Source: a virus. Taken from it: a stretch of 64,000 bases of DNA. Of this stretch, positions 1-64,000 are shown piece by piece. Positions within the stretch are counted from its first letter, which is position 1. The number at the start of each line of letters is the position of its first letter. The position numbers and the translations under genes were made by a program. The stretch is from IMG/VR virus record IMGVR_UViG_3300045988_153472. One strand, 5' to 3'. The notes below the pieces were generated by a model. The model made no database searches and was not told the DNA's origin. It was given only the letters and a program-made list of their open reading frames with translations.

Positions 1-169
1 AAAATACCGGAGATTATCTGATAACCATTCTCTAAAATCATCCAAGTTCTTGTCCTCCTTATGAGTTACCGTTTGCTCCGTTCACTGCCGCCATACGATT
101 TCTGACAGTTCCCGATTCTGATAACTCCTGTGATACAACGCACCGGAACTGTACATACGTCCCAGGCAG

Positions 170-241
170 CACGCCTGAAGGGAATCGAACCCCCGCACAT
201 GGTACCGGAAACCACTGCTCTATCCACTGAGCTACAGGCGC
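170..241 (-). tRNA. tRNA-Arg (anticodon CCG)
   Basis: Cloverleaf read from the reverse complement: acceptor GCGCCTG/CAGGCGT (G1-U72 wobble), D-arm GCTC-AGTGGATA-GAGC, anticodon stem GTGGT/ACCAT with loop TTCCGGT, T-arm GGGGG-TTCGATT-CCCTT. Lies in a GC-richer stretch unlike the rest of the window. The overlapping ORF 66..314 is spurious. Confidence 0.7.
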
Positions 242-396
242 GTATCTTGAAAATCAATCTTTTGAAACCTTTGTAAATACTGAAAAGTATTGATTTTACT
301 GGCTTTAAAGCCACTTTATAAGAGATATTCAGTTGTCAAACTTGATACCTAGTCGTGTTAGTTTATACCCTTTTCACCCTATTAAATTTAATTCAT

Positions 397-450
397 AAGG
401 GGGAAATAAGGGGGAATATTTCATTTTCCGCATTGATAAGGGGGAAATAA
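397..450. repeat. Three direct copies of AAGGGGGAA(A)TA between the tRNA and the integrase; candidate integrase arm-type or att-associated sites
   Basis: Copies at 398-409, 409-420 and 438-450, read directly from the sequence. Position between a tRNA gene and a tyrosine integrase. Confidence 0.45.
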
Positions 451-577
451 TTATTGCTTCATCCTTATCCGTATGCTATAATTTACTTAACACATAATTC
501 ATATTATCATAATTTTGGAAAAAAGTAAAGTTTTTTATTTTGTAAGTAAAATTAGTGTAATTTTGTACAACGGAGGG

Positions 578-1777
578 ATGTATATGGCAAGAAGGGAAAA
601 AGGTTCAGGATCATGGGATACTGTAACAAAGAATGACATTACATACTATAGGTACCGTAAGAAATATAATGGTATGACAAGCCGGAAAGAATTTGTAGGA
701 AGGACAAAAGCTGATGTAAAACGCAAGATACAAGAATTTGAAGCTAAGAGTATGAGGGTTAACCAAAAAGATTATCGTAAGATGACTCTTGGGGAATGTA
801 TAGATAATATCCTGCAGACGTTGGAGCAGACTTTCAAGACAAATAACTATGCTACTCTTCAGTCTACAAATCGCTGCTATATTAAAACTAATCCGATTGC
901 TGATGTACAGATGGCTGCTATAGACAAGATTGTCATTCAAACATACTATACAAATATGTCGAAGAAATATTCTGAGAGCACTGTTAAAAAGACACGCACT
1001 CTTTTCAATATTGTTTTCGACTATCTTGTATCCTGTAACATTATCACAGAGAATCCTGCAAAAGGGATTAAGATGCCGCATAAGTCAAAATATGCAGTAC
1101 AGAAGAAAGAACACTCTTTCTTATCTTTAGAAGAGGCTGAGAAGTTTTATAAGACGGCTCTTATGAAAGCAGATTCTGCTTTACCAGGCGTAAGGACAGG
1201 TGATTACATCTATGGACGTAATGCCAGGTTCTGTCTGTTAGTTCTTTATACTGGTATGCGTATAGGAGAAGCTTATGCTCTCACATGGAAAGATATAGAT
1301 TTTAAGAATAATACCATTAACATAGATAAGACAATGGAGCGTATTAAAGTAGATGGCAAATATCAGTGGCTCATAGATACACCAAAGCGTCCTAAGTCAA
1401 TTAGAGTCATTCCTCTGGCAAATCGTGCAAAAGAACAGCTACTCTGGCTTAAAACTGTATCTCCTGGACTGAAAGCATCCGGAGATGATCACATATTCGT
1501 AACTGAAAATAATATTCCACCATCACAATCAACTCTTACCAGAACACTTAAAGCGATTCTCAAGAGAGCTGGCATCGAATCTAATGGCTTCGGCCTACAT
1601 GATCTTAGGCATTCGTTCGGATCTATGCTGCTGCAGAAAGGATGGGAACAGAACCAACCTGTAGATATCAAGGTAATATCAGAGATACTTGGACATGAAG
1701 ATGTTTCCACAACTTATAACATATATATGCATATCATGAATAAACATAAATCAGAAGTCATAAATTTACTTGATTAA
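578..1777 (+). CDS. int: Tyrosine recombinase / phage integrase
   Basis: C-terminal catalytic region has HDLRHSFGSML ... LGHEDVSTTYNIYMH (H-x-x-R ... Y nucleophile) and an upstream R box (GMRIGEAYALTWKDID). The likely start is the ATG at 578/584 after a GGAGGG RBS, not the long ORF start at 515. Next to a tRNA gene. Confidence 0.85.
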   Translation: MYMARREKGSGSWDTVTKNDITYYRYRKKYNGMTSRKEFVGRTKADVKRKIQEFEAKSMRVNQKDYRKMTLGECIDNILQTLEQTFKTNNYATLQSTNRCYIKTNPIADVQMAAIDKIVIQTYYTNMSKKYSESTVKKTRTLFNIVFDYLVSCNIITENPAKGIKMPHKSKYAVQKKEHSFLSLEEAEKFYKTALMKADSALPGVRTGDYIYGRNARFCLLVLYTGMRIGEAYALTWKDIDFKNNTINIDKTMERIKVDGKYQWLIDTPKRPKSIRVIPLANRAKEQLLWLKTVSPGLKASGDDHIFVTENNIPPSQSTLTRTLKAILKRAGIESNGFGLHDLRHSFGSMLLQKGWEQNQPVDIKVISEILGHEDVSTTYNIYMHIMNKHKSEVINLLD

Positions 1778-1821
1778 AAATAAGGGAGTTATATCATTTC
1801 GATATAGCTCCCATTTTTTTA

Positions 1822-2004
1822 CTATAAAAATATTGTTTTACGTATATTATCAGATATCCATTTAAGATACTTTTCTTTAGGAATCCTGTATGTATTTCCT
1901 ATTTTTATTTTAGGAAAAGAACTTAATTGAATAAGCTGATATGTTTTGTTGCGTCCTATTTTAAGATGTTTTTGTATATCTGTTGGAGTTAACATTTCAT
2001 CCAT
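1822..2004 (-). CDS. Small HTH DNA-binding protein, excisionase/AlpA-like
   Basis: About 60 aa, MDEMLTPTDIQKHLKIGRNKTYQLIQ..., helix-turn-helix pattern, convergent with and adjacent to the integrase. An internal Met start was chosen because the long ORF overlaps the upstream gene. Confidence 0.4.
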   Translation of the reverse strand: MDEMLTPTDIQKHLKIGRNKTYQLIQLSSFPKIKIGNTYRIPKEKYLKWISDNIRKTIFL

Positions 2005-2522
2005 TCCATACTCCTTTTGATTATATGAGCCATATTTAAAGGACTCCATGAATAGCCTTTATTTGAAATTACATAATCTACTTCATCCTTAATACCATCA
2101 AATTGACCCACATCAGATAGATTTCTCCTATAGGCTTCTTCTATGTCGTCACCACGTTCCAGAATTTTAATTAATCTATCCCTTCGAGGAACATCAATAT
2201 AGAAAGATATAATATGCAAATCTTTGTTCTTCTTTAATTGTCTGAGCCCATGAGGAGTCAAGACAACTATTTTATCATCTGTACAGTCTTCTTTGGCTGT
2301 TCCATATTGCCAACCATTGTAAGAAGCATGTTCAGCAAAAAGATCTTTTTCTATCATATCATTAAATTGCTCTTCTGTAATAAAATGATATGTTTCTCCA
2401 TCTACATCTTCTTTTCTCATAGGTCTAGTAGTATATGTAACTATTTTATTAAAACCTAAAGCAATAAGCTCTCTTTCAATAGAACTTTTACCTGATGCTG
2501 ATTCTCCTACAAGTACTATCAT
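1989..2522 (-). CDS. Guanylate kinase-like nucleoside monophosphate kinase
   Basis: P-loop GESASGKSS followed by TTRPMRKEDVDGETYHF, matching the guanylate kinase TTRPPR..E.DG.DYHF signature. Confidence 0.65.
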   Translation of the reverse strand: MIVLVGESASGKSSIERELIALGFNKIVTYTTRPMRKEDVDGETYHFITEEQFNDMIEKDLFAEHASYNGWQYGTAKEDCTDDKIVVLTPHGLRQLKKNKDLHIISFYIDVPRRDRLIKILERGDDIEEAYRRNLSDVGQFDGIKDEVDYVISNKGYSWSPLNMAHIIKRSMEWMKC

Positions 2523-3226
2523 GCGGCATTCTCCTTTGTATAAGTAATTAACTCCTTAGCATAAGGAAGAGTTAAAATCCAGTCACAAAACTGATGCCAT
2601 TCAGTTAATTTATGAGACTTCCTCTGAAAATACATAGAACGAAGATTCTCATAATTCAAACTGAGAGTTCTTGTCTGAAGCCATCCATTAGGTAACCAAC
2701 GTACTAAAGCTTTCCAATAACGCTTGTCTTTAGTCTCAAGATATTTCTGTCTATAATACTCACACTGATCAATAATAGCTGCTGGATCTTCAATCTCTGA
2801 ATTGAAATCGTCTGTTTCAAAACATTCCAAAGTAATAGGTGTACTAGCAAGTTTGTGCATTGTACTGGAACTATTAGCTACTGTTCCTACTTTGTATGTA
2901 TCGTACTCTTTCCACCAATAAAGCGGTGCTGTAATAGTAACAGCTACAGAAATCTGTCTTAAAAATTTTCTATGCTCTGGTCCGGCACTGATAAGTCTCT
3001 GACATAAATCCATATCGTTTGGGCCAATAATATAATCCATCATATCACAGTTATAATCTTCGTATACACAAGGACAATGATCGCATTCTTTATCAATACA
3101 ATTAGTACTATCACTCTTACTATGAGACATTAACGGCAGTCTCATTCCATAAAGTGCTTCTTCAAAGTTATATACATGTGTTCTTTCAAATTTCATGTTA
3201 AACCCTCCACTTTTTAATAGCTTCAT
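2519..3226 (-). CDS. ThyX-fold (flavin-dependent thymidylate synthase-like) protein lacking the canonical RHR motif
   Basis: The segment GPEHRKFLRQISVAVTITAPLYWWKEYDTYKVGTVANSSSTMH aligns by eye with ThyX [38 protein letters not shown]. The RHR position reads TYK. Confidence 0.35.
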   Translation of the reverse strand: MKLLKSGGFNMKFERTHVYNFEEALYGMRLPLMSHSKSDSTNCIDKECDHCPCVYEDYNCDMMDYIIGPNDMDLCQRLISAGPEHRKFLRQISVAVTITAPLYWWKEYDTYKVGTVANSSSTMHKLASTPITLECFETDDFNSEIEDPAAIIDQCEYYRQKYLETKDKRYWKALVRWLPNGWLQTRTLSLNYENLRSMYFQRKSHKLTEWHQFCDWILTLPYAKELITYTKENAA

Positions 3227-3517
3227 TAAAAATTTCTATATCTATTTCTGGACCCATAATATTTATGTCAATATCTTTTGGTAATCCAAAAGATAAGACT
3301 CCCAGAATAGACTTTAAATCAATAACATATCTTCCGAACTGTGCATCAATATCACAATTTTTAAATCTATTGGCAATACTGACAATTTCTGTAGCATCTG
3401 TCGAATCATTTAGTCGAATTTTCATCTTTATCCTTTCTTTTTGTTAAATAGTATGATATAGTGTAGATGGTTGTTCTATACACTTCACTTGTACACAACC
3501 AACACACATTTTTCTTT

Positions 3518-3554
3518 AGAGGCACTCTATTCAGTGCCTCTATTTTTTATTTAT
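3518..3554 (+). terminator. Intrinsic-terminator-like hairpin plus T-run in the plus-strand orientation
   Basis: AGAGGCACT-CTATTC-AGTGCCTCT followed by ATTTTTTATTTAT. In the minus orientation the hairpin is followed by an A-rich tract, so it would only act as a terminator for plus-strand transcripts. Confidence 0.4.
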
Positions 3555-4062
3555 CTGTACTTCCAAATCCACCATTACGAGTACCCTCAGTTTTATCATC
3601 TTCTGTAATTCCATAAGGTAAGAAAATCCCCTGACAGAAGCCATCACCTTTAGCTACTTTCATAGTTTTAACCCCTTCATTGGTAATTTTAACCATAATA
3701 TGCCCTTCGTTATCTGAATAGAAATAATCACTGTCAATGATGCCAACTGTGTTCTCAAGCCTTATTCTATATTTAAAACCTAAACCACTTCTTGGAAACA
3801 ACATTAGTACCCAATCATTGTTCATTCCGCAACGAATACCAGTTGGAATCTTAATTGTTTCTCCCGGCTCTAACACAAATGACAATGGTGAATAGAAGTC
3901 ATAGCCAGCACTACCTTTAGTTGCTCTCTGAGGAAGTTCAATAGGGTAATATGCATCTTTAATTGTTTTATCAGTAATCATTGATGGCTTACTGAATGAA
4001 TCTTTCCATGCTGTTTCAAACTGTTCATAAGATACTTTTTCAAATTTTGCAACTCTTTTCAT
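3547..4062 (-). CDS. dUTPase / dCTP deaminase-fold protein
   Basis: KGSAGYDFYSP and RSGLGFKYRIRLENTVGIIDSDY resemble trimeric dUTPase motifs (SAGYDL, GxIDSDY). Confidence 0.6.
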   Translation of the reverse strand: MKRVAKFEKVSYEQFETAWKDSFSKPSMITDKTIKDAYYPIELPQRATKGSAGYDFYSPLSFVLEPGETIKIPTGIRCGMNNDWVLMLFPRSGLGFKYRIRLENTVGIIDSDYFYSDNEGHIMVKITNEGVKTMKVAKGDGFCQGIFLPYGITEDDKTEGTRNGGFGSTDK

Positions 4063-6349
4063 TTACAAATCTCCTTTTTTAAATATTCAATATATTTGTC
4101 CCATTCACCTAATGAATGGATATATTCTTTAGTTTTTAAACATTTTTTCTTCATATCTTTTTTCAAATCAATTGTCCTATACTGCTTACTTTTTTGAAGT
4201 TTATTGGTCAAAAAAGCGTCAGTTACCCTAGAGACTAACAAGTAATCCTTGTTGTCCATAGAATCCAAAATAGCATTGTATTCTGCTAAATCTTCCTCAG
4301 GAATAGGGTAATCACATTTGGGTAAGTTCTTAGTCGAGAAAGGACTAATATCTGATCCTGCAGTTGCAGGTTTAAGAAAAGATGCTACGTATTCTAACTT
4401 ACGAGCATGGAACTTAAATTCTATTTCTTTATCATTTTCCATGATACTTCGTACAGTTCCTTCATCTTCAAGTGCTTTGTATAATTCTTCATAAGTCTTA
4501 TATTCCGGCAACCCAATATCATTAGCTATAGCTTTTAAAATATTGTGTCCTCTTCCTATAGATGGGATATAAGCTACAAGAGTAGAAAAACCATAATGAT
4601 ATATCTGAGCACCACCATAGCATTTGATATAAATATCATCAAAACTTGGGTCTATTCCTCCAGAGTCATCTCTGGGATAATCATTGGTACTTTGATCTAT
4701 TGCAGCTTTTAGTCTGTAAGTACCTTTATATTTCATTAGATATTTTGCCATTTAAAAACCTCTTTAGAATCAGTTCCTTTCTTAAATCCAAAGAACGGAA
4801 CATCTTCTTTAAAAGTATAATCATCATTAATATAGTAACAAGGATGTTCTTTTGTCTTTATAAGGAAGCATTCCTCTTGCGTTAACTCACAACAATTAAA
4901 CAAATAACTTTCTCTGTAATAATCACAATTGTAACAATTCATTAAATCACTGTCCTATCATTTCCTTAGTAATTTCTTTATATTTTGCTTTATAACCATA
5001 CTCCCATTTTGAATTTAAAATTATAAGAACAGAATTTTCTACATTATTAGAAAATCCAATTAAACAGTTTGCGTATTCATACTCCCTATCTTTATCGAAA
5101 TCATAAGGATTTGAAATTTTTACCGTTCTAATTTCTTTTAGCTTTTTAATACACGCATTATGACTATATGATGATGATGGTAATGTCACCAAATAATACT
5201 TTCTATTTCTCCAATCCATAATTATTTCCTAAACTCCTCTGCTAAAATTTCAAATTCCACATCATCATGCAACTTTCCATCCATTAATTTACATATTTGT
5301 TTATGATAAGCACACTCTCTGCCGCCATGCTCCTTAATAAAATTTCTGTACCCACGAATAGCCGGATTGTCTGCTATACAGCTCCAACAAAGTCTATTCA
5401 AATGGTATTTCTCAAAGATGTCACATATGATTTGATATAAATCTTTAGCAAATAATACATTACCTTTATCAAAACTAATTGCACCAAAACGATCAGCGCT
5501 CATTGTTACAAAGCTAACAGAATATGAAATATATCCTAATATATTGCCGTCATTGTCAACAGAAACAAAATGATGAGAATCATAATTGTTGTCTGGAATA
5601 TCCGGTTCTTCAACTCCAGACCAACCAGAATAATACATATATTCTTCGTTGTACCAAGTCTCTATATATTTCTTTTTTATTTCTTCTTTATATAATTGTG
5701 CTGGTTTGATCATTCTCTATTCCTCATATTGTCTTAACTCATTGATAAAGGTAACAAAAACGCCCACAGGCACCATGGCGATTCTGTAATTTTCATGCCT
5801 ATTATTACTGCTACTGCAGTTGAAATCCATGCTATTGCTTTTGCAAATTCCATATATTAATTCTCCTTTAATACCATAATAACTGCATTACACATACCAA
5901 TAATTCTTTGAAATTTTTCATCCTTCATACGAGCATTTGCGCTAGATATCTCATATCCATTTTTCGCAAGCTCTTTTATTTCAGACATCCATTCTACAAC
6001 AATATTACTGCCAGATTTTTCTTTAAGCTGATTTTCAGCATACATTCTTTCTTTATCAATAACTTCTTTATCAATCATTGTTAATATTCCTCATAGTCAG
6101 TCTCATCACTGATATTTAATTTATGTTTCTCAGCTTCATGTACTTTATTCAATGCGACTTTTTTACTATCAAATACTACTTCTCCTACAGTATTAAATCC
6201 TAAGAGATACTCATGTTTATCTCTTTTATCCATACCTACAAAGTAGGTGTCTGTAACTGTACGAACAGTTAAGTCACAGACATCATAAATACCTACTGTA
6301 GGAAAAATTCTTGTATAATAGAGCTTGTCACCTTTTTCTATTACTTTCA

Positions 6350-8599
6350 TTAATCACATTTACTCCATCCACAATTCTTGCAAGTATTACAGCCACCTTC
6401 AAAAACTAATTCTCCACCACACTGAGGACATTTCGCCTTAGAAACTGGTACAATCTTAGGTGTAATAACTTCTAATTCTTTTTCTTCAACATCTGAAAAA
6501 CCTACTTCATCCATCATCTCTTCATACATTTCAAGAAGAGCATTTCCAATAGCTACAGGGCAACTGCTGCCTTTAGATGTATCGTGTTTAGTAGCTGTTC
6601 TAACCGCATATGATGGACAGGTACCAGAAGATTTTAACTGATCTACTATGGAATAAACATCAATTCCGCCTCTAGCTGCCAAAGAAATCATTCTCGAAAG
6701 TCCAATCATAAAATTATTACACCCACCGGAAGACCCTTTACTGAAATAAGTTTCAAGCAACTGGCCATTGTCTGGATCAAAGAAAGCTTCACAATGGAGT
6801 GTTCCACAACCTGTCCTAAGAGTTCTCTTTTTGCCAATGCAATTATCATCTGCTTTGATGATCATTCCTCTTTCTAATCTGTGAGGTTTTTCTACAATAT
6901 CTTCTACATTCTCTTTAATAGTAAGAATACCTGCACGTTTACATCCATCTCTAAAGATAGTTACACCTTTTAATCCTGCATCCCATGCAGTCATGTATAA
7001 TCCTTCCACCTGTTCAACTGTAAAATCATTTGGAACATTAACAGTAGAACTGATAGATGCATCAATGTGTGACTGCCAAATACTTTGCATATAGATTCTG
7101 TTCTTATAATCCAGTGTCTGAGCTGTTACAAAGTAATCTGGTAATTCAGAATCATCTTTTAATCCATGTTTATCCATATATTCTTTTACAATTGGAGTGT
7201 AGACTTTATAATATTCATCATGACCTTTAAGAGACTCTGTTTTTCTTGTATAGTAGTTTGCAAAAATAGGTTCAATACCACCAGACACACCAAGCATAGT
7301 TGAAAGAGATCCAGTTGGTGCAATTGTAAGTAACTGAGAGTTTCTAAGTCCAAATGATTCTACTAATTCTTTTGTTTCTCCTAATGCATTTTTACTATAA
7401 AACGCTGATTGTTCTACCGCTTCTGGTTTATATTTAGGATATACACCATATTCTTTTGCTAACACAGCAGATGTTTTAATTGCCATATCTGCCATAGTAT
7501 GTCCAATCATGTCACATAAATCAATGGCTTCTGGACTACCATATTTAATTCCCAGTTTAATAAGCAAATCGGCAAGACCAAAGATTCCAAGTCCAATCTG
7601 TCTCCAATCATATACAGATTCTCTTTGTTCTTTTAATGGATGGAGTGGAAGTCCTTCATCTAATACTTCATTTAATGCAATAACAGACGATTTGACACAA
7701 TGCTTAAAACTCTCAAAATCAAATCCTGTATCACATGCAAATTCAGCTAGGTTAATGCTACCAAGAAGGCATGAACCTCCCGCTGGCAAAGGTTCTTCTG
7801 CGCATGGATTTGTTCCTGCATATTCAAACTCATCATCACAACTAAGTAAATTCCAGTTATTGATTCTGTCCCAGAAAAGCATTCCAGGTTCAGCATAATC
7901 CCAGTTCATTTCACACATTTTATGGAACATTTCATATGCATCAATTTCTTTAGTGATGGTTTCTCCTGTTTCTAACCTAGTAAATGATAAAGTAAATGGA
8001 GTTTTATTCTTTACCGCAGCCATAAACTTGTCTGTAATTCTAATAGAAATATTAGCTTTTGTGACTCTATCAAGGTCTGATTTAATACCAATAAACTCTT
8101 CTAAGTCTGGATGCTCACATGAAAGACTAAGCATTAAAGCTCCTCTACGTCCCGCTTGCCCGATTAATCCAGTAACCATAGAATATAAGTCCATAAATGA
8201 TACAGAACCAGTTGTTTCTTTAGCGGCATTATTGACCTTTGCACCTCTTGGAGATAATTTACTAATATCAACTCCACATCCACCACCATAGCTATATGTA
8301 CGAGCAAGTTTTTTAGCGCAGTCAAAGATACTTTCAATATTGTCTTCCGGTGGTTCAATTACATAGCAATTACTGAGACTAATTTTACGTCCTTTATTCT
8401 CAAGACCTCTATTAGCAAGAATGCGACCTCCAAATAAGAACTTTTTCTCTTTAATTAAATTAGCAATTTCTGAATTTCCACCAGATACACGATTAATCCA
8501 CTCATCAAAAGTTTCATTTTCATATCTGTATTTTCTTTCCCAAATGTCTTGTCCTAATTGATTCTCTGTTCCTAACCATTCCTGTACTGTCATACACAT
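6350..8599 (-). CDS. nrdJ: Ribonucleotide reductase large subunit, class II (NrdJ)-like
   Basis: 749 aa. Active-site region GTNPCAEEPLPAGGSCLLGSINL (NPC[AG]E motif) and a C-terminal Cys-rich Zn-ribbon tail CPQCGGELVFEGGCNTCKNCGWSKC. No glycyl-radical motif and no NrdB-like neighbour in the window. Class assignment is inference. Confidence 0.6.
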   Translation of the reverse strand: MCMTVQEWLGTENQLGQDIWERKYRYENETFDEWINRVSGGNSEIANLIKEKKFLFGGRILANRGLENKGRKISLSNCYVIEPPEDNIESIFDCAKKLARTYSYGGGCGVDISKLSPRGAKVNNAAKETTGSVSFMDLYSMVTGLIGQAGRRGALMLSLSCEHPDLEEFIGIKSDLDRVTKANISIRITDKFMAAVKNKTPFTLSFTRLETGETITKEIDAYEMFHKMCEMNWDYAEPGMLFWDRINNWNLLSCDDEFEYAGTNPCAEEPLPAGGSCLLGSINLAEFACDTGFDFESFKHCVKSSVIALNEVLDEGLPLHPLKEQRESVYDWRQIGLGIFGLADLLIKLGIKYGSPEAIDLCDMIGHTMADMAIKTSAVLAKEYGVYPKYKPEAVEQSAFYSKNALGETKELVESFGLRNSQLLTIAPTGSLSTMLGVSGGIEPIFANYYTRKTESLKGHDEYYKVYTPIVKEYMDKHGLKDDSELPDYFVTAQTLDYKNRIYMQSIWQSHIDASISSTVNVPNDFTVEQVEGLYMTAWDAGLKGVTIFRDGCKRAGILTIKENVEDIVEKPHRLERGMIIKADDNCIGKKRTLRTGCGTLHCEAFFDPDNGQLLETYFSKGSSGGCNNFMIGLSRMISLAARGGIDVYSIVDQLKSSGTCPSYAVRTATKHDTSKGSSCPVAIGNALLEMYEEMMDEVGFSDVEEKELEVITPKIVPVSKAKCPQCGGELVFEGGCNTCKNCGWSKCD

Positions 8600-8604
8600 T
8601 CTCC

Positions 8605-9030
8605 TTAATCGTAATAATTAATAATATAATCAACAGCTTCTTCAAGAGTATCAAACACTACATCACAATCTTCAGGAAGCCATTCATATACATTCTGTTT
8701 CCCAAATCCAATAACAGGTATCCCTTTATCAACTGCATATTGTAATTCCTGTCCAGTTCCCACAGAATTTTCAGTATTATTAAGGTTTACTAAAATCAAA
8801 TCACTATTGGCGATGAGATACTTTATATAGAAATTTTTTGTCTGCTTGGCTGTAATAGATTTAGAGCCATCTCTAGGAAAATACTCTGTTGGATCATATA
8901 AGTGATATGCAATAAGATCTAAATACTTTTGTGCTAAAATAAATCTCTCAAAAGCTTCATTCCTCCAAGATGTCCCTTCATCAACTAATCCTTTGCAAGC
9001 ACCAGCTAAATAAATATTTAATCTTTTCAT
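8605..9030 (-). CDS. Nucleoside 2-deoxyribosyltransferase / DNPH1-like protein
   Basis: IYLAGAC near the N-terminus and NTENSVGTGQELQYAVDKGIPVIGF resemble the PF05014 family (IYLAGPF ... GTAFEIGYAxALGKPVI). Confidence 0.5.
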   Translation of the reverse strand: MKRLNIYLAGACKGLVDEGTSWRNEAFERFILAQKYLDLIAYHLYDPTEYFPRDGSKSITAKQTKNFYIKYLIANSDLILVNLNNTENSVGTGQELQYAVDKGIPVIGFGKQNVYEWLPEDCDVVFDTLEEAVDYIINYYD

Positions 9031-10348
9031 TTTATTCCTCCATCATATATTTAATAAACAAAGCTGCATCATCAGGGTTCTCACAATGCAATTCAAGAGT
9101 ATCTAATAAAGTGTCCCCTGACTGTACCAAAGCAGTTAAAACAAATCTGCATAACTGACTGTTAAGGACAATATTGTCACCTTCCGGTGAGACAATATCT
9201 ACTCTTCCTTTACATTTATCTACTACTTTAAAAAATGATTCAAAATCTTTAATTCTATTAATTTTCACTCTTGTCCTCCTTATCTCTCAAATCATCTTTT
9301 CTAAACATACTGCGTAATCAACTTTTCGTGAAATTTCATTGAATACTACATTCTCAGATACTTTGCCAACATACCAAAAATAAGGACTAATACCTTCGTT
9401 CATTTTTTCTGCTAATTTATCTGCTCTTTCCTGGTGCTCATATGCTATATTGCCATATTTAAGTTTCTCTGAATCCCATACAGTATTCCCTATCTTTGTT
9501 TTAAATGTTAAATATGATTCATACTCTTTAATATATTCTCTAACTACCGAAAGCATTTTAGGGATATTTTCTTCTAGCACTGGATCACCAATAAATTCCA
9601 CTGGATACACGACAATGATGTTGATATGTGGCGGTTCCATACTAGCAACTTCTTTTACACAAAAGTTTTTGTCATCTAAAACTATTATTTTAGTTACCTC
9701 CCTTCTACTAATTCAAATTCTTCTTTAAATTCTTCGTCTGTATAGCAATTCCATGTATAATCTTCTAATCCTAAAACATACCACCGATTATAGAAGTAAT
9801 ATGTTCTATACCAACCGAGATGTTCAACAATACAATGCCTGTCATTATCTTCTTTGATAAATATATGTTCACCATCAATATTAGGCTCAAATATTTTCAA
9901 AACTTCTTCTCGATTTTGTTTTGTTAAATATATACACTCATATTGTTCTTTCCTCACACATTTCATTGTTATCTCCTATGAATAATTGAAAATCATTAGC
10001 TTCACAACAAGCTGCTTTATATAGAGTAGCCATAGAAAATACTTCTCCTGGCTGGAATCTATCTACTTCTTTGTATCTATAACAGGATTCTTTTTTAGGA
10101 CAATCCACTAACTCTCCTGCACAGAAAGTAATATCGTGACTAAACGCCATAATACCCGCCTCCCATCGGTTCATTAATAAATTCATCTATTGATCTATAG
10201 TCTTTAAGCATAGCAATTGCTCTACATAAGATGCCTTCTATTTCACAATATTGAGCGCTATCAGCAATATCTGATAATCTATCAATCACCTGTGTAATTG
10301 TCATATTCTTATATGATGGCTCTTTGTATTCATCCATATTTATACCTC

Positions 10349-21736: not shown

Positions 21737-22735
21737 TTACGCCACTCCTAATTCAGCACAAGCATCCTTAATGTCTTCGAGAATAATGCTCATTGCCTCA
21801 GTCTGCTTTTTAGTACACTGAGATACTTTCTTCCCAACACCAAGAGTCTGCTCTACAATATCTGTCAATGTTTCCATATGATCTGAGGCAGCCAGTTTAC
21901 CTCCCCAAAGGGCAATCTCTTCCTGAAGCTGTTCAAAGGACATTGTTTCTTTTTCTTCATACATAGACTGCTGTTCATCATAGGATACTGATTTAATACC
22001 GTCAGCTTCTTCCTGTTTAGTGATTGCATCAGAAATTGCTTTCTCTAAATTATCTGCTGTAAACTCTTCAATTTTAGTTACCATGAAATCATATCTTGAA
22101 CGAGCGAAGAACTTATCTGTCTGCGCAAAATAAGCAGAAGATTTAATTACATGTCCATCTTCATCTACGCCATTTGGTTCAAGGTAAGCCACTACGTCAC
22201 AATTATCTACAATTGGTTTAATACAGCGCTTGTCTCCCTTAGGCTGAATAAATCCATCTTTTTCGTCTGCATGCGCAACGAATACCACTGTATACCCGGA
22301 AGTTACTAATTTCTGAATCTGTTCCCAATAAATACGTTCATAAATCTGATAAAGATTTACTTTGCTGTTTTCATTGGCTCCAAGAGAAATACATCCTCCA
22401 CCATATGTGTCACATACGAATTTCTGGCAAAACAGAGAGGAAGCATATACTTCATCAATAACAATAGTGGAATAAATCTCTTTAGCTCTTTCTACTGTTT
22501 TAGGATCAGTAAGTTCTTTGATGTACTTAGTGAACATTCTCCAGTTGTTAATCATTTTATGCTTAACTCCTGCCTGAGCACCTAAACCATTCTCACACAT
22601 GAAGAACAAAGCATTCTTCATCTTTGCGCAATTATAAGTTTTTCCCGTATTGTTTGTGCCATAAAGCATAATTACTTTTCCTTCAAGGCCATGTGCTACA
22701 ACGCTTACTTCTGGTTCAAAAATACTATCTGTCAT
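21737..22735 (-). CDS. AAA_24/Sak4-like recombination ATPase
   Basis: Walker A MLYGTNNTGKTYN and a hydrophobic Walker B VIDEVY. Followed by a putative SSB, the usual Sak4 context. Confidence 0.45.
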   Translation of the reverse strand: MTDSIFEPEVSVVAHGLEGKVIMLYGTNNTGKTYNCAKMKNALFFMCENGLGAQAGVKHKMINNWRMFTKYIKELTDPKTVERAKEIYSTIVIDEVYASSLFCQKFVCDTYGGGCISLGANENSKVNLYQIYERIYWEQIQKLVTSGYTVVFVAHADEKDGFIQPKGDKRCIKPIVDNCDVVAYLEPNGVDEDGHVIKSSAYFAQTDKFFARSRYDFMVTKIEEFTADNLEKAISDAITKQEEADGIKSVSYDEQQSMYEEKETMSFEQLQEEIALWGGKLAASDHMETLTDIVEQTLGVGKKVSQCTKKQTEAMSIILEDIKDACAELGVA

Positions 22736-22788
22736 ATGTAATCTCCTTTAATTTTACTATTTATATTTTTTACAAACTTGTTTATAGA

Positions 22789-23709
22789 TTAAAAATTAGG
22801 AAGTTTTGGTCTAGCTTTAGTTGTTGCGGCAGAAGCTGCTGTCTCTGGCTGTTTAGCTTTTGCTTTCTCTTCCTCTAAGCGAACTTCTCTATCAGTAATT
22901 GCCTGAGAAATTGCACCAATGTCATATGGTTCTGGAGTTGGTGTTTCACTATCCTCGCCGTAAGCATCAGAAGCATTTGTAATAATCATCTCATTTTTAT
23001 AGATAGTTTTCTTCTCAAATCTTGGTTTACCAATTTTTACAGGAATTTCTTTTGTGATTTCTGCACGACTATTTACAATATCACCATAGAACTTAACAGT
23101 CTGATTTGGTGTATAATCATCTAAAATTGCTTCTGCAATTCCATCTTCTGCTGGAGCAACTAAAGTCATTGGTTCAATTCCTGAATAAGTAGGAACCCAT
23201 CCTTTTACGATAGCACGACCTGTCTCTTCACCTTTATTCTCGCCAGATGTATAAAGTTCTGGTGTAATAGAAGCAATTGCCATTTCTACTTCAAACCAAG
23301 CACGAGGCTCAAATTTCTCTGGATCTCCATCATAACGATTAAAAAACATTGTCTGGTAGGAGACACCTACATGCACCTGTTTGTCTTTTCCGACATAAGA
23401 GCGAGGTCTGATCTGACCATTTGTAACAGTTACTCTTGTAGCTGCATCTTTACCAACTTTAGCAATAGACTGATATTCTCTCATTACAGTTTCAATGCCT
23501 GCATAACAGCCATTATCTGTACCGTCATTTTTCTTTTCATTCACATATACTCTAAATGTTACGAAATTAATGTCTCCTGTCTGCACTGTAATGTCACCAC
23601 TAATGACTTTTTTACCATCTCTTACTGATTCTTCCAGTGTGTTTTCGCTTACAATACCAACTACTTCTACTTTTGTGTCTGCCTGTCTTAAATTTGTTTT
23701 TTCACTCAT
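22789..23709 (-). CDS. Putative single-stranded DNA-binding protein
   Basis: Follows the Sak4-like ATPase. Acidic C-terminal region ending in ...PKLPNF, reminiscent of the gp2.5/SSB C-terminal Phe tails. Assignment is by position and composition only. Confidence 0.3.
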   Translation of the reverse strand: MSEKTNLRQADTKVEVVGIVSENTLEESVRDGKKVISGDITVQTGDINFVTFRVYVNEKKNDGTDNGCYAGIETVMREYQSIAKVGKDAATRVTVTNGQIRPRSYVGKDKQVHVGVSYQTMFFNRYDGDPEKFEPRAWFEVEMAIASITPELYTSGENKGEETGRAIVKGWVPTYSGIEPMTLVAPAEDGIAEAILDDYTPNQTVKFYGDIVNSRAEITKEIPVKIGKPRFEKKTIYKNEMIITNASDAYGEDSETPTPEPYDIGAISQAITDREVRLEEEKAKAKQPETAASAATTKARPKLPNF

Positions 23710-23949
23710 AAATAATGTCTCCTCTTATAAATAATATTGTTTGGTATATTGATAAGCGTTCATGATTGAACGACTTATTCACTAAATCTCATGCTAACTC
23801 TATCTAAATATTCTTCATCTGACGGGTTAGCGAATCTAATAACTGTATATATGCCTTTGCATTCTGGGCATCTATTATTTTTTCTTTCATTCCATTCAAA
23901 TACTGAAGCACAGCGAGTACACTGGCATAATGTTGTTCGTGTTTCCATC

Positions 23950-24720
23950 TCATGCCTCCTCTTCAAAGATGCTTCCGCTAATACCTAAGGCTTCAGCAAG
24001 TAGTGTTTTCAGAGGTTCTGATGGATTCTGATCATTCAACCATCCTAAATAACTATCTGGAATTTCAGAGAGTGGTTCTCCCTTATGTTTGCCGAATGGC
24101 ATAAGATATGTTTCTGGTGTAGGTTTGAATTCTTTCATCAGTTCATCTACTTCAGTTTCATCAAAAGATACTGTTAAATCTTTTCTTGATGCTAAATAAT
24201 CTGCTAAGTGAACTATCATCTGACCTTTTGTTTCTGGTAATGGTAGCTCATCTTTACTTCTTTTATCTGTGTTCCATTCACCCATATGTGAAGCACAACA
24301 GTCTGCAATATAATCCAATTCTTCATCTGGCAACCATTCAAATCCTTTATAGGATTTTATTCTCTCAGCTATAAGTAACGGGTGTTTAAAAAGAGTATAT
24401 TGACTGCCATTACGCCCAAGTTTTTCATCATCATGGTTCATAATAGCTGTTCGTAGCATATCTCTTTCTCTTGATGTAAACTGACTCTTGATACAATCAA
24501 TTGACAGCATATGATTTAAGAATCTAGTTGCTCCTTTTACATGTTTAGCAAGTCCCATAAAACCAACTGTATAATCAGGGTGATACTTGTTAGTACTTGA
24601 AGCAGACACTTGCCAGAAATATGTAGGCGCAGTATCTAGTAATTCAATACAAAATTCTTGAATATCATCATTTTCAAATACTTCTAATTCTTCCTTAAAA
24701 AATCTCTCTGCTAATGTCAT
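23950..24720 (-). CDS. HD-domain phosphohydrolase
   Basis: Spaced metal-ligand motifs: STNKYHP (H), IMNHDDEK (HD) and CASHMGEW (H). Confidence 0.5.
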   Translation of the reverse strand: MTLAERFFKEELEVFENDDIQEFCIELLDTAPTYFWQVSASSTNKYHPDYTVGFMGLAKHVKGATRFLNHMLSIDCIKSQFTSRERDMLRTAIMNHDDEKLGRNGSQYTLFKHPLLIAERIKSYKGFEWLPDEELDYIADCCASHMGEWNTDKRSKDELPLPETKGQMIVHLADYLASRKDLTVSFDETEVDELMKEFKPTPETYLMPFGKHKGEPLSEIPDSYLGWLNDQNPSEPLKTLLAEALGISGSIFEEEA

Positions 24721-26015
24721 ACAGTTTCCTCCTCAATAATTTCTTGTGCCTCTTCCATATCCGGTGTATCAGAGGAATCTTTTATCAATCCTTCAAGGAC
24801 CTTGAAAGTGAAATTCTTGTGTTTATAAGCCTTAAAGCTACTTCTATTATCAATTCTTACAACTACACCTTCTCTAACATGTGTCGCCCCTATTGGATCA
24901 GGCCCATCATAGTATTTTTCTATACGCTCCATAAGATCTTCTTTAGTAGTAAACAGGAATTTATCAAATTCAGGTACATGTTTAACTCCTAAACGATCAC
25001 ACCAATTCTTTACTTCTTCCCATGGAATCTCTGTAATAATCCCATCTTCATTGGTCATAGTCATTCTATAAACATAAATATCAGAAGTACCAGGAGTACA
25101 CCCATAAGAGAACACTGTTTCATCACCGTAAAGCTTCTTAACTTCTTTATCTTTAATTTTAGTGTTGGAACAGGTTCCCATAATGGTCTGCTCTGTACCA
25201 TCAACCCACCCTACGATTTCATAAAACACTTCCATTCCTTTTGGCAGTTTGTCAATAAAGTAGTCATGATATTTCTGTCTAAATTTATCATTCCCATAGT
25301 AACTGCCTTCAAATGTATTGAGTACAACTCTTCTTGTTCCAGTAACTATTTTCCATTCTTTGATAACAGGAGCCGGTCTACAAAAAAGTTTCTGTAGTAG
25401 AGTCTTTTTCTTAGTAGTTACTTCTATTGCATTTGCTGTTCGACCAGATGTGCCATGCATTTTCAAAGTAATGTAACAAGTATCTCCTGGTTTAAAGGCA
25501 TTTAAGTTATATGCTAACTGTTCTGTATCAGCATGTTCTTTAAAATAAGGAAATTTATTTTTTAGATTTGGAGTTTTTACTTTCGGACCATTGTTAGATT
25601 TTTTATGATTTGATCTTGGAATATATTTTTTACAGATAACTGTCCCATCAAGTACAGTAATTTGATCTCCTAAAGATAATTTATTTATATCAGTCCATTT
25701 ACTAAGAGATTCTACTGGTAAAACCAATCCTTCTGATTTTTCACCTCGCAGTCTCATAGCTTTAATGTTTCGTTTTACAGGATCAAGATATCCACCTGTA
25801 GTTGTTCCATCTTCATTTTTAATACGCAGTAAATTGTTTTCTTTTGCAAATTCTTCTCCTAGCTGACCATCAACCGGGAAAAATACAACTTTCTGCCCTT
25901 CGTAATAACTTAAATCAACAATAACCGTATTTCCAAAAACGGTACCAAGCTGGAGCCTATCAGCATTGCTGTGTTTACGAAGTTGCTTAAGCTCAGTAAT
26001 GTAAGCACAATACAT
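24717..26015 (-). CDS. ATP-dependent RNA ligase, Rnl5-like (DraRnl/NgrRnl-type) with N-terminal extension
   Basis: Nucleotidyltransferase motif I LKMHGTSGR with the Lys at about residue 185, matching the K-x-H-G-T-N pattern of Rnl2/Rnl5 RNA ligases. It is preceded by an N-terminal domain of about 180 aa, as in DraRnl/NgrRnl. Confidence 0.6.
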   Translation of the reverse strand: MYCAYITELKQLRKHSNADRLQLGTVFGNTVIVDLSYYEGQKVVFFPVDGQLGEEFAKENNLLRIKNEDGTTTGGYLDPVKRNIKAMRLRGEKSEGLVLPVESLSKWTDINKLSLGDQITVLDGTVICKKYIPRSNHKKSNNGPKVKTPNLKNKFPYFKEHADTEQLAYNLNAFKPGDTCYITLKMHGTSGRTANAIEVTTKKKTLLQKLFCRPAPVIKEWKIVTGTRRVVLNTFEGSYYGNDKFRQKYHDYFIDKLPKGMEVFYEIVGWVDGTEQTIMGTCSNTKIKDKEVKKLYGDETVFSYGCTPGTSDIYVYRMTMTNEDGIITEIPWEEVKNWCDRLGVKHVPEFDKFLFTTKEDLMERIEKYYDGPDPIGATHVREGVVVRIDNRSSFKAYKHKNFTFKVLEGLIKDSSDTPDMEEAQEIIEEETV

Positions 26016-26181
26016 TAAGTATTGAATACCTCTTTCTCACTCATAATTCTCTTGCACAGATCAATTACATCTGTGTTGCCTCCTTTTACTTCGTTATATA
26101 TTTTAGTAACACCATAAAGTTTTCCTATATGGAATCCTTTGTTATATGTATCAGTAATTTTCTTTTTCATCTTTTTTCTAG

Positions 26182-26739
26182 TTATAAACACGTAGCTCCC
26201 CCTGTTATTTCTTCTAAAGTTCTAGGAGTATAATTCAGCAGCATTGCTCCGACATTATACATTTTACATGGTGTATTATATAGATTTTCCATTTCATACT
26301 TTGTTCTTTGCATCATATTATTTTCAAAACCTGTATGTACATGTCCATATAAATGATACCAACCATAGTAATGATTCTTAAAACAAGGAATCGGATAATG
26401 ACAAAGAATAATACTCTCTTTTGGATTAAGGTATAGTTCTTTATAATCAACTATTTCTACAAATAAATTCTGTAAATCTTTGTTTTTCAGAATCTTATTA
26501 TCATGATTTCCTTTTATTAAATGAATCCTACCATTTAACTGGCTGTAATACTCCAATGTTTTAGTTGAACCATACCAACTAATATCTCCTAAAAGATAAA
26601 CATCATCATCTAAGCCAACTACTGAATTCCAATTATTTTTAATAGTTTCATCGTTCTCTTCTATTGTCTTAAATGGTCTAGCATCGAATGCCAATGCATT
26701 TGTGTGACCAATATGTAAGTCTGAAATATAATAATTCAT
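26182..26739 (-). CDS. Calcineurin-like metallophosphoesterase
   Basis: DLHIGH, LLGDISWYG and IKGNHD motifs (D-x-H, GD, GNH[DE]). Confidence 0.7.
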   Translation of the reverse strand: MNYYISDLHIGHTNALAFDARPFKTIEENDETIKNNWNSVVGLDDDVYLLGDISWYGSTKTLEYYSQLNGRIHLIKGNHDNKILKNKDLQNLFVEIVDYKELYLNPKESIILCHYPIPCFKNHYYGWYHLYGHVHTGFENNMMQRTKYEMENLYNTPCKMYNVGAMLLNYTPRTLEEITGGATCL

Positions 26740-27096
26740 AAGCTACTCACCACAACACTAAGTATATCAATAACGCCAACAATTAGTAATATTATATAAA
26801 ATCTTGTTCCATGTATCCCTATTGATGAGCAATAGGCTCCTAGAATACCCCAACATAGAATATTCAAAATTGATAAAAATGTTTTCATAGCTCACCTATC
26901 CAATCTTCATAAATATTATCTGCATGTGCTTCAATATCATCATGTAATGTCTCTTCTGGGTAATCAATAAGAGACTCCATAATATAAGAAGTTGTAATCA
27001 TATCTAAAGCTTTCTCACCTGACAGTAGGTATTTTCTTTGTAATATATCTTTTAGACATTCAATATAATCTTTGGCGTTTTCTGTAAGCTCTGCCA

Positions 27097-27942
27097 TTAT
27101 GCGATCCTCACAATCTGTTCATATAGAACTATATCTTTTATTGTTATTGCTTTATTGTCGTGGTAATGCCCACACAACCAGCGCTTATAATCAACATTGC
27201 ACCTTATTTCTTCCAGATAATTAGTTAACTTATCCGGCTTATATAATCCATGTGATAATAATGCTGCTGTAGAAGAAGCTGTACAATGTGTCAGGATAAA
27301 ATCTACTTTATTATCATGTTCTGCCAGATTCTTTATACCCTCATCCATCTCTTCTTGACCGGGCATTTCTCGCTCCCACCACGAAATGTGATTGATTCGA
27401 TACATTTTATCTGGATCATCCCTCCATTCTTTTACTCTTGGATCGTCAATCTCTAATACTCCATCTGAAATATCATGACTGGCAGCCCCGCCAAAAGTAA
27501 AAAATTTTAAATCGTCTATATCAAATACTTGTCCTCTCATAAGATGAATTACTGATGGCTTAATAAAATGTACCTTACCACCATGCCATTCTTCTACCGG
27601 ATAAGCATCTAATATATCGTAACATTCATGATTTCCGTCAATAAAGAGTGTTGTGAAATGCTTCTCTTCAAGCCAATTCAGATACCATCTTTGTTGCGGT
27701 GAATCTCTCCATATCCCAAAATCTCCAAGAACAATTACATAGTCATCTTTAGTCATCTCTCTTTGTTCCGGGAACGAGTCCATATTTAATCTATGGATCC
27801 AATCCCCATGTGTATCACCTGTGATCCAAATTACTTCCACCACCTCCAACAATATGTAGCGATTGAAAATCCTACAAGAATCATGAAATATGCTATAGGT
27901 ATCGCAAAGAACATTTTCATAATTGAAATTAGTAAAATACAC
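27097..27942 (-). CDS. Calcineurin-like metallophosphoesterase (second copy)
   Basis: ITGDTHGDW, VIVLGDFG and IDGNHE motifs. Confidence 0.7.
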   Translation of the reverse strand: MYFTNFNYENVLCDTYSIFHDSCRIFNRYILLEVVEVIWITGDTHGDWIHRLNMDSFPEQREMTKDDYVIVLGDFGIWRDSPQQRWYLNWLEEKHFTTLFIDGNHECYDILDAYPVEEWHGGKVHFIKPSVIHLMRGQVFDIDDLKFFTFGGAASHDISDGVLEIDDPRVKEWRDDPDKMYRINHISWWEREMPGQEEMDEGIKNLAEHDNKVDFILTHCTASSTAALLSHGLYKPDKLTNYLEEIRCNVDYKRWLCGHYHDNKAITIKDIVLYEQIVRIA

Positions 27943-28069
27943 AGGTTTAATTTTTTATCTGCAATCATGTTTAATATTGTTACTACTGGCAAAAGCATTA
28001 ACTTCCAACCACTACATATAGCTCCAATTACTCCACATATAGCAGAAATCCATCCCATGGTTTGCTTAA

Positions 28070-28468
28070 TCACTTAATTCCTCCTAAACTATCAATCCAT
28101 TGTTTTACCTTGCCATTATCGTATGTTTTTGTAATCAATACGGCAGACACTGTTTGCCCTATTCTTCCATGATATTTACGATATGTACTTTCATCATTAA
28201 GTGAATATTCAGTTCCGTTATAATTTACCGTAATTTCATATTCAGCATAATCAGTTCGAAATTGCGGAACATGATTAACCATACCTGTAAAACGGGTTTC
28301 TTTAGGTTTATAATATTCATTTACAACTGTGACCTTCACGCTTTCCTCTTTTTTATCAATGCATTTAGCACAACCAGTTAATGTTGAAATACTTATCAAT
28401 AGAACTCCTAAAATACTTAATACTTTCTTTTTCATAAACTCTCTCCTACATTTGTAGTTAAGGTCCAA
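28070..28468 (-). CDS. Putative lipoprotein
   Basis: Signal peptide MKKKVLSILGVLLISISTLTGCAK with an LTGC lipobox. Confidence 0.5.
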   Translation of the reverse strand: MDLNYKCRREFMKKKVLSILGVLLISISTLTGCAKCIDKKEESVKVTVVNEYYKPKETRFTGMVNHVPQFRTDYAEYEITVNYNGTEYSLNDESTYRKYHGRIGQTVSAVLITKTYDNGKVKQWIDSLGGIK

Positions 28469-28923
28469 TCCTTCTGAGTTGTCCCATAGGGGTAAGAACT
28501 AAATGTTATAGTATTATCCTCAGTAGTTTCAGTTCTGGTCGTCTCCTCAATAAGATGGCCTTCTTTATCATATTTTTTAGTTGTCTCCGTAATCGTAGTT
28601 TTTATCATTGTACTCTCCTTATATTGACAAACCACCTCACCTAAAGTACAATACTATTGATCCCAGGTCTGTACCGGGTGAGGATCTTCTGAATGGGTAA
28701 TGTGATATGGGATTGTATCACACATTATTTTTGAAGGAGGTGTTGCCTATGGCAGCAGATATCATAACTATACTTACTTGCTTTGGGCCAACATTACAAT
28801 TCGTAGTTGTTAACGTTATCCTCACCCTACGCAGCCACCTCTTTATACTGACGCAAAATCCCTACGCTACCGTCAGTGTGGTATATGTCCACAGTTCTCA
28901 CTATACGTTACCCTCATTATTAA

Positions 28924-29895
28924 TTATTTATTTTCAACAGTTGCTACATTGCCTGATGTTAATTCTCCTGCGTCAACAATTGTTGCAGCATTTCCACCTT
29001 GTACCTTCGGCACATCACCATTCCACTTATCAATCTTCTGTTTCTCAATAAGTTCTGGAGTAAGTGACTCAGCGATCTTTTTATTTGCTTCTGCTTCAGC
29101 ATCCGCTTTAATTCTTGTAGCTTCAGCTTTACCTTCCGCAGTGATTTTCGCCTGTTCAGCTTCAATAGCGGCTTTCTCTTTATCCTGCTCCGCTGCGATG
29201 AGAGCAACTTCCTTATCTTTATCTGCCTGTACCTTTGCAGTCTTAGCTTCAATATTTGCAAGTTCCAGTTCCTGCTGTGCATTTACTTTCTTCTGAATAG
29301 CAGCCTGAGTTTCATCATCTGTAGAAATTGAAGTAAAGTTTACAGTATCAATGATGATTCCATATGGCTCAAATTTCTTTTTCAAGTATTTGTCAAGTGC
29401 TTCATTCAGTTCCTGGCGTTTATCACCAAATACATCTGTTACCGGATACTTAGCAGTTACTTCCTGTGTCCACGCTTTCATCTTTGGTTTAATGAAAGTA
29501 TTTTTTACACTTTCTCCGGACTGACCTTTAAATCTTGTAAATACATCAGCAACTTGATCCTGATCGAACTTATAAGAGAATTCCAAATCAACAAGAAGCT
29601 GTTTCCCATCTGCGGTAGGAGTTTTAAAACTCTCATCTTTTGGTGAATCACCTTTATCTTCTGAAGTCAGATAAGACTGTTCAATACCAATTGAATACAG
29701 TGATGTTTTTACTGTAGGTGAAATCAAATTCCATCCCTGTGAAAGAGTATCTTTTGAAATTCCACCGTTCATCTTGTATTCTACAGCTACATAACCAGCA
29801 GGAACTCTTACTGTGCACTTTGCTACACAAATTAATCCTGCTGCAATTATTACTGCTAATCCAACCCCACCTAAAAAACCTTTTTTCTTTTTCAT
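28924..29895 (-). CDS. SPFH/band-7 (prohibitin/flotillin-like) membrane protein
   Basis: N-terminal TM helix, then VPAGYVAVEYKMNGGISKDTLSQGWNLISP (SPFH core), then a long Ala/Lys/Glu-rich coiled coil. Confidence 0.8.
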   Translation of the reverse strand: MKKKKGFLGGVGLAVIIAAGLICVAKCTVRVPAGYVAVEYKMNGGISKDTLSQGWNLISPTVKTSLYSIGIEQSYLTSEDKGDSPKDESFKTPTADGKQLLVDLEFSYKFDQDQVADVFTRFKGQSGESVKNTFIKPKMKAWTQEVTAKYPVTDVFGDKRQELNEALDKYLKKKFEPYGIIIDTVNFTSISTDDETQAAIQKKVNAQQELELANIEAKTAKVQADKDKEVALIAAEQDKEKAAIEAEQAKITAEGKAEATRIKADAEAEANKKIAESLTPELIEKQKIDKWNGDVPKVQGGNAATIVDAGELTSGNVATVENK

Positions 29896-30473
29896 TACTC
29901 ATTCTCCTTATCTTTTTCTTTATTTTCTTCTCTGTTTATTTCGTCTACTGCATCTTTCCAAATTCTATGCAAGAATCGTCCGAATGGATAAAACAATGCA
30001 GATAATAGGAACCATAAAACTACAGCTCCAACCAATACTAAAAATACAAATACTGGATTCATACCCTCTCCTTTATAATTCAATACCTTCCATAACAGCC
30101 CTAGCTTCTAAAATAGCTAAATAATTTGCCATAGCATCAATCTGAATATTATAAATGCTTCTTGGGCATGTTGGCTCAAAACTAAGACTTCCATTGTCCC
30201 ATTTAAAAAGTATAGACTGCAAACCTCTGAATCTAAGCATTAACTGGTAATATTCAGCTTTGAATCTCTCGTTATAATCTGGGCTAACCATCATTTCTGT
30301 TGTTTCTTTTAATGTTTTTACCATGTTATTTGTCTCCTTTATATTCTTTAATATTATTTACAAATGTCCAAGTGAAAAAGACTACCAGCATTAAACTAAG
30401 TAAATTTTTATAAGTAATAAGGTCTACCAATGATACTGCTATAAAAATAGCATCAAGAATGATAAAAAATATG

Positions 30474-30920
30474 TTAAGTTTCATTTAATTCATCTCTCAC
30501 TCTCATAAGTATCTTCCCAAGCCTATTTTCTCCAACTCCATCTACAGTTCCCCAAATAGTATCTCCCCAAATATTACCCTCTTCCAAATATTCATCTCCT
30601 GTAGCAAGTAATTTTTCCTTAAGGTCTGGATTCTGAGTGAATTTAGCCAGTACAATTTCATACATTACTTTATCTTTCACTTCTTCCCAATCTGATCTCA
30701 AATCAATCTTTCTACCTGCTGCCTTTGCTTCTGATGGGCTAGCTTGAGAAAATAACTGGAATTTTAGTCTACGATTTTTTGTTTTCTGTGCTTGAAAAGC
30801 TGCTTCATTATTCGTATAGTCCCATCCGTTATAACTTACCGGTGCCATATAAAAGTTACTTAAAAAGTAATAATCTCCAGTGAAACTATTAATCATTCTT
30901 TCTCCTTCCCTAATAATCAC
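30474..30920 (-). CDS. NADAR (YbiA/DUF1768) domain protein
   Basis: GDYYFLSNFYMAPV...EAAFQAQKT and ...GENRLGKILMRVRDEL match YbiA GDFSNFA...SEHYFQAQKF and ...KNRLGYLLMELREQL. Confidence 0.8.
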   Translation of the reverse strand: MIIREGERMINSFTGDYYFLSNFYMAPVSYNGWDYTNNEAAFQAQKTKNRRLKFQLFSQASPSEAKAAGRKIDLRSDWEEVKDKVMYEIVLAKFTQNPDLKEKLLATGDEYLEEGNIWGDTIWGTVDGVGENRLGKILMRVRDELNET

Positions 30921-31325
30921 TACAAGTTACTGTTAAACTTACAAATCCTTCATCAAATTCAAAACAGTCTCGGACATCATGTTTTACTAGCTGTTCTACT
31001 CTGTCTCTGTCAGTTATTTCTACTCCAATTAATTCAGGATCAGTCAAGTTGTATTCAGCTTCTACAGTAATCACTCTTTTTGTTGGTATCAAAATTTCTT
31101 TCTCACATGCATCATCAATTGGTTTATTTAATATCCTTTTTCCTCTTTGCGTAATATCACCTCCGTATTTTATTTCATTGTTTAACCTCCTTAAGTGCAG
31201 GTGAGGAATTGAACCTCACCTTAACCTTTTGTTACTACACTTATTTTCTCTTCCCTACAAAGAATCCAACTAAGAAACAGGCTAATAAGCATACTACAAA
31301 CATGCCTATATTTAACACTATCATT

Positions 31326-32075
31326 TTATTTGCCTTTCTTTGCTTTCAGTTCCTGCAACTTTTTATTAATTTCATCATCTTTCATTTTCTTATCCAGACG
31401 CTGTTTTTGCACAATAGTAGAACTTTCATAAACGATCCTAGCTCCATCAGCAGCCTCTTTTTGCTTTTTAACTCCGTCACGTACTTTCTCTAGCATCTTT
31501 TCCTCTTCACTAGAAGATACTCCCGGTGTTACATTAAAAGCTTTTGATGCCTGAGCTGTTTCCAAAGTTAAAACAGCACTTTCTTTTTCTGCTTTTAAAT
31601 CATTAAGCTGTTGCTGTAATACTTCTACTTTTTCTTTCTGTACGTCAGCATTCTCTTTCCATTCTTTTAATGTACTCTTAATAAAATCAATCTTATCATT
31701 CAGCTCCTGTTGTTCTTTTAAGTAGACTTTTGCCGCTTCGTCATCTCCTCGATCCACACAAGCATTTACATTTACATCTGCTTTCATGGCATCTTTCTTC
31801 AAATGGAACAAATCATCTTCATAATTAGAAATCTTACCAAGCATCTGCTGATATCTTACATTCTCCTGCTGAAGTTCATCTTCTTTCTTCTCAATAGCGG
31901 CATTATAATATGCTTTAGCTCCTTCAGGTGTAGACGCATCTTTCTGAATCGCTTCGTTTGCCGTGCCAGATGCTCTTATTCTTACTCTTTTTCCAATTTT
32001 ACTATTAAAAAAGAAATAAAGTCCTACGAGTACTAAAATAACAATCATAACAATTCCTCCAGCTGTAATATTCAT
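31326..32075 (-). CDS. PspA/IM30-like coiled-coil protein with N-terminal TM helix
   Basis: A TM segment (IVMIVILVLVGLYFFF) followed by about 200 aa of heptad-rich coiled coil. Start overlaps the TerD gene. Confidence 0.35.
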   Translation of the reverse strand: MNITAGGIVMIVILVLVGLYFFFNSKIGKRVRIRASGTANEAIQKDASTPEGAKAYYNAAIEKKEDELQQENVRYQQMLGKISNYEDDLFHLKKDAMKADVNVNACVDRGDDEAAKVYLKEQQELNDKIDFIKSTLKEWKENADVQKEKVEVLQQQLNDLKAEKESAVLTLETAQASKAFNVTPGVSSSEEEKMLEKVRDGVKKQKEAADGARIVYESSTIVQKQRLDKKMKDDEINKKLQELKAKKGK

Positions 32076-41170: not shown

Positions 41171-42638
41171 CTTTGTTTCTTCCGTTTAATCTGTCTCTGA
41201 TTTCTTTAAATATTTCTGTATGATATATTTCACCGTCTTTAAATACAGTTTTTAATGCCCCATCATAAACAAAGCTGTCATATCCATCTCTGCACCTTAA
41301 TTCTCCATTTTCATCGTAATATACATGACAACATCCTTTATGAGATTTCTTTAAATGGCTTACATCTGTCTTTGGATCTTTGTAAATCATAATCGGTTGT
41401 CCGTTAACTTCTCCAAATGTAGCTTTCATAGCAATGCCGAACATATCTCTGGTTACAACGACCATACGTCCATCAGGTTCTACAACTGCCGAGAAACAAA
41501 AAGCCCCAACTCCAAATACAATGTTGTTTGCAGCGAATCCTTTCTTCTCAAGTTCTTCCCATACCTTTTTTACATTGTTAAGAGTACAGCCATCACCATA
41601 GATAATTCCAATATGAGGGTCCAGTACTTTGTAACCTTTGCTATTTACTGATCCTTCAAATGTATTCCAGAGTTTTTCGATAGTCTTAACTGAAATCTCT
41701 ACCATATCACCAGAATCCGGACGAACCAAGAGCTTACCATTGTGCTGCATAATTTCTTTTTTGCAAGCTGGAAGAATATTGTCAATCATGTTCCAGTAAT
41801 CATATGTATCAGATACCATGCTGAAAGATGCATTCGGATATAATTCTGTAAGTAGTCTTTTCACAAATGTAATTTCGTCTCCGTCCACAGCATAATTTGA
41901 AGCCATGACCGCATGTTCGGTAGAAATCGCACCAATTCCAATATGACTCACGCTACAGTCATTGAAATAATATTTGTCCAAATAATCAATTGCCGGGATC
42001 GTACTTGTCTTATCAAAGGATAATAGCCAAGCAACGGAGCATCTCTCTGCTTCTTCCATACAGGACATTCCACGCATTCCAAAGTCTGAGCAGGCCATTT
42101 CAGGTCTTAAAATGTCGTCGCAGGTCTTTTTATAGTAGAAATTTGCCAGTTCTCTGTACATATGTCCAATTGTTGCATGAGCACACGGCTTCCAAAGCTC
42201 AACCTGCAGAATACACTCAATCCACTGCACAACCCATGCAAAATCTGGATGTGTATTCGTGATTTCAATGCATGGCACTCCCATAGGCACTAATGTACCT
42301 TCCGGTAATGCACGGATCTGAATCGGAAGATACCCTAATTCGTGAAGTTTAAGGATTGGAGAAATATCGTAATTTCCTTCTCCTAACTGAATGTCCATAC
42401 TAATTGTATAAAGTTCTTGAACTTCATCAGTGCTTAATTTAAAGAAATCTCTTTTAAAATATGTAATAAGATATTCTTTAATAAAAGCCTGCAGTCCGAA
42501 GAAAACCATATGATCCTGCTCCTTTAACATTGATCTTCTCGGAGTCCAATAAGAGACTAACTTCGTCAATCCTCTCGGAAACATATTGTGGTGTACTTGT
42601 TTGTAAGTATCGCTTAACAGAATTGCTAAGGTATCCAT
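41163..42638 (-). CDS. Nicotinamide phosphoribosyltransferase family protein (Nampt/NadV, or the NARP1 Namat-type enzyme)
   Basis: 491 aa. N-terminus ILLSDTYKQVHHNMFPRG matches Nampt LATDSYKVTHYKQYPP. Confidence 0.7.
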   Translation of the reverse strand: MDTLAILLSDTYKQVHHNMFPRGLTKLVSYWTPRRSMLKEQDHMVFFGLQAFIKEYLITYFKRDFFKLSTDEVQELYTISMDIQLGEGNYDISPILKLHELGYLPIQIRALPEGTLVPMGVPCIEITNTHPDFAWVVQWIECILQVELWKPCAHATIGHMYRELANFYYKKTCDDILRPEMACSDFGMRGMSCMEEAERCSVAWLLSFDKTSTIPAIDYLDKYYFNDCSVSHIGIGAISTEHAVMASNYAVDGDEITFVKRLLTELYPNASFSMVSDTYDYWNMIDNILPACKKEIMQHNGKLLVRPDSGDMVEISVKTIEKLWNTFEGSVNSKGYKVLDPHIGIIYGDGCTLNNVKKVWEELEKKGFAANNIVFGVGAFCFSAVVEPDGRMVVVTRDMFGIAMKATFGEVNGQPIMIYKDPKTDVSHLKKSHKGCCHVYYDENGELRCRDGYDSFVYDGALKTVFKDGEIYHTEIFKEIRDRLNGRNKDE

Positions 42639-42962
42639 TATTTTTTATCCTCCTCTTTGTCGTTTACAACTTTATCAATCTGATCAGTAATGTAATCAAT
42701 AACATCCTTGCCGGTTTTCCCAATTGCTTGAACATTGTCCGATGTTAGTTCATTTGCAACCATCATTGTATAAACGGTTTCGGTAGTTGGTGTAAGAACT
42801 GTTAAAATTACAGAAATAATCCCAATTGAAATAAATAACTTGAATCCATTCTTTGTTAAATCATCAAATCCTATCAAACATATTGCAAATGCAGCTACTG
42901 CAACAATCAGAAATAAAGTCCCCACTGCATCTGCTCTACTTGCAAAATAAATCAACCAAGGA

Positions 42963-43331
42963 CTAATAATTGGTTCCATACTTTCTCATCTCCTTTATAA
43001 TTTTATCAACTTCATATTCTCTTAAAATATCATCCACATCTTCTATATGAGAATATCTATTAGAGTGTCTATATGTAGCAATTTCATAAGCCATTGATTC
43101 AATCACGTCTTGTAAGCTTAGAAGTCTATCTTCCCATTTGTATGTTTCTGTACGGTAATCTGGTAATTCTCTTAATGGACATAATTTAGGAATCGTTGAA
43201 TGTTCTTTCCTTTTTAAGGAATTAATGTATTTATTTAATAATTGGCAATAATATCCATACGTTTCTAATTCTGAAAATGGGCATTCGTCACATGAATTAG
43301 GTTCTTCTATAGATAACATAACTTTACTCAT
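42963..43331 (-). CDS. Small Cys-motif protein (tandem paralog 1)
   Basis: MSK-led; SCDECPF ... CPLRELPD. Confidence 0.4.
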   Translation of the reverse strand: MSKVMLSIEEPNSCDECPFSELETYGYYCQLLNKYINSLKRKEHSTIPKLCPLRELPDYRTETYKWEDRLLSLQDVIESMAYEIATYRHSNRYSHIEDVDDILREYEVDKIIKEMRKYGTNY

Positions 43332-43611
43332 TATTATCTTCTCCTGTAATTTCTCTCAAACAATCATTCCAACCAATCTTGTAGCTAGGCATTTTTCCAT
43401 TGCTTTGAAAATACTCTCTTCCGTACACTCCTGTTAATTTCATTTTATCCGGCAATGGATTCAAAGGACATCCTTTCATTAACTCATCCCACGAATCACC
43501 AGCATTGAAATTTGCATTAGCATCTTGTACTGTGCATTCATCTGCATCGTTTAATAGCGGACAACGTATACATTTCTCTGGCGTATCAATCACTAATACT
43601 GATTTACTCAT
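43324..43611 (-). CDS. Small Cys-motif protein (tandem paralog 2)
   Basis: MSK-led; KCIRCPLL ... GCPLNPLPD. Shares the C-x-x-CP ... CPL..LPD pattern with the neighbour. Confidence 0.4.
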   Translation of the reverse strand: MSKSVLVIDTPEKCIRCPLLNDADECTVQDANANFNAGDSWDELMKGCPLNPLPDKMKLTGVYGREYFQSNGKMPSYKIGWNDCLREITGEDNNE

Positions 43612-43663
43612 TTTCTTCTCTTACCTCTTTTCTGCAAGAATGCTGCGTGTGTACAGGACTGAT

Positions 43664-44467
43664 TCATCTAAATCTCTCAACCAATTCAATCTTAGGACTT
43701 TCCAGATTTGTCAAAATCGTATCTGTCGTATAAATCTTCTCTATCAGTCCATTGTTTTTCAGAAGCTCTCCATCATAAACAGTGTTTTCACAATGAGTAA
43801 CATAAAGATAAATCTTACCTACACCGGCCTCTTTCAGCTTTTTAGCACTGTGATAAAAAGTTCCGCCTTTACTACAAATATCGTCTACAATAAGGATATC
43901 TTTACCTGGCAGTTGATTAATTTCACCTGATAAATCTAAACCTTTAATTTCTCCGGTCTCCCAATCTCTATTCTTAATACCGAAAGCATATGGAAGATGT
44001 ACTGCTGAAGAATATCTTTTCATAGATCCTGCATCCGGATAAAACATCATAAGATTATCACTAGCAATCTTCTTGACAGTATCCTCAATCATTCGATTCG
44101 GGGATCCTACATGTACTTTATTAAATAATGCAGCAGATACATCAGAATGTGGATCTAAAACTTCTACTTTTCCAAAATGTAATGAATTAATAGTCTGAGC
44201 AAAATATTTTAAAGTAAATAATTCGTTCTCATGCTTAACTCGGTCCATACGTGCATCTGGGATATAAGGCATATATAAATTAGGCACTACTCTATGGTCC
44301 CAACAATATCTAGTAATATATTCAACTGCTGTTAACTCTTCCATTGATTCAAAGAACCATTCAATATTATCTCTGCACCATCCTCCAATAGGAGGAATAT
44401 CCTTAAATAAGAATGTTCCATCCGGATATTTATCAAGTTTGATTTCTACACCGTTTAATTTAATCAT
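43664..44467 (-). CDS. Ribose-phosphate pyrophosphokinase (Prs)-family enzyme; candidate ADPR-PP synthetase
   Basis: KVEVLDPHSD (Prs DLH motif), YPDAGSMKRYSSAV, and DILIVDDICSKGGTF (PRPP-binding loop). Shorter than canonical Prs. Confidence 0.65.
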   Translation of the reverse strand: MIKLNGVEIKLDKYPDGTFLFKDIPPIGGWCRDNIEWFFESMEELTAVEYITRYCWDHRVVPNLYMPYIPDARMDRVKHENELFTLKYFAQTINSLHFGKVEVLDPHSDVSAALFNKVHVGSPNRMIEDTVKKIASDNLMMFYPDAGSMKRYSSAVHLPYAFGIKNRDWETGEIKGLDLSGEINQLPGKDILIVDDICSKGGTFYHSAKKLKEAGVGKIYLYVTHCENTVYDGELLKNNGLIEKIYTTDTILTNLESPKIELVERFR

Positions 44468-44983
44468 TCCAAATCTCCTTATAATTTATTTCTTACTGTT
44501 TAATAATCCTTACTTAACTTTTACTTATGCTCAATATCACAGGTAGTTATTACAGACGGATTATTCAAATGATTGCCATTACAGAAATTATTGATAAAAT
44601 CCACCTGTCTTTGGAGATAATCAATAGAATCACATAGTGAAACTTTTACATAACTTAATAATTCTGCGACAATTGTACTAATCTTAAACAGTTCATTTTC
44701 TTTATCATCGTATTCAACGCCATCTGCATGATTAAACGGTGAGGTTGCGTCAGCTGTTTTTATATAAAAATCATTATCCTCATTTTTATAAATTGAGCAC
44801 ACCCAAATAGTATCGTCATAAAGCCCATCAAACTCAAATACTTGTAAGGTTTCTGTATTGTTTTTTTCAACAAGTTTTGTAGTGATCACTCCATCACAGT
44901 CATATTTACGTAAGTAGTTCTGAATATCCTCTAATGTAATTTCTTCTAATTTCTTCATTTTCACAGTATTTTCTCCTACCATC

Positions 44984-45559
44984 TTATTTCTCTCCTATCA
45001 CATTAATCTGACAACTTTTCATCACCTCTAAAGCTGCTTTATGCTTCTCCAGTGTAGTTCCAGCGCAGCATGACGCATCTACTGTGATCTCTGCCTCCGG
45101 ATAATAAGTTTTGATAAGAAGAGCATTTGTGATAACGCAGATGTCTGTACACACACCTATGATTTCAATGTTTAAATTGTCTATATCACTGTCTGTCCCA
45201 AATATTTCTTCCCAATCCCAGCCTTCATAACCAAAAGTTGACTTTTTACATACCATAAAATTGTTATAATTATTTTTTACAGGATGAATTTCATCTATAA
45301 CCTCCCACCCTGAAGTTCGATATATACAATGTTCAACAGGAAGTTTTTTACCCTCAGAAGTATTCAAATAATCTGAATTATGTGTATCCATTGTATACAC
45401 TACATAATCCCCATTATTTTTATATTCTTCAAACTTTTCTTTAATTTTAGGTACAATAGCTTGAGCTTCCGGCGTACCAAGTGAACCGGTTACAAAATCA
45501 TTCTGTACATCAATAACAATTAAAATTTTCTTTTTATTTTCCACAAGCATTACCTCCAA
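44984..45559 (-). CDS. Isochorismatase-family hydrolase, nicotinamidase (PncA)-like
   Basis: ILIVIDVQNDF (catalytic Asp), TMDTHNSDY...VEH (possible metal ligands) and GVCTDICV (catalytic Cys). Confidence 0.5.
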   Translation of the reverse strand: MEVMLVENKKKILIVIDVQNDFVTGSLGTPEAQAIVPKIKEKFEEYKNNGDYVVYTMDTHNSDYLNTSEGKKLPVEHCIYRTSGWEVIDEIHPVKNNYNNFMVCKKSTFGYEGWDWEEIFGTDSDIDNLNIEIIGVCTDICVITNALLIKTYYPEAEITVDASCCAGTTLEKHKAALEVMKSCQINVIGEK

Positions 45560-46157
45560 CAGTCATTCTCCCGAATGGGTACTCTACAACTCTATAGCTA
45601 CAAAGAATCTCCATTTCTTTAACAACGTCTCCTTTACACATCTCTAATAAGACACCAACTTCTTCTGCTACTTTTTTAATTTCAACTTTTTTCTCTTCTG
45701 CTGAACTTAAAGTAATAGTTCTCATTCCTCTGGTATAATCAGAAGTCATATCATAAATATTATTTGGTATTTCAACTTTAAACCCGGCATCTTTTAGATC
45801 ATTCATGTGTAAAATTAAATCATGAGTATATTCATCTTCTGCAAGCAATTCCATTAATTTAATTTCAGCTTCCTTATCAATCTTTTCAATACTTCTTTTC
45901 TCCCAAAGTTCTATAATTGACATATCATTTTCCTTTCTTGTAAAATTATTTAGCTCATTTTCTTTAAAATAAAAATCTCCTTCTTCTGATTCTTCATTGT
46001 AATAACTAGAGATATGTATTCTTATATTGTTAGAATAAACTGTTTTTACAACGCCTGTAGCACCTGCAATATCATATTGTTTATATTTTTTAGGCACTAT
46101 TATTACTTGTACTATATCTCCTACTTGAAACATTTTTTACTCCTTTCTATTTATTAA

Positions 46158-46239
46158 TCCACCCAGAGAGACTCGAACTCTCACGCTATTAAGCATTAGA
46201 ACCTAAATCTAACGTGTCTGCCAATTCCACCATGGGTGG
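46158..46239 (-). tRNA. tRNA-Leu (anticodon UAG), type II
   Basis: Reverse complement: acceptor CCACCCA/TGGGTGG, anticodon stem TTAGA/TCTAA with loop TTTAGGT, long variable arm, T-arm GAGAG-TTCGAGT-CTCTC. Manual fold only. Confidence 0.6.
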
Positions 46240-46681
46240 GTACAACTGGCAGTTCAACTGCCAATTGTTAATAATGAAAGCGACTATTATATTTACTTAT
46301 TCACTACTTACCAGCCTTGTACAAACTAAGAGCCAAGTATAATCATGCTCATAAACTTTTACCAAGGATTTGATAAATCTTTATTCTTTATGCTTTATTC
46401 TTTAATCTTTAAACTGGGATAAACTTTGAATTTTGAATTTTAAGATTTGAGTTTTAATCTTTGAACTTTACAGTACTATGGCTATCTGCCTCATCCAATA
46501 ATATAATATATTAAGCTTACAGGTCCTATACGACCACGTAATCCTAATCCATTTTGTATTTTATACTATTATCTACTGTATAAGTAATGCTGTGGTTTCT
46601 TTATTGTTTTATATATGTCTAACCCAGCTAAAAGGACATATAGATTATAGTTTAAAGTTTTCGATAAGCAGTGAATATATC

Positions 46682-47320
46682 TTAGTATGTAATTTCTATT
46701 TCTGTCAGAGAATTACTTACTGAAAGTGCCGCATCTACTTCAGCAGTGAACTCTGCAATTTCTGTTTCTAAATCCTCCATTTCTTTAAGAACACCAATTG
46801 GATCAACAAGTTCCATTGTCTGAGCTTCTATATAGGCTTCTCTAGTTTTTGTAAACTCTTCAGTAGAGGTTTTACCTTCTTTGCTACCATAGAGCCCTAC
46901 AACATAATTTTCAGCTTTATCTTCCAATTTACCATTCTCAGTTATGATCTGAGCCATAGCAGCATCATACTGTTTTTTAATTTTCTGTTTTAAAAGTTTC
47001 TTGAAGTCCATTCCATGATTTTTCATTTCAATAGCTTCAGCTACTGTATACTCTTTATCAGCAACAGTGACTTTAGTTACTGCATTTGAAAGAACTACAG
47101 CTCTTTTAATAGCTTCTCTTCTCTTGATTAAATCAGTTGCTTTATCATAAGAAGATTTCATAACCCCTGTGTAAACTTTGATATCTACACCTTTGACTTT
47201 TGTGTTAGAATGCTTATTTGAAATACAAGCTTCTACACTGTTAATTGCTTTTACAATACGATCATCTAAGATCTTCAGTTCCGCTAATGCTTTGTGTACA
47301 TTCATTTTTTCTGTTGTCAT
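46682..47320 (-). CDS. Hypothetical protein inside the tRNA cluster
   Basis: 212 aa ORF with no recognised motifs. Confidence 0.4.
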   Translation of the reverse strand: MTTEKMNVHKALAELKILDDRIVKAINSVEACISNKHSNTKVKGVDIKVYTGVMKSSYDKATDLIKRREAIKRAVVLSNAVTKVTVADKEYTVAEAIEMKNHGMDFKKLLKQKIKKQYDAAMAQIITENGKLEDKAENYVVGLYGSKEGKTSTEEFTKTREAYIEAQTMELVDPIGVLKEMEDLETEIAEFTAEVDAALSVSNSLTEIEITY

Positions 47321-47361
47321 GATAAATACCTCCTGAATTTTAAACTTTAATTTAATTGCCT

Positions 47362-47435
47362 GTGATAAGAGTGGACTCGAACCACCGACCTCACTTTTGC
47401 AGTGCGCTCTTTTTCACAACTGAGCTACTTATCAC
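47362..47435 (-). tRNA. tRNA-like gene with His identity elements (G-1, C73) but non-canonical anticodon arm
   Basis: Reverse complement: G-1, acceptor TGATAAG/CTTATCA, discriminator C, D-stem GCTC/GAGC with an oversized D-loop, T-arm GGTGG-TTCGAGT-CCACT. The central part CGCAC-TGCAAAA-GTGAG does not give a standard 5-bp stem with a 7-nt loop. Confidence 0.35.
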
Positions 47436-47657
47436 TTTTCATGCATGACCTGTCATGCTGCAGTCACAACAGGATTATGTGTTCTTTGATCAGCTCAATT
47501 CCCTACATTTTCTCTAAAGCTGAATGTTTGTCTCATTACAAAACATCTCAAAAACTATCTGTCTTTCCAGCGCCATCTGATTCTCACTACCAAATCAGCA
47601 ACGGCTCTTTACTATTGAAAATTAGAGCTCTCAAAAGTCACTCATTCGTCAGGAGAA

Positions 47658-47731
47658 GTGGAAACTCTGGGACTCGAACCCAGGACCGACCGGTTATGAG
47701 CCGGTTGCTCTAACCAACTGAGCTAAGTTTC
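47658..47731 (-). tRNA. tRNA-Met (elongator) or tRNA-Ile2 (anticodon CAU)
   Basis: Reverse complement GGAAACT-TA-GCTC-AGTTGGTTA-GAGC-A-ACCGG-CTCATAA-CCGGT-CGGTC-CTGGG-TTCGAGT-CCCAG-AGTTTCC-A is a clean cloverleaf. The G1-C72 pair argues against an initiator. Confidence 0.85.
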
Positions 47732-48100
47732 CATAGTGGGTGAACTTTGAAAACACCCACATATAAAAACGTAACAACTATAATGATTGATTTGTAATCA
47801 TGTCAGCTACACGAACAGTCGTCACCATTCCGTTGCCCCATCACTCACCTCTACCTCACTGACTCAATTACTTTTTTCGCCTTATACTAATTACTCATTA
47901 GCACAAAGCACATCTATATAAATGTTTTGTACATTCAAACCATTGCTACCAATGTACTGTGTTCCCTTTTTTGAACAGGTTCCAGTTATTAAACCATCCA
48001 AAATTTCACTTAAGTTTTATCTATGTTCGCCATGAACATAAGTAGGTATACCTTAGTTCTATTGGTTACCTCTTTGGCCTTCAGAGCTAACTTAGAACTA

Positions 48101-48172
48101 CGGGGTAGATGGGATTCGAACCAGCGAATGCAGCAGTCAAAGTGCTGTGCCTTACCGCTTGGCCACTACCCT
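48101..48172 (-). tRNA. tRNA-Gln (anticodon UUG), with weak T-stem
   Basis: Reverse complement aligns with E. coli tRNA-Gln: AGGGTAG-TG-GCC-AAGCGGTAAG-GCA-CAGCA-CTTTGAC-TGCTG-CATTC-GCTGG-TTCGAAT-CCCAT-CTACCCC-G. The T-stem pairs poorly and position 1-72 is A-C. Confidence 0.5.
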
Positions 48173-48209
48173 CTATAGATACCTATGAAGGTATCTATAT
48201 ACAGATTAT

Positions 48210-49310
48210 TTATACTGCATAATGCAATTCTCTACTTTTTGCTCTTATAAAAGTCATATATGCTGGTTTCATTTCTTTGATGATCTTTTCATCTTCTTCA
48301 TTATTATAGTAATTATCACTTTCTAATTTAATATCATTTCCAGATACATAAATGATGCCTTTCTTATGATCAAACTCACAATCAAGAACCTTACAAGAAG
48401 CATCTACATAAGTTCCTTTAAAGCAGAATTCCGGTTCAATCCTTGCACTTTTATCAAAGAAATCAATGGTCAATTTTGTGGTTGCCTCAGAACCATCTTC
48501 AAGATGTAGAGTGACTTCATACATAATACTGTTTAAATTAATAATATTTAGATCTTTGATTGCTGTCTCAAAAGGTTCTCCAAAGTTTAATTCAAATGCA
48601 ATTGCTCTTAAGCAGTCATAGTTTAAATCCACTTTGTGAGCAAAAGAAATTACTTTTTCAATTTCGCTGTAATACTGTTTATCCAATTTGTCTTCTAAGT
48701 ATTCTGTAATTTCAACATCTGACGGATACTCAAATCTAAAATGGTAGTGGAATCTTCCAGGTCTGTTTACTAAATAACTATTTAACGAGTTGAGGTCATT
48801 ACAAGTAATCACAAACATTTTCTTCCCTTGAGACAATCCATCAAACAATGTAAGCATTTCTGTTTGAGGATCTGCCATGCCATCAGCAGCTTTAATACTG
48901 CCAAATGTTTTATCAAATTCATCAAACAGTATCATTACTTCCTGTTCAATTTCTTCTATGAAACTTGCAATTCCAGGAATATACGTGTCTACAATGATAA
49001 CTGGTAAACCAACTTTTGTTGCTTCCACAGCCAATGTCTTTGCAAACAATGATTTGCCGATTCCTTTATTGCCTGACAGGATAACGCCAAGGTTCTTTTC
49101 TGCTTTTGGAAAAGCCTTAAGAACTTTTTCAACCTTACTCATATGTACTCCGTAGGTTTTTTCTTTGATTTCTATGTCTGCATATTTTTCTAAAAAGAAA
49201 CCAGAATTCTTTTGAAACCTCACGACATAATTCTGAGCCGGAAGCTTGTCGAAAGTTTCTAATGAATCGTCGTAAGTTCTAAATGTGTTTCCTACCTTAA
49301 TAATTCTCAT
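48210..49310 (-). CDS. Classic-clade AAA+ ATPase with extra C-terminal domain
   Basis: Walker A ILSGNKGIGKSL, Walker B ILFDEFD, sensor ITCN, and an NRPGRFH arginine-finger region. Confidence 0.6.
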   Translation of the reverse strand: MRIIKVGNTFRTYDDSLETFDKLPAQNYVVRFQKNSGFFLEKYADIEIKEKTYGVHMSKVEKVLKAFPKAEKNLGVILSGNKGIGKSLFAKTLAVEATKVGLPVIIVDTYIPGIASFIEEIEQEVMILFDEFDKTFGSIKAADGMADPQTEMLTLFDGLSQGKKMFVITCNDLNSLNSYLVNRPGRFHYHFRFEYPSDVEITEYLEDKLDKQYYSEIEKVISFAHKVDLNYDCLRAIAFELNFGEPFETAIKDLNIINLNSIMYEVTLHLEDGSEATTKLTIDFFDKSARIEPEFCFKGTYVDASCKVLDCEFDHKKGIIYVSGNDIKLESDNYYNNEEDEKIIKEMKPAYMTFIRAKSRELHYAV

Positions 49311-49350
49311 TTTTTATTCTCCTGTTTTATATCATTGTTTATATCGAAAA

Positions 49351-50253
49351 TCAATGCCCTTTAACATCTGCTTCATGTAATAACATCACATCTGAAAACA
49401 TCTGTTTTCCAATTAAATACTTATCTTTATTCTTTGCCTTGTTTGATTGCGACCATGATAAATAGGGATGCATATGATAATAAATCAAATTTGCTGTATA
49501 AAAAGCATCATATATATCTTTTCCTGTAACCACACCGGAAAAATCAAAACATGTTAAATATTCATAAGCTCCAACACAATGATGCTGATAATAGTGACAA
49601 TAATCATCCTCTTCACCTTTTCCATTTATTTTTGATTTAGTGAAAAGCTTTCCAATATCATGGAGACTAGCTGCCACCCATAAGTTTTCTTCTCTAGGTA
49701 CTCCATCTGAAACCTTTTTCAGATGTTCATAAAGAGTCAAAGAGTGATGTGGGTTCTCTTGATCAAAGTCACGAGCCATATCTATCAATTCTTTTATATC
49801 TTTATGATCATCTTGCACAACTCTAATTTCATTGAACCCTTCATGATACATCGGTGGAGAAAATACTTTCCTCATTCTGGTAATCACTTCGTCAGGAACT
49901 GAATTTTCCCTTTTCGAGTTATCCTCTAAACATTTTTCATATGTTTTCAAAAATACAACGCATGTTTTATAAACATGTTTAGGAACTGCTTTTAAAAAAT
50001 GCACTCTTCTTTTCTTTATCAAATTAGTAGCATCATAAATAACAGAATGCATTTTCAAATCTTCCAATATTCTGCGGTGCAGCTCTTCAAATACTTTATT
50101 GTTGTCTGCGTCATCATAATTATCTCCATACATTTCTTCTCTGAGTTTATCAGAAGAGTGCACTATATAATCAGGATGAGTTTCTGAATACTCTTTAGCC
50201 CATGTACTTTTACCGGAAGCAGGTAAACCTACCAGCATAATTAATTCATTCAT
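49351..50253 (-). CDS. Polynucleotide kinase (P-loop) fused to HD-domain phosphoesterase (Pnk-HD end-healing enzyme)
   Basis: N-terminus MNELIMLVGLPASGKSTWAKEY is a T4-Pnk-like P-loop. The C-terminal half has an HD motif (ASLHDIGK) and further His residues (HYYQHH, YYHMHP). The start was set at the Met whose ATG overlaps the upstream TAA (TAATG). Confidence 0.6.
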   Translation of the reverse strand: MNELIMLVGLPASGKSTWAKEYSETHPDYIVHSSDKLREEMYGDNYDDADNNKVFEELHRRILEDLKMHSVIYDATNLIKKRRVHFLKAVPKHVYKTCVVFLKTYEKCLEDNSKRENSVPDEVITRMRKVFSPPMYHEGFNEIRVVQDDHKDIKELIDMARDFDQENPHHSLTLYEHLKKVSDGVPREENLWVAASLHDIGKLFTKSKINGKGEEDDYCHYYQHHCVGAYEYLTCFDFSGVVTGKDIYDAFYTANLIYYHMHPYLSWSQSNKAKNKDKYLIGKQMFSDVMLLHEADVKGH

Positions 50254-51030
50254 TATGTAATCTCCTCTATTTCTTTGCAAATCTTCTCTGCTATTTCTTT
50301 AGATATGTACTTCTGATTAAAGAATTCTTGTCCAATATCTGATCTAATTTGATATTTTTGATTATCTGGATTAGGTCTCCCTTCTCCATTTACAATTTGA
50401 GGCAACGAAGCAGTCTGAAGATAATCTATATAGTATAAATCCTCTTTTATGCTTCTTCGTTTCTCTCTAATCACTTTCCTAATTTTATATGCCCAATATC
50501 CAGAAGTAACATTCAGTTTATTGAATTCTATATAGTGATCAAGATCCTGAGATATAAGCTCCAGTTCCTTTAGCTGTTTTTCTAAAGGTTTTCTATTACC
50601 TAATATTTCTTTAATAGGCAATATGCTGTCATCTATTTTCTTTTTATAATCACCAATCTCTACAAGAGATTTATTCTGCTGTACAAAACCAACTCTCTCA
50701 TCAACTGATGTTACTTTCCAAGGGGCGTATATGCTTAAATTTTTAGGAATTGTTGATATCCTGTTTAAAGCTTTCGGTACATTGTCAAACTTCTGAGCAG
50801 ATTTTAAATCCACCACATGAGGAGGACTTCCATGTTTAAATACCAAATAATTTCCAGGATATTTTTCACTTTCTAAAACATATCTCATTTTCCTCTTCCT
50901 TTTGTGATATATGTATTATAACATACTTCGTATTCTGTGTCAACAAGTTTTTTTACAAACTTGTTTATTGATTAAAACTGTTCTCCTTTCTCTTAACTTG
51001 CTCTAAGTATACCATAGTCATTTCACCTTG

Positions 51031-53067
51031 TCAACACTTTTTTACAAACTTGTTTAAAAATTCTTTTTCTGAAATTATCGGGACACCAAGCTGCATAGCT
51101 TTCACATTCTTGCTACTCTTTGACAATGTATCATTATTAATAAGGTAGTTAGTTTTTTTAGTTACTGATCCTGTGACTTTACCTCCAAGAGACTCTATTT
51201 TCTCTACTAGAGCTGCTCTATTGGCAAACTCGGTGAGTGTCCCAGTAATACAGAATATTGCCCCATTCAAAACATCTTTTACCGTCTCCTGAGAAATTTC
51301 TTCAAACTGGAATTCCGCAGCAAGCTCAGTTATGTATCTTTGATTTTCTTCAAAATAATTTTTCAAAGAAGAAGCTTTCGCAAAACCAAAGTCTTCCAAA
51401 CATGTAAAATCATACTGAGAATCCATATCTTTAATAAAGCTATCAAAAGCTGTTTTTAACCCTTTTTCTCTTGCTCTCTTCTCTTCAACAATGTTTAGCT
51501 GCTTACTAACACTTCGACCGATTAAAGGTATGGACAGCCCATAAAGGAATTTAGGCAGAGTTGTCTTGCGGCATTTTTCTATTGATTCCAGGATTTTATC
51601 AACCTTTTTTGCTCCTAGCCCTTGTAATGTCACTAACATTCCCCGGCAGTCTTTTAGATAAAATAAGTCTAAAGGCCCTTTAATAAATTCTTTCTCTATT
51701 AATAGACTCAGAGTAGATTTAGAAAGCCCTGTAATATCATGTGCTTCTTTGCTTACAAAAGTACATAATTCACCAAGAAGTTTCCCTTTACATTCAAGGT
51801 TCATGCACTGAAGCTCTTCTGTCTCATTTTCACCTGTAATTTTTACATGACCACCACAAATAGGGCACTTGTCAGGCACAGTAAACAATTTGTCACCGTT
51901 TCTGGTCAAATTCTCTGCGATCTGCGGAATGATCATGTTTGCCTTATATACCGTAATCGTATCTCCTACTGACAGTTCATAACTTTTGAAAATACTCACA
52001 TTATGTAAGCTAGCTCTTTCAACAATAGTATCATCTATTTCAACCGGATCAAAAACTGCCACAGGTGTCAACTGTCCAGTCTTTCCCATGCTCCATTCCA
52101 CATCTCTAATTACTGTTTCAAACTTATCATCTGCAAATTTATATGCCAATTGTGATCGAACATGATGTGATGTGTTTCCTAAGCTTTCACTATAATCAAT
52201 ATCATCATATGAAAATACGATTCCATCAATAGGAACATCTTTTTCTCTTGCGGTTTTTCTAAGTTCTTTAATATTCTCTTCAATATTATCAACTTTTACC
52301 CAAGGGACCACTTCAAATCCTAACAGATCTAATATCTGTAATCTTTTCATGAAACTATTTCCATCTATTCCACGAACGGCCTTCCAAGCAATGAACTTGA
52401 TTTTTCTTTCTTTTGTAACGGAGTTATCAAGCTGTCTAACAGAGCCAGCAGTTAAATTTCTGATATTCTTAATACCATTATCTTTAATATATTTTTCTAA
52501 TTCTTCACCAAAAAGTCCCTTTCTTTCTCCATCTTTTTTCAGATCAATATCTTTTAGCTCTTTAAGATAAGTATAATGATGGATTTCCATGACAGCTTCT
52601 CCATCAACTACTACTTCATCTTTATAAGGAATTTCCTTTGGAAGATTTACAAAACTGTTTGCTGTATGTAAAACATTCTCTCCGATGATTCCATTCCCTC
52701 TAGTTTCTGCAGCAACCAATTTACCATCTATATATTTTACTGAAATAGTAAGCCCATCCATTTTTAGCATGGCTAATCCTGGCAAACCATTCATAAAACT
52801 TTCAACTTCATTTATATCCTTTGTTTTGTCTAAGGACAACATTGGATGATCATGTTCGACTTTTTCTAACTCACTAACTGTTTCTGAGCCAACATTGATA
52901 GTGGGACTGTTGGCTAAAATAATACCTGTAACTTTCTCAAGTTCTTTAAGTCGATCATATTTTTTATCATATTCATAATCAGAAATTAGAGAAGTATCTT
53001 CCATATAATACGCATGAGCATATATATTTAATTCTTCCACTAATTCACGCATTTCTTTTAAAAGCAC
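51031..53067 (-). CDS. ligA: NAD+-dependent DNA ligase
   Basis: 678 aa. Adenylation motif LKMDGLTISVKY (KxDG), Zn-finger CPICGGHV...C...C, and a C-terminal BRCT-like region (IFCITGTL...). Confidence 0.8.
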   Translation of the reverse strand: MLLKEMRELVEELNIYAHAYYMEDTSLISDYEYDKKYDRLKELEKVTGIILANSPTINVGSETVSELEKVEHDHPMLSLDKTKDINEVESFMNGLPGLAMLKMDGLTISVKYIDGKLVAAETRGNGIIGENVLHTANSFVNLPKEIPYKDEVVVDGEAVMEIHHYTYLKELKDIDLKKDGERKGLFGEELEKYIKDNGIKNIRNLTAGSVRQLDNSVTKERKIKFIAWKAVRGIDGNSFMKRLQILDLLGFEVVPWVKVDNIEENIKELRKTAREKDVPIDGIVFSYDDIDYSESLGNTSHHVRSQLAYKFADDKFETVIRDVEWSMGKTGQLTPVAVFDPVEIDDTIVERASLHNVSIFKSYELSVGDTITVYKANMIIPQIAENLTRNGDKLFTVPDKCPICGGHVKITGENETEELQCMNLECKGKLLGELCTFVSKEAHDITGLSKSTLSLLIEKEFIKGPLDLFYLKDCRGMLVTLQGLGAKKVDKILESIEKCRKTTLPKFLYGLSIPLIGRSVSKQLNIVEEKRAREKGLKTAFDSFIKDMDSQYDFTCLEDFGFAKASSLKNYFEENQRYITELAAEFQFEEISQETVKDVLNGAIFCITGTLTEFANRAALVEKIESLGGKVTGSVTKKTNYLINNDTLSKSSKNVKAMQLGVPIISEKEFLNKFVKKC

Positions 53068-53419
53068 TCTTCTTCCTCCATTTTATACAATATAACATAA
53101 TCTTTACCATGAACAAATTTTTCCCCTTCTCCAACTGGAACCTCTTCATAAAGCTTCGGCTCCAGTCTTATGTAGGAATCTCCGGTTTCTACTCTTACAA
53201 CATCTCCCTCTTCATATATATTTTCAATTACAAAGTTCATCCACCCCATTTCCATGCCATTTATGTGACAAATTAATCCAATTCTCTCCTCAGTTCCAAA
53301 ACATTCATAAAGTCTCTCTAACACTGCAATCCCTCCAATGTTCGAACGCTTGTTCGCTTGTTATGTTTAAATATTACCACACACAGCAAATTAAGTCAAT
53401 CTATGTGTGGTATTATCTA

Positions 53420-54331
53420 TTATAAATAACTATAAAATTTATTTTTAAGAGTTCCTTTGCCATAAGAACTTATATTATAATTTGAACTAACCATTTCAAC
53501 ATACTGGCTTTCAAAGATATCTTCCTTAGAAACATTATATTTCTTCATTATTTCTCTAAACTGCTCTACAATTCCGGCTGTATAGAGTCGAGGAATAGTC
53601 AGATACGGAATATTAAGCTCTTTTCTAAGCGCAATTAACCTATTTGTCAGTCTTAGATTTAAAGCTTCTAATGAATCACTACGTGTATTATTCCTGGAGT
53701 TAACAATATTCCCCTTCATACTTAATAAAGAAGCAGTTCCAGTAAAAGATATATACTCCTCCTCTTGTGAACTAACTTTAGCCAAGTCTACCAGCGTCTC
53801 TGACAAAGTTTTTTCCTCTCCGTTTTCGAAAGTAAGGATATTACCATTCAACTTACTTATTTTAGCTCTTAAAAGCTCACCGGGGGCTTCTGTTCTTACT
53901 CCTTCAAACAAAGCCAGAATTAAAAATTTATCAGAATAGTTTCTAATTTTAGAAATATCCTTTAAAACCTGTTCTCTGCTGGGACACACCGCTCTCTCCT
54001 TATTAAGATATTTCTGTAGACTTTCAATTTCCATATTTATTTCATCATAGTGATTTATGTTGTCTATAGATATGTTGCAGGAACAACACCAGTCAGCATA
54101 TTTCCGTAAAACACTTATATTTTTCCTTAAGGCATTTATTGATGAGGCTGCAAATGTAGACAACAATTTATCTATTTCAGAAAAAGTAAAATCACATAAG
54201 TCCTTGTTAAGTAAGTCCTCATAGTCTTCCGTTTTGTTAAAAAGAGCTTTCGCACTTTGTGGAGTTTGTCCGAGATCTTCTACTACATGTCGCAGATATT
54301 CTTTCTTCCGTTCTTCATTATACATAATCAC
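53420..54331 (-). CDS. Degenerate tyrosine-recombinase-like protein
   Basis: Retains a box-I-like segment (LFEGVRTEAPGELLRAKISKLNGNI). In the expected box II position it reads TIPRLYTAGI, with no H-x-x-R ... H motif. Confidence 0.3.
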   Translation of the reverse strand: MIMYNEERKKEYLRHVVEDLGQTPQSAKALFNKTEDYEDLLNKDLCDFTFSEIDKLLSTFAASSINALRKNISVLRKYADWCCSCNISIDNINHYDEINMEIESLQKYLNKERAVCPSREQVLKDISKIRNYSDKFLILALFEGVRTEAPGELLRAKISKLNGNILTFENGEEKTLSETLVDLAKVSSQEEEYISFTGTASLLSMKGNIVNSRNNTRSDSLEALNLRLTNRLIALRKELNIPYLTIPRLYTAGIVEQFREIMKKYNVSKEDIFESQYVEMVSSNYNISSYGKGTLKNKFYSYL

Positions 54332-55536
54332 ACCTCCTCAAATAAAGCTTTTATTTTATTTACTTTCATGTTTGTAACACTATTAATAATCGGCACATCT
54401 TTTCCTAATGCACTTTCTATTTTTTCTGCACATTCATATGCATCCTTTGAGATAGATGAACCATATAACACTACTGGCATAGTGGTGTCATCAAATACAA
54501 CATCTGGATTATTCTCTTGAACTATCTTCAAAATATTTATGATAAATACCGCAGTTTTGATACACTGACTCCGGTTCATATTTTTAGTTTTAAGAATAAA
54601 CTCCAATAATGAAAACAAAGTAGCTCTGTCTATTTCTCCTCTATGTGCTCTTTCAATTTTACCTCTTACTGGACTATCCAATGTGTTGTTTAGTTTGTCA
54701 ATAATTATATTAGTAGGAGACGACTTATCCATAGAAGCTAAGTAACTTTTAGAAATCTTATTTCTCTTATCTTCCTGCTCAATATACTGACATGCTTTGT
54801 CTTCTGTAAAATTCATGATATTCAGAATAAAATTAAACTGAAAATCAGGATTCTTAATTTTCGTGTTTATTGCAGCTCTAAACCGGTGAAAACCATCAAT
54901 GATATCAAATTTACCAGAATTAAGTATCAATTCTGATCCAACAATATCAAAATCTACCTCTGGATCATCAACATTGAGATTAAGAGTTAAAGCATTGGGT
55001 ACAAATTCTCCCTTGCTCATTAAACCTTCAATAGCTTTTACTGATGAAGAAACTATATCAATTGTATATGATACATCTTGTCCTCTACGTCTCTGTTTAA
55101 GTTGACGCTGAGTCCTTGGATTGTATATTATAAGCTGGTTATCATAAAACTCTTTTAGTAAATCAATACTTATTTTTGTCACCCATTGATCTTCAGCTAT
55201 CTCTATCACTGGACTTATTCTTATTGGATAAATATCTGTTTTTAAATAATCTGCCTTTAGGCTCGAAAATCTTACTATTTCCTTATCAGAAAAATATGTT
55301 TTCATTTCCATATTTGCCCTAAAAACATTATTAAACGCATCAATAAGCCAATACATTTCATTGTCTGGAATCTCATCTTTACTTTTCGCTCCAATGATAT
55401 ACTGCATATATTCAATATCTGAATATTCATATTTTTTCATAAGAAATTTTTGTACTTCTCTCTTGTAATATGAATTTTTCTGGATTTGAGAAAAATACTT
55501 ATCCAGTATCTCATACAGGTTTTCACTTCTTAACAT
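54328..55536 (-). CDS. DGQHR/DGQQR-motif ParB/Srx-superfamily protein (DndB- or DUF262-like)
   Basis: The motif IIDGFHRFRAA sits in the expected ParB-like position. 402 aa. The ATGA overlap with the downstream gene suggests an operon. Confidence 0.45.
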   Translation of the reverse strand: MLRSENLYEILDKYFSQIQKNSYYKREVQKFLMKKYEYSDIEYMQYIIGAKSKDEIPDNEMYWLIDAFNNVFRANMEMKTYFSDKEIVRFSSLKADYLKTDIYPIRISPVIEIAEDQWVTKISIDLLKEFYDNQLIIYNPRTQRQLKQRRRGQDVSYTIDIVSSSVKAIEGLMSKGEFVPNALTLNLNVDDPEVDFDIVGSELILNSGKFDIIDGFHRFRAAINTKIKNPDFQFNFILNIMNFTEDKACQYIEQEDKRNKISKSYLASMDKSSPTNIIIDKLNNTLDSPVRGKIERAHRGEIDRATLFSLLEFILKTKNMNRSQCIKTAVFIINILKIVQENNPDVVFDDTTMPVVLYGSSISKDAYECAEKIESALGKDVPIINSVTNMKVNKIKALFEEV

Positions 55537-55576
55537 TTTGCAACCTCCTTTCTTGTATTATATCATTGTTTAGAAC

Positions 55577-56584
55577 TTATTTCAATAAACTATTTACATA
55601 TTTAGCAGCTTCAGCATTAATGGGCTTTCGAACGATGTATCTTTGTGTCGTGTCAGGCCGAGAATGATTCATTAATTGCTGTACATATGCAATGTCTCCT
55701 GTCTGATCATATAATAATGTAGCAAAAGTACTTCTAAATTTATGAGGAGTAATATGTTTTTCAAAATCTGCGGTATATGCCTTAACTAAATCTCTCACTG
55801 ATTTGTCAGTGATTCTTGTTCGTCTGTTAGAAATAAAAAGAGCATTACAATCTCTTTTATTCAAAAGTTCTGCACGTTTTATTACCCAATTTCTTAAAAT
55901 ATCCATACTATCATCATCAAGTTCACATTCATAAGTGTTTCTGCGCTTATCAGTAACCCTAATAATCTTCTGATCCCAGAATATATCTTCCATATTAAGT
56001 TCTGTAAGCGCAGTAACACGAATACCAGTTACCATAAGAAGAGTAAATATAGCAAGGTTTCTTTCCTTCCATGCTTCTCTTCTTGCGTTGGCCCTTTTTG
56101 TACCAATAGAATTATCATTTATTCTTTCAACAACTTTTTTCAACTCTGCAGCTGTCATTGCAACCTGTTTAAGCGGATCTTTTACAGAAACTCTTTTTAT
56201 GCCACAATCAAAAGGGTTCTCTGAAATCATTTTCCTACTTAACAAATAATCAGCAAATGATTTTAATGCCGTATAAGTAGTTGCTTTAGCACTATCTGAA
56301 CTGTATCCTCCATCTCTTCCTCTTAAACAAGAGAGATAAGAGTTTACATTGTCAATAGTCATCGCTCCATTACAATCTTCTATTGACTCTATAAACCCGT
56401 TTTCTTTCAAATAGTTCATAAACCTAACAGCCGTCATAGTATAATTTTGCGCAGTAAGATATTCGCATGAATTGAATAGACCATTATAATAACCAGTGAA
56501 ATATTGTGGCTTATCCCTAAGCAATGCTCTCATCTTGCTTTCTGATTTATATTTATGTTCTTCTCTTCCTTTCATGCAATTCAC
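55577..56584 (-). CDS. Tyrosine recombinase (XerC/D- or phage-integrase-like)
   Basis: C-terminus HKFRSTFATLLYDQTGDIAYVQQLMNHSRPDTTQRYI (H-x-x-R ... H ... Y) and an upstream LRxxEL-type box I (GIRVTALTELNMEDI). Confidence 0.8.
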   Translation of the reverse strand: MNCMKGREEHKYKSESKMRALLRDKPQYFTGYYNGLFNSCEYLTAQNYTMTAVRFMNYLKENGFIESIEDCNGAMTIDNVNSYLSCLRGRDGGYSSDSAKATTYTALKSFADYLLSRKMISENPFDCGIKRVSVKDPLKQVAMTAAELKKVVERINDNSIGTKRANARREAWKERNLAIFTLLMVTGIRVTALTELNMEDIFWDQKIIRVTDKRRNTYECELDDDSMDILRNWVIKRAELLNKRDCNALFISNRRTRITDKSVRDLVKAYTADFEKHITPHKFRSTFATLLYDQTGDIAYVQQLMNHSRPDTTQRYIVRKPINAEAAKYVNSLLK

Positions 56585-56585
56585 C

Positions 56586-57302
56586 TCACCATCTAAATTT
56601 GTGGTCTAATCCACTTCCACTAATTCCATGTTTATTTCTTTGTTCAAGGATTTCTTTTCTTACTTTTTCATGCTTTGAATGAAAATAAGCTGCTGCTACC
56701 GCCCACATTGTTATCAGTAGACTCAAACCAGAAAGTCCAGCCATTAACAGTACAAATGATATTATTCCTAATATAACTATAGTCTTTGCATCAGACTCGT
56801 CCCAAACATCTACATGCTTTGCTGCCTTGGAATCAGGATCACTTGTTTCCCCCCATGTCCATGGATTCGGCAAAGGTATTGGCTCATAGTCATCCCTCAC
56901 TACAGCAATAGGGAATGGATAAGCTTCTTCCATTTCAAAATCTAATGAGTCTACTTCTACTCGGACAGTACAATTGGGATGATAGTTCCAAACCTTATTT
57001 CCGGTTCTTACTACTTGAAAAGTTCCTTGCTGACCGGGCCTCAGTGCTTTTTCTGTCAGCTCAACTTCTTCATGTATAGGATATAGATTGAACCCGTATT
57101 TTTCATCCCAATTGTTTTTATTGTCTTCAGTAACTTTGAGCAATAATAAACCTGTATTTTGCTTTGCGTCTGTCATTTGTACCGGAGGCCATTTAGCATA
57201 TTCATGCGCACTTTCATAAATTTCTTCCAATGTTTTGCCAGGTACCCTATATGTCCAACCTGGCTTCATATCTCTTACTTTAACTTTCTTTCCCAAATTC
57301 AC
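56586..57302 (-). CDS. Hypothetical protein with C-terminal TM anchor, first gene of the recombinase cassette
   Basis: 238 aa with a TM segment IVILGIISFVLLMAGLSGLSLLITMWAVAAAYF. The stop abuts the recombinase start. Confidence 0.4.
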   Translation of the reverse strand: MNLGKKVKVRDMKPGWTYRVPGKTLEEIYESAHEYAKWPPVQMTDAKQNTGLLLLKVTEDNKNNWDEKYGFNLYPIHEEVELTEKALRPGQQGTFQVVRTGNKVWNYHPNCTVRVEVDSLDFEMEEAYPFPIAVVRDDYEPIPLPNPWTWGETSDPDSKAAKHVDVWDESDAKTIVILGIISFVLLMAGLSGLSLLITMWAVAAAYFHSKHEKVRKEILEQRNKHGISGSGLDHKFRW

Positions 57303-57849
57303 CTTACCTTTCCTTGGTACAAAAAGATGGTTATTTACAGTTTATAGTATTTATGTAGTTTTTTCAATAGGTCTCCATCCTACAACACACTTATCTGTCC
57401 AATTTCTCCATTCATAATTTCCATATTTCCCTTTAACCATCATATCTTTTCTTATAGCTCCATCTTTTAAAAGAATTTCTACTTCCTTATACAGTTCAGG
57501 AAAGTCTCCCCATTCTGTGTGCCAACTCGTATTTTTACCTTCTCTACCTTTCAATTCTATTTAGCATTTATTTCTTATAGGGCTCACTGTTATATTTCCA
57601 TGCTGTTATTTCTACTCTAACTTCATCGTCGGTTAACGACCAATACCAATCTCCATCATTTCTATACGCAAATGCATCACAATAAGGCTCATGATCGTTA
57701 TATCCAATATATGTTACTTGTACATCTTCCATATCATCTGGTAATAAACCAGTACTAATGGGAGTCCAACTATTATTTTTCATATTAATCTCCATTCCGC
57801 CGCTTTGCGGCGGCACAAATAGTGATGAAAGATTTCTCTTTCCCCTACA

Positions 57850-59450
57850 CTGTGCAATAATAGTTTCAAGAAGCTATACTACAAAGCACGGGAGGAGGAG
57901 TTGTAGAAACCTTTCTCGTTTTAAGACAGCATATTAATCAGTGTAAGTTCTGCCTTTTCAAGCACAAATGAGCGGCATCACGAATCCGTACACTAAGAAT
58001 TGTTTAAACGCCTTGATTTAATTGTGTGGCAGTTCAGTCAATGGCTTCTTATCTTTTTACGAAAGGAGCGTTTGCTTATGAAAGTCACTTTTCAAACTTG
58101 TTGTGGCGTCGATGTTCACAAATCTTTTCTCGTTGCCACAATCATCAAAACATCCAGCGGCATTGAACCTTCCTATCAGAAAAGACGTTTTTCTACTTTC
58201 AACAATTCTATTCTTGAATTCAAGAAGTGGTTGCTTGAAAATGAATGCCTCTATGTCTGCATGGAATCCACTGGTAAGTACTGGATCCCTGTCTTCAATC
58301 TTCTTGAAGATGAAATCAATGTTACTATTGCTAATCCCAAGTGGGTTAAAGCTGTTAAAGGTAACAAGGATGACACAAAGGATTCGAAATGGATTGGAGA
58401 TTTGTTCCGTTTAGGACTGGTAAGGGGCAGTTATATACCTTGCAAAAAAATCCGTATTTTACGTGAATTTACAAGGTATCGCTACAAGCTTGTTTCCTGC
58501 CGTTCCAGTGAAAAGAATCGGTATCAGAATGCGCTTACTGTTTGTAATGTCGCATTAGACTCTGTTGTTTCCGATATCTTTGGGAAGTCATCCACATCCA
58601 TCATTGACTACCTTTTAGGGCAGTCTGGAACTTCTATTGACCATGAAGTGATTGCATCAAAACTTCTTAAGCGCCTCAAAGCTAAAGAAGATGCTGTTAT
58701 TGAATCCATTGAAGGATATCAGATGACTGATTCCCAAAAATATCGTATGCACCTCGTCCGTGCACATATGGATTATATCACAGCTGCGATCAATGATGTA
58801 GATTCTGAAATTGAATCTTTAATCTCTTCTGATCCTGATTATGAAAATGCTGTCGAGTTACTCTGTACCATTCCGGGTGTTAAATATGATAGTGCAATCA
58901 CCATCATCTCCGAAATCGGTATTGATATGTCTCAATTCTGTTCCTCTAAACGTTTATGTTGCTGGGCTGGATTAACTCCTGGCAGCAATGAATCTGCGGG
59001 TAAGAAGAAATCTGTTCGGATTACACGTGCCGGTGTCTACCTCAAACCTGCATTAGTACAGTGTGCCCATGCAGCCGTGAAATCTGACAAATCCCCTTAC
59101 TACAAAAAGAAATATGAATCTCTTGTAAAACGTCGTGGTAAGAAACGAGCTATCATTGCAATCGCAAGAATGATTCTCACTGCAATCTTCCAGATGTTAA
59201 CAACTGGAGAAACTTGGAATCCCTGCGATCTTTACAAAATCGATATGCCTGAAGCTTTACTGGAAAAGCAAAAGCAAAAGGCAATCAAACAAGCTCAGAA
59301 ACTGCTAATTCGTGAAGGTTTATTGCCTCCAACCGAACCAATAGCTTCTTGATTTTTGATTACTACATATTGCTTTCTAAAAGTTGCCTTTACAGGTAGC
59401 TTGTTTCAGTGCGCCACTTTTTGGCTGCCCTCTACTTTCTTTCACACTAT
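57850..59450 (+). mobile_element. IS110-family insertion sequence (boundaries approximate)
   Basis: Single plus-strand gene in a minus-strand block, with locally higher GC than its surroundings. A GC-rich hairpin CCGCCGCTTTGCGGCGG lies at about 57798-57814. Confidence 0.5.
58078..59352 (+). CDS. IS110-family transposase
   Basis: N-terminal DEDD-type domain MKVTFQTCCGVDVHKS...; C-terminal transposase_20-like region (...LCTIPGVKYDSAITIISEIGIDMSQF...). The start was taken at the ATG after an AAAGGAG RBS rather than at the upstream ORF start. Confidence 0.8.
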   Translation: MKVTFQTCCGVDVHKSFLVATIIKTSSGIEPSYQKRRFSTFNNSILEFKKWLLENECLYVCMESTGKYWIPVFNLLEDEINVTIANPKWVKAVKGNKDDTKDSKWIGDLFRLGLVRGSYIPCKKIRILREFTRYRYKLVSCRSSEKNRYQNALTVCNVALDSVVSDIFGKSSTSIIDYLLGQSGTSIDHEVIASKLLKRLKAKEDAVIESIEGYQMTDSQKYRMHLVRAHMDYITAAINDVDSEIESLISSDPDYENAVELLCTIPGVKYDSAITIISEIGIDMSQFCSSKRLCCWAGLTPGSNESAGKKKSVRITRAGVYLKPALVQCAHAAVKSDKSPYYKKKYESLVKRRGKKRAIIAIARMILTAIFQMLTTGETWNPCDLYKIDMPEALLEKQKQKAIKQAQKLLIREGLLPPTEPIAS

Positions 59451-59454
59451 TCTC

Positions 59455-59643
59455 CTATGTAACTAACCCAAACTCTTTAATAAGTCTCTGCACAACCATC
59501 CGGTTACATTTCTTATAAGCAATAGACAATGTTTTCTTTACACCTTCTTTCTTATAAATTGAATGTCCACCAGTACAATGATCTAGTTCCCAGCCATTCT
59601 TTAGAATGATTCTCTCAACTTCTCTTCTGTTATAAGTTTTCAT
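59455..59643 (-). CDS. hicA: HicA-family mRNA interferase toxin
   Basis: 62 aa. ...GWELDHCTGGHSIYKKEG...LIKEFGL matches the HicA G-S/G-H-x-x-Y core and LGL-type C-terminus. Confidence 0.6.
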   Translation of the reverse strand: MKTYNRREVERIILKNGWELDHCTGGHSIYKKEGVKKTLSIAYKKCNRMVVQRLIKEFGLVT

Positions 59644-59741
59644 ATTTCACCTTCTTTCATTTAAATATCCATTCAATAATAACTCTTGCTATAACTCCTA
59701 TTAAAAAATACTGCAATTTTATCCCCTTATTTTTATTTGTA

Positions 59742-60584
59742 TTATAAGAAATATCCAACTGTTTTATCCTTTGGCTTTCCCCAAATAGATTCGTATAGAT
59801 ACTCTACCGTACTAGGTGCAATTCCATGATAGTTACACAATTCTTTAAATACTTCATATTTTGGTCTGGCATCAATATCTTCAATTATTTCTTCTAACGA
59901 AGTTTCAACATAATCAGAAGTAACACCATATCCAGGAATAGGTCCATACATATAATCTTTTAGCTCTTCATAAATTTCATCACTGTATTTATGACCGTTA
60001 TTATTTGATTCCTCTGATGTTAATATTGTTGCTCCAGTTTCTTCTGGTTCAGTTTCTTTAGACTCTTTTTTTTCGTCTTGAATAATTTCATCTGCCTTGA
60101 ACAGAATAATATTGTTCATATGCCACTGATAGTCATCATCAATACACGAATCAAATGAATTAACTTCGAATATATCATCATTGGTTATGTCAATGTCATA
60201 ATCATTAGCCATTTTAGCTGTAGACTCTAACATATGATTTTTACATTCTTCCAAAGTGCCAATCTTCTCTACATAGAATCCAACACCTTCGTAAGCATGA
60301 TGATAAATACAAAGATAATCTCCATCTTTTATTTCAATTTCATGAATAGTGTTAACATAGAATTCTCCATCTCCGTATGAATAATCAATTCGCATGATCT
60401 GGTCGTCGGATCCGTCTACATTTTTATATTCAAGCTCACTTATTACTTCTTCTCGGCTTTCCTCTGTTTCATTAATCAAGCTATCTATAACCCATTTATG
60501 AGCTTCAAAAGCAGTTTCAAAAAAGTAAAAATATGGTTCTCTATAATGTTCACTATCCAATGTACATAGTAAATATATCTTCAT
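59742..60584 (-). CDS. Hypothetical acidic protein upstream of hicA (HicB not recognisable)
   Basis: 280 aa with an acidic C-terminus. No RHH/HTH motif was seen. Confidence 0.3.
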   Translation of the reverse strand: MKIYLLCTLDSEHYREPYFYFFETAFEAHKWVIDSLINETEESREEVISELEYKNVDGSDDQIMRIDYSYGDGEFYVNTIHEIEIKDGDYLCIYHHAYEGVGFYVEKIGTLEECKNHMLESTAKMANDYDIDITNDDIFEVNSFDSCIDDDYQWHMNNIILFKADEIIQDEKKESKETEPEETGATILTSEESNNNGHKYSDEIYEELKDYMYGPIPGYGVTSDYVETSLEEIIEDIDARPKYEVFKELCNYHGIAPSTVEYLYESIWGKPKDKTVGYFL

Positions 60585-62150
60585 TTTTCACCTCCACTGT
60601 TTCTTTCTTTTACTCTGCATCTTCCAGCCTGACACTTTTGATCCTCTTACATGATCCCATGAATCTGTTTTTCTTTTTGGCTTTATAGGTTTGAGAGTAA
60701 TACCATATTCATATTTAATCTCTTTTATTTCTTCTGGTGTAATACTTTTACGCTGATCCGGCTCTGTTGAAGCCCGATGAATATTCCATCCATGATGTTT
60801 ATGATATGTACGATAATATTTCTTCTTATATTTCTTAGTAAGCTGATGAAAATCCCGTACATTACCATGATCGTCTATAATCAAATATCTGTGATATTCG
60901 TGAGTGCAAATCATAAAATCCCAATTATTATCTATTTTTAAATATTCATCATCAAAATAGTTAAATGAATGGTAAAAATTAATACTTCTCATACTGTATG
61001 GGAACTTTAGCTTAAAGTATGTATACAGTTCTTTAGTCCCTTCTACACATCCTACATATTCCCATGGGAGCCATTTGTATACGATCCATTTAAAATGACC
61101 TTCTGCGCATTTTGTACGCTGCATATAAATACGGTATTCTCTCATATCTACTCTCCTATTAACCTCTCTCAAGAAGAGAGAGGTTTCCTTTTATATAGCG
61201 CAAAGAAATCTATGAGTATCTTTTTCATACTTATATATTTTCCTTGTGAGGAAATCTTCTTTAGGTGTCGCTTCTTCCAACGTATCCTGTAAGATTATTG
61301 ATAAGTCTACCGCATCAACAGCGTCTGCTTTATGTACCATTACCTCATGTACACTGGTAAACACTAAATACAAATCTGAATCCAGTACACCAGCAAAGCG
61401 TTCAGCCACACCGGGATAAAATATAGCTACCGCACCGTTTGTTTTCTTTGCTGTAGTTAGACAATTTCCAATAAGATCTTGGCTAATTGCTTCTTCTGTA
61501 CCAGGACTCATAAACTCTTCTCCTTCATATTCCGGATTAAAGAGCATCTGATCCCATCTGTAAATTCTCGGTGGATACATACGTTCTGTGTTTCTTAATG
61601 CTTCTTCCAGAATATTGCCTTCACTTAAGGCCAAACCATCTTCTTTCCATTTCTCTACTACAGATTTAAAAATCTTAGTGCTCATAATGTTTCCATCACA
61701 TTCAGACACCTTCATATATAATACCTGAGCAATATCACCTATTCTTTTATAAACAGCATTACTCAATTCTTTAGAATTATCATCATAATTAAGCAGCCTT
61801 ATAAAAAGAGAATCTTTAACAGTTTCATAGTTCCAAATTTTCTTTGTTTTTTCATAAGAATTTTGTCCTTGCAACTGTCTAATGTCTCTTACAGTACTAT
61901 CAAGAATGGTGTCAAACGATGTTCCATTTAAGAATTCTCTAAAAAGCTCTTTTGTATGTATTCCACAGATCTCATAGGCATCATCATGCTCTGCAAACTT
62001 CACCAGCAGTCTGTCTCCTGTCGGAGAAAATCTATCTCCATCTTTTGAAAATTCTATATTCTCAATAGGAATGTTGATAGCTGCACTTATTTTATTTTTA
62101 AGTTCTTCCACAAACATTTCATAGTTCATCATAACTAATCCCTCTCTTTC

Positions 62151-62918
62151 TTAACCCATATGGTTACATGAATACTCTGATATTTCTTCTAATCTTTCAA
62201 CTACATAGTCAGGCAAATATCCACATTCTGAACATATACAAATTTTACCAAGAACATATAGGCATACCTTATCTTCTGGGATACCCTTTCTTTTGAATGA
62301 TTCAGCCATAGGTTCGCACTCCTCGCTTCTATCTTTTTTACAATAGTATTGCGCAGAACATCTGTCACATCCATAAACAGCACCTTCAAAATTAGGAAAA
62401 TACCAATCTAATATATCTGACTCAATTCCGTTGCCATTGTCTCCTGAGCATTCTATCATTTGTGTACTGAAATCAAGAGGGACATACGGATCATTGCAGG
62501 AAAAGTCTCTTATATAAAAAGGCGCATGAACTCCGATTTCCATTTTAGAAATCCAAAAATTGACATAGTCTTTGTATGTATCACAGTTGATCCAATCAAT
62601 TACTCCCGGTAATTCTTCATAATGGTCAAGGCCAAACATCAATCTCAACTGAGTGTCAGCAATTTTTGTACAGTCCCACGATTTCTTTGAGTGTAAATAT
62701 TTACCTCTTTTTTCAGTAACAACTTCAAACACATCAGGATAATATTCTTCTACATAGCTATACATTTCAGAACAAGATTTATAATATTGTTTATAAAATT
62801 CTTTTATTTCTTGATATGCCGAATCAATAGTTACTGTGTTGTCGTTTGCTTTGCCAATAATAAAACTTGAAGAACTACTATTAGTTACAAATCCGTTACG
62901 AATCTTCAATGGTATCAC
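62151..62918 (-). CDS. Leader-family paralog P3 (Cys-rich C-terminal domain)
   Basis: Probable TTG start preceded by a GAAGGGG RBS, giving MKIRNGFVTNSSSSSFII. The C-terminal part carries many Cys residues (CDRCSAQYYC ... CICSECGY ... SCNHMG). Confidence 0.55.
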   Translation of the reverse strand: MIPLKIRNGFVTNSSSSSFIIGKANDNTVTIDSAYQEIKEFYKQYYKSCSEMYSYVEEYYPDVFEVVTEKRGKYLHSKKSWDCTKIADTQLRLMFGLDHYEELPGVIDWINCDTYKDYVNFWISKMEIGVHAPFYIRDFSCNDPYVPLDFSTQMIECSGDNGNGIESDILDWYFPNFEGAVYGCDRCSAQYYCKKDRSEECEPMAESFKRKGIPEDKVCLYVLGKICICSECGYLPDYVVERLEEISEYSCNHMG

Positions 62919-63467
62919 CCCTTCCTATATCATATGCTCTTTTACAATACTTCCAATCATTACACAACGATCCATCCATTTTCTTATAGCAACCTTTACA
63001 CAAGTATTCTCTGCTTTCTATGATTTTATTAAACTGCTCATAGTTTGCGTAGAATTCTTTCCGGTAGGTTCCATCTTCATCTTCAATAGTGCCTATATAG
63101 CCACCATCTGCTTCATCAAGAATGTCCGAATTAAAATATGGATACAGAAAGTCATAAATATCTTGCCCTAAGTCATCACCTAGGTACATGTATCCTTTCA
63201 TACAGAAGCTGGCAGTCAAGAACCACACTCCTTCTGAAAATTCTAATGTGTAAGTCGGATATAAAGCTCTATAATGATTCATCCATTTAGACTCTTTTAA
63301 TTCTCTATGCTGTAACAGTGGTTTTATATCTCTATCACAGCTCCGCTCGCTTGCAAGCACTGATAAATCATGTAACAGTTCATCTGGAAGATTTCTTTTC
63401 AATCCGAAAATTAATTTTCCTTCATAGTAATTTCCCATTTCTCCACACCCTTTCTAATGCTTGCATT

Positions 63468-63929
63468 TCAATGATGACTAATAGCAGCAAGACAACAATT
63501 CATATCCGGTACAACATGATGTTCAAGGGTTGAATACATAAGACCATCATTGTCTGAATAATTAATCTCTACAAATACAGAGTACCCTTGCATATCTTCC
63601 TCTAACTCAGACATCCTATCTGTTATTGCTTTATTAAGCTTTTCCTGGAATTCTTCCGTTTTTCGTATTTCAAGTTTCTTACTATAAGGTACATAGAGAC
63701 TGTCTTCTATCTCCCAAAGAGTCTGATAATAGATTTCTTCTGAATATCCTTCCAAAACATCTTCTCTATCCAACTTTGCAGCTTCCGTTACATCTCTTAA
63801 GATTTCCTCAAAGTATTCTTCTTCAAGATTTTCTTTCTGCAGCTCCTCTTTGATACTTTCTTTACTCTTGAAGCCAAGAATGAAACTACTACTGCTGCTA
63901 TTAGTTACAAATCCTTTTCTAATCTTCAT
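63468..63929 (-). CDS. Leader-family paralog P4 (acidic coiled C-terminal domain)
   Basis: ATG after a GGGAGG RBS gives MKIRKGFVTNSSSSSFIL. The C-terminus is Glu-rich. Confidence 0.55.
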   Translation of the reverse strand: MKIRKGFVTNSSSSSFILGFKSKESIKEELQKENLEEEYFEEILRDVTEAAKLDREDVLEGYSEEIYYQTLWEIEDSLYVPYSKKLEIRKTEEFQEKLNKAITDRMSELEEDMQGYSVFVEINYSDNDGLMYSTLEHHVVPDMNCCLAAISHH

Positions 63930-64000
63930 GATCAATCCTCCCATTCGACATCTTCTCTAGCTACACCAATTAATAATAAAAACTTTTCCATGTCAAAATT

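Follow-up and report, generated by a model that had tools for sequence, protein, structure and literature searches.

Gene organization and conservation of the locus

Within the analysed window, a DNA stretch of 64,000 nucleotides, four minus-strand ORFs of 238, 335, 402 and 303 aa (ORF1 to ORF4) occupy positions 57302..53420. The elements of this part are the following, with ORF2 and ORF4 given from their ATG codons:

56586..57302, minus strand: ORF1, 238 aa, a soluble N-terminal part and a C-terminal hydrophobic segment
55577..56575, minus strand: ORF2, Xer-like tyrosine recombinase in the SroD/YopP position (Pfam Phage_integrase, 2.5e-27)
55557..55585, minus strand: promoter-like site TTGAAA-17-TATAAT with an upstream TG, 11/12 consensus positions, the best in the region
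54328..55536, minus strand: ORF3, 402 aa, YopQ/SroE homolog with a ParB/Srx fold (DndB/DGQHR-like)
53420..54325, minus strand: ORF4, 301 aa, homolog of the MrpR/YopR/SroF master-repressor family with a tyrosine-recombinase fold predicted to be catalytically dead

ORF2 measures 332 aa from ATG 56575 and 335 aa from GTG 56584, and ORF4 301 aa from ATG 54325 and 303 aa from GTG 54331, ATG 54325 being better supported by a GAGGAGG ribosome-binding site 7 nt upstream. Regarding the junctions described in the original prediction, the 40-nt gap between ORF2 and ORF3 was found as given, but the ORF1/ORF2 gap amounts to 1 nt (GTG) or 10 nt (ATG 56575) instead of 2 nt, and the ATGA overlap of ORF3 and ORF4 has to be corrected to GTGA if GTG 54331 is used, or to a 2-nt gap with ATG 54325. 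The promoter-like site at 55557..55585, which spans the end of ORF2 and the 40-nt gap, likely drives ORF3 and ORF4; a similar promoter-like site (family D13) is located at 49355..49320.

ORF3-like and ORF4-like genes were adjacent in 27 out of 27 more distant loci of metagenomic, viral or MAG origin containing the pair in full. In nearly all of them the two genes overlapped or were separated by only a few nucleotides. An ORF2-like recombinase gene was situated directly upstream in 18 of these loci and 2-4 kb upstream in another 5. ORF1, on the other hand, has homologs only in the close relative L038 and not in other, more distant loci, and searches of Pfam, PHROGs, NCBIfam and PADLOC assigned it to no family. 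It was correctly described as a TM protein, with a single hydrophobic stretch at residues ~169-207 according to hydropathy, but it is a lineage-specific accessory gene outside the conserved module. The four genes proposed as a cassette are therefore all present, but the unit that recurs elsewhere is the ORF3-ORF4 pair, mostly together with ORF2, so that the conserved unit comprises three genes and four is an overstatement. Likewise, the IS110 element on the right was confirmed (Pfam DEDD_Tnp_IS110 and Transposase_20; one gene in the sibling contig L004), and it is a polymorphic insertion missing in most sibling contigs, thus a lineage-specific addition and not a part of the system.

Protein families of the three conserved genes

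Profile, structure and alignment evidence shows that the domain-level calls made for ORF2, ORF3 and ORF4 were correct. In addition to its Pfam match, ORF2 matches the PHROGs integrase family phrog_216 (5.5e-34) and is XerA/XerC/XerD-like, at scores under the NCBIfam cut-offs. In the alignment of the window protein with 19 homologs from other loci, R186, K210, H278-x-x-R281, H304 and Y313 were invariant in 20/20 members, as anticipated for a catalytically intact tyrosine recombinase. Its similarity to phi3T_95 is weak (E 3e-4), and since it is only generic, orthology to YopP is not established. ORF2 is probably not the integrase of the phage; an integrase is located at the prophage end next to tRNA-Arg.

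In ORF3, the sequence IIDGFHRFRAA was found at residues 212-222 of the 402-aa protein, which carries the motifs YNxxTQR, DIIDG(F/Y)HR and QxDKRN. ParB proteins have the motif GERRxRAA, and the GxxRxRAA-like motif of ORF3 (GFHRFRAA) is shared, along with the fold of the N-terminal domain, with KorB and Noc, ParB-family CTPases involved in transcription, and with the partition proteins ParB/Spo0J. Noc, ParB and Spo0J were the top Foldseek matches and KorB was also among the best structural matches, while the fold is common to the DUF262 proteins BrxU and SspE as well. The expected ParB/Srx fold of the DGQHR/DndB/DUF262 kind is hence supported by homolog profiles and structural matches: 7 of 26 ORF3 homologs reach Pfam DndB at E<=0.01, but the window ORF3 itself matches neither Pfam DndB, nor DUF262, nor any PADLOC model. 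It matches phi3T_96/YopQ at 1e-21. In public records, ORF3 homologs are labelled as "DNA sulfur modification protein". YopQ-like genes are also carried by the Clostridium botulinum phage c-st, a plasmid prophage, and by circular phage records of C. difficile (~130 kb).

ORF4 matches Pfam MrpR_N_CB at 2.9e-22 (79.5 bits, cut-off 27), the YopR/MrpR structures 8bj6, 8bjv and 8a0a in the PDB at ~4e-15, and phi3T_97 at 3e-15 in BLASTP, and MrpR_C_cat is on record for a protein identical to it. At E<=1e-10, it matches 562 cluster representatives. An hhalign comparison linked the ORF4 family to that of ORF2 at 96% probability; in ORF4, other residues stand in place of H, R, H and Y. The view of ORF4 as a degenerate recombinase, one that keeps the fold and lacks HxxR, H and Y, proved right, and the box I arginine attributed to it is present, but it is not conserved across the family. 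Judging from these residues, the family is predicted to be catalytically dead. The present analysis thus backs the homology, the gene order and the ParB/Srx fold of ORF3, and shows that the catalytic residues are lost in ORF4 but kept in ORF2.

The region following ORF4 and the phage context

Several further elements are clustered downstream of the ORF4 gene:

53368..53419: imperfect inverted repeat immediately behind the ORF4 stop codon, with 19-nt arms and a perfect core of 9 bp
53371..53399, minus strand: promoter-like site TTGACT-17-TAATAT with an upstream TG
53343..53356: LexA box of the Firmicute (Cheo) type without mismatches, CGAACGCTTGTTCG, a little downstream of the -10
53058..53324, minus strand: strongly acidic ORF of 88 aa, net charge -13, overlapping the ligA start by 10 nt

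The 9-bp inverted repeat noted earlier, TACCACACA/TGTGTGGTA, was located at 53375-53383 and 53404-53412; the window contains no further copy, and 0.31 would be expected. The whole repeat encloses the -35 of the next promoter and overlaps its -10, is kept in L038, and has an RNA fold of -25.5 kcal/mol (z -5.55) with no U-tract. It could serve as a hairpin that terminates the repressor transcript, or else as a dyad operator.

In regard to the CGCTTGTT tandem repeat that had been reported here, it is present as CGCTTGTTCGCTTGTT at 53347-53362, but a LexA box is the better reading; in L038 the LexA half-sites are kept and the tandem repeat is not. No second match turned up in the 64 kb when 1 mismatch was tolerated. 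Among 22 non-redundant related loci, 8/12 boxes lie <=150 nt after the stop codon of an MrpR-like gene (binomial P 1.8e-13). Both the box and its conserved position are thus observed, and a small acidic ORF always comes after it.

In L012, L038, L046, L047, L050, L056, L061 and L062, the LexA box precedes an acidic ORF of 88-113 aa with a net charge of -10 to -16. An HMM built from six such ORFs, with the window sequence excluded from the training set, matches the window ORF at E 0.0036, and all other matches are at the syntenic position. In several lineages this position is kept between the repressor gene and variable downstream genes, and ligA follows in only some of them. The 88-aa ORF shows no sequence similarity to phi3T Sar, and its structural model (pLDDT 81) does not retrieve YopT or Sar in the PDB; neither YopT (2DLB) nor the SroF-Sar entries were recovered by Foldseek. 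Consequently, the role proposed for it is drawn from position, charge and the LexA box. We regard it as a candidate SOS-induced antirepressor, analogous and not demonstrably homologous to Sar/YopT.

The surroundings of the module in the window are SPbeta-like, with YorF and YorH families, a split DnaE and DnaB. The phage is integrated: tRNA-Arg, an integrase and HTH_17 are found at its left end with host-like genes beyond, and in L066 it is flanked by host-like MetA, host LigA and NlpC/P60. A search of the window for homologs of sroA-C, AimR, AimP and AimX gave none, so that the signalling half situated upstream in the Bacillus system is either absent here or has been replaced. Furthermore, no clear multi-copy operator comparable to SPBRE was detected, while a 29-nt element is present two or three times.

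Relation to known systems and alternative explanations

From Bacillus phage SPbeta, a module is already known in which a recombinase is combined with a ParB-like co-repressor and a master repressor of recombinase shape. The SPbeta/phi3T "sro" repression genes are reportedly covered by Brady et al. 2023 (Cell Host Microbe 31:2023). In phi3T, the lysogeny repression operon phi3T_95-96-97 (PMC8612738, PMC10516654, bioRxiv 10.1101/2025.11.27.690993) has the identical order of integrase-like gene, YopQ and YopR (yopP-yopQ-yopR or sroD-E-F). The master repressor, YopR/MrpR, no longer functions as a recombinase and binds SPBRE, a repeated element (PMC10516654), and YopQ, with a ParB_N_Srx domain, is encoded in the same operon (PMC8612738). 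In the dormant prophage, both yopQ and yopR are transcribed (bioRxiv 10.1101/2021.11.22.469490). Lysogeny also requires SroE as a second repressor, and the gene directly behind sroF encodes Sar/YopT, an antirepressor under LexA control (bioRxiv 10.1101/2025.11.27.690993).

It is therefore probable that the cassette is an SPbeta-type lysogeny-repression module of an integrated gut prophage from a low-GC Gram-positive host. Its homology is to sroD-sroE-sroF, the genes forming the 3' half of the SPbeta/phi3T operon. The two share the order and strand of three genes with the tyrosine-recombinase gene upstream, a protein of the MrpR Pfam families matching solved YopR structures, a ParB/Srx YopQ homolog, SPbeta-like replication surroundings and a LexA-controlled small gene after the repressor gene. 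The original statement that no described system matches thus no longer holds. However, the window prophage is a non-Bacillus one from a gut metagenome with 33-34% GC, identity to the Bacillus proteins is low (23-28%), sroA-C, AimR, AimP and AimX were not detected, and ORF2 is not clearly a YopP ortholog. The window phage uses a tyrosine integrase at tRNA-Arg, whereas SPbeta integrates via the serine recombinase SprA (PMC10516654), and its small gene comes immediately after the repressor gene, where no yopS-like gene intervenes. Sar (phi3T_99)/YopT are likewise small acidic proteins downstream of the repressor with a LexA-box promoter, acting as DNA-mimic antirepressors of SroF, and a fast-diverging family, which would suit specific repressor-antirepressor pairs, is a further shared feature; still, one helix and seven strands are predicted for the 88-aa protein, compared with three helices and four strands reported for Sar. 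In c-st, CST029-030 are annotated as YopQ and yopR homologs and are followed by a small ORF and an NAD-dependent ligA, as in the window, but the CST029-CST032 stretch shown has no upstream recombinase and no LexA box, and its small ORF is basic. In Geobacillus virus E3, GP148-147-146 repeat this order with a recombinase gene, a YopQ-like gene and an integrase-like gene, the YopQ-like one being annotated as DNA sulfur modification protein.

The three systems put forward originally, DNA modification/defence, phage-plasmid partition and a Tn554-like element, were not supported. It is unlikely that the cassette serves plasmid-style maintenance of a phage-plasmid, with ORF2 as multimer resolvase, ORF3 as centromere-binding ParB and ORF4 as accessory DNA-binding factor. 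The intact Xer-like recombinase, the ParB-like fold with its Foldseek matches, the genes in c-st and the circular C. difficile records, and the absence of a close relative of the phage among GTDB representative genomes speak for it. Nevertheless, no ParA/Walker ATPase partner was found near the cassette or elsewhere in the Pfam-annotated window, and the phage carries an integrase and a Xis-like gene by tRNA-Arg and is bordered by host-like genes in L066. In SPbeta and phi3T, which are integrated phages, the homologs have a function in repression and none in partition, and the constant partner of ORF3 is the repressor gene and not the recombinase gene. A mobile DNA-modification or defence module with a DndB/DpdB/GmrSD-type ORF3, moved by the recombinases, is very improbable. 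The DGFHR motif, the fold shared with BrxU and SspE, the homologs reaching DndB and the "sulfur modification" labels would agree with it, but ORF3 is under detection for Pfam DndB and DUF262 (GmrSD, BrxU, SspE), no dndACDE, dpd, ssp, nuclease (DUF1524/HNH) or methylase partners are adjacent, PADLOC gave no match, ORF3 is always paired with an MrpR-like gene and its Bacillus homolog is a lysogeny factor. Moreover, flanks are identical in all sibling contigs and the module keeps a fixed syntenic place beside ligA even in distant phages, and therefore shows no sign of mobility. The same synteny makes a Tn554-like transposon, whose transposase would have two tyrosine-recombinase subunits alongside a third protein, hardly credible: like TnpA/TnpB/TnpC, the window has two recombinase-fold genes, related by hhalign, in a tight cluster with one other gene, but one of them lacks the catalytic H, R, H and Y throughout a family that includes the MrpR repressor, and there is neither a transposon-type NCBIfam match nor evidence of transposition.

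Another alternative, possible although rather doubtful, concerns the downstream gene: LexA could gate the early lytic operon directly, the 88-aa protein being a DNA mimic directed against host defence or repair proteins or simply the first early gene, in which case ORF4 inactivation would need another route. As the acidic ORF, overlapping ligA, is the first in a long series of genes of one orientation for replication and nucleotide metabolism, the LexA promoter may simply be the early promoter, and the lack of resemblance to Sar/YopT in sequence or predicted fold points the same way. However, its family is fixed between the repressor gene and variable genes in several lineages, as expected of a co-evolving partner and as reported for Sar-SroF pairs.

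Returning to the lysogeny-repression module, its operation can be outlined by analogy with SPbeta and phi3T. The promoter in the ORF2-ORF3 gap would express ORF3 and ORF4 in the lysogen, where ORF4 would act as the master repressor, binding long asymmetric operators in the phage genome with no DNA cutting, ORF3 as a required second repressor or co-repressor with ParB/DndB-like DNA binding, and ORF2, a Xer-like recombinase with its enzymatic residues intact, in an auxiliary function. Upon DNA damage, LexA would leave the box at 53343-53356 and the promoter at 53399..53371 would fire, yielding the 88-aa acidic protein, ligA and early genes. The acidic protein would most likely titrate ORF4 off its operators and thereby induce the prophage, as Sar/YopT do. 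The recurrence of the box and the acidic ORF in independent lineages fits the published model of an SOS-controlled antirepressor and, as the module is known from SPbeta, the cassette would represent a distant new member of a known system.

Layout of the cassette and its kinship with the SPbeta module

Sequence comparison places the cassette, which the original prediction could not match to any described system, within the SPbeta sro repression module, as a distant member from outside Bacillus that apparently lacks arbitrium. The components are as follows.

57302..53420, minus strand: four co-directional ORFs
57302..56586, minus strand: ORF1, 238 aa, with a single hydrophobic stretch close to the C-terminus
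56575 or 56584..55577, minus strand: ORF2, tyrosine recombinase
55536..54328, minus strand: ORF3, 402 aa, containing IIDGFHRFRAA
54325 or 54331..53420, minus strand: ORF4, matching Pfam MrpR_N_CB

The observation as a whole was largely correct, with the inverted repeat, the CGCTTGTT repeat and the IS110 transposase all present. Its junctions were slightly off: ORF1 and ORF2 are separated by 1 or 10 nt, and ORF3 and ORF4 either share a 4-nt GTGA overlap or, more likely, leave a 2-nt gap before ATG 54325, which lies behind a GAGGAGG ribosome-binding site. The 40-nt gap between ORF2 and ORF3 stands. A near-identity DNA search with 53000-58000 against isolated phages matched nothing.

In the SPbeta group, the repressor YopR is encoded together with YopP, which has an integrase domain, and YopQ, which has a ParB_N_Srx domain (PMC8612738). 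The operon was renamed sroA-F (PMC10769878), YopP, YopQ and YopR being SroD, SroE and SroF, and SroE was described as a second repressor needed for lysogeny through an unexplained mechanism (bioRxiv 10.1101/2025.11.27.690993). The genes ORF2-ORF3-ORF4 run in the order and direction seen in phage phi3T, where phi3T_96 (YopQ) stands between the integrase-like phi3T_95 (YopP) and phi3T_97 (YopR). As in the SPbeta module, a gene of the MrpR/YopR/SroF family (ORF4) is immediately preceded on the same strand by a YopQ/SroE homolog (ORF3); unlike in that module, neither sroA-C (YopM/N/O) nor aimR-aimP-aimX was detected in the window. A phmmer search of the window with all phi3T_86-108 proteins, which may miss divergent analogs, returned the YopQ and YopR homologs only, with no AimR, AimP, AimX or sroA-C. 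Upstream of the cassette are small ORFs, a HicA-like gene and IS110.

ORF4 matches Pfam MrpR_N_CB at 2.9e-22 (79.5 bits, cut-off 27), and an identical protein in public assemblies is annotated with both MrpR_N_CB and MrpR_C_cat. Solved SPbeta YopR/MrpR structures (8bj6, 8bjv, 8a0a) match it over nearly its full length at ~4e-15 in a PDB search, and phi3T_97 at 3e-15 in pairwise BLASTP; an NCBIfam search with ORF4 gave no match. The MrpR-like family comprises 562 cluster representatives at E<=1e-10, all of ~300 aa. MrpR/YopR is known to have a tyrosine-recombinase fold, to have lost the recombinase function and to bind the repeated SPBRE element (PMC10516654). A profile-profile alignment relates the ORF4 family to the ORF2 family (hhalign probability 96%, E 1e-9); at the places of H, R, H and Y, ORF4 carries P, Y, K and I, and 24 family members show no conservation there. 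Among the catalytic residues, the box I Arg alone is present in ORF4, and within the family it is restricted to this lineage and the related locus L014. ORF4 has lost the H, R, H and Y residues of tyrosine-recombinase catalysis.

In the ORF2 family R, K, HxxR, H and Y are kept without exception. ORF2 matches Pfam Phage_integrase at 2.5e-27 and is Xer-like in NCBIfam, under every cut-off; its similarity to phi3T_95 (E 3e-4, pairwise BLASTP) is generic. By position it takes the place of YopP/SroD, lying directly upstream of the pair in 18 of 27 loci. SroD itself is reportedly an auxiliary repressor. ORF2 is probably not the integrase of the phage, because a second tyrosine integrase is located at the left end of the prophage by a tRNA-Arg.

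ORF3 matches phi3T_96 at 1e-21 in pairwise BLASTP and phrog_5732 at 1.3e-49, and tblastn with ORF3 gave matches in phi3T, SPbeta-like Staphylococcus and Mammaliicoccus phages, Geobacillus virus E3, the C. botulinum phage c-st and others. ORF3 itself gave no match in Pfam, DndB included, or in NCBIfam, and nothing was found in PDB by sequence, either alone or as a 26-sequence profile. The DndB family is reached by 7 of 26 homologs (best E 1.1e-5), the ORF3 motif being DGFHR and not DGQHR. Invariant in the 26 homologs are Y138, N139, T142-Q143-R144, D211, I213-D214-G215, H217-R218, Q254 and D256, and K257-R258-N259 are nearly so. Foldseek with the AlphaFold2 model (pLDDT 85) returned Noc, ParB, Spo0J and PadC with a probability of 0.94-0.99 and E ~2e-3. 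Shared motifs, DndB-reaching homologs and ParB-type structural matches therefore bear out, at the level of the fold, the assignment to ParB/Srx-DGQHR proteins. ORF3 recurs with an identical protein sequence in 384 blocks of the public-assembly index, the contigs being up to ~230 kb long.

Conservation of the module and alternative readings

For comparison, 6 GTDB and 47 IMG/VR loci were fetched; the GTDB scan yielded the 6 distant loci and no host assignment for the phage. In all 27 more distant loci holding the whole pair, the ORF4-like gene directly follows the ORF3-like gene, and an ORF2-like recombinase, besides the 18 loci where it is adjacent, lies 2-4 kb upstream in 5 and was not seen in 4. 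ORF1, with no family match in Pfam, PHROGs, NCBIfam or PADLOC, has homologs confined to the 87%-identical relative L038. Since the pair is always adjacent and ORF1 is so restricted, the conserved unit is ORF3-ORF4, usually with ORF2, and the TM protein is accessory; the expectation of a recurring four-gene unit holds for these genes and fails for ORF1. The ligA gene comes next in several lineages, and the same layouts are present in Geobacillus virus E3 (GP148-147-146) and c-st (CST029-030, small ORF, ligA).

Full trios of recombinase, YopQ-like and MrpR-like genes were also found on 54-125-kb contigs in bins of CPR bacteria, namely two GTDB MAGs labelled Absconditabacterales and Saccharibacteria (L011 and L012). 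Such contigs are probably mis-binned Firmicute phage contigs.

Several other functions had been suggested for the cassette. A partition or resolution module could be imagined, as ORF3 has the N-terminal CTPase fold of the ParB proteins of ParABS systems. However, this reading is unlikely: Pfam annotation of the window shows no ParA/CbiA/AAA_31-type partner, the phage is integrated, and in Bacillus the homologs serve repression. The DGQHR-like motif likewise led to a proposed role in DNA modification or defence of the Dnd, Dpd or GmrSD type. This reading is also unlikely: there are no dndACDE, dpd or ssp genes among the Pfam-annotated genes of the window and flanks, and the synteny is fixed; it was dropped because PADLOC gave zero matches for all five proteins. 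A Tn554-like element, suggested by the two recombinase-like genes, is excluded because the ORF4 family, judged by its missing catalytic residues, is inactive, and no mobility was seen, the flanks being the same in all sibling contigs and the ligA synteny being kept in distant phages. A repression module related to sro is left as the preferred reading.

YopQ-like genes of Geobacillus virus E3 (L064) and of the tblastn hits H3, H21 and H23 are annotated as 'DNA sulfur modification protein' or 'DGQHR domain protein'. Such labels are probably misleading, because the constant neighbour of these genes is an MrpR-like repressor gene.

The prophage and other loci in the window

The phage is an integrated prophage, as its left end carries a tRNA-Arg, an integrase and an Xis-like gene, with host-like genes beyond.

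169-241 (tRNA-Arg ccg, minus strand), 584-1777 (plus strand) and L066:1-9417 (sibling contig): prophage end, with tRNA-Arg, 397-aa tyrosine integrase and HTH_17 Xis-like gene

Past the integrase, L066 holds MetA/HTS, a second LigA (652 aa), NlpC/P60 and a deacetylase with choline-binding repeats, genes that point to a Firmicute bearing choline-binding surface proteins as the probable host. Replication genes of the SPbeta-like type are present in the window, including the YorF and YorH families, DnaB and a split DnaE with a NUMOD4 gene in between.

The IS110-family element (~57785-59447, transposase ORF 58000-59352 on the plus strand) separates the 3' end of the HicA-like gene (stop at 59455) from the 5' end of an 82-aa DUF551-like ORF. 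Sibling contigs L003 and L005-L008 are without it and have an uninterrupted site, TAGGAGAATA/ATATGAAAAAT, so the insertion is recent and polymorphic. Its right end, GGAGATTA, resembles the target GGAGAATA, and no Rfam family was detected. Furthermore, the region 23000-46000 has an unusual load of metabolism and stress genes, comprising NAD salvage and synthesis (NAMPT, NAD synthase, PRPP-synthase-like, NADAR) as well as TerD, vWA-TerF-like, PspA-like, a P-type cation ATPase (873 aa), Band_7, RNA ligase and RlaP, and tRNAs Leu, Met and Gln lie at 46158-48172. Four paralogous genes (37646-38424, 62151-62918, 63468-63944) share a conserved 5' end of ~69 nt and N-termini of the MKI(R)xGFVTNSSSS type; similar N-termini (MKRQIRKNVFETNSSSTH) follow the repressor gene in L011.

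LexA box, acidic gene and proposed control of lysogeny

The most interesting new detail is a conserved LexA-controlled acidic partner gene next to the repressor gene. The features concerned, together with promoter-like and repeated elements, are these.

53343-53356: LexA box CGAACGCTTGTTCG, a perfect Firmicute LexA box inside the stretch read as a CGCTTGTT tandem repeat
53324..53058, minus strand: 88-aa ORF, net charge -13, overlapping ligA by 10 nt
55585..55557: promoter-like site in the ORF2-ORF3 gap, 11/12 consensus positions
22766-22794, 50949-50977 and 51038-51066 (partial copy): copies of a 29-nt element

The tandem repeat had been taken for the left boundary of the cassette; the stretch is instead a regulatory region. 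CGAACGCTTGTTCG, the sole LexA-box match at <=1 mismatch in the 64-kb window, lies just 3' of a promoter-like TTGACT-17-TAATAT with an upstream TG and just upstream of the ribosome-binding site of the 88-aa ORF. The inverted repeat, with imperfect arms of 19 nt, encloses the -35 of this promoter-like site. Its RNA hairpin is strong (-25.5 kcal/mol, z -5.55) but has no U-tract, which argues against a classical intrinsic terminator, and its arms are 14-20 nt apart, compared with the 6-8-bp spacers of Xer/Cre sites, so that a recombinase core site was also rejected; no better core site was found in 52900-57900, and an Rfam search of 52900-59900 gave no match.

Among 22 non-redundant related loci, 8 of 12 LexA-like boxes are located no more than 150 nt beyond the stop codon of the MrpR-like gene (binomial P 1.8e-13 for lineages that are not fully independent), each followed by an ORF of 88-113 aa with a net charge of -10 to -16. 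An HMM built from six such ORFs, with the window sequence left out, matches the 88-aa ORF at E 0.0036; its other matches among 2103 ORFs are confined to the syntenic ones of L013, L038 and L043-45. L038 has retained the LexA half-sites and not the tandem repeat, and a 1-mismatch LexA box of the Firmicute type is present in L012.

In the corresponding region of phi3T, the Sar gene stands behind a 2-mismatch box, and Sar/YopT is a LexA-controlled antirepressor, a DNA mimic that binds SroF (bioRxiv 10.1101/2025.11.27.690993). The 88-aa ORF is likewise located by the 3' end of the repressor gene behind a LexA box. BLASTP against Sar(phi3T) gave E 43, and Foldseek with the 88-aa ORF model (pLDDT 81, one helix, seven strands) returned neither YopT (PDB 2DLB) nor SroF-Sar entries in the top 50, a monomer model being compared with the intertwined dimer of Sar. 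Its top fold matches, HemS/PhuS and the CARM1 N-domain, look like generic beta-meander matches. Because the arrangement is the same and Sar homology is not detectable, the 88-aa ORF is a candidate for an analogous antirepressor and not a member of the Sar family.

In regard to operators, a k-mer scan of 30 intergenic segments, covering the half of the phage in the window, gave no convincing multi-copy motif; it required >=3 G/C per 12-mer and so would have missed AT-rich boxes like the phi3T SroF box. The 29-nt element, TTTTTTACAAACTTGTTTAT(A/T)GATTAAAA, has two copies at 28/29 identity and one at 79%. After ligA, two tandem minus-strand promoters have TTGACA as their -35 box, each directly preceded by a copy of the element (50949 and 51038). 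The element may serve as an operator for a repressor or as an UP element. Candidate operators of ORF4 are the dyad 53368-53419 and the 29-nt element at 22766 and 50949 (partial at 51038). The promoter-like sequence before ORF3 (55551-55586) is 78% identical over 36 nt to one (49320-49355) before an AAA/nSTAND3 gene (48210-49310). Promoter type or operator may be common to both, and this STAND-like ATPase gene could be a prophage defence gene expressed in lysogeny.

Beyond the observed homology, synteny, catalytic-residue state, fold and conserved position of the LexA box, a mechanism can be proposed. In the lysogen, ORF3 and ORF4 would be expressed from the predicted promoter 55585..55557, and ORF4 would bind long operators and repress the lytic promoters, with ORF3 as a putative co-repressor. 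Once the SOS response inactivates LexA, expression of the acidic protein would start, along with that of the early genes downstream, and the acidic protein could then inactivate ORF4. For this step a live alternative is that LexA merely gates the early operon and the acidic protein has another role. A broader proposal, which we advance tentatively and regard as somewhat doubtful, is that the MrpR/SroF and YopQ/SroE pair might be a widespread arbitrium-free switch of large temperate gut and rumen Firmicute phages, not a speciality of Bacillus arbitrium phages. In many of them the pair would be coupled to a LexA-controlled family of acidic proteins not described before, 74-120 aa long and, in contrast to Sar/YopT, all-beta in fold; such proteins would form a second class of antirepressors against recombinase-fold repressors, one that arose independently.

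A false lead is removed, as the 'DNA sulfur modification' label on YopQ-like genes invites a defence or modification reading when their constant partner is a recombinase-fold repressor. The invariant motifs YNxxTQR, DIIDGxHR and QxDKRN of YopQ/SroE are the residues to target in probing the unexplained second repressor SroE. The unusual SPbeta repression system reaches abundant human-gut prophages, and how DNA damage induces these prophages can be predicted, in a testable way, from the conserved succession of repressor gene, LexA box and acidic ORF.

Follow-up and report, generated by a model that had tools for sequence, protein, structure and literature searches.

The four genes P1–P4 of the window (i.e., the whole 64,000-nucleotide stretch of viral DNA analysed here), together with a fifth one, P5, that is truncated at the window end, belong by their sequences to a single family of small acidic proteins, which is very large and defined by a 16-residue N-terminal motif, M-K-x-R-x-[DG]-[FY]-[VI]-[TS]-N-S-S-S-S-S-[FY]. 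We consider it somewhat better than an even chance (i.e., a probability of roughly 0.55) that this motif serves as a recognition handle or modification site for a linked SPASM-domain radical-SAM-like enzyme, with one enzyme acting on many different protein bodies and with these bodies acting as effectors.

Within the locus at the end of the window, P3 (62151–62909, minus strand; 'CNHMG-COOH' subfamily) most likely starts at the TTG codon at 62909, since a GGAAGGGG ribosome-binding site precedes this codon, homologues begin with MKIR, and the GTG further upstream is missing in a relative (L007). P4 (63468–63929, minus strand; 'SHH-COOH' subfamily; pI of 4.6) starts at the ATG at 63929, behind a GGGAGGA ribosome-binding site, and encodes 153 aa, as do its homologues. 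The preliminary description had already recognised both as ORFs sharing an N-terminal leader, and the motif is indeed present in each, but it had drawn both starts too far upstream, so that P3 was given 255 aa where 252 aa is likelier. Its characterisation of P4 as Glu-rich and helical was confirmed (16% Glu, mostly helical by prediction). A third leader gene of the same locus, P5 (63932–64000, minus strand), is represented by its last 22 codons and TGA stop, the latter located 2 nt ahead of the P4 start. This fragment, which had been overlooked at the window end, translates into NFDMEKFLLLIGVAREDVEWED followed by the stop, and is identical to the C-terminus of an 88-aa protein (MKLRIGFVTNSSSSSFTIAK...) encoded at 9732–9998 of L007. 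In relatives, P5 counts 88–94 aa, and in every window-like locus it immediately precedes P4.

A six-frame scan of the whole 64-kb window returned exactly four matches to the motif, i.e., P1–P4, the N-termini of which all read MKIR[NK]GFVTNSSSSSF, with 15 of the first 17 positions being invariant. Motif scan, alignment, and codon analysis placed the motif coding sequence at 62862–62909 in P3 ((M)KIRNGFVTNSSSSSF) and at 63882–63929 in P4 (MKIRKGFVTNSSSSSF), both on the minus strand. The other locus, situated ca. 25 kb from P3/P4, opens with P1 (38029–38424, minus strand; a 131-aa protein of the 'GRDG-COOH' subfamily), immediately downstream of the NAD synthase gene, and continues with the abutting P2 (37646–38029, minus strand; a 127-aa leader-family protein). 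The orthologous P1–P2 pair is present in two other loci (L079 and L080).

Beyond the window, a leader-only profile matched 15,090 protein clusters (50% identity representatives, E ≤ 1e-3), and the match begins at residue 1 in nearly all of the 150 matches listed; thousands of otherwise unrelated small proteins are headed by this same motif. They range from 88 to 490 aa, and most are devoid of conserved Cys residues. In a set of 195 distinct leader DNAs, conservation reached at least 96% at K2, R4, and S13–S15, although the apparent invariance of N-S-S is inflated in this count because these three residues were fixed in the search pattern. All six Ser codons were encountered at each Ser position in this set. 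Since the Ser codons thus differ between leader copies (AGY vs. TCN), the motif is selected at the protein level and is not a DNA repeat.

Scans of P1–P4, ORF180 (see below), and their neighbours against Pfam, NCBIfam, PHROGs, and PADLOC yielded nothing beyond a DUF5688 match in a neighbour and PHROG 7397, an unannotated group that takes in only a small part of the motif family. The latter was matched weakly by P3 (E-value of 1.8e-4), P4 (1.1e-4), P1 (8.1e-4), and P2 (6.7e-5), over the leader only in P1 and P2 and over approximately the first 90 residues in P3 and P4. A Pfam scan of 148 representatives of the motif family gave four isolated matches, none of them common to members, and GenBank phages were not matched by DNA, P4 protein, or leader peptide. 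Literature searches on the motif string or on phage radical-SAM/SPASM systems returned nothing relevant.

The main support for an enzymatic partner comes from gene neighbourhood. The 84 loci hold 338 motif genes, always in same-strand arrays and with the motif at offset 6 relative to the start; large phages of gut Clostridia bear these arrays, of 2–9 leader genes each, in their accessory regions. The neighbour most widely common to the loci is a SPASM-domain radical-SAM-like gene, found once per locus in 75 of the 84, a count to be read with the phylogenetic redundancy of the 77 viral loci in mind (a few dozen lineages at most). It lies upstream and on the same strand in 74 of these 75, at a distance of –109 nt to 6.8 kb, and downstream of the array in L077. 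A few viral loci with arrays (L061, L068) showed no enzyme gene within 10 kb. BLAST found no homologue of the SPASM gene within the 64-kb window itself. In L013, a phage that matches the final 12 kb of the window at 98–99.5% identity, however, the enzyme gene is located at 5281–6345 and P4 at 10001, i.e., ca. 3.7 kb upstream of P4 and beyond the point where the window ends; in this lineage, the array and the enzyme gene have nine small, unrelated genes between them. The decisive context, i.e., a dedicated radical-SAM/SPASM-type gene that is genetically linked to the arrays, was out of view for the preliminary description.

Bacterial loci anchored on the enzyme provided an independent test of this linkage, as 69 of the 80 contained a motif gene. 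This gene usually either stops 20–30 nt ahead of the enzyme gene or begins right behind it, and the only recurrent third gene encodes an XRE-like HTH regulator of ca. 100 aa (30 of 80). Two such cassettes (L102 and L143) reside in bacterial chromosomal surroundings without phage genes, one of them beside histidine kinases and an FtsX permease, the other beside a type I-E CRISPR-Cas locus.

Sequence and profile comparisons of the P1–P4 subfamilies showed similarity in the N-terminal segment only. Their family alignments, when stripped of the leader, were related with a probability of only 0.1–2.1% in hhalign, the one exception among the leader-stripped comparisons being P4-type vs. 'NVG'-type proteins (82%). 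Within the subfamilies, homologues are conserved along their full length, down to 35% identity for P3 (35–98% identity and 99–100% coverage, P3/P4) and at 73–99% identity for P4. Since P3 and P4 thus represent old, full-length-conserved subfamilies, the order of which is fixed in ca. 28 close relatives, there is no sign of recent recruitment in this phage. The earlier proposal that the leader was recruited repeatedly to different cargoes consequently stands in part: the four paralogues are alike in the leader only, and array composition varies in more distant phages (2–9 genes), but synteny among the close relatives reveals no recent cargo swapping here. One relative (L067) carries a leader-mediated deletion that fuses the P4 leader to the P3 body, with a 17-nt identical stretch common to both leaders (GGATTTGTAACTAATAG) as the crossover site.

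The P3 body stands out by its 14 Cys residues. In 255-aa numbering, two of them (C227 and C251) are invariant, and five more (C184, C187, C193, C201, and C219) are kept by 90% or more of the homologues. A cluster of four (C-x2-C-x5-C-x7-C; 62316–62369, minus strand, residues 181–198 of the 252-aa form), every one of them retained by 90% or more of 32 diverse homologues, shows a knuckle- or ribbon-like spacing. Nevertheless, the Cys-rich domain matched no known zinc-binding family or fold, and zinc binding would be a reading from the conserved CxxC...C...C pattern in a part of the model that is of low confidence (pLDDT of 56–77 with AlphaFold2). The protein ends in the pentapeptide CNHMG-COOH (62154–62168, minus strand), of which all five residues are invariant across 32 sequences of 37–94% identity and which comes after the last predicted strand. 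Searching PDB sequences with P3 gave no match. In the alignment of the P4 subfamily (A4), the invariant or nearly invariant parts are the leader, E136, P141, and the terminal H153.

The preliminary description took the leader to have been recruited repeatedly to different cargoes and suggested P3 to be a zinc-binding effector; such a mobile leader could be, e.g., a targeting, packaging, or secretion signal. The restriction of between-subfamily similarity to the leader, the high diversity of the bodies, the position of the arrays in accessory regions of large phages, the leader-mediated recombination in L067, and the conserved Cys cluster of P3 would all suit such a scenario. We deem it very improbable, however, as each subfamily is old and conserved over its full length, as bacterial chromosomes carry single-copy cassettes away from any phage genes, and as the Cys cluster is absent from one P3 homologue (P0090). 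Moreover, no prohead-protease site of the L/I-x-E type follows the motif by inspection, residues 13–20 belong to the predicted fold, and the SPASM linkage would be left unexplained.

The AlphaFold2 models of P4 (pLDDT of 92) and P3 (pLDDT of 81.6) display one topology, i.e., strand 1, a variable insert, a strand-helix-strand unit, and an invariant His at the end, with the split core carrying E-x4-P and the invariant C-terminal His in both subfamilies. The only segments left unplaced in these otherwise confident models were the most conserved residues (1–11 of P4, with pLDDT < 50, and 1–14 of P3), which would suit an accessible motif, although this low pLDDT at an invariant N-terminus may be a modelling artefact. 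Residues 13–20, on the other hand, form strand 1 of the predicted fold, which contradicts the notion of the leader as a separable module. Since half of the motif is thereby predicted to be core strand, it could be conserved for folding, and the motif might then represent strand and loop at the beginning of a small autonomous domain (e.g., with a Ser/His/Glu catalytic or ligand-binding site to which the conserved C-terminal tail contributes), and its vicinity to the SPASM gene would be inherited synteny without the two interacting directly. The common topology of the P3 and P4 models and their shared E-x4-P and terminal His are in line with this, as are the fixed tails of further subfamilies (NVG, GRDG, and DLSY) and the existence of tandem two-copy proteins in the family, one of which (P0336) is without internal Met. 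An autonomous domain is nonetheless quite unlikely in our view, given that the linkage outlasts rearrangement (with gaps from –109 nt to 6.8 kb, and a downstream enzyme in L077), that the abutting pair was kept after transfer to unrelated bacterial chromosomal contexts, and that the C-terminal tails of the subfamilies are chemically unlike one another. The P4 model found no match in BFVD with Foldseek. Resemblances to pyruvoyl-type Ser-Ser self-cleavage, to SGNH-like Ser/His hydrolases, and to a flavodoxin-like phosphate loop were dropped, as no fold or profile result supported them.

The enzyme family counts ca. 355 aa and matches the Pfam SPASM domain (PF13186) with an E-value of 7.6e-6 (26.6 bits vs. 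a cut-off of 21.5). In 25 diverse members, SPASM cysteines C248, C268, C286, and C327 are invariant, and C324, C333, C337, and C346 nearly so; the domain is shortened in the enzymes of L076 and L077. The family profile matches SkfB (8.8e-6), PqqE (3.4e-5), and anSME (7e-4) in the PDB, while its NCBIfam matches fall far below the curated cut-offs and are all to peptide- or protein-modifying radical-SAM maturases. Pfam Radical_SAM did not match. Canonically, the Cys loop is CX3CX2C; in the window lineage it reads CX7CX6C, and the same spacing was seen in 56 of 75 viral loci and 79 of 80 bacterial ones. A further 16 viral loci have CxCx3Cx3C, and only L077 has a canonical loop (CPNNCRFC). A GG[AR]GD[PV] motif resembling GGE is present as well. 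Because of this non-canonical loop and the lack of a Radical_SAM match, the enzyme could be a non-catalytic pseudo-enzyme.

Position 6 of the motif offers a further indication of a common partner: 46 loci are all-D, 36 are all-G, and two are mixed, with the same subfamilies being found in all-D and all-G genomes. Such uniformity among the paralogues of a genome is as expected with a shared partner. Residue covariation of position 6 with the enzyme was set aside, as the five discriminating columns (e.g., K246 vs. Q/R) rest on only about four independent lineages. The uniformity within genomes would also suit motif proteins that act as adaptor or specificity subunits, the N-terminus docking the bodies on the SPASM protein and the bodies directing enzyme or scaffold to host targets. 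The linkage of motif genes and enzyme fits this equally well, the non-canonical Cys loop permits a non-catalytic role, and the models suggest confidently folded domains and not peptide-like cores. However, an Asn followed by five near-invariant consecutive Ser residues is unusual for a docking strand and looks more like a reaction site, the strict position at a free N-terminus suits threading into an active site, and the enzyme retains the three loop Cys, GG[AR]GD, and all SPASM cysteines. We hold an adaptor role of this kind to be unlikely.

In the preferred reading of the motif as a recognition handle or modification site, a flexible N-terminal segment would be recognised and probably modified by the SPASM enzyme, with the free N-terminus and its Asn-Ser5 run being threaded into the active site. 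With the N-terminal segment as the target, a single enzyme could therefore mature a whole range of bodies, in the manner of RiPP systems that pair one enzyme with many precursors. The functional portions would be the bodies, which would probably act inside the cell as effectors in host takeover or counter-defence; from the strand order, the subfamily-specific invariant C-terminal tail would be expected near the Ser run. Candidate chemistries include oxidation of Ser to formylglycine, epimerisation, and a carbon-carbon or ether cross-link. It is a tentative proposition that the atypical CX7CX6C radical-SAM/SPASM enzyme installs a new modification in Asn-Ser5 and that large gut phages have multiplied its substrate into arrays of up to nine highly acidic, host-directed effectors with differing bodies, all of which this enzyme would arm; that such a protein-maturation system would be previously undescribed is put forward with similar reserve.

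Among known systems, SkfB/SkfA (sactipeptide), PqqE/PqqA, and MftC/MftA likewise combine an enzyme of ca. 350 aa and full SPASM cysteines with adjacent small genes, the products of which have a conserved recognition-like segment and a variable remainder. Their precursors are peptides of 30–80 aa, however, whereas the partners here are folded proteins of 88–490 aa with the Ser-rich first 16 residues as the conserved segment, and the cluster loop is CX7CX6C in most members. Furthermore, no RRE/PqqD-like leader-binding domain was found in the enzyme, for which Pfam gives SPASM only, nor a conserved protease or exporter in its loci. The enzyme has a conserved N-terminal extension of ca. 50 aa, which is shorter than a PqqD-like RRE (roughly 85 aa).

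The prochlorosins, in which ProcM serves ca. 30 ProcA genes, exemplify the one-enzyme, many-precursor arrangement and resemble the present arrays in having one modifying enzyme and many genes with a conserved leader and hypervariable remainder that are expanded in one genome. They involve a lanthipeptide synthetase and short secreted peptides, in contrast to the tight tandem arrays in phage genomes described here. QhpD is a radical-SAM/SPASM enzyme that cross-links QhpC, a protein subunit of ca. 100 aa, which it recognises via an N-terminal leader; Cys-to-Asp/Glu thioethers are formed, the leader is cleaved later, and the product stays intracellular or periplasmic in a working protein. The likeness lies in a SPASM enzyme with a protein-sized partner and an N-terminal leader, as proposed here, but most motif proteins are without conserved Cys, and no sequence similarity was detected. 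anSME/AtsB, to the former of which the enzyme profile matched in the PDB, are SPASM enzymes that act on a Ser of the full-length sulfatase (Ser to formylglycine) before or during folding. The sulfatase signature (C/S)-x-P-x-R is nevertheless absent from the motif and its surroundings, and the partners here are not sulfatases.

Finally, the internal proteins of phage T4 share the layout of a short conserved N-terminal peptide on unrelated small bodies, encoded in plastic regions of large phages. Their capsid-targeting sequence ends in a prohead-protease site (L/I-x-E) and is removed on maturation, and the motif family differs by its link to a SPASM enzyme. A T4-like capsid-targeting sequence was rejected on the basis of the lack of an L/I-x-E site in or just after the motif, of the predicted core strand, and of the bacterial cassettes outside phages.

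If the enzyme-target reading is true, it would provide a testable function for two families of gut and rumen Clostridia, and of their large phages, that are at present without a name: the motif proteins, with over 15,000 clusters at 50% identity, and the enzyme, with over 4,000 at 90% identity. It would also extend the radical-SAM logic of a leader plus one enzyme to arrays of folded proteins in viruses, supply a compact 16-residue recognition tag that might be portable for enzyme-directed protein modification, and make the acidic phage effectors beside NAD-salvage genes candidates for host takeover or counter-defence. The bacterial two-gene cassette (a 124-aa partner plus the enzyme) constitutes a simple experimental entry point; one example is the pair of Dorea sp. 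5-2, located at 9600–9974 and 9989–11080 of L102.

Two further genes flank P3 in the window. ORF180 (62896–63438, minus strand), which overlaps the P3 start by 14 nt, encodes a 180-aa acidic protein with a C-terminal CxxC-x8-C-x5-C; as proposed before, it is unrelated to the leader genes, as it lacks the motif and BLAST aligned it with no leader protein at E ≤ 1. It has no Pfam, NCBIfam, PHROG, or PADLOC match, and its homologues are confined to the window-like lineage (cluster 10, 28 loci). The gene at 61191–62132 (minus strand), which had been listed as an unknown of 313 aa, is a clear DUF5688 member (PF18941; E-value of 2e-46, 159.3 bits vs. a cut-off of 34.5, coverage 1–290 of 290). It follows P3 after 18 nt in the same orientation, and adjoins P3 only in the window-like lineage (cluster 19, 26 loci).

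A six-frame scan of the window revealed the motif exactly four times, i.e., in P1 (38029–38424) and P2 (37646–38029) of one locus, and in P3 and P4 of a second locus ca. 25 kb away. The latter two genes had been drawn a few codons too long in the preliminary description (62151–62918 and 63468–63944, respectively), and their starts were revised to a TTG at 62909 (preceded by GGAAGGGG) and an ATG at 63929 (preceded by GGGAGGA). With these starts, all four proteins begin with the same motif, M-K-I-R-[KRN]-G-F-V-T-N-S-S-S-S-S-[FY]-I. Since the serine codons vary among the four leaders (AGY mixed with TCN), leader identity is kept at the protein level and does not stem from recent DNA duplication. 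The last 69 bases of the window encode the C-terminus of a further motif protein, P5 (88–94 aa in relatives, starting with MKLRIGFVTNSSSSSF), so that the second locus reads P5-P4-ORF180-P3. The intervening 180-aa ORF180 (62896–63438) carries no motif and has no similarity to any motif protein, in agreement with its earlier description as unrelated, while the supposed 313-aa unknown downstream of P3 was identified as a DUF5688 protein. P5, P4, ORF180, P3 and the DUF5688 gene follow one another closely, at intervals of 2, 29, –14 and 18 nt.

The invariant N-terminal motif defines a huge family: a 36-column profile built from the four N-termini matched 15,090 of 1.84 billion cluster representatives (E ≤ 1e-3). 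The match begins at residue 1 in almost all of the 150 matches listed, and the proteins measure ca. 90–300 aa. Sorted by eye, they form many subfamilies with differing bodies (i.e., the remainder of each protein) and characteristic extreme C-termini, such as ...LEHE.xP...[SN]HH-COOH (P4-type), ...CNHMG-COOH (P3-type), ...NVG, ...GRDG (P1-type) and ...DxDLSY (a common bacterial 124-aa type), next to zinc-ribbon-like and other types. Pfam recognised essentially nothing in these proteins, and their sole library match was PHROG 7397, the function of which is not annotated. When the first ~20 residues (motif plus the next four residues) were stripped, profile-profile comparison of the P1, P2, P3 and P4 subfamilies yielded probabilities of 0.1–2.1%, bearing out the earlier claim that only the leader is common to P1–P4. 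Each of these subfamilies is nonetheless conserved from end to end. Among P3 homologues, identity falls from 98% to 35% at 99–100% coverage, with the N-terminal motif and C-terminal CNHMG invariant, and P4-type proteins retain the motif, E136, P141 and the last residue H153.

The confident AlphaFold2 models of P3 (pLDDT 81.6) and P4 (pLDDT 92.2) have the same topology, in which the latter half of the motif (SSSF[IV][IL]) forms strand 1, followed by a variable insert (helical in P4; large, with mixed structure, in P3). Both models close with a strand-helix-strand unit bearing E-x4-P and ending at the invariant His. They can be read as a small core in two parts whose invariant N-terminal arm is exposed and flexible, rather than as a body with a detachable signal peptide. 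Some polypeptides contain two motif copies (P0246, P0254, P0263, P0265, P0267, P0280, P0283, P0336 and P0338). In P0336, the second copy (…WPEDFVTNSSSTSF…) is not preceded by Met or Lys-x-Arg, indicating that an internal domain, too, can begin with the motif; the other two-copy proteins may be fused neighbouring genes.

The family has expanded into phage arrays. Scanning IMG/VR with the leader yielded 77 loci, mostly on contigs of 80–260 kb, and at each of them the motif genes stand in tandem on one strand, in arrays of two to nine, with the motif beginning at offset 6 from the initiator codon. Turnover in the window lineage is limited, as ca. 28 close relatives keep the order P5-P4-(±109-aa gene)-ORF180-P3-DUF5688-..., with three kinds of departure: the 109-aa gene is carried by some loci and lacking from others, P3 is split in one (L031), and another shows loss of P4 and ORF180 with the 5′ end of P4 fused to the P3 body (L067). 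The crossover in this last P4-leader/P3-body chimera (L067, 9986–10759) lies within a 17-nt stretch, GGATTTGTAACTAATAG, common to both leaders, which shows directly that deletion or swapping can run through leader DNA. In phages at greater distance, subfamily numbers and mixtures differ. The earlier proposal that the leader was repeatedly recruited to different cargoes is supported by the chimera and by the distant phages, but not by the fixed order among the close relatives.

When all ORFs of 84 loci were clustered with leaders masked, the commonest neighbour was a ~355-aa protein, present in one copy in 75 loci. In 74 of these 75, its gene precedes the array on the same strand, overlapping it by 109 nt at one extreme and lying 6.8 kb away at the other; in L077, it lies immediately downstream of the array. 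No homologue is present inside the 64-kb window. Contig L013, which matches the final 12 kb of the window at 98–99.5% identity (an IS element excepted), has this gene at 5281–6345 and P4 at 10001, which would place the gene ca. 3.7–4.7 kb beyond 64000 in window terms.

Pfam identified a SPASM domain in this protein, whose public label is only 'SPASM domain-containing protein' (4,055 clusters at 90% identity, E ≤ 1e-10). An alignment of 25 diverse members displays all auxiliary-cluster cysteines, a GGE-like GG[AR]GD[PV] motif, and three cysteines in a loop at the radical-SAM cluster-binding position. The loop spacing is unusual, i.e., CX7CX6C in most cases, the window lineage included, and CxCx3Cx3C in 16 viral loci, with the canonical CX3CX2C occurring only in L077. 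The family profile matched SkfB (8.8e-6), PqqE (3.4e-5), anSME (7e-4) and BtrN (0.02) in the PDB, and the NCBIfam matches, all sub-threshold, were exclusively to peptide- or protein-modifying radical-SAM maturases. Two enzyme genes are long (L046, 5007–7367, 786 aa; L065, 3972–6308, 778 aa), and the L046 product appears to carry an intein, given its NCBIfam matches to an intein N-terminal splicing region and intein-containing proteins. Inteins usually reside in essential, highly conserved phage enzymes.

The conserved enzyme N-terminus (residues ~8–22, DKKNKFVSxFNxxTGFY) loosely resembles the partner motif (KIRKGFVTNSSSSSF), sharing K-x-F-V-[ST] and an aromatic residue ~7–8 positions on; this may be coincidence, or reflect strand pairing with, or mimicry of, the substrate. 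A second tandem family of ~97-aa proteins (consensus MK.G.KY.V.SW..M..E(F/Y)G...C...; 4–6 copies per locus, 158 members in 27 loci) flanks the SPASM gene (L007, 4202–5291 and 6649–6939; L005, 2447–3268 and 4617–4922), and its copies in relatives fall just beyond the window end. A third multi-copy family (~91 aa) lies further upstream.

The sixth motif position is either Asp or Gly, depending on the genome, and is the same in all paralogues of a genome (46 loci all-D, 36 all-G, 2 mixed; e.g., SD, SD, KD in L001 vs. NG, KG, IG in the window). As P3-, P4- and P5-type subfamilies occur in both kinds of genome, unrelated bodies change leaders together, as expected if they share a single partner in each genome or, alternatively, if leaders undergo gene conversion. 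When matching changes were sought in the enzyme, five columns discriminated D from G genomes, although the independent lineages are too few to give this meaning.

As an independent test, one genome per GTDB species was scanned with the enzyme, rather than the motif, as anchor. This yielded 407 relatives, mostly in Lachnospiraceae, Oscillospiraceae and Erysipelotrichaceae, and a motif gene accompanied the enzyme in 69 of the 80 loci fetched (42 of the 48 whose downstream flank reached 4 kb or more). Usually, a 124-aa gene (MKIRTDFVTNSSSSSFILARK...IDGDLSY) ends 20–30 nt ahead of the enzyme start; alternatively, a motif gene begins just after the enzyme stop. Two annotated cassettes stand in ordinary chromosomal surroundings, one beside histidine kinases and an FtsX permease and the other beside a type I-E CRISPR-Cas locus, indicating that enzyme and motif gene form a module in their own right. 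Conserved phage synteny was accordingly rejected as the cause of the pairing, and the family is tightly linked, in a rearrangement-resistant manner, to one SPASM/radical-SAM-like family. The only other recurrent neighbour was an XRE-like HTH protein of ~100 aa (30 of the 80 loci; MYPTIDMKATG.RIR.IM..RK.TVKDVQ.YL.LSSVQSIYHW..G...P.VDNLYALS.LF), located directly ahead of the partner gene or behind the enzyme gene, which suggests a dedicated regulator. No recurrent protease or exporter was found in these 80 loci.

While confidence in this anatomy is high, the mechanism is held with moderate confidence: the enzyme would recognise the exposed N-terminal arm and probably modify it chemically, one enzyme serving many bodies. 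The bodies, all very acidic (pI 4.1–4.7) and located in accessory regions beside NAD-salvage genes, would be intracellular effectors. A reaction site, rather than a strand used only for docking, is favoured by the run of five serines, which are nearly invariant, and by the strict position of the motif at the free N-terminus. However, the atypical cysteine loop and the absence of an RRE domain would also suit motif proteins that are adaptors, or a partner that is a pseudo-enzyme. Zinc binding by P3, which keeps its CxxC...C...C cluster in at least 90% of homologues, is possible, and with a SPASM partner nearby these cysteines could equally be cross-link sites.

The system would work like radical-SAM/SPASM maturase-precursor systems, with the one-enzyme, many-substrate logic of prochlorosin-type systems and a protein-sized substrate as in QhpD/QhpC and anSME with sulfatases. 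Neither the sulfatase motif nor a T4-type cleavage site is present in or around the N-terminal motif. With NCBIfam scores far below threshold and Pfam Radical_SAM unmatched, the system is, by profile comparison, outside any curated family, and the literature searched made no mention of the motif or of such a phage system.

Nearly all window genes lie on the minus strand (GC 31–37%), and the large ORFs include a class II-like ribonucleotide reductase, RecD2 and DnaB-like helicases, a split DNA polymerase III alpha, an RNA ligase, an NAD-dependent DNA ligase, NAMPT and a P-type cation ATPase. Together with near-identical sequence on IMG/VR viral contigs of 85–250 kb and homologues in assemblies of Blautia and other Lachnospiraceae, this gene content assigns the window to a large gut-Clostridia phage. 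Its minus-strand NAD-salvage block (38627–45559) comprises NAD synthase (38627–39772), NAMPT (41163–42638), and homologues of a phosphoribosyltransferase (43664–44467) and an isochorismatase/nicotinamidase (44984–45559). P1 and P2 come directly after NAD synthase, and in L001 the block directly follows the leader array. Directly after P2 lies a motif-less, Cys-rich 172-aa ORF (37118–37636, minus strand) with several CxxC pairs (CRTCETIECHGC, FCPFCG), followed by an RlaP-like nucleotidyltransferase (36124–37158, minus strand); with the RNA ligase (24717–26015), these hint at an RNA-repair set. Just downstream of the P1-P2 locus, the phage encodes a complete 873-aa P-type cation-transporting ATPase (33500–36121, minus strand) with the domains E1-E2_ATPase, Cation_ATPase_C and hydrolase, an uncommon kind of auxiliary gene. 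Finally, an IS110-family element (57794–59439) is inserted between two small phage genes and bears the window's only large plus-strand gene, a transposase (58000–59352; DEDD_Tnp_IS110 and Transposase_20); in L013, which lacks the element, the flanks are joined with a 16-bp overlap.
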